63,265 bases of DNA from the NCBI GenBank assembly GCA_977020255.1, contig CDROCS010003202.1, positions 186,001 through 249,265 on the forward strand. Reading direction: 5' to 3'. How positions within the stretch are numbered: position 1 is the first letter of the stretch; the number at the start of each line of letters is the position of its first letter. The stretch is from Obrimoposthia wandeli. Taxonomy: Eukaryota. Positions 1 to 63,265 of this stretch are shown here, in pieces. A model generated the notes under the pieces. It searched no databases. It was not told the DNA's origin and saw nothing but the letters and a program-made list of their open reading frames with translations. The position numbers and the translations under genes are program-made.

Positions 1-317
1 GTAAGTGTGTGAATTTGTTGTGTATGTGTGCGGTTTGTGCATATGTGCACATTAATACCATGTGTCCATGGACATGTTGCCCACCGCAAAGTCTGAGATA
101 AGTATGCCATCCCCCTGTTGAGCCCGGCAGGGCGAAACCGGTTAAGCCGGTCGGGGATTGACACTAGAATTATCTTTAAAAATACCAAAGTGCATTATTT
201 CTTAATTGAAAAATATTTCCCTAATTAAGGAAATCTCTTAATTAAATTATTTCTTTTTAATCTTTAATTTTTCTTTTATTTAAAAATTGTATAAATATTT
301 CTAAAATATTCTCAACA
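1..317 (-). mobile_element. Right end of an LTR of the hammerhead-bearing Gypsy LTR family (cut by the window edge)
   Basis: Ends in CTCAACA at 317, like CCCAACA at 4533 and 8741. It shares the hammerhead and the downstream 'ccaaagtgca...tttccctaattaaggaaa' block with 8570-8650. Confidence 0.7.
109..158 (+). ncRNA. Type I hammerhead ribozyme (core variant CUGUUGA)
   Basis: ATCCCC-CTGTTGA-GCCC(GGCA)GGGC-GAAA-CCGG(TTAAG)CCGG-TC-GGGGAT. All three helices pair perfectly and the GUC cleavage site falls after C152. The core has A6 changed to U. Confidence 0.85.
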
Positions 318-939
318 TATTCAAGAATATAATAAAAAATTATAGGAAACAACAAATTCTTTTATGTTTCTTTAACAGTTTAATTTTTCTACCTAAAACC
401 CTTATTTCCTTTTTTTTATTAAATTTCTAAATATGATTAAAATCTAAATTTTATTTGTTTTTTTTGCAGTCTTAGACTAAGCTGAAATTTACGTATAAAA
501 ATTTATATATTATTTTCATCTTTCTCTAAAACTAAGTAAACGAAAAATTATTTACTCCCTAAATTATAACAGAATACATTTAAAAGTTATTAATATATAC
601 TATAGAAGATAGAAATAGCAACCCCAAAAACCCCATTATTCAGCTCCTATTTTAGCAATTTTTACAAGAAGTCTATACATATTTTTCTACAGATTAATGG
701 AATTTAAAACCACTGGAAATCATTATACATATATGGAATTTAGCAGATTGTTTGTTTTTTGAAATGAATACACTGCATTTTGATTACCGATATTACTACA
801 TTTGAAAGTAATTGTGCATATTTTTGAGTGAAGAAAGTTGTTTAATTAGATTCAACATGAAAGCTTTCCTCGAAATATTGCAGCCAGTACATAGCATTAA
901 AAACAATCCAAGGATTCAAACTGCAATATCTAGTGAACT

Positions 940-1258
940 GTGCCAGACAGTGACATGCCAGCATTGACAAGCCACTCTTGTTAAATAAAGAAGCAAATAG
1001 GGGGATATGTGTCTTTCAGAACAAAGTCATTTAACCCCCTCCCAATAAATCATGGTCTTTGTCCACAAATCAACGACTCGTGCTCTTTCTATTTTTCTAT
1101 TTTAATAACATGTTTTAATCTTACATGCCTTTTTATCTGAAGGTCCTATTGACATGCAGTATTCACTATAGGATAACCTTGACTCTTAACACTCATTATA
1201 AGTTACTTGATCCTCAGACCTTCGAAGCTCACACCTTCAAGGTTTAAAATGAACTTAA
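940..1258 (+). mobile_element. piggyBac-like terminal fragment, inverted homologue of 17510-17830
   Basis: Its reverse complement matches 17510-17830 (taagttcatt...accttgaagg...ggttatcctatagtga) and it ends at a TTAA. The partner copy adjoins a piggyBac-like transposase remnant. Confidence 0.5.
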
Positions 1259-1737
1259 ATAAATATTTTTTATTTGTTATTTATAAGTAGATAATATTAT
1301 TTAAATTATTCTTGCTTTGAGGATGCACGTAAGTTGCAAAAAGTTACAACTATTCATTATAACAACATTTGGTTAAATAGATCAATTTATAATTATATTT
1401 AAATATTTCAATGTATCTAGGTTATTATATATCATGTGTATTTTATTTAATTCGAAATTTTAAAATATTATCTATTGTTAAATAATGAAAAATAGATTTA
1501 CTGCATCGGTTGGGTTAAATGGTAGTTAAGAACTCCAAGTTTTATATAATCAAATATACACAAACTGTATTTTGTAAATTGGTACGAATTACAAATGGTA
1601 TTTGGTAGGTATAATATAGGCAAATTACATCTTTCTCTTTGTAATCAGTCATTTCCAATTATGTTTTCAGATTTTTTTGTTTGATTCTGGAAAGCAATAA
1701 TTATTCATAATTTGCAAAATATGCTGCCTTAGATGCT

Positions 1738-2560
1738 TCAGATAGTTGGGATCGCGATAGATCCAATTGTGTCAACATATTTTTTCCAGCTGATGATTAG
1801 CTCCCGAAAAGCCTTTTCAAAGAAACCATGATCACATTTATTGAAAAAATCACAAACATTGTTGATCAAATCATCTGTGCTGTCGAACTTAATGCCTCTC
1901 AAATGCTTCTTAAGATACCGGAACATGTAGAAGTCACTAGGTGCGAGGTCTGGGCGAGTGGTTAATTGTAATGATTCGGTGAATGATTCAGTAGAGAAAA
2001 GCCCATCTCCAGAATTGTCGGTCCTGTGAGGTTTGCTGTGTGCATTGGCGCATTATCCTGCATTAGCCATAAAGGTGTGTTTCGTGCTTTGCGCCTGTTC
2101 TGTCTAGTAGTTGTTACAAGATTACTGTAATATACTGCATTGATAGTGCTGCCTTTCTCAGTAAAATCTAGTTTTATAACACTCTTTGTGTCCCAAAATA
2201 CTGTCAGCATTGTTTCTTTTCGATGAATTATTCCTGATCTCATTTTGTTTGACGGCTTCTCATTTGGAAACTTCCATTCCTTGGATTCACGACGAGATTC
2301 GGGCAAGTACATAGAAAGAGTTTTTTCATCAGTTGTTACAATGTTACTTAGGAAACGGTCCCCCACTGTTCATAAAGTTGCAAATTTTCAACACAGCACT
2401 CCAATCGACGATTCATCATTTCGCCTGTCAAACACCTGGGCACAAATCTTGAACACAGTTTTCGAAAACTTATATCTTTCACCATTGTGTGAAGGCTTCC
2501 CACACTGATATTAAGACGAATGGACAGCATTTTAAAAGAGATTCTGCGTTCATTATTCAC
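1738..2560 (-). pseudogene. Mariner (DD34D-type) transposase, frameshifted
   Basis: Motifs 'KLCSRFVPRCLT', 'IVTTDEKT', 'MLTVFWD' and 'QDNAPMHTA' are present, and 'HSPDLAPSDFYMFRYLK' reads across a frameshift near 1960. Confidence 0.9.
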
Positions 2561-3283
2561 GATCTTAATTAATTTTTCCTTAACTTGATCTGGAATCTCT
2601 TTTGCGATCTCCCCGTTCTTTTATCATCAAACACAGAAGTGCGACCATTTTAAAATACTTGACATACGTTTTCACAGTAGCATAACATAAAGAATCACCA
2701 TTGTACATATATTGAAGCATTTTATTTATTTCAGTTGCGTTTAGTCCTTGCAAAACAAAAAACTTGATAACACTACACTTAATTTATCAAGTATTTGAAA
2801 ATGTTCCACTAAAAATATAAACAAAAATAACACATTAAAATAACGTATATAGTTATTACCTATATATAATTATGTAGTTATATGAAAAAATAAAGGATTG
2901 TATCTATCATTTTTCTATAGTAGGCTAGACTTATTAAATATACCACGTATATAATTACTTAAAGTAAAATTAATAAATTTTATTTTACTTTCTTTTGAAA
3001 GTATCAAATGAATTACGTAAAATGTTAAAAGTTGAAATTATAAAGATATTTTGATTAAATTTAATATTTTCAAAATCATATGAAATTTAAAGAAGAGTGT
3101 GATAAAGAGACTAATATTTACAGTTATAAGAGCAGAACGTAGTAGTTTTCTTTGTTAAAAAAACTATAATGTAATGAGTAGGTGGAGTAGGTCTTCTAAA
3201 AGCGTACATGTGAGTTTGGAGTATGCTTGTATGTAAAAATATATGTTAATAAAACTGGTAAAGAAGAAAACGAATTAGTATAT

Positions 3284-3736
3284 TAATCAAATAATTTCTG
3301 AAACGCTTCCGAAAATCAAATAATCTCTGAATTGTTTCCGTAAATCAAATAATTTTGGTTCAAATAATTTCTGAAACGCTTCTGTAAATCAAATAATATC
3401 TGAATTGTTTCCGTAAATCAAATAATTTTGGTTCAAATAATTTCTGAAACACTTCTGTAAATCAAATAATATCTGAATTGTTTCCGTAAATCAAATAATT
3501 TTGGTTCAAATAATTTCCGAAACACTTCGGTAAATCAAATAATATCTGAATTGTTTCCGTAAATCAAATAATTTTGGTTCAAATAATTTCTGAAACACTT
3601 CTGTAAATCAAATAATATCTGAATTGTTTCCGTAAATCAAATAATTTTGGTTCAAATAATTTCTGAAACACTTCTGTAAATCAAATAATATCTGAATTGT
3701 TTCCGTAAATCAAATAATTTTGGTTCAAATAATTTC
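3284..3736. repeat. 73-bp composite tandem repeat (about 6 units) within the LTR
   Basis: 'caaataatttc(t/c)' recurs at 3361, 3434, 3507, 3580, 3653 and 3726. Each unit is built from aatcaaataat sub-repeats. Confidence 0.95.
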
Positions 3737-4353
3737 TTTTAATTTTTGTTGAATCTTCTAAAATTTATTAGCACAAGAAAATAAATTATCCTTTATAAAT
3801 AGGTAATGTCAATATCCACACAAAACTGCAGTATGGTCTGGACTAGGTGTGTGATCACTGTCACCGACCGCACACACACACAACGAACCACAATCACCGC
3901 AGAAGAGACAGATGGATCCAGAAAAGGAGATCAGAGATCCATAGACAGGCAGCAGTTCAGGGCAAAATGAAAAAATCAGGACACCAGATTGCACACGGGC
4001 ATGTGCATGTGCAATTTGACTTTGGCAGCACTGATAGATTTAGGATGCGAAATCGACGGCTGATAGAACACACACACAGTCATAGATTCCAAATCAATAA
4101 CACAACACACAGACACCGTCTACACAGCATAAATGTCATTGGCAGTACTGCTGGCATTTTACAGAGATAGAGGGAGAAATGAGACCGCAATTCCCACTTA
4201 GATAACATCGACGGCGGCTGTTGTTGATGTTGTTGTTGGTAGAGGTATGATGCTGGCCGATGATGGGGAAGGAAGGTGGAAGAGGACCAAATCTGCTGGG
4301 AGGTCCGGAGAGCTGGGCGGAAAATTCACTGTGGTTAATCTTGTTATCAAGCC

Positions 4354-4406
4354 GCCTTCCTGATGAACCTGGCAAGACGAAACGGGACGTCCACCCCGTC
4401 GGAGGC
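4354..4406 (+). ncRNA. Type I hammerhead ribozyme with degenerate helix II
   Basis: GCCTTC-CTGATGA-ACCT(GGCA)AGAC-GAAA-CGGG(ACGTCCAC)CCCG-TC-GGAGGC. The core is intact and helices I and III pair, but helix II has two mismatches. Cleavage would fall after C4400. Confidence 0.75.
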
Positions 4407-4749
4407 TGACAAGTAAAACCTCCCTGACTGTGGGCACTTCAGTTAATGTCAATTTTAATTGACTAAAAATATTTATTAATTTTTATTAATTTTTTAATTA
4501 ATTAATGTATGCAATTAATTTTTTAACCCAACAATCCTATGGGGGTAAACAAAGTCAGACCTCTGACGTTTTTATAAACAAGAATAGAAAGAATGTCCCG
4601 TTTAGTACATAGCTGTCTAACGTGACTTTCACAAAAAATTACTCGAGTCTGTTAATGTAAAGATAAAAATTAAAACATTGATTTTACACTTTGCATCCAC
4701 AAGCAATAATACATTTAGTGAATGATGCATAGTAAAATATCTTACTAAT

Positions 4750-5943
4750 CTAAAGGTTGTCCTCAGAATCAAAGGAGCAAATGTCTACGACTTCAGGCAG
4801 GTTATTATTGGCAATGCAGGGGAGAGAGACCGTCAGTCCATATTCTTCTATAAGCTCTTGCTCTTTATGGAGGAAAATCTTTCGGGTCCATTGTGTGTCT
4901 ATGAGGCTAGAGTGGGTATTCTTTTGTATTTCCTTATTGAAATACCACAAAACCATTCGAGCAAGTCCAGCTTGTTCTCTACGGTTCATTTCTAATTGAA
5001 TAGTCTGTGTTGCTCCTAGATCGACCGTGTGCGAAAAATCGTTTTTCTGTAGTCCTAAAACTTTGAGATCGTTGGTTATTCCCGTCTCTACGAAAATATT
5101 GTCTCTTAGCAAGGATTGAAGGCGTTCTAACACTTCGACAGAATCAGGTTGGTTTCTTAACTTCCGTTCGTTAAGGCCCATTATTCTTGTCACATAATTC
5201 CTGATTCTGTCTCTGCTATTGCATTTTGTATCCAAAACGATCTGTCCGCTTCTATTCATTATAGTAATGCTGGCTAGGGTGGGTTGTTTATTCATCTTTA
5301 CTACCATTTCACAATCGACAAAAAATATTTGAGGATTGTTATGGATGATGTTCAAATGGCAGACTTGTACGGGATTAGGTCGCACATTTTGTTCTATGAA
5401 TAATATGTTATTTCCACCCGACAAAAGAATCATCAAATCGGGAGTTATTTGATGTCTCATCAACCGGTAAGAGTGGTTTTGCAGGAGAAGGACAGAGAAA
5501 TGTTTGCTTTTCTTGTGTTTTAAAAATCCACGGCCTTTTGCTACGTGAATCTTAATGTCCGTGCATGTAGGTAAGAATTTCATCAACTCAAACAGTCTTT
5601 GTTCTGTTGGCTTTTTGCTATTTTTGTTGAGAATTATGCTTTGTCTTGGGGTGTCTCTTAACTTGATGCTATTTGGAAGCTGGGTCTTATTGTCAAAAAT
5701 CTTTATTCCGTAATGTTTATGGAAATACCTTGTTCCAAACTGCCTTATTTTTCCATAAAGGAACTTAGCCATTTTTGCCATTTCTGGACGTTGTTCTGCT
5801 AACTGGACTAACTTCTCTCTCTTACCCTGCGGCACAACCTGCCAGTTCAAATGAAGATTCGTGCTTGTGGGTTCCATCTGTAGGGTATACAGATATAGTA
5901 AAAATAAAAGTTGATTTTTATATGCAAATATAAATATTGTCAA
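4750..5943 (-). CDS. Accessory protein with a C-terminal DEDDh 3'-5' exonuclease (REX4/ISG20-like)
   Basis: 397-aa ORF with 'FFVDCEMV' (ExoI), 'LASITIMNRSGQIVLDT', 'IRNYVTRIMGL', 'GITNDLKVL' (ExoII) and 'HSSLID' (ExoIII). Confidence 0.85.
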   Translation of the reverse strand: MTIFIFAYKNQLLFLLYLYTLQMEPTSTNLHLNWQVVPQGKREKLVQLAEQRPEMAKMAKFLYGKIRQFGTRYFHKHYGIKIFDNKTQLPNSIKLRDTPRQSIILNKNSKKPTEQRLFELMKFLPTCTDIKIHVAKGRGFLKHKKSKHFSVLLLQNHSYRLMRHQITPDLMILLSGGNNILFIEQNVRPNPVQVCHLNIIHNNPQIFFVDCEMVVKMNKQPTLASITIMNRSGQIVLDTKCNSRDRIRNYVTRIMGLNERKLRNQPDSVEVLERLQSLLRDNIFVETGITNDLKVLGLQKNDFSHTVDLGATQTIQLEMNRREQAGLARMVLWYFNKEIQKNTHSSLIDTQWTRKIFLHKEQELIEEYGLTVSLPCIANNNLPEVVDICSFDSEDNL

Positions 5944-6302
5944 ATGTCTATCAAATGAAATGTTCCTGTCAGTTTATTTGTCTCTTTTTGTTACTCAAAA
6001 GTCTGTAAATCATTTTAGTCTTTCATGTAACAAGCTCAATCAAACAGGTATATAAATAAGATATAATTTTTCATTCTTTAATACATATTCTTATTACTGG
6101 TGTTTTCAATATCAATATATACATACTTATATAAATATACTCATTTTTATCTATTCTTAATTTTATTATTACCACTTCAACTAAAGCTAATGAATATTAA
6201 TACCCATTCATAAACACATTTCCCTTCCAAAAACATGCCATAAGCTCAAACTCATTCTCAATTTTCTTTTATTTTATATTTTAATTTACTCACTGGATTT
6301 TA

Positions 6303-6611
6303 CTAATTTTCACACCCGGAATCATCACTTTCTCCCGGTTGAAATCCCATCAAACAATTAATTACTGATCTTAATGATACAAGAGAGTTTAATGCTTCTC
6401 TGAGTCGTCGTACTAATAATTCCTGATTTGTTTGGCTATGTTCTAATCTTTCAATTACAACGTCAAAAGCATTATTCATTCGTTCACATTCCATTTCCTT
6501 GTCTTTCAAATGCGATCTCAGATTTATATTTTCTATCAATAATTTATTTTCCCATTTCTTCTGTCTCTTATATCTTCTTCTATTATTTTGTACTATTTTT
6601 GAATTTCTCAT
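6303..6611 (-). CDS. Small basic/coiled-coil accessory ORF of unknown function
   Basis: 102-aa ORF with a basic N-terminus and a heptad-like helical stretch. It is co-oriented with the other element genes. Confidence 0.45.
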   Translation of the reverse strand: MRNSKIVQNNRRRYKRQKKWENKLLIENINLRSHLKDKEMECERMNNAFDVVIERLEHSQTNQELLVRRLREALNSLVSLRSVINCLMGFQPGESDDSGCEN

Positions 6612-7782
6612 TTTCTAGAATAAGTCTTAATAAGTCTTAAGTTCATTTTTATTATTTTCTATTTAAACTAAACACATACGCACTTTTCTTCATCTACATT
6701 ATAAATACTTTATTTTATGACTAGTTTTTATTTTAATATTTCATTTATGTATTTTCTATGACAATTTTATAAAGGTTTTTCTCTTTTCTGTTTACTATTC
6801 TCAATTATTATATTTATTGACACGTTAGATGAATTTGAAGAGCTAGGAATGATGGATGTCATAAATGGGCCAGGTGGTTCACAATACTTAGTCCGATAAT
6901 GATTCTTGAAAATTGTGTTATTTTTTACTTTAATGATCTTCCATGTTATTTTTATGATTAATGTGCAGGTTTCGATTATTATGATTGTTATAAAAAATTC
7001 CTTGTTATTTATATTTTTGAGTATTTTTGTTTACTAAAGTGTATTTTTAGACTTTCATTAAATGATTTATAGGGTATTGTTTCTGTTGTTTTTAATTTTT
7101 TGTTAATTGTTTTATTTTCTGTGATATTACTTTGATTTGTAATTTCATAAGTCTTTGTTGTGAAGGTTGTAGTATGTGGTATTTGTTTTATGGTTGTTTC
7201 TTTGATATATTTCCTAATTGTAATTACTGACCATTGGCCACAAAAAATCGTAGGTTGGTATAATTTGGATATTTTATTTCCTAAAATCCTTAAGTTTGTT
7301 AGATTTTTACAAGTCTCAAATTGTTGTCCCCATTGTCTATACATTATTGGTTTGTTAGTAATTACACATTCTCTATTATCCATAATTATTTTTTCTGGAT
7401 ATCTTATATTTTTTATAGTTATATTTGTTCTGATTTGTGATTTTTCTAATTGTTTTTCTGCGTCTTTCCAAAAATGAGCATTATGTCCTCTATATCTAAT
7501 TCTAATGAGGGTTTTATCAAAATTATCTATTTTAAGTTAAAATTCCCAATTTATCATGATTTGATGTTTTGTTATATATTTTGCTGTCGTTTTTAATAGT
7601 GAAGCTAAGTATAAGTGTTAAGTGGGGATTGATGTATAAAAACTGATTCCAATAATAATATATTCAATTCAAAATAAATATATGTTTTCCAACTCCAGTA
7701 TAGTTTTTACAATAATTTGAGATTGATCACAATTTTAATACAACAAAATAGTTTCTGTAATAATTTTATATTGATTACTATT

Positions 7783-7945
7783 TGTAATTGACAATAGTTT
7801 CTGTGGCAATTTGGATAATTTATTCAGATAAACCTGTAATTGACAATAATTTCTGTAGCAATTTGGATAATTTATTCAGACAAATCTGCAATTGACAATA
7901 GTTTCTGTGGCAATTTGGATAATTTATTCAGATAAACCTGTAATT
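7783..7945. repeat. 52-bp tandem repeat (about 3 units) inside the solo LTR
   Basis: 'tg(t/c)aatt' unit starts at 7783, 7835, 7887 and 7939. Confidence 0.9.
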
Positions 7946-8517
7946 TTTATGTATTGACGATGTTGAGATTCGTCTTTTCACTATTCTATTTATAGAATAG
8001 TTGATCCGGAAAATAGTCCATTGCGACCGGGGGTTGGAGAGAGGGAGAGAGAGAGATAGACAGATAATTCTGCTGGTAAAAATAGATGGCACACAACAGC
8101 AGAACAGTCGGCAATCTCGGCTCTGTACACACAACTACAGATGTAAGGCCGGAAAATATTGCCGCCTGTTTGGCTTCTGGGCAGAGAAATCCTGGACAAG
8201 TGGGAAATCTGGCTTACATATAATACATACACACCAAACAGAATGTGAGTGAGTGACTAGGGAGAGTGAGTGAGCAAGTGATTGAGTGAGTGAGTGAGTA
8301 GTGAGAGTGAGTGAGTTGAGTGAGTAGTGAGAGATGTATTTCATGTCTGCTGTGTGAGTGTGTGTGTGTTGAATTGTGCACTTGCGCACACCAACATCAC
8401 ATGTCGTCGATATTCGTCGGCACATGAAAGGGGGAATCTTTCCTTCTTTTCTCTGGCTTTTTATTATTGTTATCTCTGGCTTCGCGGAATCCACCGCGAA
8501 GTTAGAGATAACAAGCC

Positions 8518-8569
8518 ATCTCCCTGATGAGCCCGGCAGGGCGAAACGGGCTTTTTCCCCGTCGGAGAT
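8518..8569 (+). ncRNA. Type I hammerhead ribozyme, fully canonical
   Basis: ATCTCC-CTGATGA-GCCC(GGCA)GGGC-GAAA-CGGG(CTTTTTC)CCCG-TC-GGAGAT. It has the canonical CUGAUGA/GAAA/GUC core and three perfect helices, with cleavage after C8563. Confidence 0.95.
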
Positions 8570-9199
8570 TAACCACTCTAAACTAAAATGCCAAAGTGCA
8601 TATTTTATCTAAATAGAACTTTTCCCTAATTAAGGAAAGTTCTTAATTAATTCCTTAATTAATAAATTCTCATTTTTTAATTTTTATATATATATATATA
8701 TTTTTATTTTTTAAATAAATATTTATAAGATATTCCCAACATAAGTGAGTTTCTATAATTCTTTCATAGAGTGTTATATTCTTTAAATTCGACTTAACTC
8801 TTATTTTGTATTGTGTCTCTGTTCTTAAAAATGGTATTATATAATTTTTTGATTCGATTTTTGTAAATATTTATTATTTGATTTTTTTCAGATTGTATTA
8901 TTTGAATTCTTCCTAATTTTTTTGTAAAGAGGGATATTTTCAACTTTATTGATGTGATTTCAGGTATTATTGTAATAAGTCCAAAATTTTTTATGAGATG
9001 TGTTGATGAGTCGTATCTATTTATTTCGTCTTTTACTATTAATTGATTTTCATTCAGGTTTATAGCGTTTACTTTTATTAGGTTACTTTTTACTGCAACA
9101 TATATTACTAATAACATCATTATTTTACATATTTCTTTTATTGAGATTTTTATTATATTTCTAGTTTGATGACACAAAATAGTATTGTTTTGTTTTTGT

Positions 9200-12100
9200 G
9201 AGTTTTTTATAGTTAACATTTGTAAAACAGTATTATTGTTAGTTGATCTTAAATTATATTTGTGACTTTTTACTTTTGTATTTTTCTCAGGTATTTCTCG
9301 ACATCTGCTTATATGTGTTCTTATTTCTTTTGATTTTGGTTCATTATCTAGTTTAGCTGTTATGTTGGTTCCGTTGGTACTAATAACTGTATATGGTCCT
9401 TTGTATGGTTTTGATAATTTGTGTGATAATCCTACATTGATTTGTGGATTGTGAATCATTACTTTACTTCCGATTTTTATATTTGATGGCTTAGTTCTTC
9501 TATCATAATATTCTTTGTAATTTTCTTGTATGTTTTTTACAAATAATTTAGCTTTTTCGAATGCTAGTTTTATTCTTTCTCTTATTTCTATTTTGTATTC
9601 AGGTATTTCTAGGTACTGTGTAGTAGGTTGTAGTAATGTTAGGTCAATATGCATTTGAGGATCTCTGAGGAACATAAGGTAAAAAGGTGTTTCTCCTGTA
9701 GATGCATGTACTGATGTTCTATATGCAAAAGGGCATGGAGGTATATGTAAATCCCAATCTGTTTGGTTGTTGTTTGTGTATGATGCCATCATATCTTCGA
9801 GGGTTCTATTAAATCTTTCTACTAATCCGTCGGTTTGAGGGTGATATGGAGTTGTATTGATCTTTTTTATGTGAAAAGTTTCAGCTATTGACGCTAATAC
9901 ATTATCTATAAATTCAGGACCTTTGTCGGTTAATAATTTCCGGGGTGCACCGAAAGTAAAAATAATTTTTTCGACTAAAACCTTCGCGATGGTTTCAGCC
10001 TTATGATCATGTGTTGGAAAAGCCTCTGGCCATCTTGTAAAATAATCAGAAAATACTATTATATATCGATTTCCTCGGGTGTTTCAGGTAATGGCCCCAT
10101 TACATCCATGGCAACAGTTTCCATGGGGGCTGATGGATACGGTATTGGTTTTAAAGGTATTTTTGTGGTACGTAAAGTGTTTTTTTGTTTAAGACATATT
10201 TCACAAGTATTACACCAATTTTTTACATCTTCTTTCATATCAATCCAATAATATTTTAAGTTTAATCTCGAATGTGTCTTTTTTGTTGAAAGATGTCCTC
10301 CTAAAGCTCCGTTATGATATTGAAGGAGTAATTGGCCTTGTATTTCTTTAGGAATAACTAGTGAATACAGATTTTTATCGTTTAGATAATGTAAAATATT
10401 GTTACTGAATTTATAACGAGATTCATGAATTTTTAAATGTTTTCTTAATTTTTCATCTGTTGGAACTTGATTGATGGTGATGTACTTAATTATTTGTTGT
10501 ATTTCCGAATCTTTGCTTTGAAGATCGGTGATTACTGTTTCATCATATCGAGCTTTGATTATTGTAAAAAGATTTAATTCGATGTCATTGGAATTTATTA
10601 CATTTACTTCTTCTCTTATTCTAGATAGGCAATCTGCGTTGGCATTTGATTTACCTTTTCTATATTTAATTTCAATATCATATTTTTGTAAAATTAACGC
10701 CCATCTCATTAATCTAGATGTCGTATCTTTATGATTTAGTAGCCACTGTAATGGTCGTTGATCGGTATAGACGTGAACTTATCGACCTAATAAGTAATGT
10801 TTAAAATGTTCCATTGCGAAACAAATAGTGAGGCATTCTCTTTCTATAGTTGAATAATTTATTTCGTGTTTTTTAAGACCTCTGTTTGCGTAAGCTATCA
10901 CATGATCTTTTTCGTTATTATCTTGTTGTCCTAGTACTGCTCCTAACGCATAGCCACTTGCGTCAGTCATTACTAAAAATGAATTGTTGAAATTAGGATA
11001 TCTAAGTATAGGTTTTTCAATCAATTTTTGTTTAAGTACTCGTATGACTCTTGTTGTTCCGTTTCCCATTCAAACTTTTCATCCTTTTTAATAAGTTTAT
11101 TTAACGGTGTCGCTATTTGTGCGAAGTTTCTGATAAATCTACGATAATATCCTGCAAGTCCTAAAAATTCTTGTATATTTTTTACTGTTTTTGGGATCGG
11201 AAAATTCTTTAATTTTTCTATATTACTTTCATCTGGTTGAATTCATTTTGCAGACACTGCGTGACCTAGATAATTCACTTTGTCTTTCATCCATTCACAC
11301 CTTTTTGGTTTTAATTTTAAACCTGCTATTTTTAATCTAAGAAATACATTTTCTAAATCTTTTAAGTGTTCTTCAAAATTTTTTGAAAAAATAAGAATAT
11401 CGTCAATATAGACCATGACATGATCGGCGTCCATTAAAATGTGGCTCACGCATCTCTGAAATGTTGCTGGAGGACCTGTTAATCTAAAAGGTAAAACATT
11501 AAATTCGTATAATCCTTCTCCTGTTGAGAATACTGTTTTTTCTTTGTCTGATTCATCTATTTCTATCTGCCAATATCCACTTTGTAAATCTAAAGTTGTA
11601 AATATTTTTGCAATTTTTAATTTATCCAAGATTTCATCGATTCTTGGGAGCGGATATGTGTCTTTATGTGTAACCTCGTTTAATTTTCTGTAATCTACGC
11701 AAAATCTTAGTGAACCATCTTTCTTTTTTACTAAAACAACTGGAGATGTCCATGCTGAAAAACTTCTTCTTATGATTTTATTCTCTAACATTCCTTTTAC
11801 CTGTCTTTGAGCTTCTTCTCTGTAAGCGTATGGGATACGGTAAGGTCGTTGTTTAATTGCTGTATTAATAGTTAAAGGAAGGTTATGTTTAATTAAATCT
11901 GTTCGTCCAAGGTCATATTCATTTTTTGCAAAAATTACGTCATATTTTTCTATTAATGATTTTAGTTTTGATTTCTCATAATCATTTAATTTAATATTTT
12001 CAAATTTTACAGTGGAATTGTCTTCTATTTTTTCATTATTAATTAATTCTATATTTTCTATAACGCTTATTTTTCCAAGGCACATTCCTTCTTTTAGATG

Positions 12101-12490
12101 AATCTCGTTTATGTCTGCATTTAGTATTCTGATTGGTATTGTATTATTTTTTATTTTACAAATTATATTTGGTAGAACGTAATTTAGTGTTTCTTGTTGA
12201 TATTTATAAGGTTCGAATAATATGTCTTTTTCTGTAATTATGTTAGTTTCTAGTTGTAATATTGTTTCTGTTCTAGGTTGAAGGATGATGTCTCCTTTTA
12301 TTTCTAATTCGTATTCGCTTTTAGCGTTTGATCTGTAAATGTCTTTAATTTGATTTTTCTCGAAGTCAAAATGAAATTTTTTTCCTAATTTCCTTAATGT
12401 ATATATTCCAATTATCATCTGGCATGGACAATTTTTCATTATTCTAGTAGGTATTTTTATAAATTTATCTCCTATTTTAAAAATGCAATC
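9200..12490 (-). pseudogene. pol: Gypsy pol (C-terminal half of protease, RT, RNase H, integrase) with frameshifts and stops
   Basis: RT 'TLDLQSGYWQ' and 'YIDD'; RNase H 'VMTDASGYALGAVLGQ'; integrase zinc finger 'HNGALGGHLS...CNTCEIC' and 'VAMDVMGP'; GPY/F-like 'LSKPYKGPYTV'. Confidence 0.95.
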
Positions 12491-12507
12491 TAATTTACCA
12501 ATAATAT

Positions 12508-13530
12508 TTACGGGTTGACAAATTTTGTTGGTGTAGTTTTTGCATTATATATTTTTTCTTTACTTAAATATATTCCTTTATAATTAGTTGTATAAATAGA
12601 GTGTCCACATCGGGATTCCTCTTTCTTTTTAATAAATCGCATTCCAGAACCTTGTTCTGTTGACATTAGAATAGTTGGGGTTGATGTTTTTTGAATTTTT
12701 CTTGTCCTATATTTTTTATGTATATCTTTTGGCACTCTTTGATCAAGTTCCGGGTCATCTTTAAATTTTTGACCTTGAATTATTTGAAAATTTTCAGATT
12801 TAAGGAGTATTAATTTACATTGGTCTGTTTTTACCTTATAATATAAAATTGAGGATCCTGTATTGCAATGACTTATATTTGCTTCGCAAAATGGCATAGT
12901 TACCATATTATTTGTAGATGGGTCAAATGTTGCTTTGAACGTTCTTAGTTCTACTTCAAAGTTTTTTATAACTACTAAACCACTTTGTTTGACTCCCATC
13001 ACAACGTATGTGCCTGTTGTACATGTACCGTCAGATTTTATTGTTCCTATTACTGTAATCATTTGTTGTATAATTTTATTTTTTACTGCTCGTACTTTAA
13101 TTTCTCTATCTATTCTTAGTTCTCCTGTTGCAAAATCGTCCTTACAATTTAGTGCATCGACAATTATTGATATTTTTCCTAGTGCAGGTTTGACAATTGA
13201 GTTATGGCTGTGTTGTCCGCAATATGTTATGAATGTTTCTACGTGTACCCTACACTCGAAAATTTCTGTATTTAGGAAATCTGTTTCCTGGTATACATGG
13301 AATAACTTGGTGGTTTTGATTTTTACTTCGTTTGGGTCGGCATTAGCACATTGTTGCAAATCCATCAAGGAATATTTATTTTGAATACTATATTTTGAGC
13401 AATCATACGCTTCCAGGGCATTAACTGGTTTTATTATATTTGTAATTATATATATCGTAAATATTACTTGAATTATTTTCCATAAATTCTGGATGATTTT
13501 GTTGAAATTATAAGTATTTTTAAGAGTTGT
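12508..13530 (-). pseudogene. N-terminal half of a chuvirus-like / herpes gB-type (class III) fusion glycoprotein
   Basis: Signal-like 'LWKIIQVIFTIYIITNNIKPVNA' is followed by 'LEAYDCS...SLMDLQQC', 'ECRVHVETFITYCGQHSHNS', 'GTIKSDGTCTTGTY' and 'FCEANISHC'. This cysteine spacing is recalled from chuviral G proteins. The ORF is truncated at a junction into protease. Confidence 0.7.
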
Positions 13531-15200
13531 CTTTTTACTATTTTTTGGTGTTTTTTACTTTTTGATTTTGTATTTTGTGTTTGAGTAGTTTGATTTATTG
13601 TTTTACTTATTTGTGTTCTTTTTTCTAATGTTAGACAACCATTTCTAAATATATCTCTTAATTCCGATTGAGAGTTGGTACTATTTGTGTTTTGCTCATT
13701 GTTTTGGTATTGTTGATGTGTTTCTTTGTAGCGATTATCTATTTCTTGTTGTCTTAATCTCATCAATGTGACTTCTTCTGTTTCCTGAGTTATATCAGTG
13801 TTTTCAATAGTATGTATTGGGTTTCTGTAAGCATATTGTTGATTTTGATTGTTAAACTGTACTGTTTTTTGAATCTGTGGTTGTGGTTGTTGTTGTTGTT
13901 TTATTGTTGTGTTACCAAATTGGTTCATCATTGTATTTAGTTTGCTACATTCATCAGTATTGTGATTTTTCATATTACAAATTTTACAGAATTTTGTATT
14001 AGTATTAAAATATTTAGCTTGATTATTAAAATTATTAAAATTATTATATGGGCTTCTAAAATTACTATTTGCATTTTTGAAATTATTATTTGGATTATTA
14101 AAGTTATTATTTTGTGATCTTATATTATTACCTTGTCTGTATAACAATTTTCAGCAAGTTTCAATAGTATGATTGTCTTTTTTACAAAATCTACAAAATT
14201 TGTTTGTTATTTTATGACAATTTTCTATTGTGCGATTTTGCAGTCCACAATTTGTACATTTCTGGAAAGGTCTTTGTGTAATTTGTGAGTCTGTATAGTT
14301 TCTGTTTGTTTGATTTCTATAAAAGTTATTTGTCGGTGGTGTATATTGTTGTTTGTTTTGGTAATTAGATTGTGAGTTTGGGTTGTAGTTTTGAGTTTGA
14401 TTGAAATTTGGTGGTGTTGTTGGTCTTTGTATTTTTTCAAATGTTAATGCTGAAATTTCAGATTATTGTAACTTGTTTAATCTTGTTTCTACAAGTTGAG
14501 CTTTATTTACAGCCTGTTGAAAATTTTCTACTTCTAGTAGTGCTGGGTGATTTTTTATTTTATTGTTTAGCCCATATAGAAACTGATGTAGGAGTAAGCG
14601 TTCTCTTAAGACTTCCTCAATTCCGGGAAATGATTTTAAGGCTAATCTTCTTAATTCAACTGCAAAGATATTTGTGGGTTCTCCCATATGTTGTTCACGT
14701 TGCCTAAATTGGTTAAGGTAATTTTGTTCTGATTGTGCTCCTAAAATAATATTTTGAAAATTCTGGACCAAATGAACCCATGTGTCTTTCTGTTCATTAT
14801 TTAATCCTCTATAAATTGTTAAGGCAGTGCCCTTTAAATACGCCGGAAAAACCCTAAGTTTCTCTACATTAGTCCATTCAAATGCCTGAGCAAATGAATC
14901 AAATCTATTTAAAAATTCAGGTAGTGAAGATTTATCGCCATTGAAAGCGTCTAATGGAACATTTAACTTATGTTCAACCATTATTTGAGGTTGATTGATT
15001 ATTTGTTCGTTGTTTATTTGTACAATATGTGGTTCTGGTACGGCCACTGCTTCCGTTATCTCTGACGAACTATCCGAGTCAGATGTTTGTGGTGTAGGTA
15101 AACTCTCTGTATTTGAAGTTAATGTTAGGTTAAGATGTTCTGAGAGTGAGGAAGTCTGTGTAATTAATCGTTATTTGTTGTAAAACTGATTTGTGATTTG
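13473..15200 (-). pseudogene. gag: Gag (capsid domain plus zinc-knuckle-like motifs), frameshifted
   Basis: 'LDAFNGDKSSLPEFLNRFDSFAQAFEW' and 'FRQREQHMGEPTNIFAVELRRLA' match the Retrotrans_gag pattern. Knuckle-like 'CKICNMKNHNTDEC' is present, with a second near 14150-14200. Confidence 0.9.
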
Positions 15201-16639
15201 GGTCTTTGAATCGTTTTTTCACTGGAGTCTGTCCTAACTAATCTTGTTTGAATTCTTCTCCAGTAAAGGCTAGCGCTACGTTTTTGTTTATTTATTTTGT
15301 GTGTCTGTTTTTTGTGATAGTACTTTGGGTTTGTGTTGTTATAATTTATTTTAAAATTTCAAAAACAACTTTTGTGACAAAATGAAAAATGCGTAATGCG
15401 TACTGAAACTAAAAATATTTCGGTGATATTCGTAAAGGTTATTTGGTCAATCTCAAAATCAAGTTCTCTTAATAATATCAAAAACACGTTCTTTGAAAAC
15501 CTCCGGAGAAAATCTATCTATCCGAAGTTTTATTTGATTTTATGTTGTTTTTAATTTTTAGTACAATAACAAGACTCAAAAATTTCTCTCAAAAATCTCT
15601 GTCCCTTATCACTTTGAGCACTACCACCGCCAACCAGTATATAGTCTTTATATGATAGCACTCGACGTAACTTGGAAAACAAGACAATTTGCGACAAAAT
15701 TTTAAATTTTTTGATCAATTTTATTTTTTATACAAAAATATATTTATATGATTATTTTAAATTTTATTTTACTATTACGCCTCTAATAGATAAATCCACT
15801 CCAGTTTATAGTTCTCAAAAAGGAATCTTTATTGGTAAACCAGTTCGAAGGAAAATGTTTTAAAAAAAATTCAAAATTTATTGTATTTGAGTTGTGCTTC
15901 GTTTGTTGATTATTTTTTAAATATATTTGTCAGTGTGCAAAACTCTATCCGACAACAGCCAGTGTTTAGCCTTTATGTGAACAGAACTCCGAAAACCAAT
16001 AAATTATTTTCTATTAATTTTACAATTAAAATGATCAACACAACTCAAATTATAAAAGAAAATTAGAGAACAAGACTCGACTATGTTTCAGAAAACAAAA
16101 TTATGTTTAATCTTAGGAGGCTTGTGCGCAAAGCTGCAAACACCTCAACTATAGGGAAAATTTAAAAATGTCAAATATAATTGTTAAATAAATAAAAATA
16201 TTCAATATATAAGTAAACTATAGTTAAAAATGCAAAGAAATTTTTAATCTTTCTATAAATATAAATGATTCTCACAAAATCAAGATAAATATAACTATTA
16301 TATTCAAAATAATAATAGTTTATATAATTTTTAAGTTAAATTCCTAACTATTTAGTATTTTAAACTTACGAGGCTTGTGCGCAAAGCTGCAAACACCTCA
16401 ACTATATGAAAAACTATGAAAATTGACAAAGTAAATAAAATAAACTAAAATAAACAATATAATATCAATTTACAGAGTAATTTTAACAAAATATCAATTA
16501 TAGTAATGGTTTTTAAAAATAATTAAAATCAATGATCTAAAATCAATTTACAAGAGCAAACAACAAGATAAAAGGTAAATGAAATTTTAAAACAAATAAA
16601 ACAAAAGTAACTAGCCTGTTTTCCTCGAAAATCTTGTGC

Positions 16640-16657
16640 TCTTTGTCGAACTCACCA
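16640..16657 (-). promoter_or_regulatory. Primer-binding site (TGGTGAGTTCGAC...)
   Basis: On the minus strand, TGG starts 3 nt after the LTR end AACA. The same TGGTGAG junction recurs at 28680-28690. The cognate tRNA was not identified. Confidence 0.7.
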
Positions 16658-16660
16658 AAT

Positions 16661-17509
16661 TGTTAATAAAACTGGTAAAAAAGAAAACGAATTAGTATAT
16701 TAATCAAATAATTTCTGAAACGCTTCTGTAAATCAAATAATCTCTGAATTGTTTCCGTAAATCAAATAATTTCTGAAACGCTTCTGTAAATCAAATAATA
16801 TCTGAATTGTTTCCGTAAATCAAATAATTTTGGTTCAAATAATTTCTGAAACGCTTCTGTAAATCAAATAATATCTGAATTGTTTCCGTAAATCAAATAA
16901 TTTTGGTTCAAATAATTTCTGAAACACTTCTGTAAATCAAATAATATCTGAATTGTTTCCGTAAATCAAATAATTTCTGAAACACTTCTGTAAATCAAAT
17001 AATATCTGAATTGTTTCAGTAAATCAAATAATTTTGGTTCAAATAATTTCTTTTAATTTTTGTTGAATCTTCTAAAATTTATTAGCACAAGAAAATAAAT
17101 TATCCTTTATAAATAGGTAATGTCAATATCCACACAAAACTGCAGTATGGTCTGGACTAGGTGTGTGATCACTGTCACCGACCGCACACACACACAACGA
17201 ACCACAATCACCGCAGAAGAGACAGATGGATCCAGAAAAGGAGATCAGAGATCCATAGACAGGCAGCAGTTCAGGGCAAAATGAAAAAATCAGGACACCA
17301 GATTGCACACGGGCATGTGCATGTGCAATTTGACTTTGGCAGCACTGATAGATTTAGGATGCGAAATCGACGGCTGATAGAACACACACAGTCATAGATT
17401 TCAAATCAATAACACAACACAATGTCATTGGCAGTACTGCTGGCATTTTACAGAGATAGAGGGAGAAACGAGACCGCAATTCCCACTTAGATAACATCGA
17501 CAGATAACA
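16661..17509 (-). repeat. 5' LTR, truncated (lacks the hammerhead-containing segment)
   Basis: Near-identical to 3244-4212 apart from tandem-array copy number and a short internal deletion. Homology stops at 17501. Confidence 0.85.
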
Positions 17510-18340
17510 TAAGTTCATTTAGGACCTTGAAGGCATTAGCTTTGAAAGTCTGAAGATCAGGAAAATTTATAGTGATGGTTCAGGGTCAGGGTTATCCTAT
17601 AGTGATAAATACATTTCAATCGACCGTCAGATTGAAAATATGTAATTTTGAAAATACGTTACTAAAAATAGAAGAACAAAGAACATGAGTCAAAAATTAT
17701 GTCATTAATGAATCATGGTCTTTGTTCTCTGATAACAAAGACTATGAGTCATCAATTTGAAAATAAATGCCACGATACATCGAAGAGAGAAGGGAAAATG
17801 TATTTGTTTCAAAAGACAAGTCTCCCCCTACTGACGCATACTTAAATCTGCTGCACATAAACCACATTTTTTGATTAAAATTAGAATTGAATCCAGCTTT
17901 TGTTCACTGGATTCTTGACACATTGGATTGGTATGTAGCGTTGAAATGAGTCATAAACTCTTTCTTGGCATTCCTTGATATTTTAAAAGTATATTTTTTT
18001 AATTGTATTGCAGAAGAATTTAGAGTTATTTCATTCATTTCGATTGAAAAACCCTTAGTATTATTACGTACAGTACGAACCATTGTTGTTTGTTTTGCTA
18101 GCAAATCTTTAGAAAAACCAATACTGTCAAAAAATTGTCACACCTTATATTTTTTGCCTTTCCTCTAAGCGGATACATAATTTTTTTCACAACTTGGTCG
18201 TCAAGGCTTTCTCTATTCTGCTTTGACGTTTTCAACCAGGATCCAAAATTTGAGGCCAAATTTGTCCGACTATTTAACCATATATTCAACAAATCTACAT
18301 CGTGCTTTCATTGGCATAAATTGCTTTACAACACATAGTG
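17510..18340 (-). pseudogene. piggyBac-like transposase remnant with its 3' terminal region
   Basis: 'VVKKIMYPLRGKAKNIRCDNF' and 'KQTTMVRTVRNN' resemble the PGBD 'GRNITxDNFFTS...TTLVGTxRxN' motifs. The terminal part matches 940-1258 in inverted orientation. Confidence 0.7.
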
Positions 18341-20099
18341 AATAATAATGAATAAAATTATTAGGACATTTTTGAAAAATTTTATCAGAAATATTGAAAT
18401 ATAAGTAAACAGAGCAGTAGTAATGCACTCAATATTTTTTCTCAACTTATCATCAAAATTTCAATGCTATTTTATGATTCAGCAACAAAGAAGAATTCTG
18501 AATTTTTCAAACTTTAGGAGTTTGATCCATTTATCTTTACTGTATTGCAAGAAACTCTTTGAATTATTCAAAAAGGCTACTTGTTGTGAGCTTTAAAATG
18601 CACGGGGTTTATGAACAAAAGTATTATCAAAATATAAAACTTATAAACATATACATTAGTTGACATATTTACGTTTCAATACATGAAATTGTTAAATGAG
18701 TGCTTCATAAAATATCTTCAAAACAAACATAGCAGTTATTAAATATTAAATTACATCTAAAAAATCTGGAGAATAATAAATAATACACAATAAACCTTAA
18801 AAAAATGGCATGAAACCTAAATATAACGTAAATAAACATAACAATATTCCAATATAACGAAATGATTTGCTCAATCCATAAAAAATCTAAACATTCTAAA
18901 TGCAAATCATTAATATAATTTTATCCCTTTTATAAGACAGTTTTTTATAAAACCCAACACAATTTTCTATGCAATATGCTTTTCTTAAACTTAAAAATTA
19001 TTTATTCTTTCTTACATTTCATAAAATAAATTTATGTCTTCGTTTAATAATCTAAAAAATCTTATATATTTAATTCGGTAGAGATTCGTACAAATAGTTA
19101 ATTTTTGTACACTTTTATATTCTTAAAAAATAATTATATTTGTTATGAAAAAATTTATCTGTAATAATATTTTAAAAATCTAATTTTTTTTATCTATTCT
19201 TTCACATAAGATGAATAAGCAAGTTCATTTCCTAAATATGAGTTAAGATATTTTTAACATTTTAATTATAAAATATAGATTGTAAAAATTTGTTACTTTT
19301 CAAAATTGAAAATTATGTATCAATTAATTTGAATATATTATGTTAAATTTCCCTTACTTATTAAGATAATATGAATATTTCCAAAAATGAAAAGATGAAA
19401 AACAAAATTAAAATAAATATTTTTATCAATAAATTTTTTATTTTCTGATATAATAATACGATATATAAAAATTGAGTTTTTAAATTTAATTGTACTAAAA
19501 AAAAATCTTTAAGGAAAGTTTTACAAAATAAAATAAAAAATAATAAAGTGAATATTTTAATTTTCTTTTATTCATTTTACAAACGTACTACTAAATTTTA
19601 AATAAAGATAAATATTAATAAAATATCCAGTTCCACATATCTTTTAAAATACTTAAATGTTTGTTTTAAAATGTCTAAATGTTGCATTTAAATATATCGA
19701 AATTCAAAATATTTAAACTTTAAGGTCTGATAAATTTCACAATTTACGCGGATATAAAATTCATCTGATAAATTTAGCTTTAATAAAATCTAATGTTCAA
19801 CATATTAATTTAATATAAAACTTTTATTTTAGTAAGTTTGTATTAACTTACATTTTTTTGTAAATGCGTTGTATAACGCTATATAGTTTTCATTATTAAA
19901 TTTGAAAAGCTGCTCATTTAATAATATATAATTTGAAGAGAAAAATATCTACGTATTTGACAATAAAATGTGTTTTAAAAATAAATATCAAACATTAATG
20001 GAAATGAAAAAAAATTATAAAATCGTTTTTGCTTAATATAAACAATTAATTGAAAATATTAATTAAAAATATTACTTTGTTTGGATTGTGGTATCAAAA

Positions 20100-23000
20100 A
20101 TGCAAATTGAAGTAAGTGATTTATTTTGTTTTCTTGTATTAACATAGATTTTCATATAATTAGTAAAATTTAACTTGGTATTATTACTTATTTTTTATTG
20201 TGAGGTACAATGTCAACCCAACATGATAAATTTAGGTTATACATTAAACTTCTATCATCATTAAAAATATTACAAATTTTATAGTCAATAATTACTTTTT
20301 TCTATTCATATTTGAAAAGTTGATATATAAGAGATTAACTGTTCAGATTGTGTTTGAATATTTTAAAGTTTAATTACTGTTTATATTGAATTCCTACATA
20401 TTTCTTATCATAATAATGTATGACTCATATAAAGGTAGTTGCTGCATAACAATAAAAAAGTAAAAATTCTTTATTAAAAGCACCTTAACATACATGAGTG
20501 TGTTATAATTTTGTTGAAGGGAAACACAATCGGTATTCTATTCGATATTTTCAAATTTCCGAATAATAAATTAACAAGAAAATACTTTTCTAAATGGGAT
20601 TTATTAGATTTAAATGAGTGGCTTTATTATATATGAATCAACTTTCTGTTTCCAGTATAACTCAATATATATTGTAATTAACAATAAGAAATAATCGATT
20701 TCAATGAATAATTTTCCTACTAAAATGTGTGGAAACTGATAGATTGTGACAGCTTTTTACGTTTCTATTTCAGGACACAGATATTTTCGAAATTACAGAT
20801 TTTACCAATGCAACAAATTGGGAAGTGTAAGACTACTTAACTATAATTTTTATTTAAAATAATTTATAGATTCATATCAAGACTAGAAGACATAATTACA
20901 TCGATAGAAAATGTACAATTAACAGAAGTATGTATGGTATTTTATTTCAATTATTCTACTCGTTAGGAATCCGACTCGTACCCTGTCCAAACTGTGATAT
21001 TTCAGAAGTTTAAGCTCAACATTGGGCTGGTTGCTCCGAAAACGCTGCTTCTAGATGGTGGTAAGCTAATAGAGGATGGAAATAATTATGAAAGTAAAGT
21101 CATTATAAATCGCAGATTATATTCTCATATTTCCAGTTTCACAATCTCTGTTAATTAAGGAAAAGAAAATGATTCAAAGTGAATTTGAGCACTCTGTTGA
21201 CTGGGACTTGATAAAATGGTAAGATAAGATTCAACTTTATTACGCTTTTAACTAGTGTAGTTGCTTGAAATAGGATGCTACTTAGTGAATCATAATATAA
21301 ATATACTCAAAAAGCTTCAACTGTCAATTTATTTTTTTTCATAATGTATATTACAGATAATTTCATACCTGAATGGAGTTATATTTCCATTAGTTCGAGG
21401 TCAATTCAAAAAATACTGTGTGAACCAATTTCTAAAATATTCAGGTTTGGGAAGCTCAAATATATAATCATAGTGCCCTATGTCGGAACGAGTATATACG
21501 GCCACGAGCAATTGAAGCAGCTCATGAACTCTGTAATGATTGCTGTAGCCAATATCAAATGGTGAGTTTCTTTGTGTCAGATGAAAGTATAACGTTTCAT
21601 AATATCTATAAAGCGAAAGTGTCTAATGTTTACTAAAAGTCATTGCTATTCAGACTGAATAATTCAGGTTTTGTAGAGCTTCTTTAAATATATATGTTTT
21701 AAATCCCATTTGAACTTAATATATAACATATCATTTTATTATGCATATCTACCTTTCTTCAGCCAGTTACCCGTGGTGATCAAATACGGCTCCAAGAACT
21801 GGGCACTATATGAGGGAGTTCTGCTTGATTGCGATTTCAAGACAAAGTTGCAAAGTGCTTCAATCAAACACGCTCCTAAGCAGTGCCGATATCTGTCTGG
21901 GATTAGAAGAATGTTCCAAGAGAAATTGGTGAGATCTTTAATGTCTGTAATACTTGGGTTATGCTGCTGTTCATTCAAGCTAATCTAATAAATAATTTCA
22001 TATTTTAAGCAGATTTAAAGTTGGTATTGTCAAATACAAAAATAAATTTGTCAAAATTTTGGGATTTATTTTCGATAGAATAAAATTTGAATTGTTATAA
22101 TTGTTATAGCTAAAAACGCAGAAAAGGTAAAACTGATATTTTTAAAAATCAAAATAAATTGCTATTGTGATAATCGGTAGTATTGTTTTATTCAGACTAC
22201 CTGGATGTTCTCATAACTCACCGTTATGCTATTTAAATAGAGTTCAAATGCTTATGATAAATAATGGTGTACAATTTTCTTTTCGTTATAAGTTTGTGTT
22301 AAAAATTGTAATCATATATATTAAAATTACTTCAAGCTCCATACATTTCAGAATAAATTATGAAGACTAATATAATTACAAAAACTAACAAATGACAGAG
22401 ACGATCGAAATTTTAAATATTTTTGAAGAAACACAAAAAACATTCATGACTACAATAATATATTTAATATAGCCCTAGTATCTAATAAATCATTGATTTA
22501 ATACTCATCTTAAAATTTTCTGAATAATTGAATTTTCTGAATTTCTAAACATTGTTACAGTTTCTTACATTCATCGGTCAATTGTTGCAAAGACTTGGAG
22601 TATATATTTCGTATATTCTATCACTCTTTGTTATTTGAGAATTTCTTGACCAATCTTGGCCGATATTTTGCTCCTAATATGTACATGCTCACTGCACCAG
22701 GCTCGAGAATATCATAAATATTTGGTTTTTTGGAGAAAACCTTTTTTGATATTATATAGGATTTTGATTTCAATTCTGGCTTTGATAGAAGAAAAGTCAA
22801 GACATTCTTGTTTGTGAAATACAATGGGTAATTATTCAAAGTTAGTAATCATTTTGAATCGCAATTTGAGTAATAAGTTTTAATCAAATTTAAAACTCAC
22901 GCTAAATTAAGAAGATAGTGCTACATCGTGTGATACAAATTATTAATTAATCGGGATTTTATTTAATGTATATTAACTTATGTGGTGTTGTAATATTCCT

Positions 23001-26000
23001 TGTTTTGAGGTTAGATGAATCGTTCACAACTTTAAATAAAATTTTATTGATAAGTTCAATAGATTTAATGAAATTTGACAAAACATGTTAATTGTACACT
23101 TTCTAATTAAAGGGAAAAGGCTCAGTACTGGACGACGACACAGCTATAACCGCGAAATATCTCTTCGTAATCGACAACAATCCTCATCAAAATCCTCGTT
23201 ATTTCAAAGGACTGATCACTAAAAGTAAGCCCTAAGATCCTTTGTTTAGCTGTACCATGTAAAAGTGATTTAATATCTATGTACATTAATATATACATAA
23301 TTCATTCTACGACAATATCCTGATGATTTTTAATGCCTTTTTTAGAATTGATGACTTTAAATATACAGAGTATCGCAAATACTCTTGTATAAGTCGAGCT
23401 TTGAAAATAAGTCTTTCCGATGAATAATGTTGATGAATTTCTTTCCGTAATTATTTAAAAATAAAATTAAAATATGTATTTACCAAATAAGATAATCCTT
23501 AAATATACATATTTTTCCATTACCAAATTTTCAATCGAAGAAAATCTTAGCTTTTCACTTGTCTTCCTGCGAGAATTTCATCCTATCGCGTGGTATCTTG
23601 ATGGAACTCGTGTTTCGTCACAGGATCTAGGGAAAAGGAAAGCCAGGTCGGAATCACACATTTTGAATTAGGTTTTCTGATAATCCAAATTCTCATTCAT
23701 GATCACATCTATGAAGATATATATAATACATTTTATACATTCACCTCAAATCCCCTTCTGTTCAAATGTCTTAAGACACTGCATTTCGAATAAAGCATTT
23801 TCCTTTGTCTAACCGCACCTCACAGTTTATTTCGTCTATTTTGTCTCATACTTCCGGTCATTCATATCGAACTTATATTCTTTTATCAATTCTATGTTGG
23901 TGTCTGCTACAGATCTCAACGGTTACTTTTATTCAAAGAATTATAATGTCGAATATATTGGACTAGTTGTTGTATTAGGGCCTTTTTTAAAGATATACTG
24001 CTCCGTAATTTAGTCTATGCTCGGGCAAATTTTAATTTTAATGAGGATAATTTAAATATTAACCCGAATATAATGAAACATTTCCTAGGATTATTTCAAG
24101 AAATATTCCAATGTTTGAAATTCCAAATATCAAGACATACAGCAACAGCAAATATTGTGAATGTTTGTGTGCTACACAACTTAACACTATCTATATTACT
24201 CAGTCAATTGGATGATTCTAATTGTTCTGTTTTGTTGTTGTTGCTTACACCCAGTATTAAAGTTTGTAACGAGTTTATCAGAAATTACACTGTACCGAAA
24301 TAATAATACTAATTTGATGATCTAATATATTTTTGTCAAACTCAAATTTAATGTAAACCAATTATACTGAAACTGAACGCTAAATGGCTAGAATTTTAGA
24401 AAAAAAGAAAGATTTATTAATTTTTATGATAAAAAATAATTTAGGTTTTTTCTTTATTTAATTACGACAATTTGTTATTGCTGAAAGTTGTGCTAAGTCT
24501 AGGCGTTTTATTGGCACCATAGATTACGTTTTTTATTAATAACTCCGCAAACGTGTTTGTTCTCAATGTCAATCTCTTGATTGTTCTGTGGTTTCGCTCT
24601 ACTATACAATTTCCCTGAGGGCGATACGCACACCTGGAAAGTAGTATTTGCAGTATTTGCAAAGTTCTGGTAACTCATATGAACGAAAGCTTCTTGAATT
24701 GACACATACAATTTCTTTCACTGGTCCTCTTTCTACGAAAATTTCACGCAGAACGTTCGATATATTCTCGGCATCTTCATTCGGTATCCTTTTCCAAATT
24801 GCAAAACGGCTTGGACCACTGTCCACAATTGTTAAATACAACGAATCACGATAATGTGTAACATCGATTGCAAGCTGGGACCATTCATCAACACTTAAAC
24901 TCCCTTACTCTCAAGATATTGAACTGGGAAAGATAGATTTACACTTATGGCAACTTTGAATTAGATTTTTTTATTTCTTTATCATCGGTTTCTGGTTCCT
25001 GTTTCTATTAAATATGCTGTCTTATCAATGCCCTAGTGATGCTGGTCATGAGACATTTTTTTATTTCGTTTCTCGTCATTCCAACTGTCGTGTTATTTAA
25101 CCAGACTCTCGGTACTCTAATGAGTCTATCTGTTATGTTCTTTTCCGACCATACGATCGTTACTGAAATATATATGTTCATTTCTTCTTGATGTTTTTGA
25201 TGATACCTAGCCGTCTCTTTATTAGCAATTCTGAACTACCTCGAGCCTGAACTCTACTTTTTCCAGTCAGTATGACCGAAATCCATCAAAAAAAGTGAGT
25301 CGGTCATGATCTCAATATTATTCAAACTCCAAGAAACTCCCATGGTGCAGCCCTTGACCACAACATCAAGCTCAGCAACATTGATGTGTCCATGGTGTCT
25401 CCTAATACTTCCTAAGATGCGACACATTTTCTAATATTTCATTGTCGATTTCAATACAAGCACCTAACTCGATGTTACTTTCATCAAACTGCACACAACA
25501 TTTTTTTACTGCCACTTACTAACCATTTGCTTCTTACAGGATTTTTAGTTTTGACTTTGTATAACACAAAACTTAACATATTATTTGTTACACTACCAAT
25601 CTCATCTTCCTATGCCACTCCTTCTGCTGTTCTCTTGATGTAGCTACATCCCAATCTTAGCCAACCACCCACCAATTGAACACATACTTATAAAAGCTTC
25701 CTACTAGTTATTGGCAAGTGACAGTTTGGTTAATCTACTTTATTGTCTTGACCTCATAAGTAAACCGTTTACCTTAGACGAAATCCCAGAACGTTTGCCT
25801 CATTTATTGGTTCTGGGTCTTTAGAGACTAGTCTATATTTTAATATATGTTTTTTGACTGTATCTACACTTATTTTACTTTTGTCAACAATAATGTTGTC
25901 TATATAACTATCTGTCACATCATTTATTGTGGAATCCACAGGGAAAACTTTCTTTAATATTTTAATCATAATTTGCGGTGCACAATTTAAACCGAAACCT

Positions 26001-29000
26001 AACCGAGTAAGCTCGTAATTTTTCCCACAGTAACTTACTTTTTGAAATTTTCACAAAGATCTGTTGATAACAATTTTTAAATAAGCTGCCTTTAATCGAA
26101 AAGTGTCACATTATCGCCTATTTTTCTTCCACCTCTGATCGTTTCATGGCACACTGAATTATTCTCTGAATGACTTGATATGTGCCTATTTAACTTCCTG
26201 TAATAAAGAACTGGTCTAACCTTCGCTTTGTTTACCTACTCAACTGTCATTAATGGTGTCAACTCATCAAATTCTACGAGCCAACCGTTATCTATCCAAA
26301 TCTGAATTTCGACGATCCAGTTCCCTCTTTAACGTACGGTTTTATTCCATAATTACAAACCTTGATTCTAAGAATGGCTGGATCACAAATCCAATTCTAT
26401 TTAACATTCCATAAACTTCCATCGAACTTTGCACTAAAATCTGAATCATCTATTTCAAGATCTGACTTCCAAATGAAATAGTAACCTCATCTAGTTCATT
26501 TATTGTGTCCACTCCCAAAATAAAATCTAAACCAACGTGTAATGACTTCACTACTAGGCATTCCACTGCACACTCCCTGTAACCTATTTTAACGAATGTG
26601 CTAGGGATTTTATCACATCTAACTATACGACCATCTACACAATTTTTTTTTACATAGTAAAAATAAATGATGTCGACAAGAATCCCTTTTGTTCAACTTT
26701 CCAATATCTACTACTACAATTCCAAATATTTAAACTAATTATCACATATATTAAGAAGAATTCAAAATAAAATAATAACACGAAAATTAAAATAGTAAGT
26801 AGACGTTTAAATACAACTATAGTTGAAATATATATTTGGTTGATACAAACGATTTTGAATAAACTCGACAAAAGTATTTCATTTATTAACATAATCTCTA
26901 TCTGCATTAATAACGCTGCCATCGATTTTGGAGCTTATAAGTCCAATCTCTGTAAAACTGTTGTGACTATGAATCGAAGAAGTTGCAGAGTTTCATTCTA
27001 ATTGCTTCTCTATCACCAAATGCCTTCCCATCAAGATGACTGGAAAATATGGTAATCCGATGGTGTATTATCTGGTGAGTATGGTGAGTGCAGTAGTAAT
27101 TCCCAGCTCATCTCTAAATTTTTTTGGTGAGTATTTTTCTCCCTGTGTAGTGGATTATTCATGGAGATTTTTTTTTAAATTCCTAGTCATTTTTAGTTAA
27201 ATTCAGGACTTTGCAATTGATTACAATATATGTGTGAATTAATAGTTTTATTATTTTCAAACTATTCCCACTAGGATAATACCTTGTACATTCCACAAAA
27301 CACAACATATCTTTCATCTCGTGTAATGATATTTTGGTTCATCTTTAACTTACTGTTCACTGACATTTTTGTCTAATGTTAGCATGCAAAGCCCACTTTT
27401 TATCTTCAGTTAGTGTTGTGACTAACCAATCATTTCTACGCTTATATGATTATAAAGAAGTTAAAATATATAAACATCTAAATTTATATATAATGTGAGT
27501 TTCAAGGTACTAACTGTCCTAGTTGTGTGATCTATCCCGTAGGTGTCCTAATTCACGCATGGTTAGTCTAGGATTGGTGTGAATTGCTTCATATAGGAAG
27601 TCATTGTTTAGAACACTTGAATGACATAACCCGGGTTTATCATCACTTCCCACTGACGTTTCTGTCTAATGTTAGCATACAAAGCCCACTTTTTATCTTC
27701 AGTTAGTGTTGTGACTAACCAATCATTTCTACGCTTATATGATTATAAAGAAGTTGAAATATATAAACATCTAAATTTATATATTATGTGAGTTTATGAG
27801 GTACTACCTATCCTAGTTGTGTGATCTATCCCTTATGTGTCTCCTAAATCACGTATGGTTAGTTTAGGATTGGTGTCGACTGCTTCATATAGGAAGTCAT
27901 TGTTTAGAACACTTGAATGACATAACCGAAATTTATCATCAATACTCCAATCTCCAGATTTAAACTATGACCTAATTACGTACTGTTTACGAGATAATTA
28001 TAGCTTCATCAAATGTAAAATATTAATTACGTTGAGATTCCGCTGCTTTCGTACCCAAACAATATTCATAAAAAATACATATCCGAAAATGATCTCTAAA
28101 AAAATAATTTAACAAATATTTCAAAATATTTGAGTTTATTGATATAGTATTGATACAGAAAAATAAAACAGATAAACTCAAAACACCCTTCACCAATCCA
28201 TTATAATGCTTTTTTAAGATAGAAAAAGGGCTTATTAACCTGGATTTGACAATTTTTACAGAATTTAAAATATCAAATAATATATTTATATGTCAATAAG
28301 TTAGGGCAGTTGTGTATTGCACAATCACAATTGGTAAACAATCGACAAAACTGTTAAATCAAAAAACAAATTGTATTCTAAATAAAATTCCTGTAACACT
28401 CAGTATAGCAGAGTAATTGACAACTAATCTGTTCAAATTGTACAATCAAAAAACAAATATGAAAAATAAAAATATTGTATAAAATATATAACCTGTATGT
28501 TACTAATTTTTTAAAAAAATTACCTATTTCAAATAAGGTCTTATTGACAATCAAAAATATGTATTATTACGAAAAACCAATTCAAAAATCAAAATTTAGA
28601 AAATTCGAATTATCAAAAACTGTCAAATAAATAAATAAACGACCTGAATTTTTCTTTCCGTCTATGTTCCTTGGACGGGCTCACCAAATTGTTATAAATT
28701 GTTAAAATTCTCCGAGATTATTATTGAATTCCTGATAACTTGGTAATTATTCTAAATAAAGACTAGTGATACGTTTTTGTTTATTTATTTTGTGTGTCTG
28801 TTTTTGTGATTTGTTTTTTTTGGGTTTGTGTTAGTACTTTATTTTATGTTTCTAAAGAAATTAGTGAAAAATAGGAAATGTGTAATGCGTACGGAAATTT
28901 AAATAGATTTCGGTGATATTCGGAAAAATTATTTGGTCAATCTAAAAATCAAGTTCTCTTAGTAAAATCAAAAATACGTTCTCAAAAATTTTTTGGAGAA

Positions 29001-32000
29001 AATATTTCTATTTCATGTTTATTTTTCTATTTTTTGATTTTATGTTGTTTTTAAATTAGAAAAATGTTGAGATTCAAAAATTTCTCTCGAAAATCTCTGT
29101 CCCTTATCACTTTTAGCACTACCTACGTCAACCAGTGTATATTCTTTATATGGTATCACTCGACGCCACTTGGGAAACAAGATAATTCGTGACAAAAATT
29201 ATTAAAATTATTAGATTTATATTTATTCCAAAAATTTATATAATTATTTCAACTTTTGTTAACTTTTAATTTTAATTTTATTGTTAAGTCTTCAATAGGC
29301 AAATCCACTCTAATTTATAGTTTTCAAAAATGAATCTTTATTAATAAACCAGCTTAATAGAAAAATATGTGAACATTTATTTTATTTGAGTTGTGCTTCA
29401 TTTGTTAATTAATTTTTTAATGTATTTGTCGGTGTTCAAAACTCTATCCGACTACAGCTAGTGCATTGTATTGTATTGTATATGAACAGAACTTCGATAA
29501 TCGAAAACTTATTCTTTATTAATATCACAATTAAATTGATCTACACAACTCAAATTGCAAAAGAAAATTAGAGAATGGAACCAGATTATGTTTCGAAAAA
29601 CAAAGATTATGTTTAAACTTTCGAAGCTTGTGCGCAAAGCTGCAAACACCTCAATTATATTCATTTTATAGTATACTTATATTATAATTTCTAAATATAA
29701 TTGATGGATCGGGACACCACACACAGACACAAATGATTTGGACAGGAATAGTGGAAGAGTAATATACAAAAAATTACAATCTAGTTTATTTAATATGTTA
29801 AAATTTTCAGAATGAATATACTGGAGATGACTAATTGCAATTTTGCTTTATCAGCCATTAGTGAATTCAAATTTGATTTTAATTTGGTCAATCAGGCCGT
29901 GAAATTATGTATCCACTTTAAAGTGTTGTTTGTGACATCATTATAGTCGAGTTTTAAAGTAGTTGTGAATTTGTTTTTTATGGAAATTTGATGTCGAGTT
30001 TTGAATAATATTATGAATTCTTGGCATTTTGAAGATGTTTAGTATGGGTAATCTTTTGTTGGATATAACAGCTAAGGATTCAAAGAATGGTACAACCATA
30101 TACAGAGTTGGTCATAAATAACGAAAAAGTATTTTTTGTTTTAATTGACAAAATACTGATAACTATATGTTTATAAAGTCTATCCGGTATTTGTAATTGT
30201 ATTAACTTTAATAAAATAAATATATTAATACAATAATAAATAACATTCTATTATTTTTTATACATAGTTTGTGAATCAAGAATTATTATTTTGTACACAA
30301 ATGTGAAACATTTATGAAGACATACAATTGCATTTTTGCACATGTCTGTATCATTAACTTAATTTTTGATTAAATATTTGAACCTAATTCATCTAAATCA
30401 GGGGCGTGCAAGATTTTTAGTCGGCGGGCCATATAATATCACTTCAGATATTAAGTGGGCCACACTGAAAATCTAGAATTCATATGCATAATAAATTCAA
30501 AAATTTTACAATATATTTGCATTCAGAAAAACATTTATTTAACCTATGGAATTAAATTAAAGCTATAAAAAGTATATGGCCAAATTTAAAACTGTAAAAT
30601 TTACCTTACTGTGGCGAAACAGATTCAAATCCTGCGGAAGGTAAAAAATAAATTTTGTTAGCGAGGGCCGCACTAACTTGCAAAGAGGGCCGCACTAACT
30701 TGCATAGAGGGTCGCATGTAGCCCGCAGGCCGCTTGTTGCGCACCCATGATCTAAATTATTAATAGGTATTGCATACACTTTATCGCATAAATATCCTCT
30801 ATAAAATAATCAAGAGGATGGTGTTTTATCTCTTGGGACATCAGGTAATCGGTCCATCTCTACTTCATTAACGATCTGGAAAATTTGTATTCAAAAAATG
30901 AACGAAAATTTAGGGTCCAATGTACACCATCTTGAATATTTAAAAAAAAGTCAAATACTATTTTATCTTCAAAATTTATATCATTATCTTTGATTGTATC
31001 ATCTTATAATAAATATGGATCAATGAAGGAATGGGGTTTCTAAGGTGCTAAAAGTAAACGGATTTTTGGTCATCACAAGCCTTAGCAGAACTATTATACT
31101 GGTCGATAGTATATCGCAAAAATGGCATGGGAGCATCAGTATTATTCAGATTTGTAAATTTAAACTCTTTTGATTGGAATGCTATTGTTGCAGTTTCTAT
31201 ATGAAACTGCCTTGGAGTTTAGATATAGATCCTCTGACGGATGGCCCCAACGTGAGTTCTATAGAAGTAGGACTTGCAGTTGTTTGTGGCCTTACAGTTT
31301 ACACTTCCAACTAGAATTTTTGCAACAGTTTTTTTCACAAGTTTTACGTCTGATCTTACTTCGATAGTTATTGTGAACACTCGAAATAATATAAAATATA
31401 TATTTTGTGTGCTCATACACAAGAACGGGGCTTTAATTCTGGTTTTGGACTTTAAATTCCTCTCGATTCTTTTTCGATTGCAACCAGTAGTCCCTCTTTC
31501 TTGAACAAAAGTTTTAAATACTAATTCTTATGAGTATCTGTCGAAATGCATTATATCTCATTTTCGAGTTAAATTTATCTTGTTATGAATAATGAATACA
31601 TTGGATATTACAATATCAATAGGAAAATCCACTGCTTTGATCTGTGGTCAATTTGATACGTATTTGTTATCTGGCTACAAACAGAAATGTTTAGGTCCTA
31701 TATTTCATCCGTGAATGAATGATCTTAATGACCGAAGAAAGTGAAAATATACAGATTCGACTGTATTCCGTTTCTTCTCAACTGTTCTTACTACTGTCTG
31801 TGCTGAAATCGAAATCACTTAAACACTCATTTAATTCTCCTTGGAATTGTTGACCGCTGGCCTCGTTCCCAGTACTATTTTGGTAGAAACAATGATTAGC
31901 TGGCCTGTTTCCACGCGTTAATGGATTCGCCGTCTGAGACTTGATGTCAACTGGTTTGCTTCCCAGCGAACGTTTGTCGTGATAATTGATTTTTCTTTCT

Positions 32001-35000
32001 TAATGAATTTTCTTCGCAATCTGGATACTTTAGCCTTTTTTCGATATTCCGTTTTTGCGTTCTTAATTATTATTTTCTTGGGCCCTTTGTCTCAATTTAA
32101 CTTTCTCTACACACCACGCACTACACGACCTCTTCAAGGTCCTAAATTATCTAAATTTACTATTTTTTATTATTTAAATTCTATTTTAACCTTCAATTCA
32201 AGGTGTACTTTTTTCTATAAATAATCATTTTAATTTATTTTTCACATTTTCTATTCTTAACAAACGAACCAGTTTTAATTTCAAAACAATCATTTTACTT
32301 AAATTTTAAAAATATATGTCTTTGAAAATGGAATCAAATATATAATAGTAAACAAGAAAGTTTTTCAAAGTTTTTTATTTGAATATTTTGAGATTTTTTG
32401 TTTGTTTGGTGTTTGAATATATTAAAATTTCAAATAGTTAGATGGTCTACTTCTTGTTTAACATTACATCGATATTGTTTCCTTCCATTGTAGAAGCTGC
32501 ATTCGGTATATATTTATAAATCACATCGACTTCTGTAAGTCGACTGAATCTCTGTTTTTTATTGCTTTGAAATATATTTTTTCTATTTCTTCCCAGCATT
32601 GATAACAAAAGTGACAAACATCACGCTCTACATTTTTATACAGTGATCTGATGTAACCTTCCTGTCTATAAGCCCATCTTCTTACTTGACAACCAGTAAT
32701 AAATTCTTTCTTATGAAATTGCAAGAAAATGCTCAATGAGAATTTACTAGTTGGAATAAGGTTTTTTTCTGGGATATATTATTTTTGTTCTTTTTTCACA
32801 TTGGTATATAATATTTTGATTTTTTTATCACTATTCCTCTTTTTGACTCCCTCCTATATTGTAAACAAAATGAATCGGAAAATGTAAAAAAAAACAAGTT
32901 CTAATAAACTCTTAAATCCTCAGTAATTCGCTCAGAATTGTCTGTGTATTTCGCAGTCTCTGTATTTCGATAAGAATTGTTCGCTCAGAATTATGTGTAA
33001 AATTATGAACAACTCTCCACTTTATACTAACTTACCTCACTTGTCTTCCTTGGCCGCTAAGTGGTTTCGGGAATCCGCGACTGTTTTCTCGACCTCTACA
33101 AGTACTCAGGGCTTCTGTTTTCTCGTGGCTAAGTGCTTCTGATGCTTGGAATTCTGTATACAGGTGGTCAAATTCCCACGCAACAAAATTTACTTTTAAT
33201 CAATTTAATGAATTCCTTTTTTCTAAATAACATTTTCTTTGGCCCTCTTTTACACTTTTCCTACTTATTTATACACATTTATCCACGACCTCTACAAGGA
33301 CCTAATTATATTTTAATTCTACATTTAATTTTAAAATCAATTTATTTTTAATTTTCTATTTAAATTTGTCTCGACCTTTGATTTTAAGGTAGGAATTTTA
33401 GTATAAACAATTTCCTAATTCTAACAATAATATGTATTACACCTTCACTGGTTTCCAACATTTCTAGTTCTAATCTTCTTTCATGACTCGTAACATTGTA
33501 GTTGTTGGTATATAGAGTTCATTTGATCTTCTTGATGACAAAGTTAGTTCAATTTCAACAAATTTATAAATTTCATCTGTCTTTTCACCCCGTTCATTTA
33601 GAAGTCCTGATTTATTTTTAACAAAAATAGTACCTGTTGTGAATAGTTTATCATGCCATGTTTGTAATACGCCATTGTGTGGCGACTCATCATCAAACCT
33701 CTGACGTAACTTGGCTTTGATTGCTCTCACTGCTGTTACTGATCTATCTAAATACCATTTTGCTACAATTATTCGATATTCAATTGTATATAGGCTGCTA
33801 TCGGGCATTATATGGAAAATTTAAAATTGGGCCACTGACAGTGCTAAAATTATGAAAACACGTACATATTATATTTGTATTACAACTTTGGTTAGCCTTT
33901 ATTTAATAACATTTTTTTAAATTATTTTTCTATGTGGTAAGGACTTCTGGTCCATCCTGTTTCATTCATTATTTTTAAAAACTAAGTACTTGTATGTTAG
34001 ATAACCTTTATTATACTTTCAAACGTTGATCACAAAATCAATTATTTTCTAAACTTTACAAACCAACTATATCTATTTTACAAGATAACAAAATAGTTTC
34101 TAAAAGAAAACCTATTTGCTAGTTCACAATTATCGCTTGGTCTCCAAGTTCACTAAAACTACACTAAACTGAATAATTCCTTAACAACCTTATCTAGCGT
34201 TTCTAAAATTTCAGTAATCTATTACATGATAATGCTATTCTTAATCATGTAAGCATAATTTTAACATAATAATTTAGTGTTGTTTTGTAAACTTTAGAAA
34301 TTACCTTAAAAATGAAAAAAATGGTACTCTTATTTTGATGTATTTTTAATACATATTGTTCAAAACTGAACATGCTTCACATAGCACATTCAATACAGGA
34401 AATGCTTTCATTTTCTGCTGCCAGCTCCGACCTCACAATACGTTGCTTGTACTTGTCACACAATCGCTTTTCATCACACTCTTTCACCATATGCCCACCG
34501 CTCTTTCTTCTCTCATATAGGGTTTGTCACCACTCGTCATCTACTTAAGGAGTTACTGGATCGCCATTCCCATCGTCAGCCAAATCTTTATCATTGTCTT
34601 CTTTTGTCTAATTTAACACTGCTACCATATTGTTCAAAGCAAAATATATATTTTAGTAACTTTTTCTAATATGCAACTTTTTCAACTTTATATATATTTA
34701 CGACTCTGCCTTCGCAAAAACTTATTCTAATTTTAACATGTTGGAATAAACTCTCAGATCTGTATGGTCAGATGTACGTTTAACTTAATGTCTAGTCAAT
34801 GACAAGTGACTAAAATGATAGAGGCTTGTAAATTGAAGTAAACCACTTTTTGTTTTGGAAATTCATTTTTAACTTGGCTTTTTTATTCTAGAAAAGGCCA
34901 TGAACTATTTCCAGTATTTGACGCTGGGATTCGCCAAAGATCCAGTCAAGTAATTCTTTGTTACTGCTCGAGTAAACTGACAGCTATTTTTAACCCAGGC

Positions 35001-38000
35001 AAATCAAGCTGTATGCACATTGGCCCAGAGTCCCGAATCACATTCTCTGTCAGTTGGACGGCCCTCAGTAAGAAGTCTCTGTTGCTGTTTACTATTTACA
35101 TGTTGTCTTTCCACCTCCAGTCTGCCTGTGTCCACTGCCAATATGTGGTACATGCTGTGCGACATGGAGAGCTCTTTCGATGGTATACACTGTGAGTTTC
35201 AATAACCAGGGATTTATGGGATTTTTATTGGGTGCTCACACATAAATGCAAACTGCAACATTTATGTATTTTTTAAAATTTTAATAAATTTACTTTTACT
35301 GTAGGTTGGCTATATTTTGAACTCAATTGTTGCTTTGAGTGGTCAAGTAAATTAATTTCATTATCTTTTCGTAATTATTTCTAATTCAACAAATCAATTT
35401 TGTTATAATTTGTCTTATGTCGTAGTTATGACTGCATTCTGCAGCACTAAATTGTTATTTACTGTTAATCGCATTTTTCCAATCAATATTAATTTAATTT
35501 TTAACATAACAAAACAAGAAACATGTATTTAATCTAGCTTCGGAATGTAGTTTTTCACAAATGCTTTTAGTTTTAAGTTAAAACTTTTAACTGTTTGAAT
35601 TCATTTAAATTTGATTTTAGTAATCATCAACTACTTTTAAAAATAAATAGTACAGCTTATGAATAAATATAAATTGTTTTGTGAAACTATAATTAATAAT
35701 GTCAGTGACGTACAATGTAGTCACCCTGGAATTTCGTATATATTTCAATTATCTCTTTCAAATTATTAGTAGCCAGAATTTACTTTATCGCTTAATTTAT
35801 ATTTTTGCTGGATACATTTCGTTATACATAATCCTTCAAATATGGAAGACTAGTAAAATATTATTAACAAATAAATACGTACAGGGCCTTAGTCAATAAT
35901 AAAAAAATCATTATAAGTGATACGTAATCAGGAATGAGCAACACGAAGCTAACGCATCTGTCCGGCGTGCAAAGCATCTACATTTAACACTGGACACATT
36001 TATATATAAATAAAGCGTGATTATCTTCATTCTTCAATGATAAGCTCTTTCTTTTATTTAATTTAAAATATAATCTTAATAATTTAGTGTAAAGTAAGAT
36101 TATTAAATATATAGTGCTTGAATCATGATGTACATTTTCAGATAAAACTCTACGCAAATTGCTCAAGGCGTTTTTGGTTGCTGAAAAGCCAACGGACATC
36201 GTACGGGACAGTAAACTGCAAGAATGTGAGTACACCGGAATATTATCTTTATATCAAATAAACATCAAATGGAAGTTATTTATTCCAATACTAAGCTGAA
36301 TAATTTTCTTTTTTTATGGCTGACATTTACCAAAAATTGTGGAACATTTAAGAAATAAAGTAAGTTTTTATATTTTAACAAATTTATCATGAAATTCTCC
36401 TTTAATAAGAGTATTCAGGGGAAAATCTTGTGAATAAACTGGGTTTGCCAGTTTGACCTGTAGCGCTGAGAACTCAGTTAATCCAAAATATAAATTAAAT
36501 TAAACGAATAGTTTTCATGAAGCTTTTACTAATACGTTTGTTGCTAAAATCAGTTCCTGTACATCGCAACTTTATCATTTGAAGCAGTTACGTATGGATT
36601 ATTTACCAGAAACCAGTAACCAGGCTATTTATACAATTGCATTCACTAACGCACTATATCAGGATACTCTTAATACAGCACTGTTGTCTAAATCATTTAT
36701 TAGATATTATTACTATCAGAAGCCATTTCTCCTTATTATAATTATGACTATTTTGAACAAATTTTTAGGTGTATTTGAAACCGGCTGAGCAGTGTCTGTC
36801 GATAAAGTAAAATATTAAATGTTGATTGTATATTTTACTACTTTTAATAATCGGTTTTAAATTTATGGATAACTTAAGGTTACTGCTCTTTAAAAGAAAA
36901 AACGGTGATAATAAAGCCCTTAAAGAAAGAAAATCGGGAGCTATGTGAGCATTATAGAAAACATGTATAAACATAATTGAGAATGCCCCACCAGTCCTCA
37001 TTAGGACTTCATACGAAATGGATGGGAGGAGACGGGGAAAATAAACTATTAACTCTATTTTGATGAAACAGTTGTTTAATGTATTTATTGATGATTAGTT
37101 GATGGTTAGTAGATTATTTGATAGAAATTGGTAAAACGTACTGAATCATTTTCATATTTAAAATTTAGGCGAAAGCAAACCTAATGATTTCATAATATAT
37201 TGTGCAATAAAAATTAGAAAATAGGGATAAAGTGTAACAGGAATAGGCGACAATGGTTAGTCATGACAAACGCAATACAACATACATGCTAACTCGATGT
37301 ATTCGACAATTCTAAAATATCCCTTATAAATGACCTAATACCAAACATTAATGTTATTTAATTTCAGTAAACAGCTTTACATCCAGCTTCGTTTCATTAA
37401 TTTCAGCATGCCATTAATTAGTTTAATCAGATTTAATATTCCCGTGCAGAGTAGCTTTTAGGCACAATACAGAAAACTGAAGACATCAGATTAAATTATA
37501 TTTAGTGATACTGTTGATATCAAAATTAAAAACATTCTTCAGATGATACTCACTTATTATCTAATTTCTCTATAGTATTTCCACATCAGTTTTTGAGAAT
37601 TGTTTTTTGTCTGTTTATCTAATCCACAAATTCAAAGTTCAGATTAAATGACATTCAGAATTTGAATTATAGTTTCCAATAAATTCAGGGTCTACCATCA
37701 ATATAAGCACAAACAATAATAAGTCACCTTCTAGTTCATGGTATGTTGTACAAAAGTTATAAATTGTAATCGCGAATCGTTGACAGTTGCTTTTGAGGAA
37801 ATGATACCGATTCTCTACTTCTACATCATATAGAAAGTCCAACAGATTTTTGATATTTATGTTGCATTTATCTTCATTTAACAATGTAAGTGGCCTTCTT
37901 CTGTATCCTCCTAATTTATCTCTAACGACGTAAGCTTTCTTGCTTCTCTGAATTTTTATGGATTCTTCGTCTTTTTCCACAGACCACCAAAATGTATCAG

Positions 38001-41000
38001 TCTTAAACACCACTAACTGATGATGGAAAACCAACGAAAGCCCTTGAATGCCGGTTAATGGAACTTTATTTCGATTAACTTCAGTGATTTTCTCAAATAT
38101 ATCTATTTCCTCTGCAATTTCGTCAAAGGTGTACGGTCTGAATTTGCCATTATCTTCCAATTTGAAATGAACCTCCTTTGTCCAACAATTTTCCTCCACA
38201 TTTGATTTAGTTGAACTCGAAGCCATATTGAATAACAGAGTTTAACGGATCCAAAAGCGTTGTTTATTTTTCAATACAGAACTTGACATTTCAACTGTCT
38301 GTTATTTATAGAAAGTCCAACTGGATTTTTCACTGTGCTGTAAGAACTCAAAAAGAAACTGAAAAGGGTATTTAAAATTTACTTTCAAACGAATTAAGAG
38401 TTACATAATTTTATAGAAGAAAATTTTACCATTATTTTAATAACACAATATATTTTTTTAATTAAAATAAATGCACTACTTAGTGAAGGAGAAAAACCAA
38501 AATTAACCAAATTACAACACTTTCTGAAATCTTTAAGTTTCCCTTCAGTTTAAATTTAGAATATATACTTGTTTTCTCTTGTCTTTTTGCTTACTTTTCG
38601 TCATGTTTTCTTTCATAAACTTTATAAAGTTGAATGATTAACATGAATATTTGCTATTAAATATATTTTAACTCTGATAAACTAAGTGATCTCCAAAAAC
38701 AAACCGATCTCCATTAAGCTAGTACAAAATACATAATAAAATATATAGAATCATTCACAATAATACTTTTTCTCTTTTCTGAAATTTTCTATATTAAAAA
38801 TGTAGTTTTCAAAATGACTACTAAACCTAGAAGGAAATATGTTATGTTTGGTTGAATCCCATTATAATAACAGACTACAAAATCTTTGTTGTAGTGGTTG
38901 ACCAGTTTTGTAGTGGCTTACATGAGTTTGAAATTGGATTGATTACACTACAATACATGATTTTGTTTAACAAAAATTATTTATTATATGCTTTAAGCAT
39001 TTTTAATGTATATTTCAAATTTGTTTTTACTTCTACATCTAGATTTCTTTTAAAACACATTTGAAGATTTTTTGTTGTTGAAGATGATAGTTATTCAACT
39101 GATATTTATGCCTATTGCAGCTCTAAGCGAAGGTTTGCCACCATAATGTAGCCCATCCACGATATAGTGGGACGGCATATTTGGGAGAATTTAAAATTCA
39201 CAAAGGAAGGATGTAAAAAATATATAATTTTAAATGCATTTGTAACGAAAGGAAGAGCAAGAATCTCATAGTGGTTTCACCTTATTATAATAAGTTATTG
39301 CATTTATTTATATTACAATCTGCGTATATTTTGTGCATCTATATATATACCGGGTTATTCACAAGTAACCTACCATCTTAAATTCCATCTAGTATGAAAA
39401 GAACGATTCAAAATGTTATAGTACACATATTTCGAAAATTTACAATTTCGGATTAACTATTGAGCACATGTTCCAAAACTGCTACTAACAGACTCGTCGA
39501 TTGGTCTTCCACCTTTCGACAAATTGTGCACTGTGCCTTCTTTCTCGAATTTCGTTATATGATTTCTGACAGTGTGTCGATCAGGTAAGTTTTCTCGTTT
39601 CTTTATATTCATGGAAGTACCAAAGGCTCTGATTTTTGTAAAAAAATTTCGCAAAGAGGATACATTCTTCGACAGAAAGCATTTCGGTGACAGAAAGCAA
39701 ATTTAAAATTAAAATCTTAAAATTAAATTAAAGCATTAAAACAAAAACAAAATGAATATTATATCAAAATTCATAAATCTGATTTATCCAAGAGAACAGC
39801 CATAGAAAAGAATTTGTTTAAATATATTTGTATCAATTTAATATCAATTTAAATATGGTAGGTTACTTATGAATATCTCGGTATATGTGTTTATGTTTAT
39901 TTGTAATTTTGTGTGTAAAGTTTATGGTGATGTGATACAAAAAATGAATTTTATTTTTGAATTTAGGATTTAAAATATAAAATTACACTGGTCTCATGAA
40001 AATGGTGATGTTTAATTTCCCGACAATCAATTGCCTGACTTTTTAAAAATTATTATCTTTTATTAAAATCATCCAGAAGTTTATTGCCAGTTTTATCACA
40101 TCCATAACAGTTTTATTTTATTTTCACCAATTCAAAATATGTTTCTCTTTTATTTCTTTTTAGATTCTAAAAAACTTTTCTAATTTTACCTTTAACTTTT
40201 TTTCATTTTTTTTTTAAATAATTTTTTAGTACACTTATTTTCCTGCAAATAGGTTTTTAATTGCGTTGGAGTGTTGGGTTACAATAAATTAATTTTATTT
40301 TTAGTATAAATACTTATGTCGTTTATTATAAATTCATTTTCCTAATCTAACAGTATGATCGCGTTGATGAAGGATAAGTTAATGAGTTTGAAGCGTTAGA
40401 TGAATCATGTTTAGTATTGAAGATGTTGTACAGTAATTATTCACCTATAAGGGGTCCCACCTATAAGGGTGTCCGGTCACTGAAAATTTCACGCTTCACC
40501 TATAATAGTGAAGTAATGCAATTGATTCGGTGTCGGTCTCTCAGAACTTATACATATTTTAGTATAATCCCCACATGGCCTGATTTATTGATTTTCTGAA
40601 AATTAGGTGTTGATTTATTAGAGATACGAGTCAGATAGAATGTGTGAGTTGTGATGCTAATTATGTTCTCTATGACTGATAAACTTACATACAGTTAATT
40701 TAATATCATTGTGCAGTGGACTCAGTGCAAATCAATCAGCCGCTGCTGAAGTTGACACAGCCTCCCATCAGCCACAAGATCGCCCATCAGCTCGGGCGTG
40801 TAACTCCTGCATTGACTTCTTCAGCCAATAGATCGCCCAGCCACTCGAATAACAGCTCGCCTCTCAACGACAAGATGGTCCAGACGATCCTCGAGGTGAG
40901 ATAACCCGATTACACCGGTTTCATTTGGAAATTGACTCTACAATTGCCTTTTCAGGATTTTCTTTCTTTCAAAAGATTAATTGGTGCTTTTCTAGTGTAA

Positions 41001-44000
41001 CACTGGTGAAAAATGATATGAAAAATAAAATAATTATCTCGATATCAATTTTAAAAAATCATGTTTTATTTATTTAATTGTAGTAAACAATTTTTAAATT
41101 ATAATATTAGGGTGTCATAAGTATTTTTTTTCATGACCACTCTTTAAATATATTATACTGAGATATGTTTGTTAAAATATATTCTAGGTATAAAGTTGAC
41201 CCATACGAAATGTCAGAAAATCACAAATTAAAAAGTTGAAATTTGTAAAAAGTTGCTGAAATATTCATTAAATACGTTTTTTAAAAGAATTATTACTAAT
41301 GATGAAAATGGGTCTATTTACGTAACTCATAAAAGAGTGGTTAGATACTGGTTAGTTCGCAGAACCGGTAGCTAAAGTCTTAAGTTCGTCAGGAAGTACT
41401 TACTGTGTGTTTGGTGGAATTTTGAACAAGTAATTCACTTTGAGCTGCTTCATGAGGGTGAAACAATAAACTCTGATAACTATTGTGAATAATTTCGTGT
41501 TTGAAAGATAAATATTCTTTATTTAACCAAAAGATAGTAGTACTGTTGTATAATAATGTGAGACCGCAAAATGTCTGAAAATCTACATGGTTTTGACAAC
41601 ATTGTATTGCTGGCACATCTAGCTTATATCACAAACTTAGCTTCTTCAGATTACCGCCCTTTTGATCCATGGCATCTTTTCTGAAAGACAGGCGCTTCAA
41701 TGATCTGGTGTAAAAGGGGTGTCGGGAGTTTTTCGAGTCTTAATCCAAGCACTGGTTTTCGTAGAATCAGACAATTAGCAGAAAGATGACAGAAAACCAT
41801 AGATCATGATGGACTTTATTTCAAATGTATATATTTTGTGTTTTTTGCAATTTTCATTTAAACTTTTTTAAAATCAAAAGTACTTATGAGACACCTTAAT
41901 ATGAATCCAACAACACTTTTATCAATCAGAGAACAGTCTATTGCATTTTTAGTTTTAAAGAAATTTGTGGATGAACAATTTCATCCCTTTTTCAAATATT
42001 TTGATATTATATTTGGAGATTTTCCTTTATGAAATTTCTAACTTTTCTTCTTTCTTTAAACGTTTATTATTAATCAAACAGTTAAATATGTTCAATATCA
42101 ATTTATAAAAATTATATTAGGTATATATTTTTGAGACAATTTTAACTCTAAAAAAGCTTTTATTTCAATAATTCATAATTTCATATAAATCTTTAGCTAC
42201 TCAATAATATATATTTAAATTTGAAATTATTAAAGTAAAATTTTGAAATGTTTAATGTAAAAAAATTTGAAATTATTAAAGTATAATTTTGAAATGTTTA
42301 ATGTAAAAATGTAGATCTTTGTTTTATAACAGTTTTATAATGTCACAAATTAAAAATTCCACATTGCATTGATATTTTCATTCAGTTCCTGTTTCCAGAC
42401 GTACCCAGGCCTACAAGTCCGCCTGTCCTTCATCACCCTTACCAGTTCACCTTTCTCGACAAACTACCCAATGTGCAGGTTCGTGCCCACCCCATTCTCG
42501 TACCGGGGACTGACCGAGTTTGACTTATATCGAATGCCAAATCCTGTAATCATTTAGTCGATATTTAGACAGGATTATTCGTAATTACTTTTATGGTGAT
42601 ATATTTATAGTCCATACACCTGATAGATAACAGTTATGCCAACAATGTATATAGCAGTTAATAAGAGTAGTCACACCAATACCCACAATTACTTCATTGA
42701 AACACCCTCACACAAAAATCAATTTTTGATTATCTAATTTCAATGAAATTATCAAAATTCAGTCGGCGTTTAGAAATTAAAATATTTTAAATTTATTCTT
42801 TGAATTTAATAAGAGTCATTTAAGAGTCATCCTTAGTTTTGATTGCGTGCATTATCACGTTGTTTCGAATTTATCTTCTTCAGTATCGCGAGAATATCCT
42901 TTTCCAAGCTAAAAGTTGTTTTGTAGTAGATTTTCCTTGCGAAGTAGCGACTACCATTTTTTACCTGAACACCATTGCGTGGCTTATACATTTAAGACGA
43001 CATGGTGTTATTTTTCAAAACACCGTCATTCTGTAAAGGGCAAATACATTTTGATTGTCCGATTATTTTATCTAGTTTTCGTTTAATATTCTCACATATT
43101 TGAGAGTGATGCACCAGTTTATATCGTTGTATTCTGTAGGTGAAGTATAATAATACTAATTATAACCAAAAAATATATTATTATTGTATATGAAAAACAA
43201 TACCGATGTCAGTTTCAATTTTATTCTTATAAACTAGAAGTAGAGAATGCCTCTAGAATTGCATGTCGATCATTTTATGTCGGTCTCTAAAGGAAAATAA
43301 CTCATTAATGAAATATCGAAGGACATTTTGGATACAATCTAATTGGCTCACTTTAATCTTTTCAATGAGTTCAATTAGACTTTCAGTTTGCACCTAAAAA
43401 GTGTGAATAAATATATAACAAAATCGATTATAACAATTGGATATAAGTTTTGTGTTGGTGTTCTATTCGAGTTACCTAACAATGTTTTAAGTTTTTATTT
43501 TGAAACCAAGGTGTATTGTTTGGGAGATGGTAGTCGTCATTGGTTCTTCTTTTGCAGAAGGTCAACAAGAGGTTCCCCAGTGCCAACATATCTTCGTCTC
43601 TGTTCCACCGGATCTCTATCTGCCTAACCAACCTTCTCAGTCAACACAAGGATGGTCTCAAGTGTCTCTCTTACGTTTGGAATGTACGTTTGTATTTATA
43701 ACCCGGATTTAACGTTTGGTTGTTGTGAAATTCAAGTGTTACGAATATCAATATGTCATTTTTGGTTTATATCTTATTGATTTATAAATACAGCTAATCT
43801 TATTCCTAGACTGTCTCTTGAAAGTGAAGCCCGCTCATTTAGGAGGTTCTGTTGGAGTTGCGCTATCGATTCGAGCACGCAATCCCATTCCCGGAGACGC
43901 GTCAGAGTGAGGAGTTTGATCGCCTGAAGAGCCAGGACGATGATGACGAAGAAGATAGTGCAGAAGAAGCTGAGTGCAAGGATGAGCTTTATGCGACACT

Positions 44001-47000
44001 GCTGCAGAGATCGATGCCACACTTAGCCGAGACCAAGGTGGAGCAGCGCATGCACCTCATTAACTACTGCATCCTAGCACGGCTGCGTCATGAGTTCTTG
44101 CGCACCGCACCACTTGTCGATGCTACTTCGTCTTCTGTGGAAGACACGTCAGCTCCCGTAGATTTTGATTCCGTTTCTACAGCTGTGGGTGACGGTAACG
44201 GAGAAGAAGAGGAAGAAACATTCTTTGATTGTCCCAGCGACGAAGAACAGGTATTTGTTGTTATGTATAGCAAGGCTTCTTAAACTATCGGTCAGGAGCC
44301 CTACGAGGGTCGTTAAAAATTCGGGAGTAACGATAAATATTTTACACTATGTAGCACTGAATATAGTTTAAATTGTTATTTTTTCAAGACAGTTAAAATT
44401 ATTCAATTGGAATGTTTAGTAAAACAATTCAAGAAATGTTTCTGTTTGAATTTAACAGTTATCAATTTGATTGGGTTCAAACCCCTGCAATGTAGCAATA
44501 GAAAAAGTGAAATGTATTTCATTAAATGCTCAAAGATTAGCGAAACTTTCGAGAGATACGATTCTGGAGCTTGGATTTTCTGAAGAAACCTTGAATTTGT
44601 TACGAACTAATGTTAAAGCCGAGTTTAAATAATATCTGACTTAGCAGTGGAAATTGTTCTTCCATTTGCTACCATAAACTGTGTGAATCATCGTTTTCAA
44701 CACTATTTTTAATTAGAGACCTGCGCTATCTACAATAATCTCAAGAATGGAGTAACTCCGTAAGACAACGCAAGCTTATACATCTCAGTAAATTTAAACT
44801 TAAATTTTTTATATTTGCATAATTTTCAAAGTAATGTTTATCTTAATATTTGAATAATTCAACACGATATTTTTCATTCAATCGGTCTGTATTTTTTATT
44901 ACTTTGAACTAATTCGATAAAAACTATTTGCTCGTTGCATGAACTGCTTATGCCTATATATTGTCAGGCGTAAATACCATTTATCTGTCTGTATTACAAA
45001 AATGAGTCAGGTAGAAAAAAGTCTAAGAAGCCCTGGTGTATCGTAACGAACTAACTCAATGTCCACCCCTTGTTCAATATGCATACATTGGGACAATAAT
45101 GTTTCATATTTAAGTTGCATTTTATTAGAAATACATTTTGTTTTCTGCATCAATACTATTGTAAAAATTCAAAGTTAATATTTTATTTAATTTAACTTTA
45201 TTCTCCTGATATATCAACAAAGTGAAAATTACCGTTTATTTTTCTAATTCTTAGAACAAATATAAGAAAATGTATAATATATACTGTTTATTTGACTATG
45301 TTGTTGTATTATTTAAAAACGGTCACGATAACCCTCTTGATCAAACTAAAAATAGTTTATTACTTTTATTTTAAAAATATATCATCCAAAATTGATTTTC
45401 CTAAATTATAAGACTAATTAAACATTATATAAGGTGTAATATGTTGCTCATTATAACCTAAAATAGATAATTGTGCATATTTGTAATAAAATATCACTTA
45501 ATAAATACACGATTAGGTTACCATATTAAAATAATTTAACCGTTTAAAATATTCTATGGATTAAATTTTCTAAATCAATATGATAGTAAATAATTTTATA
45601 TTTTAATCATTAAATATTAGTAATAATTTTATTCTTAATTGTGTATGTAAATTACATAATCATTATAACGTAATTTCAAAATAGCAATTAAAAACTGATA
45701 TAGCTAATTATTATGTTGTTTTCAAATTGCATTTTAATATAAATATATTTAATTAAGTTAGTACTAGTTAATTTAATGATATGTTGCGTATATGGTTGAA
45801 TTGTTCTTCATCTACATCCCTAGTCCAACTTACCTGTATTGCTTCCTCATCACACTAATTTCTGATTGGCTTGTAGAGCCCCAGGACAATAGACAATGAA
45901 GTGGAGCCACGTGGACGGTTACGCCAATGTGGCCATTTGTGTCTCCTGAAGCGACCCGGTGTGTCGCTGTACGTCCCTGTGACGCAAGTGCTGCCAGTCC
46001 GCTGTGTTGGTGATCATGACAACGACAGTGACGGCAGCACAGCATCGCTGGTAGCTGACATGAGTGCATTCAAGGCTGCCAACCCTGGAGGATGTGTCAT
46101 GGAGGACTTCATCCGATGGTACAGTCCCCGAGACTTTGTCTGCAGCACCGGTAAGTTTACCAATCGCCTTCAGTTTTCTATAAGACTGATATTTGGTGTT
46201 GTAAAAAATTTATATAGATATTTGCAGTTGTGTAGTGCCTTGTGAGATTGTCTGATCTGATGTTTCTCGTCGTAAATCCTCCAGACGCAGAATCGACAGC
46301 AAAGTCAGTGTCAGCGGGTGACGACGGCAGCAGTGGAGGAGGTCTGAGTGGCCGCATGCGTGTGATCGACAACGCGTGGCAGCGCTGCTGGACAAAGGCA
46401 GTTCCTCAACCTGCCAGGGCGCAGCGCCGCCTCTTTGACGAGACCAGTGCTGCTGAGGCCGCCTTCCACTGGCTGCAGCAACTCACCATCGCCGAGTTGG
46501 CCTCAAGTGTCATCAATTACGTGCTGGTGGACTCACTATACGCGGTTGTGGACTGCCTAGAGGACACTGGTGAGTCTTGAAGGTCATTGGTTGAAACTGG
46601 ATTGGTATTGATCGTTTGGGGTATAGGACAACCGACCACAACATACTTCGATCGCCTAACTTTGTTTGCAGATAGTCCTGATCTTTTCCGGCAAGTGGAT
46701 GATGCTGCCGTCTTGTTACTGCGCTTCCTCGAGTCAATGGACCCGCTTGATGTGACTGGAGCGGAATTGGAGTACTACCAGGCCTATGACGAGATGATCA
46801 CGCTTTTCCAGCGCCTCGAGTTCAGCTTGGCCATCAAGACTTCGCTGCACACCAAGTTTTTCCGGGATTCTGGTGAGTCGAGTGACAATAAACTGCAAAG
46901 TCGGGAACTGGTTAAGTGATTAAGTCGATTCAACAAAAAACCAGCCGTACAAATTGATAAATATTTTGAAAAATTCGCTAAAACATTCTCTTTGATTTAC

Positions 47001-50000
47001 CGTTCAGTTCGTTATGTCCAGTGATAGATCAAATTAAAAGCATTTATCTATTTTTGATTCATCGCACATCGCCTGTTCTGCTTACCAAAATGGCCAAATA
47101 AATTGTGCGACTTCAATGAAGAAAGTCAGTCAGCGTACCTATTTAAATTTCGAGAATAAGTTGAATAATCCCCAGTAATTTTAATCATTTGTTTAATTAT
47201 AAGGAATATATTTTCTCATTTAGTCAAAAATTTGTATGTACAGTTGGTTCCTTGGGTGGATCGGGCTAGAGTAGCTGTTACTCAAAAATGTCTAGTGCTT
47301 TAGATAGCGCAAGTTTCTGTGTGCTCCAAGGTTACAGAACATTCACATATGATTTACCGGTTGATTTAATTTTTAACTTTAAATCGTTCGTAGTACTGAT
47401 CGAAATACAAAATTCACAGTTGAAACTATCTTCACTCCAGGAAGTTTTACAAGCGATCATTTTAAAAAAAATTGTTGAGATTTATTAAATATAACTTATT
47501 TACTTATTACATCTTCCCTAAAATTCATGTTAAATTTGGTTTCCAATTCGTCAAGTATACTTTAATTATACTGCAACAGTGGCAGCGGTAATTATTTGCT
47601 GTTATAAGGTAATAATTGATTCGGATTGGGTGTAATAAGTCCTTATTGCATACAACTTCTTCTAGGCACCAACTGTCACCAGCTCATCAACCGTGTGGTG
47701 TCTGGGAGCACAGATGAGGTCCCTCTCGTGCCATTGGCTCGCCAATCATCGAACCAGACGAGTGGAACCAGTAGCCAATCATCGGCACTGACCACGCTGT
47801 GTGACATGTACCGACTCTCGCACATGCTGCCGTCACCACAGCTTCAGGGCCAACACGTGAGTCAGCGGCAGTTGATTTACAGTTTTTAGAGGGCTCAATT
47901 ACAACGTCTTGTTTTGTCAAAAATAACAGTGTTCGATCTGAGAAGGTCACAAACGTGCTTTCAGTATTTTGAATAACTTTTGACTTCCTAGTTTTGAGAG
48001 AAAACATTTTAACAATCAAAGAATGTAAGCTAAAATGGGATCTTTGTTATTTTTCTCGTAAATGGTCCCCAACGCATATTTTTGCCCCCTCTTTTAAAAG
48101 AATTAGAATATCAAAATTGTGAAATGACAGTTTTGTTGAGCCTACTCTTTTATGCTTTAACTTTACTAATCAACATATCGTAAAAGGGCTGAGGATTTTA
48201 GACCCCCCATCAGCAACCCCTTCGGGAAAGCCCTATTAAATTTGTTAATTCTGTATACAAAATTTCTATAGTCTAAGAAGTCAAGTTGAGGTATTGATAA
48301 ATTAAAAATATTAAGTGAGCTATTATTTTGAAGTCTCGTTTAGCTGAAAAAGTTCTAAACCATTTAGGACGCTACATATTCGGCTGCGTAAAAGAACGAA
48401 TTTTGAAAATGATAAATTCTAACGAATCAGTATTTTTTTCACCTCTTCATTTCCTACAAATTTGAGCTTAATCACTACTATTCTTCGATTGTCAGTTTAA
48501 ATAGATACATTGGAAAGTTAGAAGCATTTTTGCTTATCATTGTTCATCAAATATATTCTTCTACTCAGCTCCACACCACGTTTAAGACGAAACACGAAAA
48601 ATGCTTGTAACTTTAACCAAGATTTACGGACGTTCTGAAATTTTGATAACTGTTAGCCAACATTGAAGAATATTATCTCTTAAAGATTCATTTACAAGAA
48701 ATAATATTTTAAATTTCGGATTTTTAAAGTATTTTCAAATATATCGAATTTGACAAAAATAAATATTGCACATCATCTTTATTTTTATTTCGTTTGCACA
48801 TCATCTTAAAGTTATTAATGGCATATAGTTAATAGTCACTTATCTTTTATATTTATTAACTTTATAAATGCGTCTGTAACATTTGGTCAAAAGTAATGTT
48901 TTAAAACCTCGATGCTTCTAAACAAGTTGTGACTCTCGAACTTACACGACACGTTGCAGACATCCTTCTAATGACCTTAGAAAACAAAAGATCTATTTCA
49001 TTCAGTGAGAGATGTCATTTGCAGACAAATGATGAAAAAGGACAAAAATATACAATTTTTAATGTTTTAGTTTACGAAAGTTTGTTCATATGTCTACTTA
49101 CTGTCACGTTCTGAATCTTTCACACATTAAGGTAGATATGTGAAACATTAACTTTATCTGATGTTCAACTTCAGAATAATACAGGGTTAAATTTAGAAAA
49201 TTCAAAAATTACGTTTTTACACTTTTTTCAAAATACAAACAAAATAAAGGTTATAGTTATTTTCTAATGTTTGATCTATGTTGTGTGCAATGCCTTGAAT
49301 TTATTTTTGACCAACGTGTTTGTTCATAAAAACTTTCGCTATATCGACTTTATTGATGTTTATCTAATTTTATCTTTATTTTTAACATTAGCTCTGGAGT
49401 GGAACCTAAATTACCTATATATTGAAACTAGCATAACATGTTGCCAACATCATTTAAATGACTAATAAAACACGTTTAATTTCATTTATTACACATCCAT
49501 TGAGAAGTTTAAAGATAAAATATTTAAATTTCGAAACCTTTAGCTACTTACTATTGTAGGCTGCGAAACTTTTAATTATTGTATTTTAACATTAGTCTAA
49601 TTATAAAGTAATTTTACCATATTTATTGGTATTTTGAATTGTTACAATTTTTGCATGTCGTATGAATTTAATAGAATACAAATTGGGTTTATATTGTATA
49701 AGATCATAGCACATGTAGAAATGTAGTCTGTCTGTTTCTGTTAAATAAATTAAGATTATTAGAAGAAAATTTGATTCTCCAAATTTTTAATTTACCTTCA
49801 TTTTTAATTTCAACTGCCCTCAGAGAAAATTATTTCCCCTAGATAAATGGTTTTGGTTCATTTTGAAAAATGAAACACAGTAACTTCCTGAGCCACAGGC
49901 TTTATAAATTGGCACTTTGCTGCTATTCTAATTTTGAATATTATATCTTATGAATATTTAATATTTAATATTACATCTGATATTTTTAATTTAATTTAAT

Positions 50001-50687
50001 TTTCTGTCCTTTTATCGTAAAACCAAAACTTCTGCTCTCTAATGTACATTTTTCTTATTCTTTTAAATTAATATATTTCTTTACAGTCCCAACATTCCAA
50101 TTGATCTCTTCTGCTAATTTTATCATTTTACATTCTAAAATTGAATGTTTTGATGATATGCATATAAAATTGAATGTTTTAAAAATGGTAACATTTTAAT
50201 TAATATAAACGTTGTAAAATAATTTTGTAGTAAGATTACCAAAAGTGAAATAATCAATATCTACTATTGATTGTATAATGTTAGTTGTTTAGTTGCATTC
50301 ACTTGAGAGAAAACTAATTTAGCTATTGAAGCTATCCCGAAATTTGATATCACACACAACTGAGATCGATGTCAGATCTGCATCTGATCATATTATCGCT
50401 TTTGCAAACCGAAAAGCCAGATTTGATGATAAAAACGGTTTATGTTTCGTCAAAATTAAAATGTAGTGTATAAATAATCGGTTACATATTTGCAGTCGGT
50501 CGCCACCTCAAGATCAGAATTGGACATGACCTTCACGGAGCCGGACCAGTCTGAATATGTGTTGGGCATGAACTGTCCCTGTCCCCTCAACAGTAGTCGC
50601 AGTTCCGCTCAGCGACTCTATGTGTGCAACAACGACACGGAGTTCCGAATTGCCAGCCTCTTTAACGAGGATGTAACCTACTTCTGA
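20100..50687 (+). CDS. RAB3GAP1: Rab3 GTPase-activating protein catalytic subunit, multi-exon gene (whole span)
   Basis: GT-AG exons give 'IFEITDFTNATNWEVFISRL', 'SPLNDKMVQTIL', 'ADMSAFKAANPGGCVMEDFIRWYSPRDF', 'PARAQRRLFDETSAAE' and the C-terminus 'QRLY...FRIASLFNEDVTYF*', collinear with known RAB3GAP1. The start exon (20100-20111) is tentative and some internal exons were not resolved. Confidence 0.92.
20774..21928 (+). CDS. RAB3GAP1: RAB3GAP1 5' exon cluster (20774-20826, 20870-20927, 20967-21060, 21357-21561, 21763-21928)
   Basis: Phase-compatible GT-AG junctions, including 43-nt and 39-nt introns. The translation includes 'LMNSVMIAVANIKCQLPVVI' and 'YLSGIRRMFQEKL'. Confidence 0.85.
24440..26650 (-). 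pseudogene. Heavily degraded LTR-retrotransposon pol (second Gypsy-like family) in a RAB3GAP1 intron
   Basis: Protease-like 'LDFILGVDTINEL'; RT 'GLNCAPQIMIKIL...SYIDNIIVD'; integrase 'YLTIVDSGPSRFAIW' and 'QGNCIVERNHRTIK'. Confidence 0.8.
27355..27941. repeat. Tandem duplication of a unit of about 297 bp
   Basis: 'cactgac...tctaatgttagcat...gaatgacataacc' occurs at about 27358-27645 and again at about 27653-27941 with high identity. Confidence 0.9.
28670..29660 (-). mobile_element. Rearranged remnant of a relative of the large Gypsy element (PBS/LTR junction plus 5' UTR and gag start)
   Basis: 'ctcaccaaattgtt' junction at 28680-28693. The segment 28760-29655 aligns by eye with 15275-16150. 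Confidence 0.75.
30399..30749. mobile_element. hAT-type MITE with an 8-bp target duplication
   Basis: Imperfect TIRs CAGGGGCGTGCAA / TTGCGCACCCATG, flanked by ATCTAAAT at both 30391-30398 and 30750-30757. Confidence 0.85.
33470..33808 (-). pseudogene. Tc1/mariner-like transposase N-terminal HTH fragment (DUF4817-like)
   Basis: 'YTIEYRIIVAKWY...LRQRFDDESPHNGVLQTWHDKLFTTGTI' follows the pattern of DUF4817-type transposase N-termini. Confidence 0.6.
34892..35191 (+). CDS. RAB3GAP1: RAB3GAP1 exons 34892-34949, 34999-35067 and 35121-35191
   Basis: Phase-compatible splicing gives 'YLTLGFAKDPVKQIKLYAHWPRV', comparable to 'LPFGACEDPISELHLATTWP'. The introns are 49 and 53 nt. Confidence 0.75.
37639..38226 (-). 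CDS. Intronless nested ORF, probable permuted papain-like (PPPDE/LRAT-type) enzyme
   Basis: 195-aa open frame with a His in 'FHHQLVVFKT..WWSVEK' ahead of a Cys in 'YHFLKSNCQRFA'. A TATAAATA lies about 80 bp upstream on the minus strand. Confidence 0.65.
   Translation of the reverse strand: MASSSTKSNVEENCWTKEVHFKLEDNGKFRPYTFDEIAEEIDIFEKITEVNRNKVPLTGIQGLSLVFHHQLVVFKTDTFWWSVEKDEESIKIQRSKKAYVVRDKLGGYRRRPLTLLNEDKCNINIKNLLDFLYDVEVENRYHFLKSNCQRFAITIYNFCTTYHELEGDLLLFVLILMVDPEFIGNYNSNSECHLI
39350..39881 (-). mobile_element. Tc1/mariner internal-deletion derivative with TIRs and TA duplication
   Basis: TIRs CCGGGTTATTCACAAGTAACCTACCAT / ATGGTAGGTTACTTATGAATATCTCGG with TA on both sides. It contains an HTH remnant 'PDRHTVRNHITKFEKEGTV..LSKGGRP'. 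Confidence 0.85.
40717..40895 (+). CDS. RAB3GAP1: RAB3GAP1 internal exon
   Basis: AG/GT boundaries; translation 'LLKLTQPP...SSPLNDKMVQTILE'. Confidence 0.8.
41107..41899 (+). mobile_element. Mariner deletion derivative with TIRs
   Basis: TIRs TTAGGGTGTCATAAGTATTTTT / AAAAGTACTTATGAGACACCTTAA with TA flanks. Internal remnants include 'FLKRIITNDE' and 'LCVWWNFEQVIHFELL'. Confidence 0.85.
43558..47856 (+). CDS. RAB3GAP1: RAB3GAP1 3' exon cluster (43558-43683, 43843-44250, 45877-46150, 46285-46569, 46672-46872, 47666-47856)
   Basis: All junctions are GT-AG and phase-compatible. The cluster contains the catalytic-domain motif 'FKAANPG..MEDFIRWYSPRD'. Confidence 0.92.
50496..50687 (+). CDS. RAB3GAP1: RAB3GAP1 terminal exon
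   Basis: 'SEYVLGMNCPCPLNSSRSSAQRLY...FRIASLFNEDVTYF*' matches the recalled RAB3GAP1 C-terminal pattern. Confidence 0.85.
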   Translation, partial: SVATSRSELDMTFTEPDQSEYVLGMNCPCPLNSSRSSAQRLYVCNNDTEFRIASLFNEDVTYF

Positions 50688-52471
50688 AGCTCGTGACAAG
50701 AAATACTTATTAACCTATTTATCAGTCAAATTTCCCCCCATTTGTGATAGTTAGTGAATTTCGATATGGTGGATATTTATTTTCAGGAGACCTTGTTTTG
50801 TGTACTTTGATCATTTGTGAGTCTATTCTAATATGATATATTTAATTGGTACAATTTACAATTTAGTCATCACAATAACCGCTTTCCTTTTTTCTTGAAA
50901 CTTTTTCAACAAGTTTCAGTTGACATTAACATTTTGACGTTTAAAACTTCATTATGTACATTATTATTTTAAAAATTATATTTATATTAATAGTGTAGAC
51001 AGATAAACCATCTAGTATTATATACTGGGAGATTCTAAATACCTGTTATATATTCAATTCCTACTTACGGGTGGTCATTAAAAAATCTCAGTATTTATAT
51101 GTTCCAAATATTAAGAGGAATATACTGTATATTAATGAAATATGTTTTATTATATGAAACGATTATTTATTCAATGAAAAGAAGAGGCTGAACCTAAATC
51201 TTTCACCTTGACAGACATTTAATTGCCCCCATCATTTATTGAATACATTCAATTCATTCTTCAACTTTTCAACACAATATTGAATTCGGTTTCTACCTGC
51301 TTCAAATATTTCACCTGACATTTTTTTCCGATACACCTCCGCTTTCAGGAGACCACATAAGAGCTCAATTAAGGGTTGTAACATTTCCAATTTACTCAAT
51401 GTTTCTAATATGTATTTTGCATATGACGAGGAAGCCAGATATGACCAAAAATTATTGTCACTGTGATATTTTTGAATACATTTGTACAAATCTCTTTATG
51501 ACACTTTCTTTGGCACCTATTTCCTTATTGGTAGCTTTGGATGATGGAGCTATTTTAATACATTGGTCTCATTTTCATACGATATCTTATTCAGGTAATG
51601 CTGTAAATTTTATATATTTTTGTAAAATCTCGTTTGGGTAATCTTTCTCCAAGGGTATTGGAAACCAACTTCATATTTAACTGGTTCATTTTGTTGAGTT
51701 TTCTATTCGAAACTGCGATTAGATCCTTGTATGGAGGTCGCCAACGTGAGTTCTGTAGCGATGGGGATTACAGATGTTTGTGGCCTACCTATTATTTTCT
51801 TACTTAATTCGAGTCTAAATCTGAAGATTTTTTATGTTTTGTAGGTGTGGTATGTTATGACTTGTGTGCAATATAACTGGGAGGGCCCTTAAACTAATCT
51901 AGTGTGACGTAGGTCTATAGTTGCTTAGCTTTTATTTTATAGAAACTCTGGTAAAAAACCTTTAGCTGGTTGAACATTGAAAAGCCGGAGACAAGCGACA
52001 ATAACGATATTCTTCCGCTAATATTGGGACACAACAATCCTCAAACACCCCAGTGCTTTGAATACCATCACGTGGTTGTCCCTCGGCCGACCTATAGTAT
52101 AGAGGTACTTAAGTCTACGTGGGTGGTGATTCGAAAATCAACTATATGGGTTATTTAGGAAACAACAAAAATAAGTTCATTAATTTACACAAGTAGGAAC
52201 TTTCTGAAATAACTAAATCATTTACAGTATTCGAAATTGTGATGACACTATCTTACTCAAATATTCAAAACACCAGTCCAATACTTTTACAATAATCAAT
52301 GAAATTTTCTGGTTTAACTCTTGTAAAATGCAATGAAATTACTAATTCAGATTACTTATACAATCAAATTTTAGGTTCAAATACTTTTATGAAAATCAAT
52401 AAAATACTAATTCAGATTACTTGTTAGTAGGTGGATGTGTCCGGTCTAATCCACACCCCCCTCACCCCCTT

Positions 52472-52541
52472 TGTCCTTTAAAACCGTGCATGTGTGTGGA
52501 GTGAAATTTCACTCCACACACATGCACGGTTTTAAAGGACA
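52472..52541. repeat. 70-bp perfect palindrome
   Basis: TGTCCTTTAAAACCGTGCATGTGTGTGGAGTGAAA followed by its exact reverse complement, centred at 52506/52507. Confidence 0.95.
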
Positions 52542-52606
52542 GGGGGGAGGGTACCCCCCTAAAGGTTTTTCGCGCCTTTCGGCGCGAAGGGCTCGGGACT
52601 GACATT

Positions 52607-52877
52607 GGTCACAGACTAGCCCTGCAATGTACGGATATCTCGCTCTCATATAGGTCACAGACTAGCCTTGCAATGTACGGATATCTCGCTCTCATATAGG
52701 TCACAGACTAGCCCTGCAATGTACGGATATCTCGCTCTCATATAGGTCACAGACTAGCTTGGCGATGTACGGATGTCTCGCTCTCACACCACACCACACC
52801 ACACCACACCACACCACACCACACCACACCACACCACACCACACCACACCACACCACACCACACCACACCACACCAC
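52607..52877. repeat. 46-bp tandem repeat (4 units) followed by a (CACAC)n microsatellite
   Basis: 'ggtcacagactagc' starts at 52607, 52653, 52699 and 52745. The CACAC run spans about 52786-52877. Confidence 0.95.
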
Positions 52878-53037
52878 CGAAACACCACACCACACCACCG
52901 AAACACTCCACTCTCCGCCCGCTCCTTCGGGGCGGGCTTCATTCTTGATCTACAGGCACGAAAAACATCGGTCAGATCTATATAATTTAGAGGAGCAAAA
53001 ACAAAATACGAGACAAAATTATTTTTCAAAATATTTA

Positions 53038-53538
53038 TTAAACATAAAACAATATATTGGCTTCACTCAAAGTCCAGAGAGGCTGCATTTTCCCGTCATC
53101 AGCAAAATATCCATTCAGACGTATTGAGATATTCCATAGTTCTTCATCTAGAATTGGAGCAATCAAATATCCTAGATCATCTTTAAAATCCAGACTGGGA
53201 TCAGTTTCAAGCTCGAAACAATTTCCTTCATATACATAATCAGGAATGTAAAATCCCAAAATATTTTTCAGTTGATCAAAATCAGTTGTTAAAATTTCGA
53301 TGAGATATTTTTTCTCCACTTTTGATATTTTCACAGGATTCATAACTCGTATAATTTGATGCTTCTTTAATATATTACATAGCTTTCCTATTGAAATTCT
53401 CTCTGGATAATAAAAATTTGCTACACATCTCTTATCCATTCTAAAATAAGGAAACTGATTAAAAACAATGTTTATAAAAAATACACATAAGATACAAATA
53501 TTTAAAAAACAAAACTGATTATCAAATGAAAGAAACAT
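53038..53538 (-). CDS. Maverick accessory ORF of unknown function (paralogue of 53573-53944)
   Basis: Shares a C-terminal pattern with its neighbour: 'ISIRLNGY...MQPLWTLSEANILF' versus 'VTIRLYGY...KLPMWKIERAHISMF'. The start may be the Met of 'MDKRC'. Confidence 0.55.
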   Translation of the reverse strand: MFLSFDNQFCFLNICILCVFFINIVFNQFPYFRMDKRCVANFYYPERISIGKLCNILKKHQIIRVMNPVKISKVEKKYLIEILTTDFDQLKNILGFYIPDYVYEGNCFELETDPSLDFKDDLGYLIAPILDEELWNISIRLNGYFADDGKMQPLWTLSEANILFYV

Positions 53539-53572
53539 AGTAAAACCGATTACAATTTATTACACACAAAAG

Positions 53573-54048
53573 TTAAAACATAGAAATATGAGCACGTTCA
53601 ATTTTCCACATAGGCAACTTTGTTCCCATTTCATCTTTCTTGTAACCATAAAGTCGAATTGTTACAGTCCATTGCTTCTTTTTCGGAAACGCATCAATAT
53701 CAACATATCTTCCATAGTCATCTAGAAATGCTTCATCGGCTCCTCGGATATAAAATTCGTTCTTATTGAAAGTAAAATTCGGAACTGCCTTTTCTATTTT
53801 CTGTTTAAGATATTGAAAATCAGGTTTTTGAATACCTGATAGATAGTAGCTGAACTTTCTTCTTTCAATTGTCACAGGATTTACTAAAGCAATCAGTTGA
53901 GCCTTCTTCAAGAATCTGACTTTGTATTTGAAATATTGTTTCACTTCTTCTTACATATCCTTATCCGATTCTTCAAACATTTCTTCGTCATCGCTTAATA
54001 CCAGTTGGCTATCATCCATTGTTGATAATTGTCTTTGATATGAATGCA
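53573..54048 (-). CDS. Maverick accessory ORF of unknown function (one in-frame stop near 53950)
   Basis: 123-aa open frame at 53573-53944 with an acidic upstream extension from an ATG near 54048. Confidence 0.5.
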
Positions 54049-54265
54049 TTTACTGTGATTTGTCCTCCAATGGTGCATTCTTTTATACTAATTTCTAACA
54101 AATACATGAGTCTCATTGGTTAATATAACTAAAGCATTGAATTTGATTGGACTAAATATATCATCCAATTATAATAGGTTTGCAAGATAATTAAAAGAAA
54201 CGTGCAATAAAAAAGCAGGTTCAGACATATATAAAGAAGATTTTACAGAATACAATTTCAGTCTA

Positions 54266-54915
54266 ATGAAACTCGTAAATATAAATTATAAAGGTAGAAC
54301 AGAAGATGATGTTTCGTACTTACCATCCAATGAATGGAAGCCAAGACAATATGTAGAAAAGTTTGACAATTTCACAGTTGTTATTTTTCCTACAGGTTAG
54401 TTTTTTATTTTATTTTCATATTGAATTCTTTAGGAAATTGTCGTGTTATGGGATGCAAAATACCAATGCTTGGGTTCAATTTACCATTTGGAATTCAAAT
54501 CACTGCATTACAATCAATCACGATTTCGGCTAATCTCGGGAAACAGATAAATCTTTTTAAAACTGCTGAGAAAATGAAAGAGGTTTCCTACAGGTTAGTT
54601 TTTTATTTTATTTTCATATTGAATTCTTTAGGAAATTGTCGTGTTATGGGATGCAAAATACCAATGCTTGGGTTCAATTTACCATTTGGAATTCAAATCA
54701 CTGCATTACAATCAATCACGATTTCGGCTAATCTCGGGAAACAGATAAATCTTTTTAAAACTGCTGAGAAAATGAAAGAAGAATGCATGTTTGAACCAGA
54801 AATTTTTCCTGCTCTCAGTTATTTGAAGTTTAAACCGCTATGTGTAAATATATTTTCCAGTGGTAAAGTTATGATATTGGGATTGAAAAACTTTGATTAT
54901 CCAGATATAGTTTGA
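54266..54915 (+). pseudogene. TBP-like (TATA-binding-protein fold) gene with a 38-nt intron and a 198-bp tandem duplication
   Basis: Splicing out 54396-54433 gives 'FTVVIFPTGNCRVMG'. The second half-repeat reads 'SITISANLGKQINL...FEPEIFPALSYLKFKPLCVNIFSSGKVMILG'. Confidence 0.75.
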
Positions 54916-54992
54916 ATTGATTTTAGAAAATATATCTTATTACATCTTGTTATCTTTTCTATTAACAAACCCGTTTAAACTTATTGTTTTGA

Positions 54993-55265
54993 ATGAATAA
55001 TACTATAAATAGAGACAATGAAGTGGATCAGCTTGCCGATGAAATATTTTCTGGAAAAATTAGGGGTAAAGAAATTTTATCAGAATTAAAAAATAATGAT
55101 ATAACAAGAGATAACATTGAAATATTGGTTAGATCACACGTTATTCGAGAATTTAGAAATCGTACACAAATAAATAAAATTATAGCCAAATATTCATTAA
55201 TTAATTTTTGTATTTCATCTACAATAGCTCTAACATTGTACATTTCAATAAGGAAACTTCTATGA
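54993..55265 (+). CDS. Small Maverick ORF with a hydrophobic C-terminus
   Basis: 90-aa open frame co-oriented with the core genes; no recognisable motif. Confidence 0.4.
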   Translation: MNNTINRDNEVDQLADEIFSGKIRGKEILSELKNNDITRDNIEILVRSHVIREFRNRTQINKIIAKYSLINFCISSTIALTLYISIRKLL

Positions 55266-55302
55266 TAATATAAACAATATTAAAAATGAAAGAGTATATG
55301 CA

Positions 55303-55949
55303 ATGGAGCTAAATAATAATGCTGTATTTCAAATAGTTGGCCCAAGTGGAAGTGGAAAGACACATTTCGTCTGTAAATTGTTGCAAAATGAATCTCTTTT
55401 CAAATCTAGTTTGAAAAATATTTATTGGCATCATGGTGGAGGAGGGGAAAGCGGGTTAACCAAAACAGAAGTTTGCAAGTTGAAGGGAATACAATTTATT
55501 GAAGGATTTGATGCAAATTGGTGTGAAAGATTGAAAAAAAAGATGTAATAATAATTGATGATTTGTATCAGGAAGCTAACAAGGAATTGGACTTTAATAA
55601 TTTATTTACGAAGATTGCAAGACATCGTGAAGTAACAGTTATATTTATCACTCAAAATCTGTTTCACCAAGGAGGTCACAATAGAACAAGAAATCTTAAT
55701 GTACATTACTTAGTTTTATTTAAAAATTCTAGAGATCAAACAGTTGTTGATTTTGTGGCCAGACAGGCATTTCCTCAAAATAAGAACTTTCTAGTTGATT
55801 CATTCCACGATGCTGCTAAACAAGCAATTGGGTATATATTTATTGACTTTACACAAGCTTGCCCAGATGATTTACGTGTTTTAACATACATATTTAATTC
55901 TAAGGGAGTAACTGTTTATAAACAAATAGAGAACAATTATAAAAAATAA
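55303..55949 (+). pseudogene. Maverick packaging ATPase (A32/FtsK-HerA type), frameshifted in a poly-A run
   Basis: Walker A 'GPSGSGKT', Walker B 'IIIDD' and 'FITQNLF...RTRNLNVHYLVLFKNSRD'. Confidence 0.92.
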
Positions 55950-56125
55950 ATTCGCTATGCCTTTTCAAAGTTGATAGTAAAACGTAAAGTAAAATCTAAG
56001 AAATCAAAAAAAAGAATCATTAAGAAAAAAGAATTGAAAAAATTAATCAAATCTGTAATTAAAAATAAAAAAAACTTAAATGGCTTCGAATATAAACAAT
56101 ATTTAAATTAAACCTTTTTTATTAA

Positions 56126-56455
56126 ATGAAGAAAATACAAAGAAGCATACCCTATTTTAAAGCTTTAGTCAAAGCCTCTTCTAATAAGAGAATGATTATT
56201 CTTAAAGCATTTCCATCCTTTATTGTAGATGATTTATTGGAAGTTTTTTATAATATAGTTTTGGGTCGAGTAAAAGTTGGAAATCGGAAAAATATATTAA
56301 AGAAATATAGAAAAACTCTTCTAAATATTGCTAATGTAAAAAGTAAAAAAAGGAAACGAAATATTATTCTTAAACAGAATGGTGGTTTCACAGGGGCTGT
56401 TATTCCAGTTGTTGCTTCAATTATCAGTAGTATTATAGCTGCGACACGTTCATAA
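56126..56455 (+). CDS. Basic Maverick structural/core protein with an adenain-type cleavage motif
   Basis: Lys-rich 109-aa ORF ending 'KQNGGFTGAVIPVVASII', as recalled for conserved small Polinton proteins. Confidence 0.65.
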   Translation: MKKIQRSIPYFKALVKASSNKRMIILKAFPSFIVDDLLEVFYNIVLGRVKVGNRKNILKKYRKTLLNIANVKSKKRKRNIILKQNGGFTGAVIPVVASIISSIIAATRS

Positions 56456-56483
56456 ACAATTATTTCTAAAATCAGCTAAAGAT

Positions 56484-56702
56484 ATGGGTGCTAGCCCTTC
56501 TTTACCTAAACTTAAATTTTCTTTCTATTCAAATTGTTGTAATGGAGAAGATATGGTTCAATCCAAAAGATCCAATTGGCTACACAGGAGTTTCAAAATG
56601 AGCAAAAAGAACAAAACAAAATTACAAGAAAACGCAGAAATGGCTGAGCGACCAGTTAGCCTACAGTCTGAACAAGCCGATGAGAAGAAGGTTTCCAACT
56701 AG
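56484..56702 (+). CDS. Small ORF with a possible N-myristoylation start (MGASPS)
   Basis: 72-aa open frame between the core-like protein and the integrase. Confidence 0.35.
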   Translation: MGASPSLPKLKFSFYSNCCNGEDMVQSKRSNWLHRSFKMSKKNKTKLQENAEMAERPVSLQSEQADEKKVSN

Positions 56703-57570
56703 AGCTTACAAAACCAACGGTCCTAATAATTTATGGCAAATGGATTTGATGGAGATGATCCCATATTCTTCCATTAATAAGGGATATCGATATATTTTAA
56801 CATGTATTGATGTATTTAGCAGGTTTGCTCGTGCAATTCCAGTTAAAGCAAAGCCTTCAATAGCTATGCTTGAAGCCATTAAATAAATATTAAAAGAGGA
56901 CATTCCACAAAATGTGCAAACTGATTTAAGAAAAGAATTTTATAATAAGCAAGTTCAATCCTTATTTAAACAAAATAATATAAATCATTACTCTGTGTTT
57001 TCACAATACAAAGTAGCAATAGTAGAAAGATTTAATCGTACTCTAAGAGATCGAATAAAAAGGTTTTTCACAAAAGAAGGAAATAAAAAATGGATCCAAA
57101 TTTTACCTAAAATAATACATGCATATAATCACTCTGAACATAGAGGTCTCAAGGGAATGAGACCTGTTGATGTTACTAATAAAAACTCTATGGACATTTG
57201 GATGAACAGGAATAAAAAAGATAAAATTAAAAAAGCTAAATATAAGAAAAACGAATATTTTCGAATTTCGAAAATTAGCTCTACTCCATTTATTAAAAAC
57301 GTTGATCAGAATTGGAGCGATGAAATATTTTGTATAAGTAAAATTGATCAAAAGAGTAATCCAATAATGTATACTATTAAAGATGCTGACAATAATATCG
57401 TTCACGGTAAATTTTACGAGAACTACAAGAACTACAAGTAATATCAAATAAACCTAGCGTTTTCCGTATTCAAAAAATATTAAAATCTAAGGGTGCTGGT
57501 AAACATAAACAATACTATGTCAAATGGCATGGTTATTCAGATCCAACTTGGATATCAGCATCTAATATAA
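56640..57570 (+). pseudogene. Maverick RVE-type integrase with a C-terminal chromodomain-like segment, disrupted
   Basis: 'WQMDLMEM', 'LTCIDVFSRFA', 'QTDLRKEFYN', 'KVAIVERFNRTLR' and 'YYVKWHGYSDPTWI'. Confidence 0.92.
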
Positions 57571-57571
57571 T

Positions 57572-58630
57572 ATGAATTCTATGTATATGGTTTTACCAAG
57601 TAACGGATGTCCGAAGACTCAACCAGATAATGACGCTAGTAGCTTTATTATCGATTGGGAAAATTCTATAAATCTCCAAGGAGAATGGGAAGCGGCTTTA
57701 ACAGAATTTTCTTTTTATTATTCTCCAATTACTATCAAAAAAAACTCACATATTTCGTTTACAAAAGAAGTTGATCATGAAAAAACAACTGAAGTTGTGA
57801 TCGGGTTTGATAGTAAAGGACAATTCTATTACAATTGTATAGATAAAGAAGTGAAAGTTATATTTGAAAATAACAAAGTCAGATTTAAAAATTGATTAAA
57901 ATTTCTTCAAGTTATTAAAATTATTTTTGAATTTAAAAAAGAAGCTCTTCAATTCAGTTTTGATAGTGAACAAACAGTAGCTAGTAATAAACGGGATATT
58001 ATCTCATCTAATTCGGTTAGAAATGTTCCTGGTAGAGTAGCAAAAGTGTTGTTACTTGAAACGAGACCAAAGACTGTAGTGGAACTGAAAACGTTTTCAA
58101 AAGATTATAAAATAGATAGTGAAGTGAATTTCTGTAAATTAATACAGAAGGAATGTAGTGAATATTTGGATAAATGTGAAACATTAAATGGTAAATTAAC
58201 GTTTACAGTAAAGAGCAATATAATACGAATTTCATTTGATGATAAACTCGCTATAAACCTTTGTTTAAACAGAAATACCTTTGAAACCCATACAATAAAA
58301 ACCATAAAAGTTAAAAATAAGGCAAAACCTTTAAATGCTGTTAATCATTTATATATTTATACTATTTCAATAGAACCAACGCTTGTAGGAGGACAGCGAG
58401 TTCCACTTTTGAGAACAATATGGATATCTAAAAATGAAACTAGAGATGGGGACACTGTCGGTATGTGTATAGATCAACCAATGTATCTTCCAGTTTCTCT
58501 CTTTTCTATAAACAATATTGAAGTAAATATTAGAGATGATTCCGGACAACTAATAGATTTCACATACGGGGCCAAGACAAGTTTAACAATACATTTAAGA
58601 AAACAAAATGGTGAATCCAGCAATAATTGA
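57572..58630 (+). pseudogene. Maverick minor capsid (penton-like) protein, interrupted
   Basis: N-terminus 'MYMVLPSN...DN..SSF...INLQGEWEAALTE' and C-terminus 'LYIYT...VGGQRVPLLRTI...INNIEVNIRDDSG'. Confidence 0.75.
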
Positions 58631-59009
58631 AGCTTATAGTCAAAGCCAACAAGATGGAGAATTACCATATTTTGTTGGTAAACAATACGGATCTGGCTGG
58701 CTTAGAACATTAGGTAGATTTGACTTTCCTCTTTTAAAGAGACTCGGGCGATTTATATCAAAATTAGGAAAGGATTACCTTTCATCTAATGACAATAAAC
58801 TAATACCAACTTTTAAGAAGCATGAGCTTGATGAACTTGATAATATTTTACCTAAAGTTGAAAATTTGATTAGAAAACGTAAATCAAATAAAAGCCAAAG
58901 AGGTAGTGGATTTAAAAGTAAAAAGAAGCTAAAAATTAATATAAACAAACGTAAGAAAGTTGAAGGAACAATATTTTGGATGCAAAATTGTATGAGCAGT
59001 TGTAGATAA
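58608..59009 (+). CDS. Maverick basic core-like protein (QxGxG motif)
   Basis: 'YFVGKQYGSGWLRTLGRF..PLLKRLG' and 'SQRGSG'. Confidence 0.6.
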   Translation: MVNPAIIEAYSQSQQDGELPYFVGKQYGSGWLRTLGRFDFPLLKRLGRFISKLGKDYLSSNDNKLIPTFKKHELDELDNILPKVENLIRKRKSNKSQRGSGFKSKKKLKININKRKKVEGTIFWMQNCMSSCR

Positions 59010-59976
59010 TGCTTCCTTTGAAGAAATATTCTAGTTAACTCAGTTTCAGCCAATCAGTTTTAATTTGAATGATACTTTGCTTTATGTTCAAATAAAAGTA
59101 TTAAATCGGCACATAATATAAAATAATGAATAGAAATTCTTCTATGCTCATAAAGCTTTGATTGAAAGTCTTTTGAATTATAGTACTGAAAAAATACAAT
59201 TTGGCAACCATTGTTATCTGTTAACTAAAAGAATGGATTGCAGGTTCTAAAGCTTAAACTAGATTGAATTTCTTTGAACTATTTAATTCCCAGTGTAATG
59301 TACATCTTCGTTTTGAAACGTAATAAATGGAATTTTTTCTTATAAGCACGGACATCTAAAACCCTAGACTTGATATTTTGGATGCAAAATTGTATGTTCA
59401 AAAACCGAGCAATCAGTTTTAATGGCACATAATATAGGAATGGAAAAAAACAATGCTTGTTATCCTATTAGAGAAACTAAACTTAGGGTACACAAGCTTT
59501 TAATAAGGATCAAATTTTTGGTGATGTAAGATTACCGAAATTTATTTTTAATTTCTTTTCAAAAAACTGCAAAGTTTCTAGGAAATTATACGACAGATGC
59601 AACTCAATTTGACAATCTTAATGTTGGTTTAGTGACACTATCAAGAAATACTGATTATCGTGAAACATATAAAACAGATTTCGAAGGTAACGCTTATGCT
59701 TTGGCTTATACCCAATCTATTATTTGGAATTTGGGTCAACTAGATAAAAATAGAAACAATGGTATTTCTTTCATTGACTTTAAAAACAGCTGCCCGTTCT
59801 TCACATTTGTTTTGGCACCAGACTTTGATATAAACCAATGCCAACTACCAAGGGATGGAAATTTACGACTAGAAATTAAGTTCAATGCAGGTTTAACAAA
59901 TCCTACTACGGTGCTTATTTACGGAGTATTTGATTCGGAAATACAAATCAATAAAAACAGAACTGCCATATTATAG
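59000..59976 (+). pseudogene. Maverick major capsid protein remnant (internally deleted and frameshifted)
   Basis: C-terminus 'GNLRLEIKFNAGLTNPTTVLIYGVFDSEIQINKNRTAIL'; upstream fragments such as 'LYAHKALIESLLNYS'. Confidence 0.8.
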
Positions 59977-60019
59977 AATGGAGTGAGACATTTTTTAAAA
60001 TTTATATTTATTAATTTTT

Positions 60020-60359
60020 ATATAGTTCAGTACAAGTACAAGAATCAGCAGAGAAGGTCCTGGGTGATAAATTCAATGGAGTTTATCCAATTGATATGAT
60101 TCCATTTTTTCAATCTGGAGGTTACATTATCAATACTCATACTTCGAATTTACTAGGAGAGCATTGGATAGCTATTTATGTTAGAGAGTGGACAATACAT
60201 GTATTTGATCCACTTGCAATGTATTATCCACACAAACTTGTTTCAACTATTCAAAAAGGACGAAGAAGAGTATTTTACAACAAGATACAATATCAGGATC
60301 ATGCGACGAGAAACTGTGGACATTTATGTATTTTATGTTTATCGTTGCAAAACGATTAG
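60020..60359 (+). pseudogene. Adenain-like cysteine protease
   Basis: 'YIINTHTSNLLGEHWIAIY', 'VFDPLA' and 'QYQ..ATRNCGHLC' supply the His/Asp/Gln/Cys residues. Confidence 0.88.
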
Positions 60360-60639
60360 TGTGTTATAAAAATAAAAAATTTTAAATGTTTTATTTTGAA
60401 TTATGTTTTAAATCTCTAAAAATTTAAGGGTAAAATAATAAAAGACATAAGACAATTTTTTTTAATACATTTATTAATCACAACATCACAATGAGATATG
60501 TCAGCAAAGATAAGGCATAATAAATAAGGTCCATCCTAAAAAAGTATTGAAATAACAAATAAGTTAGAGTCTAGGTGCCATAGGGATCTAAAATTAAAAA
60601 AAAAAAAAAATCAAAAAATGAAAACCGTTTAAATTCTGA

Positions 60640-63265
60640 AGTGTCCATAAGCCAGGCTAGCGTTCTTTTCTACCCAAAAGCGCTTGTCGTCATTACTACT
60701 CAAAGCGATTTTGGTTGATTTATGGGAATACAGTTGATGGGCTCTTGAAATAAATCTAGTTTGCTCAACGCTTTCAATACACCCAGTATCAAAACTTTGT
60801 AGGCCTCATGTGTAAGATTGTTTCTTCCCACACCCCTTGCTCTCATTGAACATGTATTATTAGATGCATGTAAACTGTAGCATTTAGGGTGTACGAAAAA
60901 TACAATCATCATACGAAACCTGTCCCTCGCTTTCATCCTTAAATTTCCCGATAATGTCCTTTAAACTCATAGAGTGTAGAGGATGGTTAACGGTATATTT
61001 ATGGGTATCTAGTAAGTTGTCCCTAAACATTGCTGGTAATAATTGATTATTTAAACTAACATTCCTACATTCTAAAAAGAAAGAGTCAGTATCCCCAGCT
61101 GCGATTTTAATCTCACAATTAAATTCTTGTCGGTATTTCTCCAATTCTATGTATTGAAGCTCATACATTCTGAGTTTAGAAATGTCTAAAACCGTTTGAC
61201 CTATATAACTCGGTCGATCGAGACAAATACTCTGTTTTCTTAATAACACTGCTACCAAGTCATCTGCAATTGTAAAACTACGCTTGAAGTTGTACTTGCT
61301 AGTATATGTTATTAGTTTACGCTCATCATTGCAAAACCGTAGACAAATACGTTTCCGCAAGTCCTCTACAGTTTTTCCAAAGAGACTATTACTTTTTAGC
61401 TTGTAAAAATCTCGATCGAATTTGCTAGTGGCCAAATTACGTTTTCTTGAATTCTTCTCAATATAGTCTTTAAACACAAAGTTTTGACTGAAGCTTATAG
61501 CACGATGAATTCGAGTAACTTTCGCTCCCAACTTTAAGTAGAATTGAAGAAGCCGCCAATGCACAACATAATTCAACTTGTCTTCATGGGTTAACAATAA
61601 TTTCTTAACCTTTGAATTAGGTGGGCATTGATGAACCAGCGCTACTGGAAGATCATCTAATTTATCATCCACTTTAGGAGGGATTTTATGTCCACCTCAA
61701 CCAAATAGCCGACGTCGGATGAAACTGTATCAACAATAGCCAAATCTGTCATCAACTTATTCAACTGATCCACATCATAAACCCACTTAAAGTTGGCATG
61801 AGGTAGAGGTTGTGTAAGCGCCCACCCATACAAATTATTAATATCGATGTACAGAATATCCGTGGATTGATTTTTGACAACATGATGTTTGTTGACAAAA
61901 GTCATTCCACCGCGTATACCATAATCATACATTTGATACATCGCGGGATCTTGCAGTAACTCGATATTAATTTTAAGAGTTTTTATTGCTGTTGCCCATG
62001 AAAGACCAGGTAAACTAAAGAAATGCATGGGATCTAGTCTATCTTCTGCTAAAGACTTTACACGAAAGGACTCAAAAACATCAGCTAAAAGATAAATGTC
62101 TAACTTCATATAATAAAGCATATATTCGAAAAGATTTGACAATTATTCACCCAAAATATACGGGCCTCATTATAGTCTTGAAGACTTACACTTTCAAATT
62201 CAGTTCTGGGTGGGATTTCAGTTGTATTTAAATCTGCGAAAGTTTTCGCAATTTATACGGAAAAATCCCCTTATCGTTAACTGAAGCTGGGAACACTGAC
62301 TGTGTAATTGGCCATGCATTTAAAGATGCCGTTAAATTTTTAAAGACGCTCAAAAACTGCAGAGAATCTATGAATCTTAAACTGCAGAATTCAGTATATG
62401 CAGTTAAAGATAAATATTTCTCTGAAGTTTGAGGTATACATGAAATTTCCCAAGAGCTTAATGTACCCAACGCGTATTTAAGTATATGATGCAAATCATA
62501 TCCTTTGAGGTTATGAAACACGATGGGAATGCGTGGTTTTTTAGGGAGACGACGGCCAAGGTTTACAAAGGTTGCACGCCGCTCCCAAGTATCGCCCGTA
62601 ACATGATCGTGATCTCTGACTAACTTAGACTGGGTTCCACACAAATAACATAATCTACAAGAATTAAAATTAACCCAGTCTATGCCTGTCATGATCATTG
62701 CTTGATGAGCATTGAGATCATACCACGGTTTGACAATTGTTGTTCCTAATTCTCTAATTTTAACATAAAATCTAAAAATACAATTTGGACCGGAAAATTT
62801 ATGATACTGGGTAATATTGGGGCCTAAGAATAGTAGTCCTGCCGGAAGCTGTAGGTGAATACTCTCATACTGGTCGTGCAATGCTAAAAATTGACTCGCC
62901 AAAATCTGCATACACCCTGAATTCCATGGGTATGCATATTGCCCAATCCCCTGAATTCCAAAAACCCTTTATCCTTAGTGGCACATACGTATTGTCATCA
63001 GATCATATCATAACAAGTTTGATGTTTGCTGTAAGAGAGCTCTTGATCGAACCCATTATGCAAACATCTTTATGACACCACTTACACCTTATCCTAACCG
63101 GTAAGGCTCCATTAAGCCCAAATTTAGAAGACGATCTAAACTGGGAATTGCAGCATAATGGAATTTATTATTCTGTTCGAGCAAAATTAAAGTTGACCTG
63201 AGTCCCCCATTACTTTACCCTATAAATTACATCTACAAAAGGATTTTTAAAATTTTCTTCATCTG
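60640..63265 (-). pseudogene. Protein-primed family B DNA polymerase, fragmented
   Basis: 'IVFHNLKGYDLHHI', 'LRFIDSLQFL', 'YIDINNLYGWALTQPLP', 'KLKSNSLFGKT' and 'AAGDTDSFF'. An endonuclease-VII-like 'VRDHDHVTG' is also present. Confidence 0.95.

Follow-up and report, generated by a model that had tools for sequence, protein, structure and literature searches.

The self-cleaving ribozymes known from retroelements (R2, L1Tc, Penelope and the retrozymes) process the element's own sense transcript, as far as the available accounts describe them. Among the systems close to the family considered here are the plant LTR retrozymes, with which it shares a hammerhead in each LTR, TG...CA LTR ends, a 4-bp duplication, a primer binding site (PBS) and Ty3/Gypsy machinery. 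As described in the accessible parts of the reports, the plant elements are non-coding, shorter than about 1 kb and mostly of hammerhead type III, carry the ribozyme on the strand of the PBS (tRNA-Met), and accumulate as circles (PMC4918200, PMC7761336). Type I hammerheads in animal retroelements, which our family also has, are known from the Penelope-like elements, including the Terminons, and from the metazoan non-LTR retrozymes. These lack a true LTR, a PBS and a DDE integrase, and their ribozymes are often minimal or dimer-dependent and process their own transcript, according to the same kind of partial source (PMC7761336, PMC6765202).

The window, by which we mean the whole stretch of 63,265 nucleotides of Obrimoposthia wandeli DNA that was analysed (30.7% GC, from an assembly of 1.35 Gb), contains a broken Ty3/Gypsy element copy on the minus strand, reaching from a 3' LTR at 3244..4533 to a truncated 5' LTR at 16661..17501. 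Its features, and those of two further LTRs, are as follows.

1..317: end piece of a third LTR type, with the LTR edge at 317
109..158, plus strand: hammerhead of the third LTR type with a changed residue at core position 6; cut site after 152
3244..4533, minus strand: 3' LTR of the Ty3/Gypsy element, with TG...CA ends
3285..3737: 73-bp tandem repeats in the U5-side (downstream) part of the 3' LTR
3790..3803, strand-neutral: palindromic TATA-like box of the 3' LTR
4354..4406, plus strand: type I hammerhead of the 3' LTR, antisense to gag-pol, cut site after 4400
4750..5973, minus strand: extra ORF coding for a 3'-5' exonuclease of the DEDD type, matching Pfam RNase_T and weakly similar to ISG20 and SDN1
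7616..8741, minus strand: solo LTR of a related subfamily, nested within the element, with a TAAG target-site duplication on either side
7981..8000, strand-neutral: palindromic TATA-like box of the nested solo LTR
8469..8512, plus strand: hairpin just upstream of the next hammerhead, recurring in other copies of the nested-solo and third LTR types
8518..8569, plus strand: canonical hammerhead (type I) in the nested solo LTR, with its cut site after 8563
8794..10778, minus strand: RNase H end and integrase, in two frames, broken
11243..12544, minus strand: reverse transcriptase (RT) frame
12508..13554, minus strand: part of an env-like fusion glycoprotein domain (PF24664), located between gag and pol
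14463..15170, minus strand: Gag, a weak Retrotrans_gag match
16645..16657, minus strand: PBS, matching the 3' end of this genome's tRNA-Trp(CCA)
16661..17501, minus strand: 5' LTR, cut short upstream, without the part that bears the hammerhead elsewhere

A preliminary description of this DNA had placed the ORFs and the PBS on the minus strand, and this is borne out for gag, env, RT, integrase, exonuclease and PBS alike. The PBS is a 13-nt complement of the tRNA-Trp(CCA) 3' end, two G-U pairs included, and because it too lies on the minus strand, the assignment does not depend on the ORFs alone. The 3' LTR opens with an AT-rich stretch of 130 nt, followed by a GC-rich U3, the palindromic TATA and a U5 side made of tandem repeats. 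The description had also taken 3244..4533 and 7616..8741 as the two complete LTRs of a pair. We rejected this pairing, as the latter belongs to a different subfamily and is a solo LTR that has a duplication of its own. Nor could this copy release a unit-length antisense RNA, as had been suggested, because its true 5' LTR is truncated and has lost the ribozyme part. A Mariner-type transposase remnant was noted among the stretches 1738-2369, 1075-1257 and 17510-17691, and the 5' LTR is cut short at 17501 by an insert similar to 1075-1257 but inverted. Elsewhere the window holds Polinton-like DNA polymerase B fragments (60884-62968), a perfect hairpin with 41-bp arms (52466-52547) and a weak PPPDE peptidase-like frame (37639-38241).

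Three plus-strand hammerhead cores are indeed located at the cut sites proposed earlier (152, 4400 and 8563), and the distance from 4400 to the LTR edge at 4533 is the 133 nt originally given. The hammerhead of the 3' LTR itself is less sound than it had appeared. It can be divided into stem I (4354-4359/4401-4406), core (4360-4366), stem II (4367-4378), the GAAA (4379-4382) and stem III, with a U at position 1.7 (4407), and core, stem I and stem III are all present. Two of the four stem II pairs, however, are mismatched, both adjoining the core, with computed pairing probabilities of 0.00-0.03, unlike the 25 other copies listed, which keep at least three of the four. Rfam at the gathering threshold finds nothing in the whole window. 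Hammerheads appear at the E-value level only, and the one at 4354-4406 is absent even there, while that at 8518-8569 reaches 32.4 bits against RF00163, just below the 34-bit cut-off. The 4354-4406 copy is thus no intact ribozyme; it is a damaged family member and probably inactive. Since stem II is broken here and core position 6 is altered at 109-158, the copy at 8518-8569 is the only one in the window predicted to be active, with 8563 the sole likely live site. The earlier statement that the hammerheads fold only on the plus strand is correct for the catalytic core and too strong for the fold as such, as the reverse complement forms a similar three-way junction without the catalytic core.

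To see how far the arrangement extends, we turn to the family as a whole. A search of the genome with the RT gave 24,202 candidates, the best 150 of which all have at least 95% identity. The sample consisted of 79 of those 150, namely 19 stretches of 20 kb, picked mostly for long frames, and 60 stretches of 4.5 kb from the top of the list. Twin LTRs are present in 17 of the 19 long stretches and are 97.1-99.9% identical; the LTRs of the family have TG...CA ends and 4-bp target-site duplications, and the element is about 14 kb long with about 2,900 codons. Pfam gives the domain order protease, RT, RNase H, integrase in one other natural copy and in the window, and in the one copy scanned for it the PF24664 env domain is followed by aspartyl protease and RT in a single frame. 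The family is therefore a young, autonomous Ty3/Gypsy LTR retrotransposon of gag-env-pol layout with an additional DEDD exonuclease. Upstream of the 3' LTR there is a short purine run of the AGGAT type, preceded in the main type by a C-rich stretch; in the window (4534-4560) and in other copies the C-run leads into the short purine run, with no evident canonical polypurine tract. In one case the element is inserted in a tRNA-Trp fragment carrying CCA, and the tRNA-Trp genes are arranged on contig C5734 as about 37 tandem units, each 207 bp long.

A 3' LTR was recognisable in 65 of the 79 RT-anchored stretches (14 had none), and 58 of these 65 carry an antisense hammerhead; the other seven comprise three with a damaged relic or an interrupted LTR and four without any ribozyme trace. 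The cut lies 95-183 nt (median 111) inside the 5' end of the LTR in the 55 LTRs with a recognised start, where 50 hammerheads are intact and 5 damaged by the criteria of that analysis. Both LTRs bear a hammerhead in 13 of the 17 twin-LTR copies. No sense-oriented ribozyme was found within its own LTR among the 65 recognised 3' LTRs, and no intact member with the ribozyme sense to gag-pol among the family copies sampled; two apparent sense matches proved to be separate LTRs in opposite orientation and were rejected. More divergent hammerheads found with RF00163 are likewise antisense wherever a PBS or a family ORF fixed the strand, several of them being solo LTRs without a strand marker, and the RF00163 cut-off is exceeded at 6 of the 10 genome matches listed. 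There is in this way strong support for the original observation that a hammerhead lies at the edge of U3, antisense to gag-pol. Genome-wide, the motif occurs 6,507 times exactly and 10,320 times with up to two mismatches, well beyond chance (reversed control, 0), and in four contig runs of one sample the stretch 4340-4564 is common to far more copies than the U3 upstream of it. Outside this genome we found no relative of the family in a scan of IMG/VR, no relative by a word search with the exonuclease in other organisms, and no relative of RT, env, integrase, exonuclease or gag at any of 79 loci tested from a metagenome motif scan of at least 121 stretches, while a search of representative sequences gave two relatives at 29-30% identity over most of the length.

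We examined the hammerheads for signs of selection on catalysis, using the 73 distinct sequences among 128 copies. All across the family they have the CUGANGA / GAAA / UH core and the three stems of type I, with stem I open. Stem cells are paired in 96.7% of cases in the distinct set, and both sides have changed in 9 of 15 pairs, spread over all three stems, against at most 4 in slid controls (a shuffle control is inflated by the relatedness of the sequences). G5, G8, A9, A14, A15.1 and U16.1 are invariant in this set, whereas position 7 varies (T/C/A = 43/24/6); the scanner tolerated one change per core word, which inflates the core conservation and leaves the position 7 variation unaffected. 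U1.7 is present in 124 of the 128 copies, and every one of the 128 has A as the last residue of loop II. A contact between U1.7 and loop II has been proposed to give fast hammerhead cleavage, although, in the accessible part of the same source, the need for U1.7 itself has been questioned (PMC11875169). With 120-nt flanks, ViennaRNA often prefers folds that break stem I. Because the stems covary, the core is nearly fixed and position 7 is free, catalysis by the family hammerhead is likely to be under selection, and selection on the sense strand would be hard put to explain this combination.

The ribozyme is nevertheless an accessory part of the element. Three copies lack it, with twin LTRs 98-99.5% identical to each other and RT DNA 98.3-99.4% identical to that of ribozyme bearers, and since such young twin-LTR copies exist, copying does not require it in cis. 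This speaks against a part in reverse transcription or integration and in favour of one in regulation or defence. A sister of the window element, on contig C5446, is about 98% identical to it over 12 kb and has the same nested solo LTR; with its own TAGA target duplication and a ribozyme core altered identically in both LTRs, it apparently moved while its ribozyme was dead.

A source of antisense RNA is suggested by the promoter. Palindromic TATA-like boxes upstream of the cut had been noted earlier, and those at 3790-3803 and 7981-8000 are confirmed; the fixed spacing of 570-600 nt that went with them is not, as the distance from TATA to cut ranges from 384 to 1263 nt (median 646) in 42 LTRs, and we rejected a fixed distance on account of this threefold spread. 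The U3 between the two is modular and subfamily-specific. The asymmetric core of the palindrome is in the sense orientation in 19 LTRs, flipped in 18 and symmetric in 5, the pattern being unmatched in 16 of 58, and several LTRs have two or three TATA-like boxes, each within a conserved inverted repeat. A promoter whose TATA core can be inverted without harm is likely to fire in both directions.

A ribozyme under apparent catalytic selection on a strand that is never packaged must act on antisense RNA, and it is antisense RNA that drives piRNA and siRNA silencing. Our preferred reading, to which we give a probability of roughly one half on the sequence patterns described above, is that the hammerhead cuts antisense RNA arising from the symmetric promoter or from host read-through and so lowers small-RNA silencing of the element. 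Plus-strand antisense RNA would be made from the palindromic TATA promoter, or from a host transcription unit or piRNA cluster at the landing site, and would be cleaved by the ribozyme co-transcriptionally. The capped upstream piece, antisense to the U3 and 3' UTR of the genomic RNA, would be left with an unprotected 3' end and decay; the downstream piece over gag-pol would be uncapped, would be cut a second time in the 5' LTR, and would make a poorer piRNA or siRNA precursor than an intact capped transcript. The antisense RNA would be separated and destabilised in this scheme, with the polymerase itself not stopped.

In human cells, according to the portions of the reports available, Pol II goes on after a ribozyme cut, the upstream piece is broken down beginning at its 3' end, and the downstream 5'-OH product is stable (PMC6938672, PMC2702688). 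Because ribozyme cuts leave Pol II running, the hammerhead is no terminator, and because the downstream product is stable in addition, antisense RNA over gag-pol may survive. Of the two options first put forward, the severing of antisense read-through to limit silencing thus stands as the most plausible purpose, and falls as a physical barrier. The direction of the effect deserves some caution as well: planarian seed-cluster precursors are already without poly(A), and uncapped pieces might be processed anyway, or even be better Zucchini substrates, so that the cut may either lower or raise small-RNA output.

Activity of the ribozyme in vivo would be expected to purge introns of antisense insertions. 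We scanned 700,974 bases lying between exon matches of myosin, kinesin, dynein and SNF genes, and found no hammerheads and no family LTRs in this intragenic sequence, against an expectation of 3.4 exact copies (P 0.03; 0.18 should copies occur in pairs) or of 5.4 by a looser count; the identical motif scan recovered 47 hammerheads in 3' LTR stretches. Copies cluster, and some of the SNF gaps may span paralogues, which limits how these figures can be read. The absence is compatible with cutting of host pre-mRNA, if weakly so, and target preference or poly(A) signals could equally produce it. Two large contigs (C253 and C506) are dense in intron-poor SNF and HSP70 genes, unlike other contigs, and possibly belong to a co-assembled second organism.

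The exonuclease invites a wider, more tentative version of the preferred reading. By sequence, the closest solved relatives of this ORF, which occurs family-wide, are ISG20, plant SDN1 and ISG20L2 (E 0.001-0.005). Its versions in the family are 36-95% identical to that of the window, at RT identities of at least 95% among the copies listed, and judged by this it is a fast-changing, swappable module, possibly directed against small RNAs. The antisense hammerhead and the ISG20/SDN1-like exonuclease could together form an RNA-only counter-defence against transcripts of piRNA clusters and read-through, any such transcript that catches the element in antisense being cut at both LTRs, and so have enabled the family's roughly 10,000 LTR copies, a proposal that we think somewhat doubtful.

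Antisense RNAs control copy number in Ty1, and the ribozyme might here define the end of a functional antisense RNA, in one version closing a capped U3-antisense ncRNA at its 3' end, in the other giving a stable downstream regulator its 5' end. The symmetric TATA would suit such an RNA, as would a possible fold-back of the downstream product, in which GGAGG would pair with a CCTCC 8-34 nt beyond it, in 52 of 54 main-type LTRs. This fold-back would protect the 5' end, and the accessible human-cell data on stable 5'-OH products agree with that, although the same data have upstream ribozyme products degraded from the 3' end (PMC6938672, PMC2702688). The variation in TATA-to-cut length (384-1263 nt) across a modular, subfamily-specific U3 tells against it, and there is no conserved antisense ORF. 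A conserved U3-antisense ncRNA is disfavoured because that distance varies and the intervening sequence differs among subfamilies; the second option of the preliminary description, in which the hammerhead marks the 3' end of an LTR-derived antisense ncRNA, is weakened by the same spread. We consider a defined antisense RNA unlikely on the whole.

LTR replication copies U3 into both LTRs, and any U3 feature therefore ends up in both. The selected copy could be that of the 5' LTR, where it would cut upstream-antisense transcripts of the active promoter about 110 nt short of the host DNA, remove their cap and so limit mis-expression of neighbouring genes, with the 3' LTR copy merely the template. 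The extreme U3-edge position and the symmetric promoter fit such a host-sparing insulator equally well. The benefit to the element would be indirect, however, a ribozyme lying antisense in introns should itself harm host genes, and the cut does not stop Pol II in the accessible human-cell reports (PMC6938672, PMC2702688), all of which makes this explanation decidedly unlikely.

It is improbable, again, that the two LTR ribozymes serve to release a unit-length antisense circle. Most twin-LTR copies do have intact ribozymes in both LTRs, the two cut ends would re-form stem I, and plant retrozymes circularise likewise in the available description (PMC4918200). Neither an antisense-strand PBS nor a conserved antisense ORF was found among the family copies examined, though, and because the antisense strand has no tRNA-Trp PBS, priming in the manner of a retrozyme would be closed to such a circle, which would furthermore be a strong source of dsRNA and is ruled out for the window copy.

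We regard it as equally improbable that the ribozyme is a passenger from a retrozyme or Penelope-like element, kept for a reverse-complement structure useful in the 3' end of the genomic RNA or hitch-hiking on a recent expansion: the reverse complement does fold well, the expansion is very young (twin LTRs 97-99.9%) and ribozyme-less copies replicate, but the catalytic residues outside the stems stay constant, whereas position 7, loop III and, with compensation, all three stems vary. This pattern, for which a sense-strand structure gives no reason, recurs in LTR types with flanks that agree at only about 71% or cannot be aligned.

Cleavage of antisense RNA to lower silencing, if this is what the hammerhead does, would make a long-open question testable, that of whether transposons have means in cis of countering the piRNA trap. 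Natural controls are at hand in the genome in the form of ribozyme-bearing, damaged and ribozyme-less subfamilies with near-identical RT, and planarians are amenable to RNAi of PIWI genes. The roughly 10,000 strand-specific predicted cut sites may also shape the persistence of the family in host genes.

In the literature searched, no antisense hammerhead has been described in the LTRs of an autonomous element, although the supplementary hammerhead lists of the retrozyme papers may hold flatworm matches; with respect to that literature, the ribozyme-bearing LTR element is new in strand, autonomy and host. Its architecture has clear relatives. With Burro and GYPSM1, the giant Gypsy elements of planarians, it shares a fusion-type env in frame between gag and protease, tandem repeats in the LTRs and thousands of copies, as given in the part of the report at hand (PMC6431247). 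The same source gives Burro a length of more than 30 kb and a polyprotein of about 5,000 amino acids with apoptosis and ubiquitin domains, against about 14 kb and 2,900 codons here; Pfam found no such domains in the one copy of our family scanned. The present family has a DEDD exonuclease ORF in addition, and the available Burro text mentions no hammerhead (PMC6431247). This genome also has a Burro-size relative, a giant Gypsy of at least about 24 kb with 62% RT identity, lying antisense in a gap of a myosin gene on contig C1316; its frames measure 1255, 261, 3492 and 528 codons, env is placed ahead of RT, and it has neither a hammerhead nor an exonuclease. Among full-length named matches, a mitochondrial HSP70 of the host is most alike to that of Dugesia japonica (86% identity, against 78-84% for other animals and 90% for one unnamed protein), and together with the Burro-type elements this suggests a triclad flatworm, so that a planarian host is probable, as in Burro.

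An extra DEDD exonuclease ORF before the 3' LTR of a Ty3/Gypsy element is shared with the bdelloid Juno and Vesta, in which ORF3 is of the DEDDy type and no ribozyme is mentioned in the part of the paper available (PMC5408684), whereas the exonuclease described here looks DEDDh and ISG20/SDN1-like. Terminons carry exonucleases as well, also of the DEDDy type according to the partial sources (PMC7761336, PMC6765202). The other marks of Penelope-like elements and non-LTR retrozymes are not those of our family, which has LTRs, a PBS and a DDE integrase and has neither tandem 150-300 nt units nor a GIY-YIG domain, and whose ribozyme is a full three-stem one, antisense, within a true LTR. From the plant LTR retrozymes, whose paired LTR hammerheads it has (13 of 17) without being non-coding and below about 1 kb, it differs in being an autonomous animal element of about 14 kb, with a type I hammerhead and tRNA-Trp priming, and with the ribozyme on the strand opposite to the PBS and the ORFs.

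Follow-up and report, generated by a model that had tools for sequence, protein, structure and literature searches.

An ISG20/REX4-like exonuclease gene between pol and the 3′ LTR of gypsy elements with a gB-type envelope gene

Organization of the element

The window analysed here, a 63,265-nucleotide stretch of Obrimoposthia wandeli contig CDROCS010003202.1 (GCA_977020255.1, positions 186,001 to 249,265), carries on its minus strand a retrotransposon of about 14 kb that runs from a truncated 5′ LTR (17501–16661) to a 3′ LTR (4533–3244). In the direction of the element, the LTR is followed by gag, a gB-type fusion glycoprotein, pol, a membrane-protein-like frame, a coiled ORF of 102 aa, a nuclease ORF and the second LTR. 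The LTRs, the gag gene and the order protease, reverse transcriptase (RT), RNase H and integrase are those of Ty3/gypsy elements. Compared with the 3′ LTR, the 5′ LTR (16661–17501) lacks the part that bears a hammerhead; 3 nt behind it lies a TGG stretch (16646–16657) that resembles a primer-binding site in sequence only. Gag (13476–15170) contains zinc knuckles and two in-frame stops. The glycoprotein, of the gB type of Monjiviricetes (12511–13554; PF24664, E = 7.6e-20), lies between gag and pol and is broken at the env-to-protease junction at 12519, beyond which other copies run on. Pol (9280–12544) encodes a protease without a start, RT, RNase H and integrase, and is interrupted by two stops and two frame changes. 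The membrane-protein-like frame (6770–9279) continues from the integrase and has hydrophobic stretches near both ends, but no Pfam match. It is disrupted by two frame changes and by a solo LTR of a related family (7616–8741) with a 4-bp target duplication, TAAG; the site is empty in other copies, where a joint between 7610 and 8741 skips 1130 positions. The coiled-coil-like ORF follows (6303–6611), with a TAG acceptor-like site upstream. The 3′ LTR (3244–4533) has TG…CA ends, the TGTTG start also found in the LTRs of two related loci described below (L001 and L002), and a 73-bp tandem repeat array near its 3′ end. Finally, positions 1–317 are the terminal part of a third LTR, related to the others, which carries a type I hammerhead in antisense orientation. 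Apart from this hammerhead, all of these features lie on the minus strand.

An earlier note on this DNA had described gag, pol and env as all broken, and the four in-frame stops, the frame changes, the junction at 12519 and the solo-LTR insertion bear this out. Outside the tandem array, the two LTRs differ by only two substitutions in 450 aligned positions. Near-identical LTRs flanking a broken interior suggest that this copy moved when it was already defective.

The accessory ORF

The nuclease ORF (4750–5877, minus strand) encodes a protein of 375 aa with a possibly cupin-like N-terminal domain and an ISG20/REX4-like DEDDh 3′–5′ exonuclease domain, as delineated by ORF scan, Pfam and structure comparison. 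The frame closes at the stop codon at 4750–4752 and its first ATG in the standard code is at 5877. The open frame that had been noted earlier is therefore there, but its length of 397 aa does not hold, since it counted 22 codons upstream of this ATG (5878–5943) and would require a bacterial-type TTG start at 5943, inside a splice-acceptor-like tract. These 66 nt comprise a pyrimidine tract with CAG as its last letters, directly abutting the ATG, and this CAG may be a splice acceptor. Both accessory ORFs of the window and both of the related locus L003 have a YAG that either abuts the ATG or lies 3 nt upstream of it; in L002, no AG immediately precedes the ATG of the ORF.

The earlier note had pointed out that this frame is intact although gag, pol and env are broken. 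Given eight breaks (counted by eye) over the 7,386 nt of coding sequence elsewhere in the element, an open frame of 1,128 nt has a chance probability of about 0.29, and other frames of 348, 433 and 429 codons survive open in env and pol. The intactness of the window ORF therefore says nothing about selection. Its private differences from nearly all aligned contigs alter the amino acid in five of the five cases listed (from the best 40 of 1,559 difference rows), an outcome with a probability of 0.32 under neutrality. The window protein also deviates at positions 264 and 221, where G and P (G264 and P221), respectively, are each conserved in 33 of the 35 rows of the clade described below. From its sequence, this copy of the ORF may be impaired or decaying.

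The nuclease domain

The DEDDh domain spans about residues 183–345 (4843–5331, minus strand; residues are counted from the ATG at 5877) and is recognized by Pfam as RNase_T (PF00929, E = 2.2e-08, above the cut-off). The D-x-E, D and H-x4-D motifs of DEDDh enzymes are present on an RNase H-like fold as Asp188, Glu190, Asp270, His322 and Asp327, so that the full catalytic set reported by the earlier note is confirmed. No zinc-finger pattern was seen by eye in the domain.

A structure model was built with an alignment of 11 sequences (mean pLDDT of 78, pTM of 0.73), and the VIA-align match lists for the models are taken up by the nuclease part. The closest structures include ISG20, ISG20L2, Pan2 and SDN1. 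The best match is ISG20 (Z = 21.9, rmsd 2.0 over 161 residues), and the Z-scores fall through Pan2 (18.3), SDN1 (15.6), ERI1 (14.1) and RNase D (11.3) to the nucleoprotein (NP) of the arenavirus LCMV (10.2). In a search with the family profile, ISG20L2 (E = 6e-31), ISG20 and SDN1 come out on top. By both sequence and structure, the nuclease belongs to the ISG20/REX4/SDN1-like group; in these model comparisons ERI1 is a weaker match than ISG20. A DEDDy nuclease of the RNase D type was rejected, the motif being of the His type and RNase D scoring far below ISG20. The analogy once drawn with viral enzymes that destroy dsRNA fits poorly, considering the distance of the arenavirus NP compared with ISG20 and the fact that SDN1 requires a single-stranded 3′ overhang, as described in PMC6123492.

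The same source reports that SDN1 trims Argonaute-bound small RNAs and that Arg185 of SDN1 and Arg53 of ISG20 contact the 2′ and 3′ hydroxyls of the terminal ribose. The R185A substitution reduces SDN1 activity, and the enzyme is less active on 2′-O-methylated ends because Arg185 binds the ribose hydroxyls (PMC6123492). The accessible text of PMC12630145 holds nothing on end requirements. In the window protein, the residue aligned with this arginine is Val229. The ribose-reading arginine is found in none of the 35 clade rows, compared with 90 of the 116 other, cellular-like rows, and the methionine after the first acidic pair is replaced by phenylalanine in 26 of the 35 clade rows, compared with nine of the 116 others. 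With the arginine lost and Met changed to Phe, end recognition would therefore be altered. The loss of the arginine is compatible with a shift towards methylated RNA ends, cyclic phosphate or DNA, or simply with a lower activity; the clade nuclease probably takes other ends than cellular REX4 and ISG20 do, namely modified RNA ends or DNA.

The N-terminal barrel

The part of the protein that precedes the nuclease had been described as an unrecognized half of about 200 aa. It measures about 180 aa, and the model places in it a β-barrel (about residues 55–165; 5383–5715, minus strand) with conserved Pro68, His111, Gly115, Ser136 and Glu162 and a net basic character. Residues 78–165 form eight strands, with pLDDT values mostly of 84–94. 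A Foldseek search with the whole model, which gave no query ranges, returned several cupins (E = 1.5e-04 to 8e-04, TM-score by target of up to 0.54). We assign these matches to the N-terminal part, which thus acquires cupin-like matches but, on the model, can be called a cupin-like barrel only weakly: 28 sequences yielded no Pfam match to a cupin family, and the ESM Atlas gave no usable match when queried with the N-terminal part of either the window protein or P0007, a homolog from the profile search.

Metal cupins and AlkB-type dioxygenases bind their metal through HxH..E / H or HxD..H ligands. The only conserved potential ligands of the N-terminal domain are a His, present in 25 of 27 rows, and a Glu, present in 21 of them, and neither HxH nor HxD occurs in it. 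A metal site of the cupin or AlkB kind therefore appears unlikely from the sequences, and both a metal-binding cupin and an AlkB-like dioxygenase were discarded as assignments for want of these motifs. The median net charge of the domain is +8.

A family of accessory nucleases

A full HMMER scan yielded 655 matches at E ≤ 0.001, of which the 150 listed are considered here. In a tree of the nuclease domain with 151 rows (155 found, four cluster mates dropped), 35 rows form a clade made up of 32 of these 150 matches and the ORFs of the window, L002 and L003 (FastTree support of 0.88–0.90). An IQ-TREE of 60 hand-chosen rows (26 from the clade and 34 others) also keeps 26 of 26 together (96/88), with the bootstrap unsettled, and it should be noted that long branches can group falsely in such trees. 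The clade is separate from the cellular-like rows, in a tree whose deep forks are unsettled and from which ISG20, PAN2 and ERI1 sequences are absent; the window protein stands apart from these rows, among which is a named flatworm REX4 (P0005). None of the 18 clade members looked up bears an informative name.

The N-terminal domain accompanies the nuclease in 29 of the 35 clade rows, the other six having 0–24 residues before the nuclease. Outside the clade its best score is 6.7 bits, with the exception of P0154, a cluster mate of P0007. The window sequence scores 39 bits when it is itself excluded from the profile and 20.5 bits when its two closest relatives are excluded as well. The catalytic set D-E-(D/E)-H-D is kept in 29 of the 30 complete rows (five partial rows were set aside).

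Scanning of metagenomes confirmed three loci, L001–L003, among 360 pattern matches. In L003, a single uninterrupted frame that extends over at least 3,212 aa encodes gB, protease, RT, RNase H, integrase and a membrane tail; downstream of it come the nuclease ORF and a short helical ORF, to which the 102-aa coiled ORF of the window has no detected similarity. As in the window (PF24664), the gB-type env of L003 lies upstream of pol (PF24664, E = 1.4e-95), and the two elements are 34% identical in gB, 54% in the RT region and 49% in the integrase. Downstream of the ORF, L001 and L002 have a polypurine tract and then the start of an LTR, TGTTG, as in the window LTRs. The genomic context is available for four of the 35 clade rows, and pol is visible in L003 and the window only. 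Homologs with the same N-terminal domain and the same place in other elements show identities of 18–30%.

Among L001–L003, the nuclease domains are 57–61% identical, with pN of 0.23–0.28 and saturated pS of 0.78–0.82, and the N-terminal domains are 27–44% identical. The earlier note had named the lack of the ORF in relatives, which would make it a one-off capture, and neutral evolution as outcomes that would speak against its proposal. Instead, relatives carry the ORF (32 of the 150 listed matches, and L001–L003), and the near-invariant catalytic set together with a pN far below the saturated pS points to a nuclease that is under purifying selection between families. The ORF is thus an old, lineage-specific accessory gene, located between pol and the 3′ LTR, of gypsy elements with gag, gB-type env and pol.

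Word-based homolog searches returned nothing with the single window protein and only P0014 with the alignment; no longer fused form of P0007 was met in such a search, which is weak evidence. No relative turned up in the viral contigs scanned. O. wandeli sequencing runs (four runs of one sample) point to many copies of the ORF: 19–42 contigs cover each listed ORF site, and the summed depth on the ORF is about 20,000 in run X1, compared with 7–22 for unique flank contigs; neither figure gives a copy number. Gag, gB and pol all reach a higher summed depth than the ORF, although depth is unsuited to ranking genes.

Hammerheads in the LTRs

Three type I hammerheads lie on the plus strand of the window, antisense to gag–pol. 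The one in the 3′ LTR (4354–4406) has its cut site after C4400 and is 134 nt from the sense 5′ end of the LTR; only two of the four pairs of its stem II are formed, and it has no Rfam match at E ≤ 5. The one in the solo LTR (8518–8569) has three stems and an intact core and matches RF00163 (Hammerhead_1) with 32.4 bits (E = 5.2e-05), compared with a gathering score of 34, a score that no match within the window reaches. The third (109–158), identified by its core and stem pattern, has one core substitution, which is missing from nearly all of the aligned depth. The latter two lie 179 and 166 nt, respectively, from the sense 5′ end of their LTRs. Free-energy folding gives no support to the three hammerheads (z-scores of 0.14, −0.93 and −1.06), and the calls rest on the core and stem pattern and on Rfam. 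A 24-nt hammerhead pattern in four GC-rich viral contigs was dismissed as unrelated, as these have no pol similarity.

The ribozyme next to the ORF is antisense, as noted earlier, and lies within the 3′ LTR; it is damaged in the window copy. The further proposal that nuclease and hammerhead form a module is not upheld by the relatives: neither of the two with a visible 3′ LTR start, L001 and L002, has a hammerhead on either strand of the first 537 and 719 nt of these partial LTRs. Since both have the nuclease and no hammerhead in the LTR part seen, the two features look separable at the sequence level.

Comparison with known systems

That DEDD nucleases are carried by rotifer retroelements is a valid precedent: the Juno and Vesta LTR retrotransposons and the Terminons of bdelloid rotifers have a DEDDy ORF3 (Rodriguez et al., 2017, PMC5408684). 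As in the window, a separate exonuclease ORF of the DEDD family lies behind pol, with intact catalytic residues and a predicted function, and the DEDD-to-DEED change known in the rotifer ORFs is likewise seen in 13 of the 35 rows of the clade. However, the rotifer ORFs are described there as DEDDy, RNase D-like and in place of env, whereas the window ORF is DEDDh, ISG20/REX4-like, has a cupin-like head and belongs to an element that also has a gB-type env. Because the rotifer nuclease is of the DEDDy/RNase D type, that of the window was captured separately, which makes it the second DEDD nuclease to have been acquired independently by LTR elements.

The closest likeness in gene order and env class is with the GAG-ENV-POL ‘ancient errantiviruses’, which have an HSV/gB-type env and are reported in flatworms, nematodes and bryozoans (Chary & Hayashi, 2026, PMC13524379). 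By eye, and not by computation, the gB piece of the window is collinear with six Schmidtea Platyhelminthes_C1a rows, with all eight cysteines. The accessory nuclease and the LTR hammerhead, in contrast, are absent from the description in PMC13524379 as far as it is accessible: the main text has ‘nuclease’ in one reference title only and no ‘ribozyme’, and none of its seven supplementary files contains an entry for an exonuclease, DEDD, REX4 or cupin. Burro elements, too, are reported to have their env between gag and pol (PMC6431247).

The nuclease shares its fold and catalytic motifs with cellular ISG20, ISG20L2, REX4, SDN1 and PAN2, as reflected in the ISG20 and ISG20L2 scores given above, yet none of the cellular-like rows has a β-barrel head, and the window clade is separate from them and has lost the ribose-reading arginine. 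Arenavirus NP and the ExoN of nidovirus nsp14 are comparable as DEDDh nucleases hijacked by parasites for immune evasion or proofreading (PMC7968707), but the LCMV NP is structurally far and the window nuclease lies outside any nucleoprotein or replicase.

Hammerheads in terminal repeats are documented for plant LTR retrozymes and for animal non-LTR retrozymes and Penelope-like elements (PMC7229834; 10.64898/2026.07.22.740005), and those of the window are of type I, the usual type in animals. In these sources, however, animal type I hammerheads sit in short tandem repeats or Penelope-like elements, and those in LTRs are of type III, in non-coding plant elements, whereas the window has type I hammerheads in true TG…CA LTRs of a gag–env–pol element, antisense to pol. 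An LTR retrozyme, which is short and non-coding with a type III hammerhead, was accordingly rejected for this coding element of about 14 kb.

In the open literature, we found no gypsy element described as carrying a DEDDh or cupin–DEDDh gene, and no coding animal element described as having type I hammerheads in its LTRs; subscription papers, Repbase or bioRxiv supplements may contain either. The nuclease gene is real, conserved and apparently undescribed in this form, and the locus adds type I hammerheads in the true LTRs of a coding animal element.

Possible roles

We favour, tentatively and with slightly less than even confidence, an accessory counter-defence 3′–5′ exonuclease. The ORF would be made from a spliced subgenomic RNA, and its basic, non-catalytic barrel may hold a substrate or partner, like the additional domains of SDN1. 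The nuclease would take off single-stranded 3′ ends, either by trimming small silencing RNAs or by clearing element-derived ssRNA or cDNA that would alert the host. The antisense LTR hammerhead would be a separate device at the level of subfamilies, cutting antisense read-through transcripts shortly before they enter the coding region; nuclease and ribozyme may have a common purpose without being one obligatory unit. A counter-silencing role is plausible. A role as silencing suppressors has been proposed for retrotransposon-borne helicases (PMC6338049). A narrower version, in which the remodelled pocket (arginine lost, Met to Phe) serves to trim the 2′-O-methylated 3′ ends of piRNAs or siRNAs, the cupin-like head targets the enzyme to the piRNA pathway and the antisense hammerhead adds a second layer in some subfamilies, seems to us unlikely.

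A helper function in replication is possible, if rather doubtful. The enzyme would trim the 3′ ends of genomic RNA, primer tRNA or cDNA, or proofread reverse transcription in the manner of nidovirus ExoN, and so support long elements. The elements are indeed long (about 14 kb in the window, and a frame of more than 3,200 aa in L003), ExoN is linked to genome size (PMC7968707), Rodriguez et al. propose 3′-end processing for the rotifer DEDDy ORFs (PMC5408684) and the loss of the arginine could admit DNA substrates. Yet the nuclease is a separate ORF outside the packaged Pol polyprotein, its nearest structures are RNA-processing and not proofreading enzymes, and most gypsy elements replicate without a nuclease; no exonuclease is mentioned for the 30-kb Burro elements in the accessible text of PMC6431247. 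The kinship with ISG20 and ISG20L2, the closest solved relatives, would suit an attack on host, viral or other retroelement RNAs, like that of antiviral ISG20, in order to manipulate the host or exclude competitors, and PML-like DEDDh enzymes are reported to restrict retrotransposons (PMC10123124). The RNA of the element itself would then need protecting, by a mechanism of which we see no trace, and we consider such a role distinctly unlikely.

An obligatory unit in which the nuclease degrades the fragments that the ribozyme releases from antisense RNA is suggested by their distance of about 350 nt, by the similar position of an antisense type I hammerhead in all three LTR families of the window and by the abundance of hammerhead-bearing LTR parts in the runs, and the loss of the hydroxyl-reading arginine could permit cyclic-phosphate ends. 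We nevertheless regard it as quite improbable: both ORF-bearing relatives that could be checked lack the hammerhead in the partial LTRs seen, the hammerhead adjoining the ORF is damaged in the window copy, and hammerheads leave a 2′,3′-cyclic phosphate (PMC8782182), whereas this enzyme class reads a 3′-OH (PMC6123492). Least credible of all is a one-off neutral capture of a host REX4-like gene. In its favour, the intactness of the window copy is no more than chance would allow, and the private changes listed for it have a neutral appearance; but homologs at 18–30% identity keep the same extra domain, place and catalytic set, the window protein falls outside the cellular-like rows, the flatworm REX4 among them, and a one-off event is largely refuted by L001–L003.

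To our knowledge, few transposon-encoded countermeasures against small-RNA silencing in animals have been shown. Here, a single family of small soluble enzymes has dozens of divergent members, the 3′ ends that they accept are directly testable at the bench, and the changed pocket makes a sharp prediction about these ends. If the elements are the flatworm errantiviruses that they resemble, such a test could be made in a planarian, where RNAi works; planarian LTR elements are reported to be piRNA targets (PMC8532177).

Antisense hammerheads and architecture of the LTRs

Each of the three distinct LTR families in the window carries an antisense type I hammerhead motif (positions 109–158, 4354–4406 and 8518–8569), and the distance from the hammerhead to the LTR end is alike across the three families. 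The novelty of these antisense hammerheads may exceed that of the accessory DEDDh nuclease. Tandem arrays of 73 bp and 52 bp units are also found (3285–3737, 16702–17051 and 7747–7945); they occupy the same end in two LTR families, and the number of units differs between the two LTRs of the element.

A normal polypurine tract is absent before the 3′ LTR (4534–4620, minus strand). Its place, filled by AAAA..GGG in L001 and L002, two metagenome loci with relatives of the nuclease ORF, is taken here by a run of C residues and a short palindrome; a CGGGAC motif upstream of this position is common to the window and both loci. In sequencing run X1, the summed contig depth is very low (81–238) over the LTR stretches at 3001–4200 and 16801–17400, whereas the hammerhead-bearing part of the LTR and the interior of the element show high depth. 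The low-depth part is possibly a rare LTR variant joined to a common interior.

Membrane-type modules and a possible pseudonuclease

In L003, a related metagenome locus, positions 1–9639 form a single open frame of at least 3212 amino acids that includes gB. By eye, this frame apparently contains three protease-type motifs, with an internal signal/transmembrane module ahead of pol and a second membrane module behind the integrase. A second membrane-protein-like frame, fused behind the integrase, lies in the window at 6770–9279; it matches no Pfam family and does not resemble the tail of L003. Within the nuclease clade, one member, P0014, has lost all five catalytic residues while retaining both domains and a long tail; it is a possible pseudonuclease.

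Surroundings of the element

The entire retroelement is flanked by an inverted repeat pair (1075–1257 and 17510–17691, 76%), one arm of which adjoins the truncated 5′ LTR. A piece of mariner transposase lies at 1962–2312. The 5′ leader region of the element has a second copy, 77% identical, at 28680–29660, which carries a similar primer-binding-like site adjoining a TGTT start. Farther along are a PPPDE-peptidase-like ORF (37639–38226; weak Pfam match), exons of a host Rab3 GTPase-activating protein catalytic subunit (45877–46916) and a broken Polinton/adintovirus-like stretch (53000–63000), with pieces of a protein-primed DNA polymerase B, ATPase-like, integrase-like and adenovirus pX-like sequences, and a TBP-domain ORF.

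What the first reader, a model, noticed from the sequence alone, without database searches (positions are those of the whole stretch)
7612..8745. Solo LTR of a sister hammerhead family inserted into the env of the large element
Seen: TGTT...AACA with a TAAG duplication. Excising it restores the env-like reading frame. Its primary sequence differs strongly from the host element's LTR, yet it has the same module order. Inference: the hammerhead LTR moved by integrase-mediated insertion as part of a true LTR element, and at least two or three diverged families share the design, so it is a clade trait rather than an accident.
Basis: partly seen in the sequence, partly recalled or inferred. Interest (0 to 1): 0.7.

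Follow-up and report, generated by a model that had tools for sequence, protein, structure and literature searches.

The report
Retrovirus-like element with backward-facing ribozyme
The insert is an ordinary leftover end-repeat (solo LTR) of a retrovirus-like element, but this whole group of envelope-coding elements carries a hammerhead ribozyme motif on the non-coding strand of its end-repeats, which likely cuts RNA transcribed backwards into the element, an arrangement I did not find described.

Summary
Confirmed: a 1,126-bp solo LTR (7616-8741) with a true TAAG target duplication; 26 of 30 host-family copies carry one TAAG there. Its partners are full-length gag-fusion glycoprotein-pol Ty3/gypsy elements, not retrozymes. 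Correction: the interrupted region is not env. The fusogen lies between gag and pol; the insert breaks an in-frame, predicted membrane-anchored beta-sandwich tail after integrase, and this copy has further breaks. The real finding is the clade trait: a type I hammerhead motif (3,715 pattern matches against 1 control) near the U3 end of LTRs that otherwise barely align between types, with compensatory stem changes, on the strand opposite the genes and the tRNA-Trp primer site. In 24 of 54 loci a TATA box sits inside a palindrome about 480-630 nt upstream of the cut. Best reading (0.5): the ribozyme cuts backward transcripts at the LTR boundary, limiting antisense RNA. Neither cleavage nor antisense transcription was tested; no RNA run was listed. 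Known: gag-env-pol elements (flatworms, nematodes, bryozoans) and same-strand type III hammerheads in non-coding plant LTR retrozymes. This scan earlier noted a hammerhead in a solo LTR elsewhere in this genome. New variant; interest 0.66.

The parts
7612..7615 (+). 4-bp target-site duplication, left copy (TAAG)
   Evidence: a single TAAG in 26 of 30 host-family loci
8742..8745 (+). 4-bp target-site duplication, right copy (TAAG)
7616..8741 (-). Solo LTR of the sister family (type B). Its sense strand is window minus, so U3 begins at 8741. Same orientation as the host element
   Evidence: Partners put the primer site and genes on that strand; 1.35% from an LTR of a full-length partner over the U3-side 620 nt
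8515..8572 (+). Type I hammerhead motif, antisense to the element. Stem I 8518-8523 with 8564-8569, core from 8524, predicted cut after 8563; 5' GCC complementary to loop II GGC
   Evidence: hammerhead fold -20.1 vs minimum -20.2 kcal/mol; pair counts
7980..8001 (.). TATA box in the loop of a palindrome with 10-bp arms, about 570 nt upstream of the cut on the hammerhead strand; candidate two-way core promoter
   Evidence: promoter activity inferred, untested
7783..7945 (.). 52-bp tandem array (3.1 copies); each unit has AATAAA on the sense strand; likely in R/U5
8245..8333 (.). (GTGA)n-rich tract between TATA and hammerhead
3244..4533 (-). Host element 3' LTR (type A) with 73-bp tandem array
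4351..4409 (+). Host LTR hammerhead motif, antisense; this copy has mismatches in stem II; predicted cut after 4400
16661..17501 (-). Host 5' LTR; its U3 end, including the hammerhead, and about 225 nt of flank are deleted in this copy
   Evidence: the duplicate locus keeps the full LTR and shows a TCTA duplication
16645..16657 (-). Primer-binding site complementary to the 3' end of tRNA-Trp(CCA)
   Evidence: tRNA-Trp genes in this genome; 11 of 13 terminal bases match here, 12 of 13 in the sister family
13473..15170 (-). gag region, broken by stops
   Evidence: PF03732 E 1.3e-4, below the curated cut-off
12508..13554 (-). Fusion glycoprotein (the actual env), between gag and pol; C-terminal part missing in this copy
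   Evidence: PF24664 E 3e-26; sister copy covers the profile to position 635 of 653 and the frame continues towards the protease
9157..12544 (-). pol: RT, RNase H, integrase, in several broken frames
   Evidence: PF00078, PF17917/PF17919, PF17921, PF00665
6770..9156 (-). Post-integrase tail interrupted by the solo LTR: hydrophobic leader, beta-sandwich region, Thr/Lys-rich stretch, C-terminal hydrophobic segment; predicted membrane protein, no fusogen match
   Evidence: fold inconclusive
4750..5973 (-). Accessory 3'-5' exonuclease ORF, same strand as the genes
   Evidence: PF00929 E 2e-8; also in the sister family, 43% identical
106..164 (+). Hammerhead motif of a third LTR type at the window's start; core altered to CTGTTGA

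Best explanation
The insert is a solo LTR of an envelope-coding Ty3/gypsy family whose LTRs carry a type I hammerhead motif on the strand opposite the genes, and that ribozyme likely cuts backward-running transcripts at the U3 edge of each LTR. History: a sister element integrated here with a 4-bp duplication (shown) and likely lost its interior by LTR-LTR recombination (inferred from standard LTR biology). Function, step by step: (1) the motif is antisense, 100-220 nt from the U3 end, and is the shared island between otherwise divergent LTR types (shown); (2) it is predicted to fold as a full three-stem hammerhead and to self-cleave (untested); (3) backward transcripts would start at the palindromic TATA region or in flanking DNA (inferred); (4) cutting would leave a short upstream piece without a poly(A) tail and an uncapped downstream piece, both likely degraded, so the 3' LTR would send less antisense RNA into the genes and the 5' LTR less into host DNA (inferred); (5) the benefit would be less double-stranded RNA or small-RNA silencing (speculative).
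For: Orientation census of 88 hammerhead loci: 14 have the tRNA-end text upstream on the hammerhead strand, 0 have the primer site downstream on that strand. Of the 24 with element-protein hits within 1.5 kb, 21 are on the opposite strand. Larger stretches of five further LTR types agree. Conservation: the hammerhead lies in the alignable island in 15 of 15 pairs of six LTR types and is the only island in 9 of 15, while four-fold sites in RT are 57% identical between host and sister (35 of 61). Structure: 96.7% of 330 cells paired, 5 of 15 pairs changed on both sides, slid controls 35-53% paired; 0 of 500 shuffles reach the covariation score. Genome count 3,715 vs 1 for the reversed pattern. 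TATA palindrome in 24 of 54 loci vs 0 of 54 in the downstream control window; 21 point sense, 1 antisense, 2 are symmetric. The host LTR has TATAAATA on the hammerhead strand. Hammerhead-cut Pol II transcripts are degraded in HeLa and yeast reporters (PMC2288634, PMC3241649; passages).
Against: No cleavage, transcript or small-RNA evidence exists here. Rfam gives no match at gathering score, and folding z-scores are modest, -0.8 to -2.1. Among 29 type-B copies the motif is not more conserved than its neighbours (3.4% vs 1.4-1.9% departures); this is expected for decay after insertion but gives no support. The number of doubly changed pairs is not above shuffles (77 of 500), and the sequences are related, so the changes are few independent events. 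The strict TATA palindrome is absent from 30 of 54 loci, including all type A, C, G and H loci tested, and most point in the sense direction. The GCC:GGC tertiary pairing shows no covariation: 2 of 30 and 3 of 30 loop changes are compensated. Three of 24 loci have same-strand protein hits that I did not resolve. A 5'-OH end is described as a poor substrate for the nuclear 5' exonuclease (PMC3241649, passage), so the downstream piece may persist.
Confidence: 0.5

Rival explanations
1. [quoted passage not shown]
For: The sense-strand complement folds into a similar junction at -27.8 kcal/mol. No excess conservation among copies of one family. Near-identical motifs occur in GC-rich metagenome contigs, so capture is conceivable.
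Against: The unpaired catalytic letters (CTGATGA, GAAA, GTC) are invariant across LTR types (partly forced by the search pattern), and G-T pairs occur in stem I as read on the antisense strand. A sense-strand fold would not need either.
Confidence: 0.2
2. The two LTR ribozymes cut out a unit-length antisense RNA of about 13 kb that is ligated into a circle, as plant retrozymes do on their own strand, and this RNA has a role in the life cycle.
For: Full-length copies have two same-strand hammerheads about 13 kb apart. Plant retrozymes make circles between two LTR hammerheads (PMC4918200, passages).
Against: The antisense RNA would lack the primer site (0 of 88 loci), so tRNA could not prime it. 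The fully mapped sister copy has no antisense frame of 150 aa or more inside the element.
Confidence: 0.13
3. The useful product is the roughly 550-nt antisense RNA from the TATA region to the cut; the ribozyme gives it a precise 3' end and it acts as a regulatory or decoy RNA.
For: TATA-to-cut spacing stays within 477-629 nt in the 24 loci that have the palindrome; the stretch has no ATG-led frame over 45 codons in this copy.
Against: That stretch does not align between most LTR types.
Confidence: 0.12
4. One reading: the broken region is an envelope gene in the broad sense, a second surface protein for attachment beside the fusogen.
For: Hydrophobic leader, six N-glycosylation sequons and a C-terminal hydrophobic segment; feature look-alikes are fibronectin type III surface proteins at 0.86-0.90 (lead only).
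Against: No Pfam match at E<0.05, no homologue and no fusogen match. The model is poor (mean pLDDT 43) and its best structural matches are C2 domains at Z up to 7.1, within the background range.
Confidence: 0.35

Closest known systems
GAG-ENV-POL errantiviruses with gB-type envelope in flatworms, nematodes and bryozoans (Chary and Hayashi, PMC13524379; abstract, passages, section 15, flatworm and bryozoan rows of supplement 1 seen)
   Same: Ty3/gypsy pol, fusion glycoprotein between gag and pol, LTRs, tRNA primer site, many recent copies.
   Different: 'ribozyme', 'hammerhead' and 'exonuclease' occur 0 times in that paper's main text. Here there are also an antisense LTR hammerhead, a post-integrase membrane-type tail and an exonuclease ORF. 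The supplement rows seen give coordinates, not LTR sequences, so I could not check those elements for the motif.
Burro/GYPSM1 giant gypsy elements of planarians (PMC6431247, section 7 read)
   Same: Envelope in frame between gag and pol in one polyprotein; LTR tandem repeats.
   Different: Burro exceeds 30 kb with apoptosis and ubiquitin cargo, and no LTR ribozyme is mentioned for it; this element is about 14 kb.
Plant LTR retrozymes (PMC4918200, PMC7761336; passages)
   Same: One hammerhead per LTR, 4-bp duplications, gypsy-type primer site and ends.
   Different: Those are non-coding, have LTRs of about 350 bp and type III motifs, and their circular RNA carries both the ribozyme and the primer site. 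Here the element is coding, the motif is type I and it lies opposite the primer site.
Type I hammerheads of Penelope-like elements, Terminons and animal non-LTR retrozymes (PMC7229834, PMC7761336, 10.64898/2026.07.22.740005; passages)
   Same: Type I topology, animal genome, thousands of copies.
   Different: Those lack true LTRs, primer site and integrase; the Penelope and Terminon motifs are described as minimal, whereas this one has a full stem III.
Type III hammerhead-like motifs in GC-rich metagenome contigs (L124-L131)
   Same: Identical stem II and GGCA loop, 6-bp stem I, and TGA..GCC beside stem I.
   Different: Circularly permuted (closed loop I); the 8 contigs are 45-71% GC and have no hit to this element's proteins. 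Shared ancestry versus convergence is unresolved.

Membership tests
Ty3/gypsy LTR retrotransposon | RT-RNase H-integrase order in pol | tested here: met
Ty3/gypsy LTR retrotransposon | Paired LTRs with TG...CA ends and short target duplication | tested here: met
   Partner at G000:C3906 has LTRs 0.3% apart and CATA on both sides
Ty3/gypsy LTR retrotransposon | tRNA primer-binding site after the 5' LTR | tested here: met
   tRNA-Trp(CCA), 12 of 13 terminal bases
Ty3/gypsy LTR retrotransposon | Polypurine tract before the 3' LTR | tested here: inconclusive
   Only a short conserved purine-rich word (GGAGGAT or AGGAT on the sense strand) abuts the LTR
Ty3/gypsy LTR retrotransposon | RT groups with a named gypsy lineage in a tree | not tested
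   Best relatives are 52-55% identical and mostly unnamed; no tree built
GAG-ENV-POL errantivirus | Fusion glycoprotein between gag and pol | tested here: met
   PF24664 E 5e-66 upstream of the protease
GAG-ENV-POL errantivirus | gB-type cysteine-bridge pattern | not tested
   No fold run on the glycoprotein
Solo LTR | Single LTR with the duplication directly on both sides, and full-length partners elsewhere | tested here: met
Type I hammerhead ribozyme | Core CUGAUGA, GAAA, NUH with three stems, open at stem I | tested here: met
Type I hammerhead ribozyme | Match to an Rfam hammerhead model | tested here: not met
   0 matches at gathering score in the window; no E-value search run
Type I hammerhead ribozyme | [quoted passage not shown] | tested here: inconclusive
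   GCC:GGC complementarity in most copies but no covariation; such pseudoknots are common in hammerheads (PMC3088659, passages)
Type I hammerhead ribozyme | Self-cleavage | not testable with these tools
   needs an in vitro assay or RNA end data
LTR retrozyme | Non-coding interior of 600-1000 bp | tested here: not met
   About 12-kb coding interior in 4 of 5 partner elements
LTR retrozyme | Ribozyme and primer site on the same RNA | tested here: not met
   0 of 88 loci
LTR retrozyme | Type III topology | tested here: not met
   type I
env (fusogen), for the interrupted region | Match to a viral fusion-protein family or fold | tested here: inconclusive
   No Pfam, sequence or structure match, but the model is poor; the recognisable fusogen is elsewhere in the element

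The most novel reading that the evidence does not exclude
A clade of autonomous, envelope-coding animal retroelements uses a self-cleaving ribozyme built into the antisense strand of every LTR as an RNA firewall that destroys backward transcripts before they can feed double-stranded-RNA or piRNA silencing, together with its own 3'-5' exonuclease: a ribozyme-based counter-defence, and a hammerhead maintained in the true LTRs of a coding LTR element, for which my searches found no precedent.
Probability: 0.3. Interest if true: 0.85.

Novelty: new variant of a known kind. Interest (0 to 1): 0.66.

Why it matters
The nested solo LTR itself is ordinary. The clade trait is not. In the papers I saw, LTR hammerheads come from non-coding plant retrozymes, where they cut the RNA that is later copied. 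Here the motif sits in coding, envelope-bearing elements and cannot cut the genomic RNA because it faces the other way. If active, it shows a new use of a ribozyme: control of antisense transcription by a retroelement. It would also put a predicted cut site at thousands of places in this genome, solo LTRs included, able to truncate any host transcript that reads through on that strand. It offers a coding LTR element with the ribozyme that plant retrozymes have but whose presumed helper elements were reported to lack. The first test, self-cleavage of a 60-nt RNA, is cheap.

Tried and rejected
Rfam at gathering score: no match. Public runs: four holders from one study, no RNA holder listed. Laying two contig runs showed cover of all bins and joints that skip the insert, but contigs cannot show strand or RNA ends. 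Post-integrase tail: no homologue among 1,550 near-length candidates; two weak, apparently compositional hits among 1.84 billion representatives; single-sequence fold failed (pLDDT 33); five-sequence fold poor; Foldseek found nothing at E<=0.001. Fibronectin type III versus C2 is unresolved. Pseudoknot covariation: rejected as evidence. Within-family conservation of the motif: no excess. Relatives in other animals: the metagenome scan gave 8 GC-rich contigs without element proteins; the viral scan gave 4 loci that I did not examine. Host taxon: 18S genes were found but no library could classify them; 'probably a planarian' rests on other notes of this scan and on the gene order, and was not tested. 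The first tRNA loci tried were primer sites of other elements, not genes. Retrozyme, Penelope origin of this copy and independent transposition of the host-plus-insert composite were rejected. LTR-LTR divergence could not be computed for 3 of 10 pairs because the script's pattern failed. Literature searches for a hammerhead in the LTR of a coding gypsy element and for fibronectin domains in gypsy polyproteins listed no such report by title or abstract start; most subscription journals and Repbase are not covered, and bioRxiv supplements were not seen.

Full report
Observation. The window reads TAAG at 7612-7615, then TGTT...AACA at 7616-8741, then TAAG at 8742-8745. I searched the genome with the left flank alone and compared 30 of the 40 listed matches with each flank separately: 26 carry one TAAG between the flanks, 2 carry the insert and 2 lack the right flank within the locus. 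The second carrier (G000:C5446) shares the window's outer flanks at about 98%, so it is the same locus duplicated or a second haplotype, not a second event. The insertion and its 4-bp duplication are real.

What the insert is. Of the 30 best-matching LTR loci, 7 are solo LTRs with a 4-bp duplication (the window and its duplicate among them), 18 are joined to an interior on the primer-site or purine-tract side, and 5 were not classified by the script. Of five LTR pairs 12-13 kb apart that I fetched, four carry gag, fusion glycoprotein, protease, RT, RNase H, integrase, the post-integrase tail and an exonuclease, in the host's order; one has a different, decayed interior. All have stops or frameshifts. 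LTR pairs differ by 0.3-2.4% in the five type-B or B-like pairs measured, and the solo LTR is 1.35% from the youngest pair's LTR, so the family was recently active (no clock applied). The primer site matches the 3' end of tRNA-Trp(CCA), whose genes are in this genome. The insert is therefore the remnant of a coding Ty3/gypsy element. Loss of the interior by LTR-LTR recombination is inferred from established LTR biology.

What was interrupted. The Pfam fusion-glycoprotein match lies at 12508-13554, between gag and pol. In a sister copy the match reaches profile position 635 of 653 and the frame continues towards the protease. This gag-env-pol order is published for flatworm, nematode and bryozoan errantiviruses (PMC13524379, passages) and for planarian Burro elements (PMC6431247, section 7). 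The insert sits instead in a tail that continues the integrase frame in natural copies. All 150 best-scoring copies (of 4,781 candidates) match across the site at 96-100%, in frames up to 2,309 codons. The tail has a hydrophobic leader, six glycosylation sequons and a C-terminal hydrophobic segment. It has no Pfam match or convincing homologue. A language-model search points to fibronectin type III surface proteins at 0.86-0.90. A low-confidence model gives a beta-sandwich whose best matches are C2 domains at Z up to 7.1, within background. It is probably a second membrane protein, but nothing marks it as a fusogen. The window's copy also has a frameshift near 8855-8860, a stop at 7537-7539 and a frameshift near 7015-7018, and lacks part of the glycoprotein and protease, so the insert is one lesion among several.

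The hammerhead. At 8515-8572 on the + strand lies a type I motif: a 6-bp stem I, the core CTGATGA, a 4-bp stem II with loop GGCA, GAAA, a 5-bp stem III and a GTC site ending at 8563. Its hammerhead fold is within 0.1 kcal/mol of the minimum, and is the minimum in two family-typical copies. Rfam does not report it at gathering score, and shuffle z-scores are modest. A core pattern matches 3,715 places against 1 for the reversed control. In 22 distinct sequences, 96.7% of cells pair and 5 of 15 pairs change on both sides, against 35-53% paired in slid controls; 0 of 500 shuffles reach the covariation score but 77 of 500 reach the pair count, and the rows are related. Between six LTR types the motif lies in the alignable island in 15 of 15 comparisons and is the only island in 9. 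Host and sister RT are 89.7% identical in amino acids but 57% at four-fold sites, so the motif has outlasted substantial neutral change. Against this: among 29 type-B copies it decays no more slowly than its neighbours, and the attractive GCC:GGC pairing between the 5' tail and loop II shows no covariation.

Polarity. The genes and primer site are on the window's minus strand and the hammerhead is on plus. Among 88 pattern-fetched loci, 66 have the LTR end within 260 nt downstream, 14 have the tRNA-end text upstream on the hammerhead strand, and none has the primer site downstream on that strand. Of 24 loci with nearby element-protein hits, 21 are opposite and 3 are same-strand; one of those three has hits on both sides and so looks nested, the other two were not resolved. 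Longer stretches of five further types agree. The motif therefore lies antisense near the start of U3 and cannot cut the genomic RNA.

A possible source of antisense RNA. In the solo LTR a TATA box forms the loop of a palindrome with 10-bp arms at 7980-8001. Such a palindrome lies 477-629 nt upstream of the cut in 24 of 54 loci and in 0 of 54 control windows; 21 point sense, 1 antisense and 2 are symmetric (6 further loci lacked a central pattern match and were left out). The host LTR has TATAAATA on the hammerhead strand within shorter arms. The strict palindrome is missing from types A, C, G and H. Two-way promoter activity is an inference.

Mechanism. I favour cutting of backward transcripts at the LTR edge (0.5). 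At the 3' LTR the cut falls just before such RNA would enter the coding region; at the 5' LTR and in solo LTRs, just before it would enter host DNA. Hammerhead-cut Pol II transcripts are degraded in HeLa and yeast reporters (PMC2288634, PMC3241649, passages), though the second paper notes that a 5'-OH end should be a poor substrate for the nuclear exonuclease. A benefit against small-RNA silencing is speculative; the accessory exonuclease fits it but proves nothing. Rivals are a relic kept for its sense-strand fold (0.2), a unit-length antisense circle (0.13) and a functional short antisense RNA (0.12). No RNA data were available to separate them.

Comparison and novelty. Plant LTR retrozymes are non-coding, carry type III motifs, and their circular RNA holds the primer site; apart from the ends, primer site and purine tract, no similarity to gypsy elements was reported (PMC4918200, PMC7761336, passages). 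Animal type I hammerheads are described from Penelope-like elements, Terminons and tandem retrozymes without LTRs (PMC7229834, 10.64898/2026.07.22.740005, passages). Five searches listed no report of a hammerhead in the LTR of a coding gypsy element (listings only for papers not named here), and the errantivirus survey never uses the word in its main text. The library lacks most subscription journals and Repbase; bioRxiv supplements were not seen. The host is probably a planarian, on other notes and gene order only.

Verdict. The nested solo LTR is confirmed and ordinary, and the env label is wrong. The antisense LTR hammerhead across a clade of coding, envelope-bearing elements is a new variant of known kinds, with function untested. 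Interest 0.66.

Noticed in passing
window 4750-5973 (-); L032:2467-3636: Accessory 3'-5' exonuclease ORF (PF00929) behind the polyprotein in both families, only 43% identical between them while RT is 90%; a candidate anti-silencing or RNA-trimming gene.
   Followed up: partly
L124-L131 (metagenome contigs); L226-L229 (viral contigs): GC-rich contigs carry type III hammerhead-like motifs with the same stem II, GGCA loop and TGA..GCC beside stem I, i.e. a circular permutation of the LTR motif. The viral loci were not examined.
   Followed up: partly
window 17501-17504: Deletion of the host 5' LTR's U3 end with its hammerhead plus about 225 nt of flank; the duplicate locus on G000:C5446 is intact there and shows the host's TCTA duplication.
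   Followed up: yes
L038, L116, L118, L121: Mosaic elements: LTR type, post-integrase tail, the 103-codon ORF and the exonuclease occur in mixed combinations (for example a type-B LTR with a host-like tail and small ORF), suggesting frequent recombination between families.
   Followed up: partly
window 7616-8330 vs 8337-8640: Contig depth is far higher over the hammerhead end of the solo LTR than over its promoter and tandem-array part, consistent with many subfamilies sharing the U3 end and swapping the rest.
   Followed up: no
window 6303-6614 (-): 103-codon ORF between the tail and the exonuclease, 85-96% identical in several families, absent from the type-B copies mapped; only weak coiled-coil-like Pfam hits.
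   Followed up: no
window 53000-63000: Relic of a Polinton-like element: pieces of protein-primed DNA polymerase B (PF03175), a weak integrase hit and a TATA-binding-protein match at 54367-54912.
   Followed up: no
L214, L221; G000:C5734:143000-151100: Other LTR elements have a primer site that copies about 39 nt of the tRNA-Trp 3' half; the tRNA-Trp genes lie in a tandem array of about 207-bp period.
   Followed up: partly
G000:C1071:123292-133916: Five identical hammerhead variants at a period of about 2.65 kb, a tandem array of an LTR-derived unit.
   Followed up: no
window 1962-2369 (-); 15264-16153 vs 28757-29659: A mariner-type transposase fragment (PF01359); and a second, diverged copy (75-87%) of the host element's 5' leader region about 13.5 kb further on.
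   Followed up: no

Follow-up and report, generated by a model that had tools for sequence, protein, structure and literature searches.

The LTR element spanning approximately positions 17501 to 3244 on the minus strand of the analysed DNA of Obrimoposthia wandeli (a stretch of 63,265 nt, referred to as the window in the following) is a decayed, internally deleted copy of an abundant virus-like LTR retrotransposon family. Taking all observations together, it is likely a dead, deleted copy of a high-copy Ty3/gypsy family with the order GAG-ENV-POL and an envelope protein of the gB type, whose proteins would be made as a membrane-threaded polyprotein with two surface proteins. The order GAG-ENV-POL with a gB-type env is already in print and is not new. 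What seems to be unreported is a second, variable membrane protein, designated as module X, which is located past the integrase in the same frame. The original prediction, which was made from the sequence of the window, did not recognise that a single ORF comprises gag, env and pol, nor that it extends beyond the integrase into a second membrane protein. The features of the window copy are compiled in the table.

Table. Features of the element in the window (positions counted from the first nucleotide of the window)
Feature	Position	Strand	Evidence or remark
5' LTR, outer end deleted in the window copy	16661..17501	-	8 mismatches in 853 columns to the 3' LTR, gaps aside; ends CA
Primer-binding-site-like sequence, starts with TGG, just inside the 5' LTR	16645..16657	-	Seen in the sequence
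gag: capsid-like domain, Cys-His knuckles, Asn/Gln-rich spacer	13555..14981	-	Pfam, motifs; stops at 14465 and 14153
Internal signal-peptide-like segment of gB	13417..13482	-	Hydropathy peak; cleavage point by eye
N-terminal part of a chuvirus/gB-type class III fusion glycoprotein ectodomain (predicted)	12520..13416	-	PF24664
Deletion junction, 1,249 bp missing in comparison to family copies	12516..12519	-	10 of 10 copies measured
Aspartic protease, second half, without catalytic motif	12383..12517	-	Alignable with the protease of longer copies
RT, RNase H and integrase in Ty3/gypsy order	9160..12382	-	RVT_1 (E 1e-32), RT_RNaseH, Integrase_H2C2, rve
Second signal-peptide-like segment and start of the module X ectodomain, integrase frame	8742..9159	-	Hydropathy; break near 8865
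Solo LTR, TG...CA, 4-bp target duplication, inserted in module X	7616..8741	-
Rest of module X: ectodomain, anchor (~7003-6923), short tail	6767..7615	-	One stop, one frame break
Small accessory ORF, 103 codons	6303..6614	-
Accessory DEDD-type exonuclease ORF	4750..5973	-	Pfam RNase_T (E 2.2e-8)
3' LTR, TG...CA, 1,290 bp, 73-bp tandem repeats inside	3244..4533	-

The assignment to Ty3/gypsy (Metaviridae) is based on LTR ends of the type TG...CA with a short target duplication and on the Pol order PR-RT-RNase H-integrase, which was found with Pfam in three of three long frames. The target duplication comprises 4 bp in a second assembled copy of the window insertion, and 3 of the 4 bases are present in the window copy; the second copy has also kept the full outer end of the 5' LTR. 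No Pfam family of a BEL-type Pol was detected in the window or in the long frames; RT_RNaseH, Integrase_H2C2 and a gag-asp protease were found instead. In gag, the match to Pfam Retrotrans_gag (E 1.3e-4) is under the cut-off, and the knuckle motifs are present. The Pol stretch of the window copy is interrupted by stops at 11245 and 10781 and by frame breaks near 11035 and 10080. Family elements measure about 14 kb, their main frame comprises about 2,900 codons, and a separate exonuclease ORF mostly follows it (9 of the 10 copies compared at length). The region of the small accessory ORF is approximately 90% identical in most of these 10 copies. Two types of the exonuclease occur, which are about 89% and about 69% identical to that of the window; one of the 10 copies possesses neither the exonuclease nor the small ORF, and its LTR differs.

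The ORF 13554-12511 on the minus strand (348 codons) follows gag directly and encodes a hydrophobic signal-like stretch and then a Cys-patterned ectodomain, as had been predicted. It matches the Pfam family PF24664 (Monjiviricetes_fusion) at profile positions 4-207 of 653 (E 3.2e-26) and, judged from this sequence match, covers the first third of a putative chuvirus/gB-type fusogen. Neither a start codon nor any other in-frame Met is present within 24 codons ahead of the signal core. Between gag and env, one frame break occurs near 13545-13555 in an A-rich stretch, and a protease motif is absent between them, both in agreement with the original prediction. The frame break is absent from the second assembled copy of the same insertion and is thus private to the window copy, being a private slip or a read error.

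At 12516-12519, env is joined to the second half of the protease, which is in a different frame. The prediction that the C-terminus of env and the active site of the protease had been deleted here proved correct, since the copies measured have 1,249 more bases at this position, which encode the rest of gB, the membrane anchor, a linker and the first half of the protease with the catalytic DTG motif. Among ten copies compared at length, nine contain roughly 1.25 kb of additional sequence at this site, and one has the same deletion. Both flanks of the latter are about 98% like those of the window, and the solo LTR is also common to both, so that this copy is the same insertion assembled twice (allelic or duplicated). 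The exact junction occurs once in the genome. The idea that the deleted form is a spreading non-autonomous subfamily was not supported, given this single occurrence and the shared flanks of the sole other deleted copy.

When the genome was searched with the env piece, all 125 scored matches were 94-100% identical. These matches were scored out of 17,522 candidates, and the family thus comprises at least 125 close copies. Several of them contain open frames of 2,301-2,911 codons, and multiple similar copies with uninterrupted ORFs, as expected for GAG-ENV-POL elements, are therefore present at 94-100% identity; the threshold given in PMC13524379 itself is 98%/98%. In three long frames, Pfam detected PF24664, the protease with DTG, RT, RNase H and integrase in this order, and the entire frame of the family comprises Gag, a signal peptide, gB, a membrane anchor, PR, RT, RNase H, integrase, a second signal peptide, X, an anchor and a tail. 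The family copies hence have, between gag and pol, an env that includes both a signal peptide and an anchor; the window copy has lost the anchor. In a control search of the same genome for env-less gypsy elements, 30 of 30 RNase H loci among the matches listed belonged to this family.

In 28 of the 29 top loci outside the window, gB extends beyond the break of the window copy, and 24 of the 29 reach the start of the protease. Gag and gB are joined in one frame in 24 of the 29 loci (20 without a stop), including the second copy of the window insertion, which agrees with the predicted location of env between gag and pol and shows the A-run frameshift to be no property of the family. The gB anchor and the protease share one frame in 16 of 29 loci (12 without a stop), and five of the 29 are without that region. 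At the transition from integrase to X, the last 64 codons before X keep the integrase frame in 22 of 35 copies; in the remaining 13, the frame is displaced by 1-2 bases in either direction and at different places, mostly in A-runs. Over a longer span of 360 codons, only 11 of 29 copies remain in one frame. Copies broken at the gag-gB, gB-protease and integrase-X junctions thus number 5/29, 13/29 and 13/35, respectively, and some of the frame shifts between copies may be read errors. Programmed frameshifting at the gag-env or the integrase-X transition was considered and rejected, as most copies are in frame and the displacements occur in either direction at varying positions. In comparisons of copies across subfamilies, gB has a dN/dS ratio of 0.02-0.12, which resembles that of Pol; all these pairs have one copy in common and are not independent. 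The env is under purifying selection, and it was therefore in use while the family spread.

The identification of the env product as a chuvirus/gB-like class III glycoprotein is supported by the longer copies, three of which match PF24664 with E values from 6e-91 to 2e-87 in two stretches reaching position 636 of 653. The structural check gave a divided result. Foldseek with the gB model (mean pLDDT 39) returned chuvirus-like glycoproteins as best matches (E 1e-10), whereas solved class III fusogens reached only Z 3.6-3.9 with this poor model (HSV gB and Thogoto GP Z 3.9), beneath unrelated folds. A search of PDB sequences with gB gave no match. Two hydrophobic segments follow gB in this family and one in most of the public relatives described below, and therefore one of the two probably lies next to the membrane without spanning it. 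With two crossings, Pol would end up in the lumen, and the model described below thus requires that one of them does not cross.

The frame runs about 400 codons past the integrase and encodes a signal-like segment, about 310 residues with many N-glycosylation motifs, an anchor and a short tail. An in-frame Met is located about 22 codons ahead of the signal core of X. In the window copy, X is interrupted by the solo LTR, which resembles a sister subfamily's LTR (84% over about 460 bp); an LTR piece related to it lies at 81-319 of the window. Subfamilies with 98-100% identity in gB show only 57-67% identity in X, and the dN/dS ratio of the X core is 0.29-0.34 (dS 0.36-0.68), several times that of gB, again with pairs that share one copy. 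As far as these sequence comparisons go, the divergence of X points to selection together with exchange of the 3' end. The subfamilies have a near-identical gag-env-pol core and unlike 3' ends, which likewise suggests exchange.

Relatives of X were not detected by sequence in Pfam (whole module), among 4,812 candidates, among 1.84 billion representatives or among PDB sequences. A fibronectin-III fold of the ectodomain is a lead from profiles and models. ESM Atlas gave values of 0.86-0.92 to FN3 clusters, and Pfam fn3 matched with an E value of 0.07, beneath the cut-off. A profile built from 22 FN3 domains of the same assembly scored 7.8-8.6 bits with X (0 of 200 shuffles) and 4.4-5.0 bits with two Pol controls, likewise beneath the cut-off. 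FN3-like motifs were counted 11 times versus 0, a comparison which is partly circular because the motif was drawn from the same sequences. The low-confidence structure model of X (pLDDT 36) shows one beta-sandwich with C2 domains as best matches (Z 8-9). Pfam found no fn3 match in six post-integrase ectodomains of public relatives.

Fifteen public proteins (P0005-P0019; 1,299-3,865 aa) match gB with 37-45% identity. In all 15, gB is directly preceded by a signal-like segment and followed by an anchor, and Gag lies ahead of gB in the 9 relatives in which the Gag query matched. Ten of the relatives run past the integrase, and 9 of these 10 possess a second unit of signal, ectodomain and anchor in frame (P0012 is the one without). 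The hydropathy peaks of the second signal and anchor are 2.0-3.4, in comparison to at most 1.6 in the RT-integrase stretch of the same relatives. Leave-one-group-out profiles linked the post-integrase modules of P0005, P0007, P0010, P0013 and P0016 (0 of 200 shuffles) and that of P0011 (1 of 200); with the same profiles, X of this family and the modules of P0014, P0017 and P0019 were not detected. The relatives thus have the post-integrase slot in common with this family, whereas what it contains is variable, in part possibly fibronectin-III-like, and may be of more than one origin; X may be an independent capture, as far as can be judged from the sequences. The RT tree was unresolved at its base. 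Most public relatives also possess two or three aspartic-protease domains, some of them after the integrase just before the second signal peptide, and in P0017 and P0019 the post-integrase slot is occupied by a small Cys-rich ectodomain instead.

A second gB family occurs in the same genome (loci L111-L129, e.g. L112-L113 and L114-L115). Its env is 41% identical and its frames reach 5,301 codons, with Gag, gB, protease, BIR, RING, a second protease, RT, RNase H, integrase and a dual-specificity phosphatase in the long frames and up to four hydrophobic segments, including post-integrase ones. This family is Burro-like and closer to Burro than the window family is; the phosphatase is not named in the Burro passage of PMC6431247.

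The window contains further features outside the element. A fragment at 28745-29659 is 77% identical to the 5' untranslated region of the element, and no gag was found beside it. A decayed mariner-type transposase lies just outside the 3' LTR (1738-2783, by eye), and an intronless ORF of 200 codons (37639-38241) matches PPPDE peptidases weakly (E 8e-4). GC-richer exons of a host gene at 43843-46919 presumably encode a protein resembling the Rab3GAP catalytic subunit, as judged from a motif. The region 53000-63265 harbours a decayed Maverick/Polinton-like cluster with pieces of a type B DNA polymerase, an integrase and a TBP-like ORF, as well as ATPase-like and protease-like ORFs judged by eye.

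The supposition that the gag-env-pol order is new was correct regarding the order of the family and incorrect regarding its novelty. For planarian Burro / GYPSM1 elements, an env in frame between gag and pol, one polyprotein and matches to mononegavirus fusion glycoproteins have been described (PMC6431247). GAG-ENV-POL elements of the gB type were reported from Nematoda, Bryozoa and Platyhelminthes, with nine flatworm elements listed (Chary and Hayashi, PMC13524379). Among the latter, Smed_errantivirus_1-6 share with the window family a Ty3/gypsy Pol, the position of the gB-type env after gag and before pol, a large number of recent copies and, probably, a flatworm host; the env of Smed_errantivirus_2 shares 8 of 8 cysteines and, in one block, 23 of 40 residues with the window protein (by eye). 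In the main text of PMC13524379, the terms 'polyprotein', 'fibronectin' and 'exonuclease' have 0 matches, and its elements may possess such features unnoticed. Concerning the host, a multi-copy COX1 on two large contigs scored best under the flatworm/echinoderm code 9 (438 bits versus 424 and 421). Together with the Burro-like second family and the resemblance to the planarian env, this makes a flatworm the most likely host. The assembly also contains many bacterial-type COX1 genes and one animal COX1 that scores best under code 5 (L131-L137), and other organisms are thus present in it.

Burro differs by an ORF of 4,873-5,140 aa with BIR, MATH, BCL2 and ankyrin motifs and by an element size of more than 30 kb (PMC6431247). 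The elements of the window family, in contrast, have about 14 kb, and no BIR, MATH, BCL2 or ankyrin Pfam domains were found in the three long frames. Certain endogenous retroviruses of nematodes reportedly have a continuous ORF as well. These non-canonical ERVs carry ENV before POL (Sacco et al. 2022, as cited in PMC13524379) and come from a different host phylum. In mosquitoes, the same chuvirus glycoprotein class was captured by LTR retrotransposons (Dezordi et al. 2020, PMC7642597), whose backbone is of the BEL/Pao type, whereas the window family has a gypsy-type Pol. The bdelloid LTR elements Vesta and Juno encode a DEDDy exonuclease as ORF3 downstream of pol (PMC5408684); there it is located in place of env, whereas the exonuclease of the window family occurs in addition to gB and X. 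A report on a second membrane protein past the integrase was not found in the literature searched, although Repbase reports, the Burro and Sacco papers, or figures may mention one.

The original prediction had also offered a recombinant of two elements as an explanation for the window, and a nested product or a viral glycoprotein fragment in an ordinary gag-pol element would have the same appearance. The env of the window is indeed truncated, out of frame with both neighbours and adjoined to half a protease. However, the family copies show the same sequence order as the window to the left and right of the junction, and in them a complete env lies between gag and the protease. The element in the window is therefore a deleted copy and not a recombinant. 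Only 2 of the 125 scored matches extend over the junction, both of them from the same insertion with shared flanks (~98%), and the gag-env-pol order recurs not only in the family copies but also in the 15 public polyproteins (37-45% identity). An origin by recombination has hardly any probability left.

For the intact elements we prefer a model in which the whole frame would be made as one polyprotein and threaded co-translationally through the ER membrane, as are the polyproteins of flaviviruses. With translation as a single polyprotein, cleavage sites and topology derived from hydropathy only, Gag would remain in the cytosol, and the first signal would send gB into the lumen. The anchor of gB would bring the chain back, so that PR-RT-RH-IN would be cytosolic, and the second signal would direct X into the lumen. 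Signal peptidase and the protease of the element would free the parts, and particles would bud, carrying gB and possibly also X at the surface; gB would then fuse membranes for cell-to-cell spread. X would most likely be an attachment or host-interaction protein, which is the weakest step of the model. A single frame for all parts would yield Gag and Pol in equal amounts, which is unusual for retroelements and counts against a polyprotein. Particles need far more Gag than Pol, and this would rather fit a single frame that is real but yields gB and X mainly from spliced or internally initiated RNAs, with the full polyprotein serving only Pol. X occupies the usual position of env, and a spliced RNA for X is conceivable because of the Met preceding its signal. 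For gB, on the other hand, the polyprotein is favoured because of the missing Met ahead of the first signal core, and the frame is open over all junctions in many copies and in distant relatives, which splicing alone does not need. Production of both glycoproteins mainly from such RNAs is therefore considered unlikely. A purely intracellular role of gB and X, for example in tethering during assembly or as decoy receptors that change signalling, would mean that the family spreads without infecting other cells. It would suit the resemblance of X to a host-type receptor ectodomain (the fibronectin-III lead) and the host-modulating BIR, RING and phosphatase domains of the second gB family. The entire gB ectodomain with its cysteines is, however, under strong purifying selection, which fits a working fusogen better than a tether; an intracellular role is considered improbable.

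Beyond the polyprotein model, it is tentatively proposed, by analogy, that these elements are enveloped retroelements with two glycoproteins from one polyprotein. In them, gB would be the fusogen and the fast-evolving, exchangeable post-integrase protein, which may often be fibronectin-III-like, might be the receptor-binding or triggering partner, in a role like that of gD and gH/gL for herpes gB; this is possible rather than probable. For the known gB elements, cell entry is described as unknown in PMC13524379, since herpes gB needs partner glycoproteins.

The family is abundant, with thousands of candidate matches in the genome, and its anatomy suggests a route by which capsid, envelope and enzymes may be obtained from one ORF by flavivirus-like membrane threading. 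X, a predicted type I membrane protein, is a concrete candidate for a partner of gB, as it is encoded in the same frame, has counterparts in 9 of 10 relatives, is under purifying selection and is far more divergent than gB. If true, the reading with two glycoproteins would supply the entry partner which is missing in the elements described in PMC13524379.
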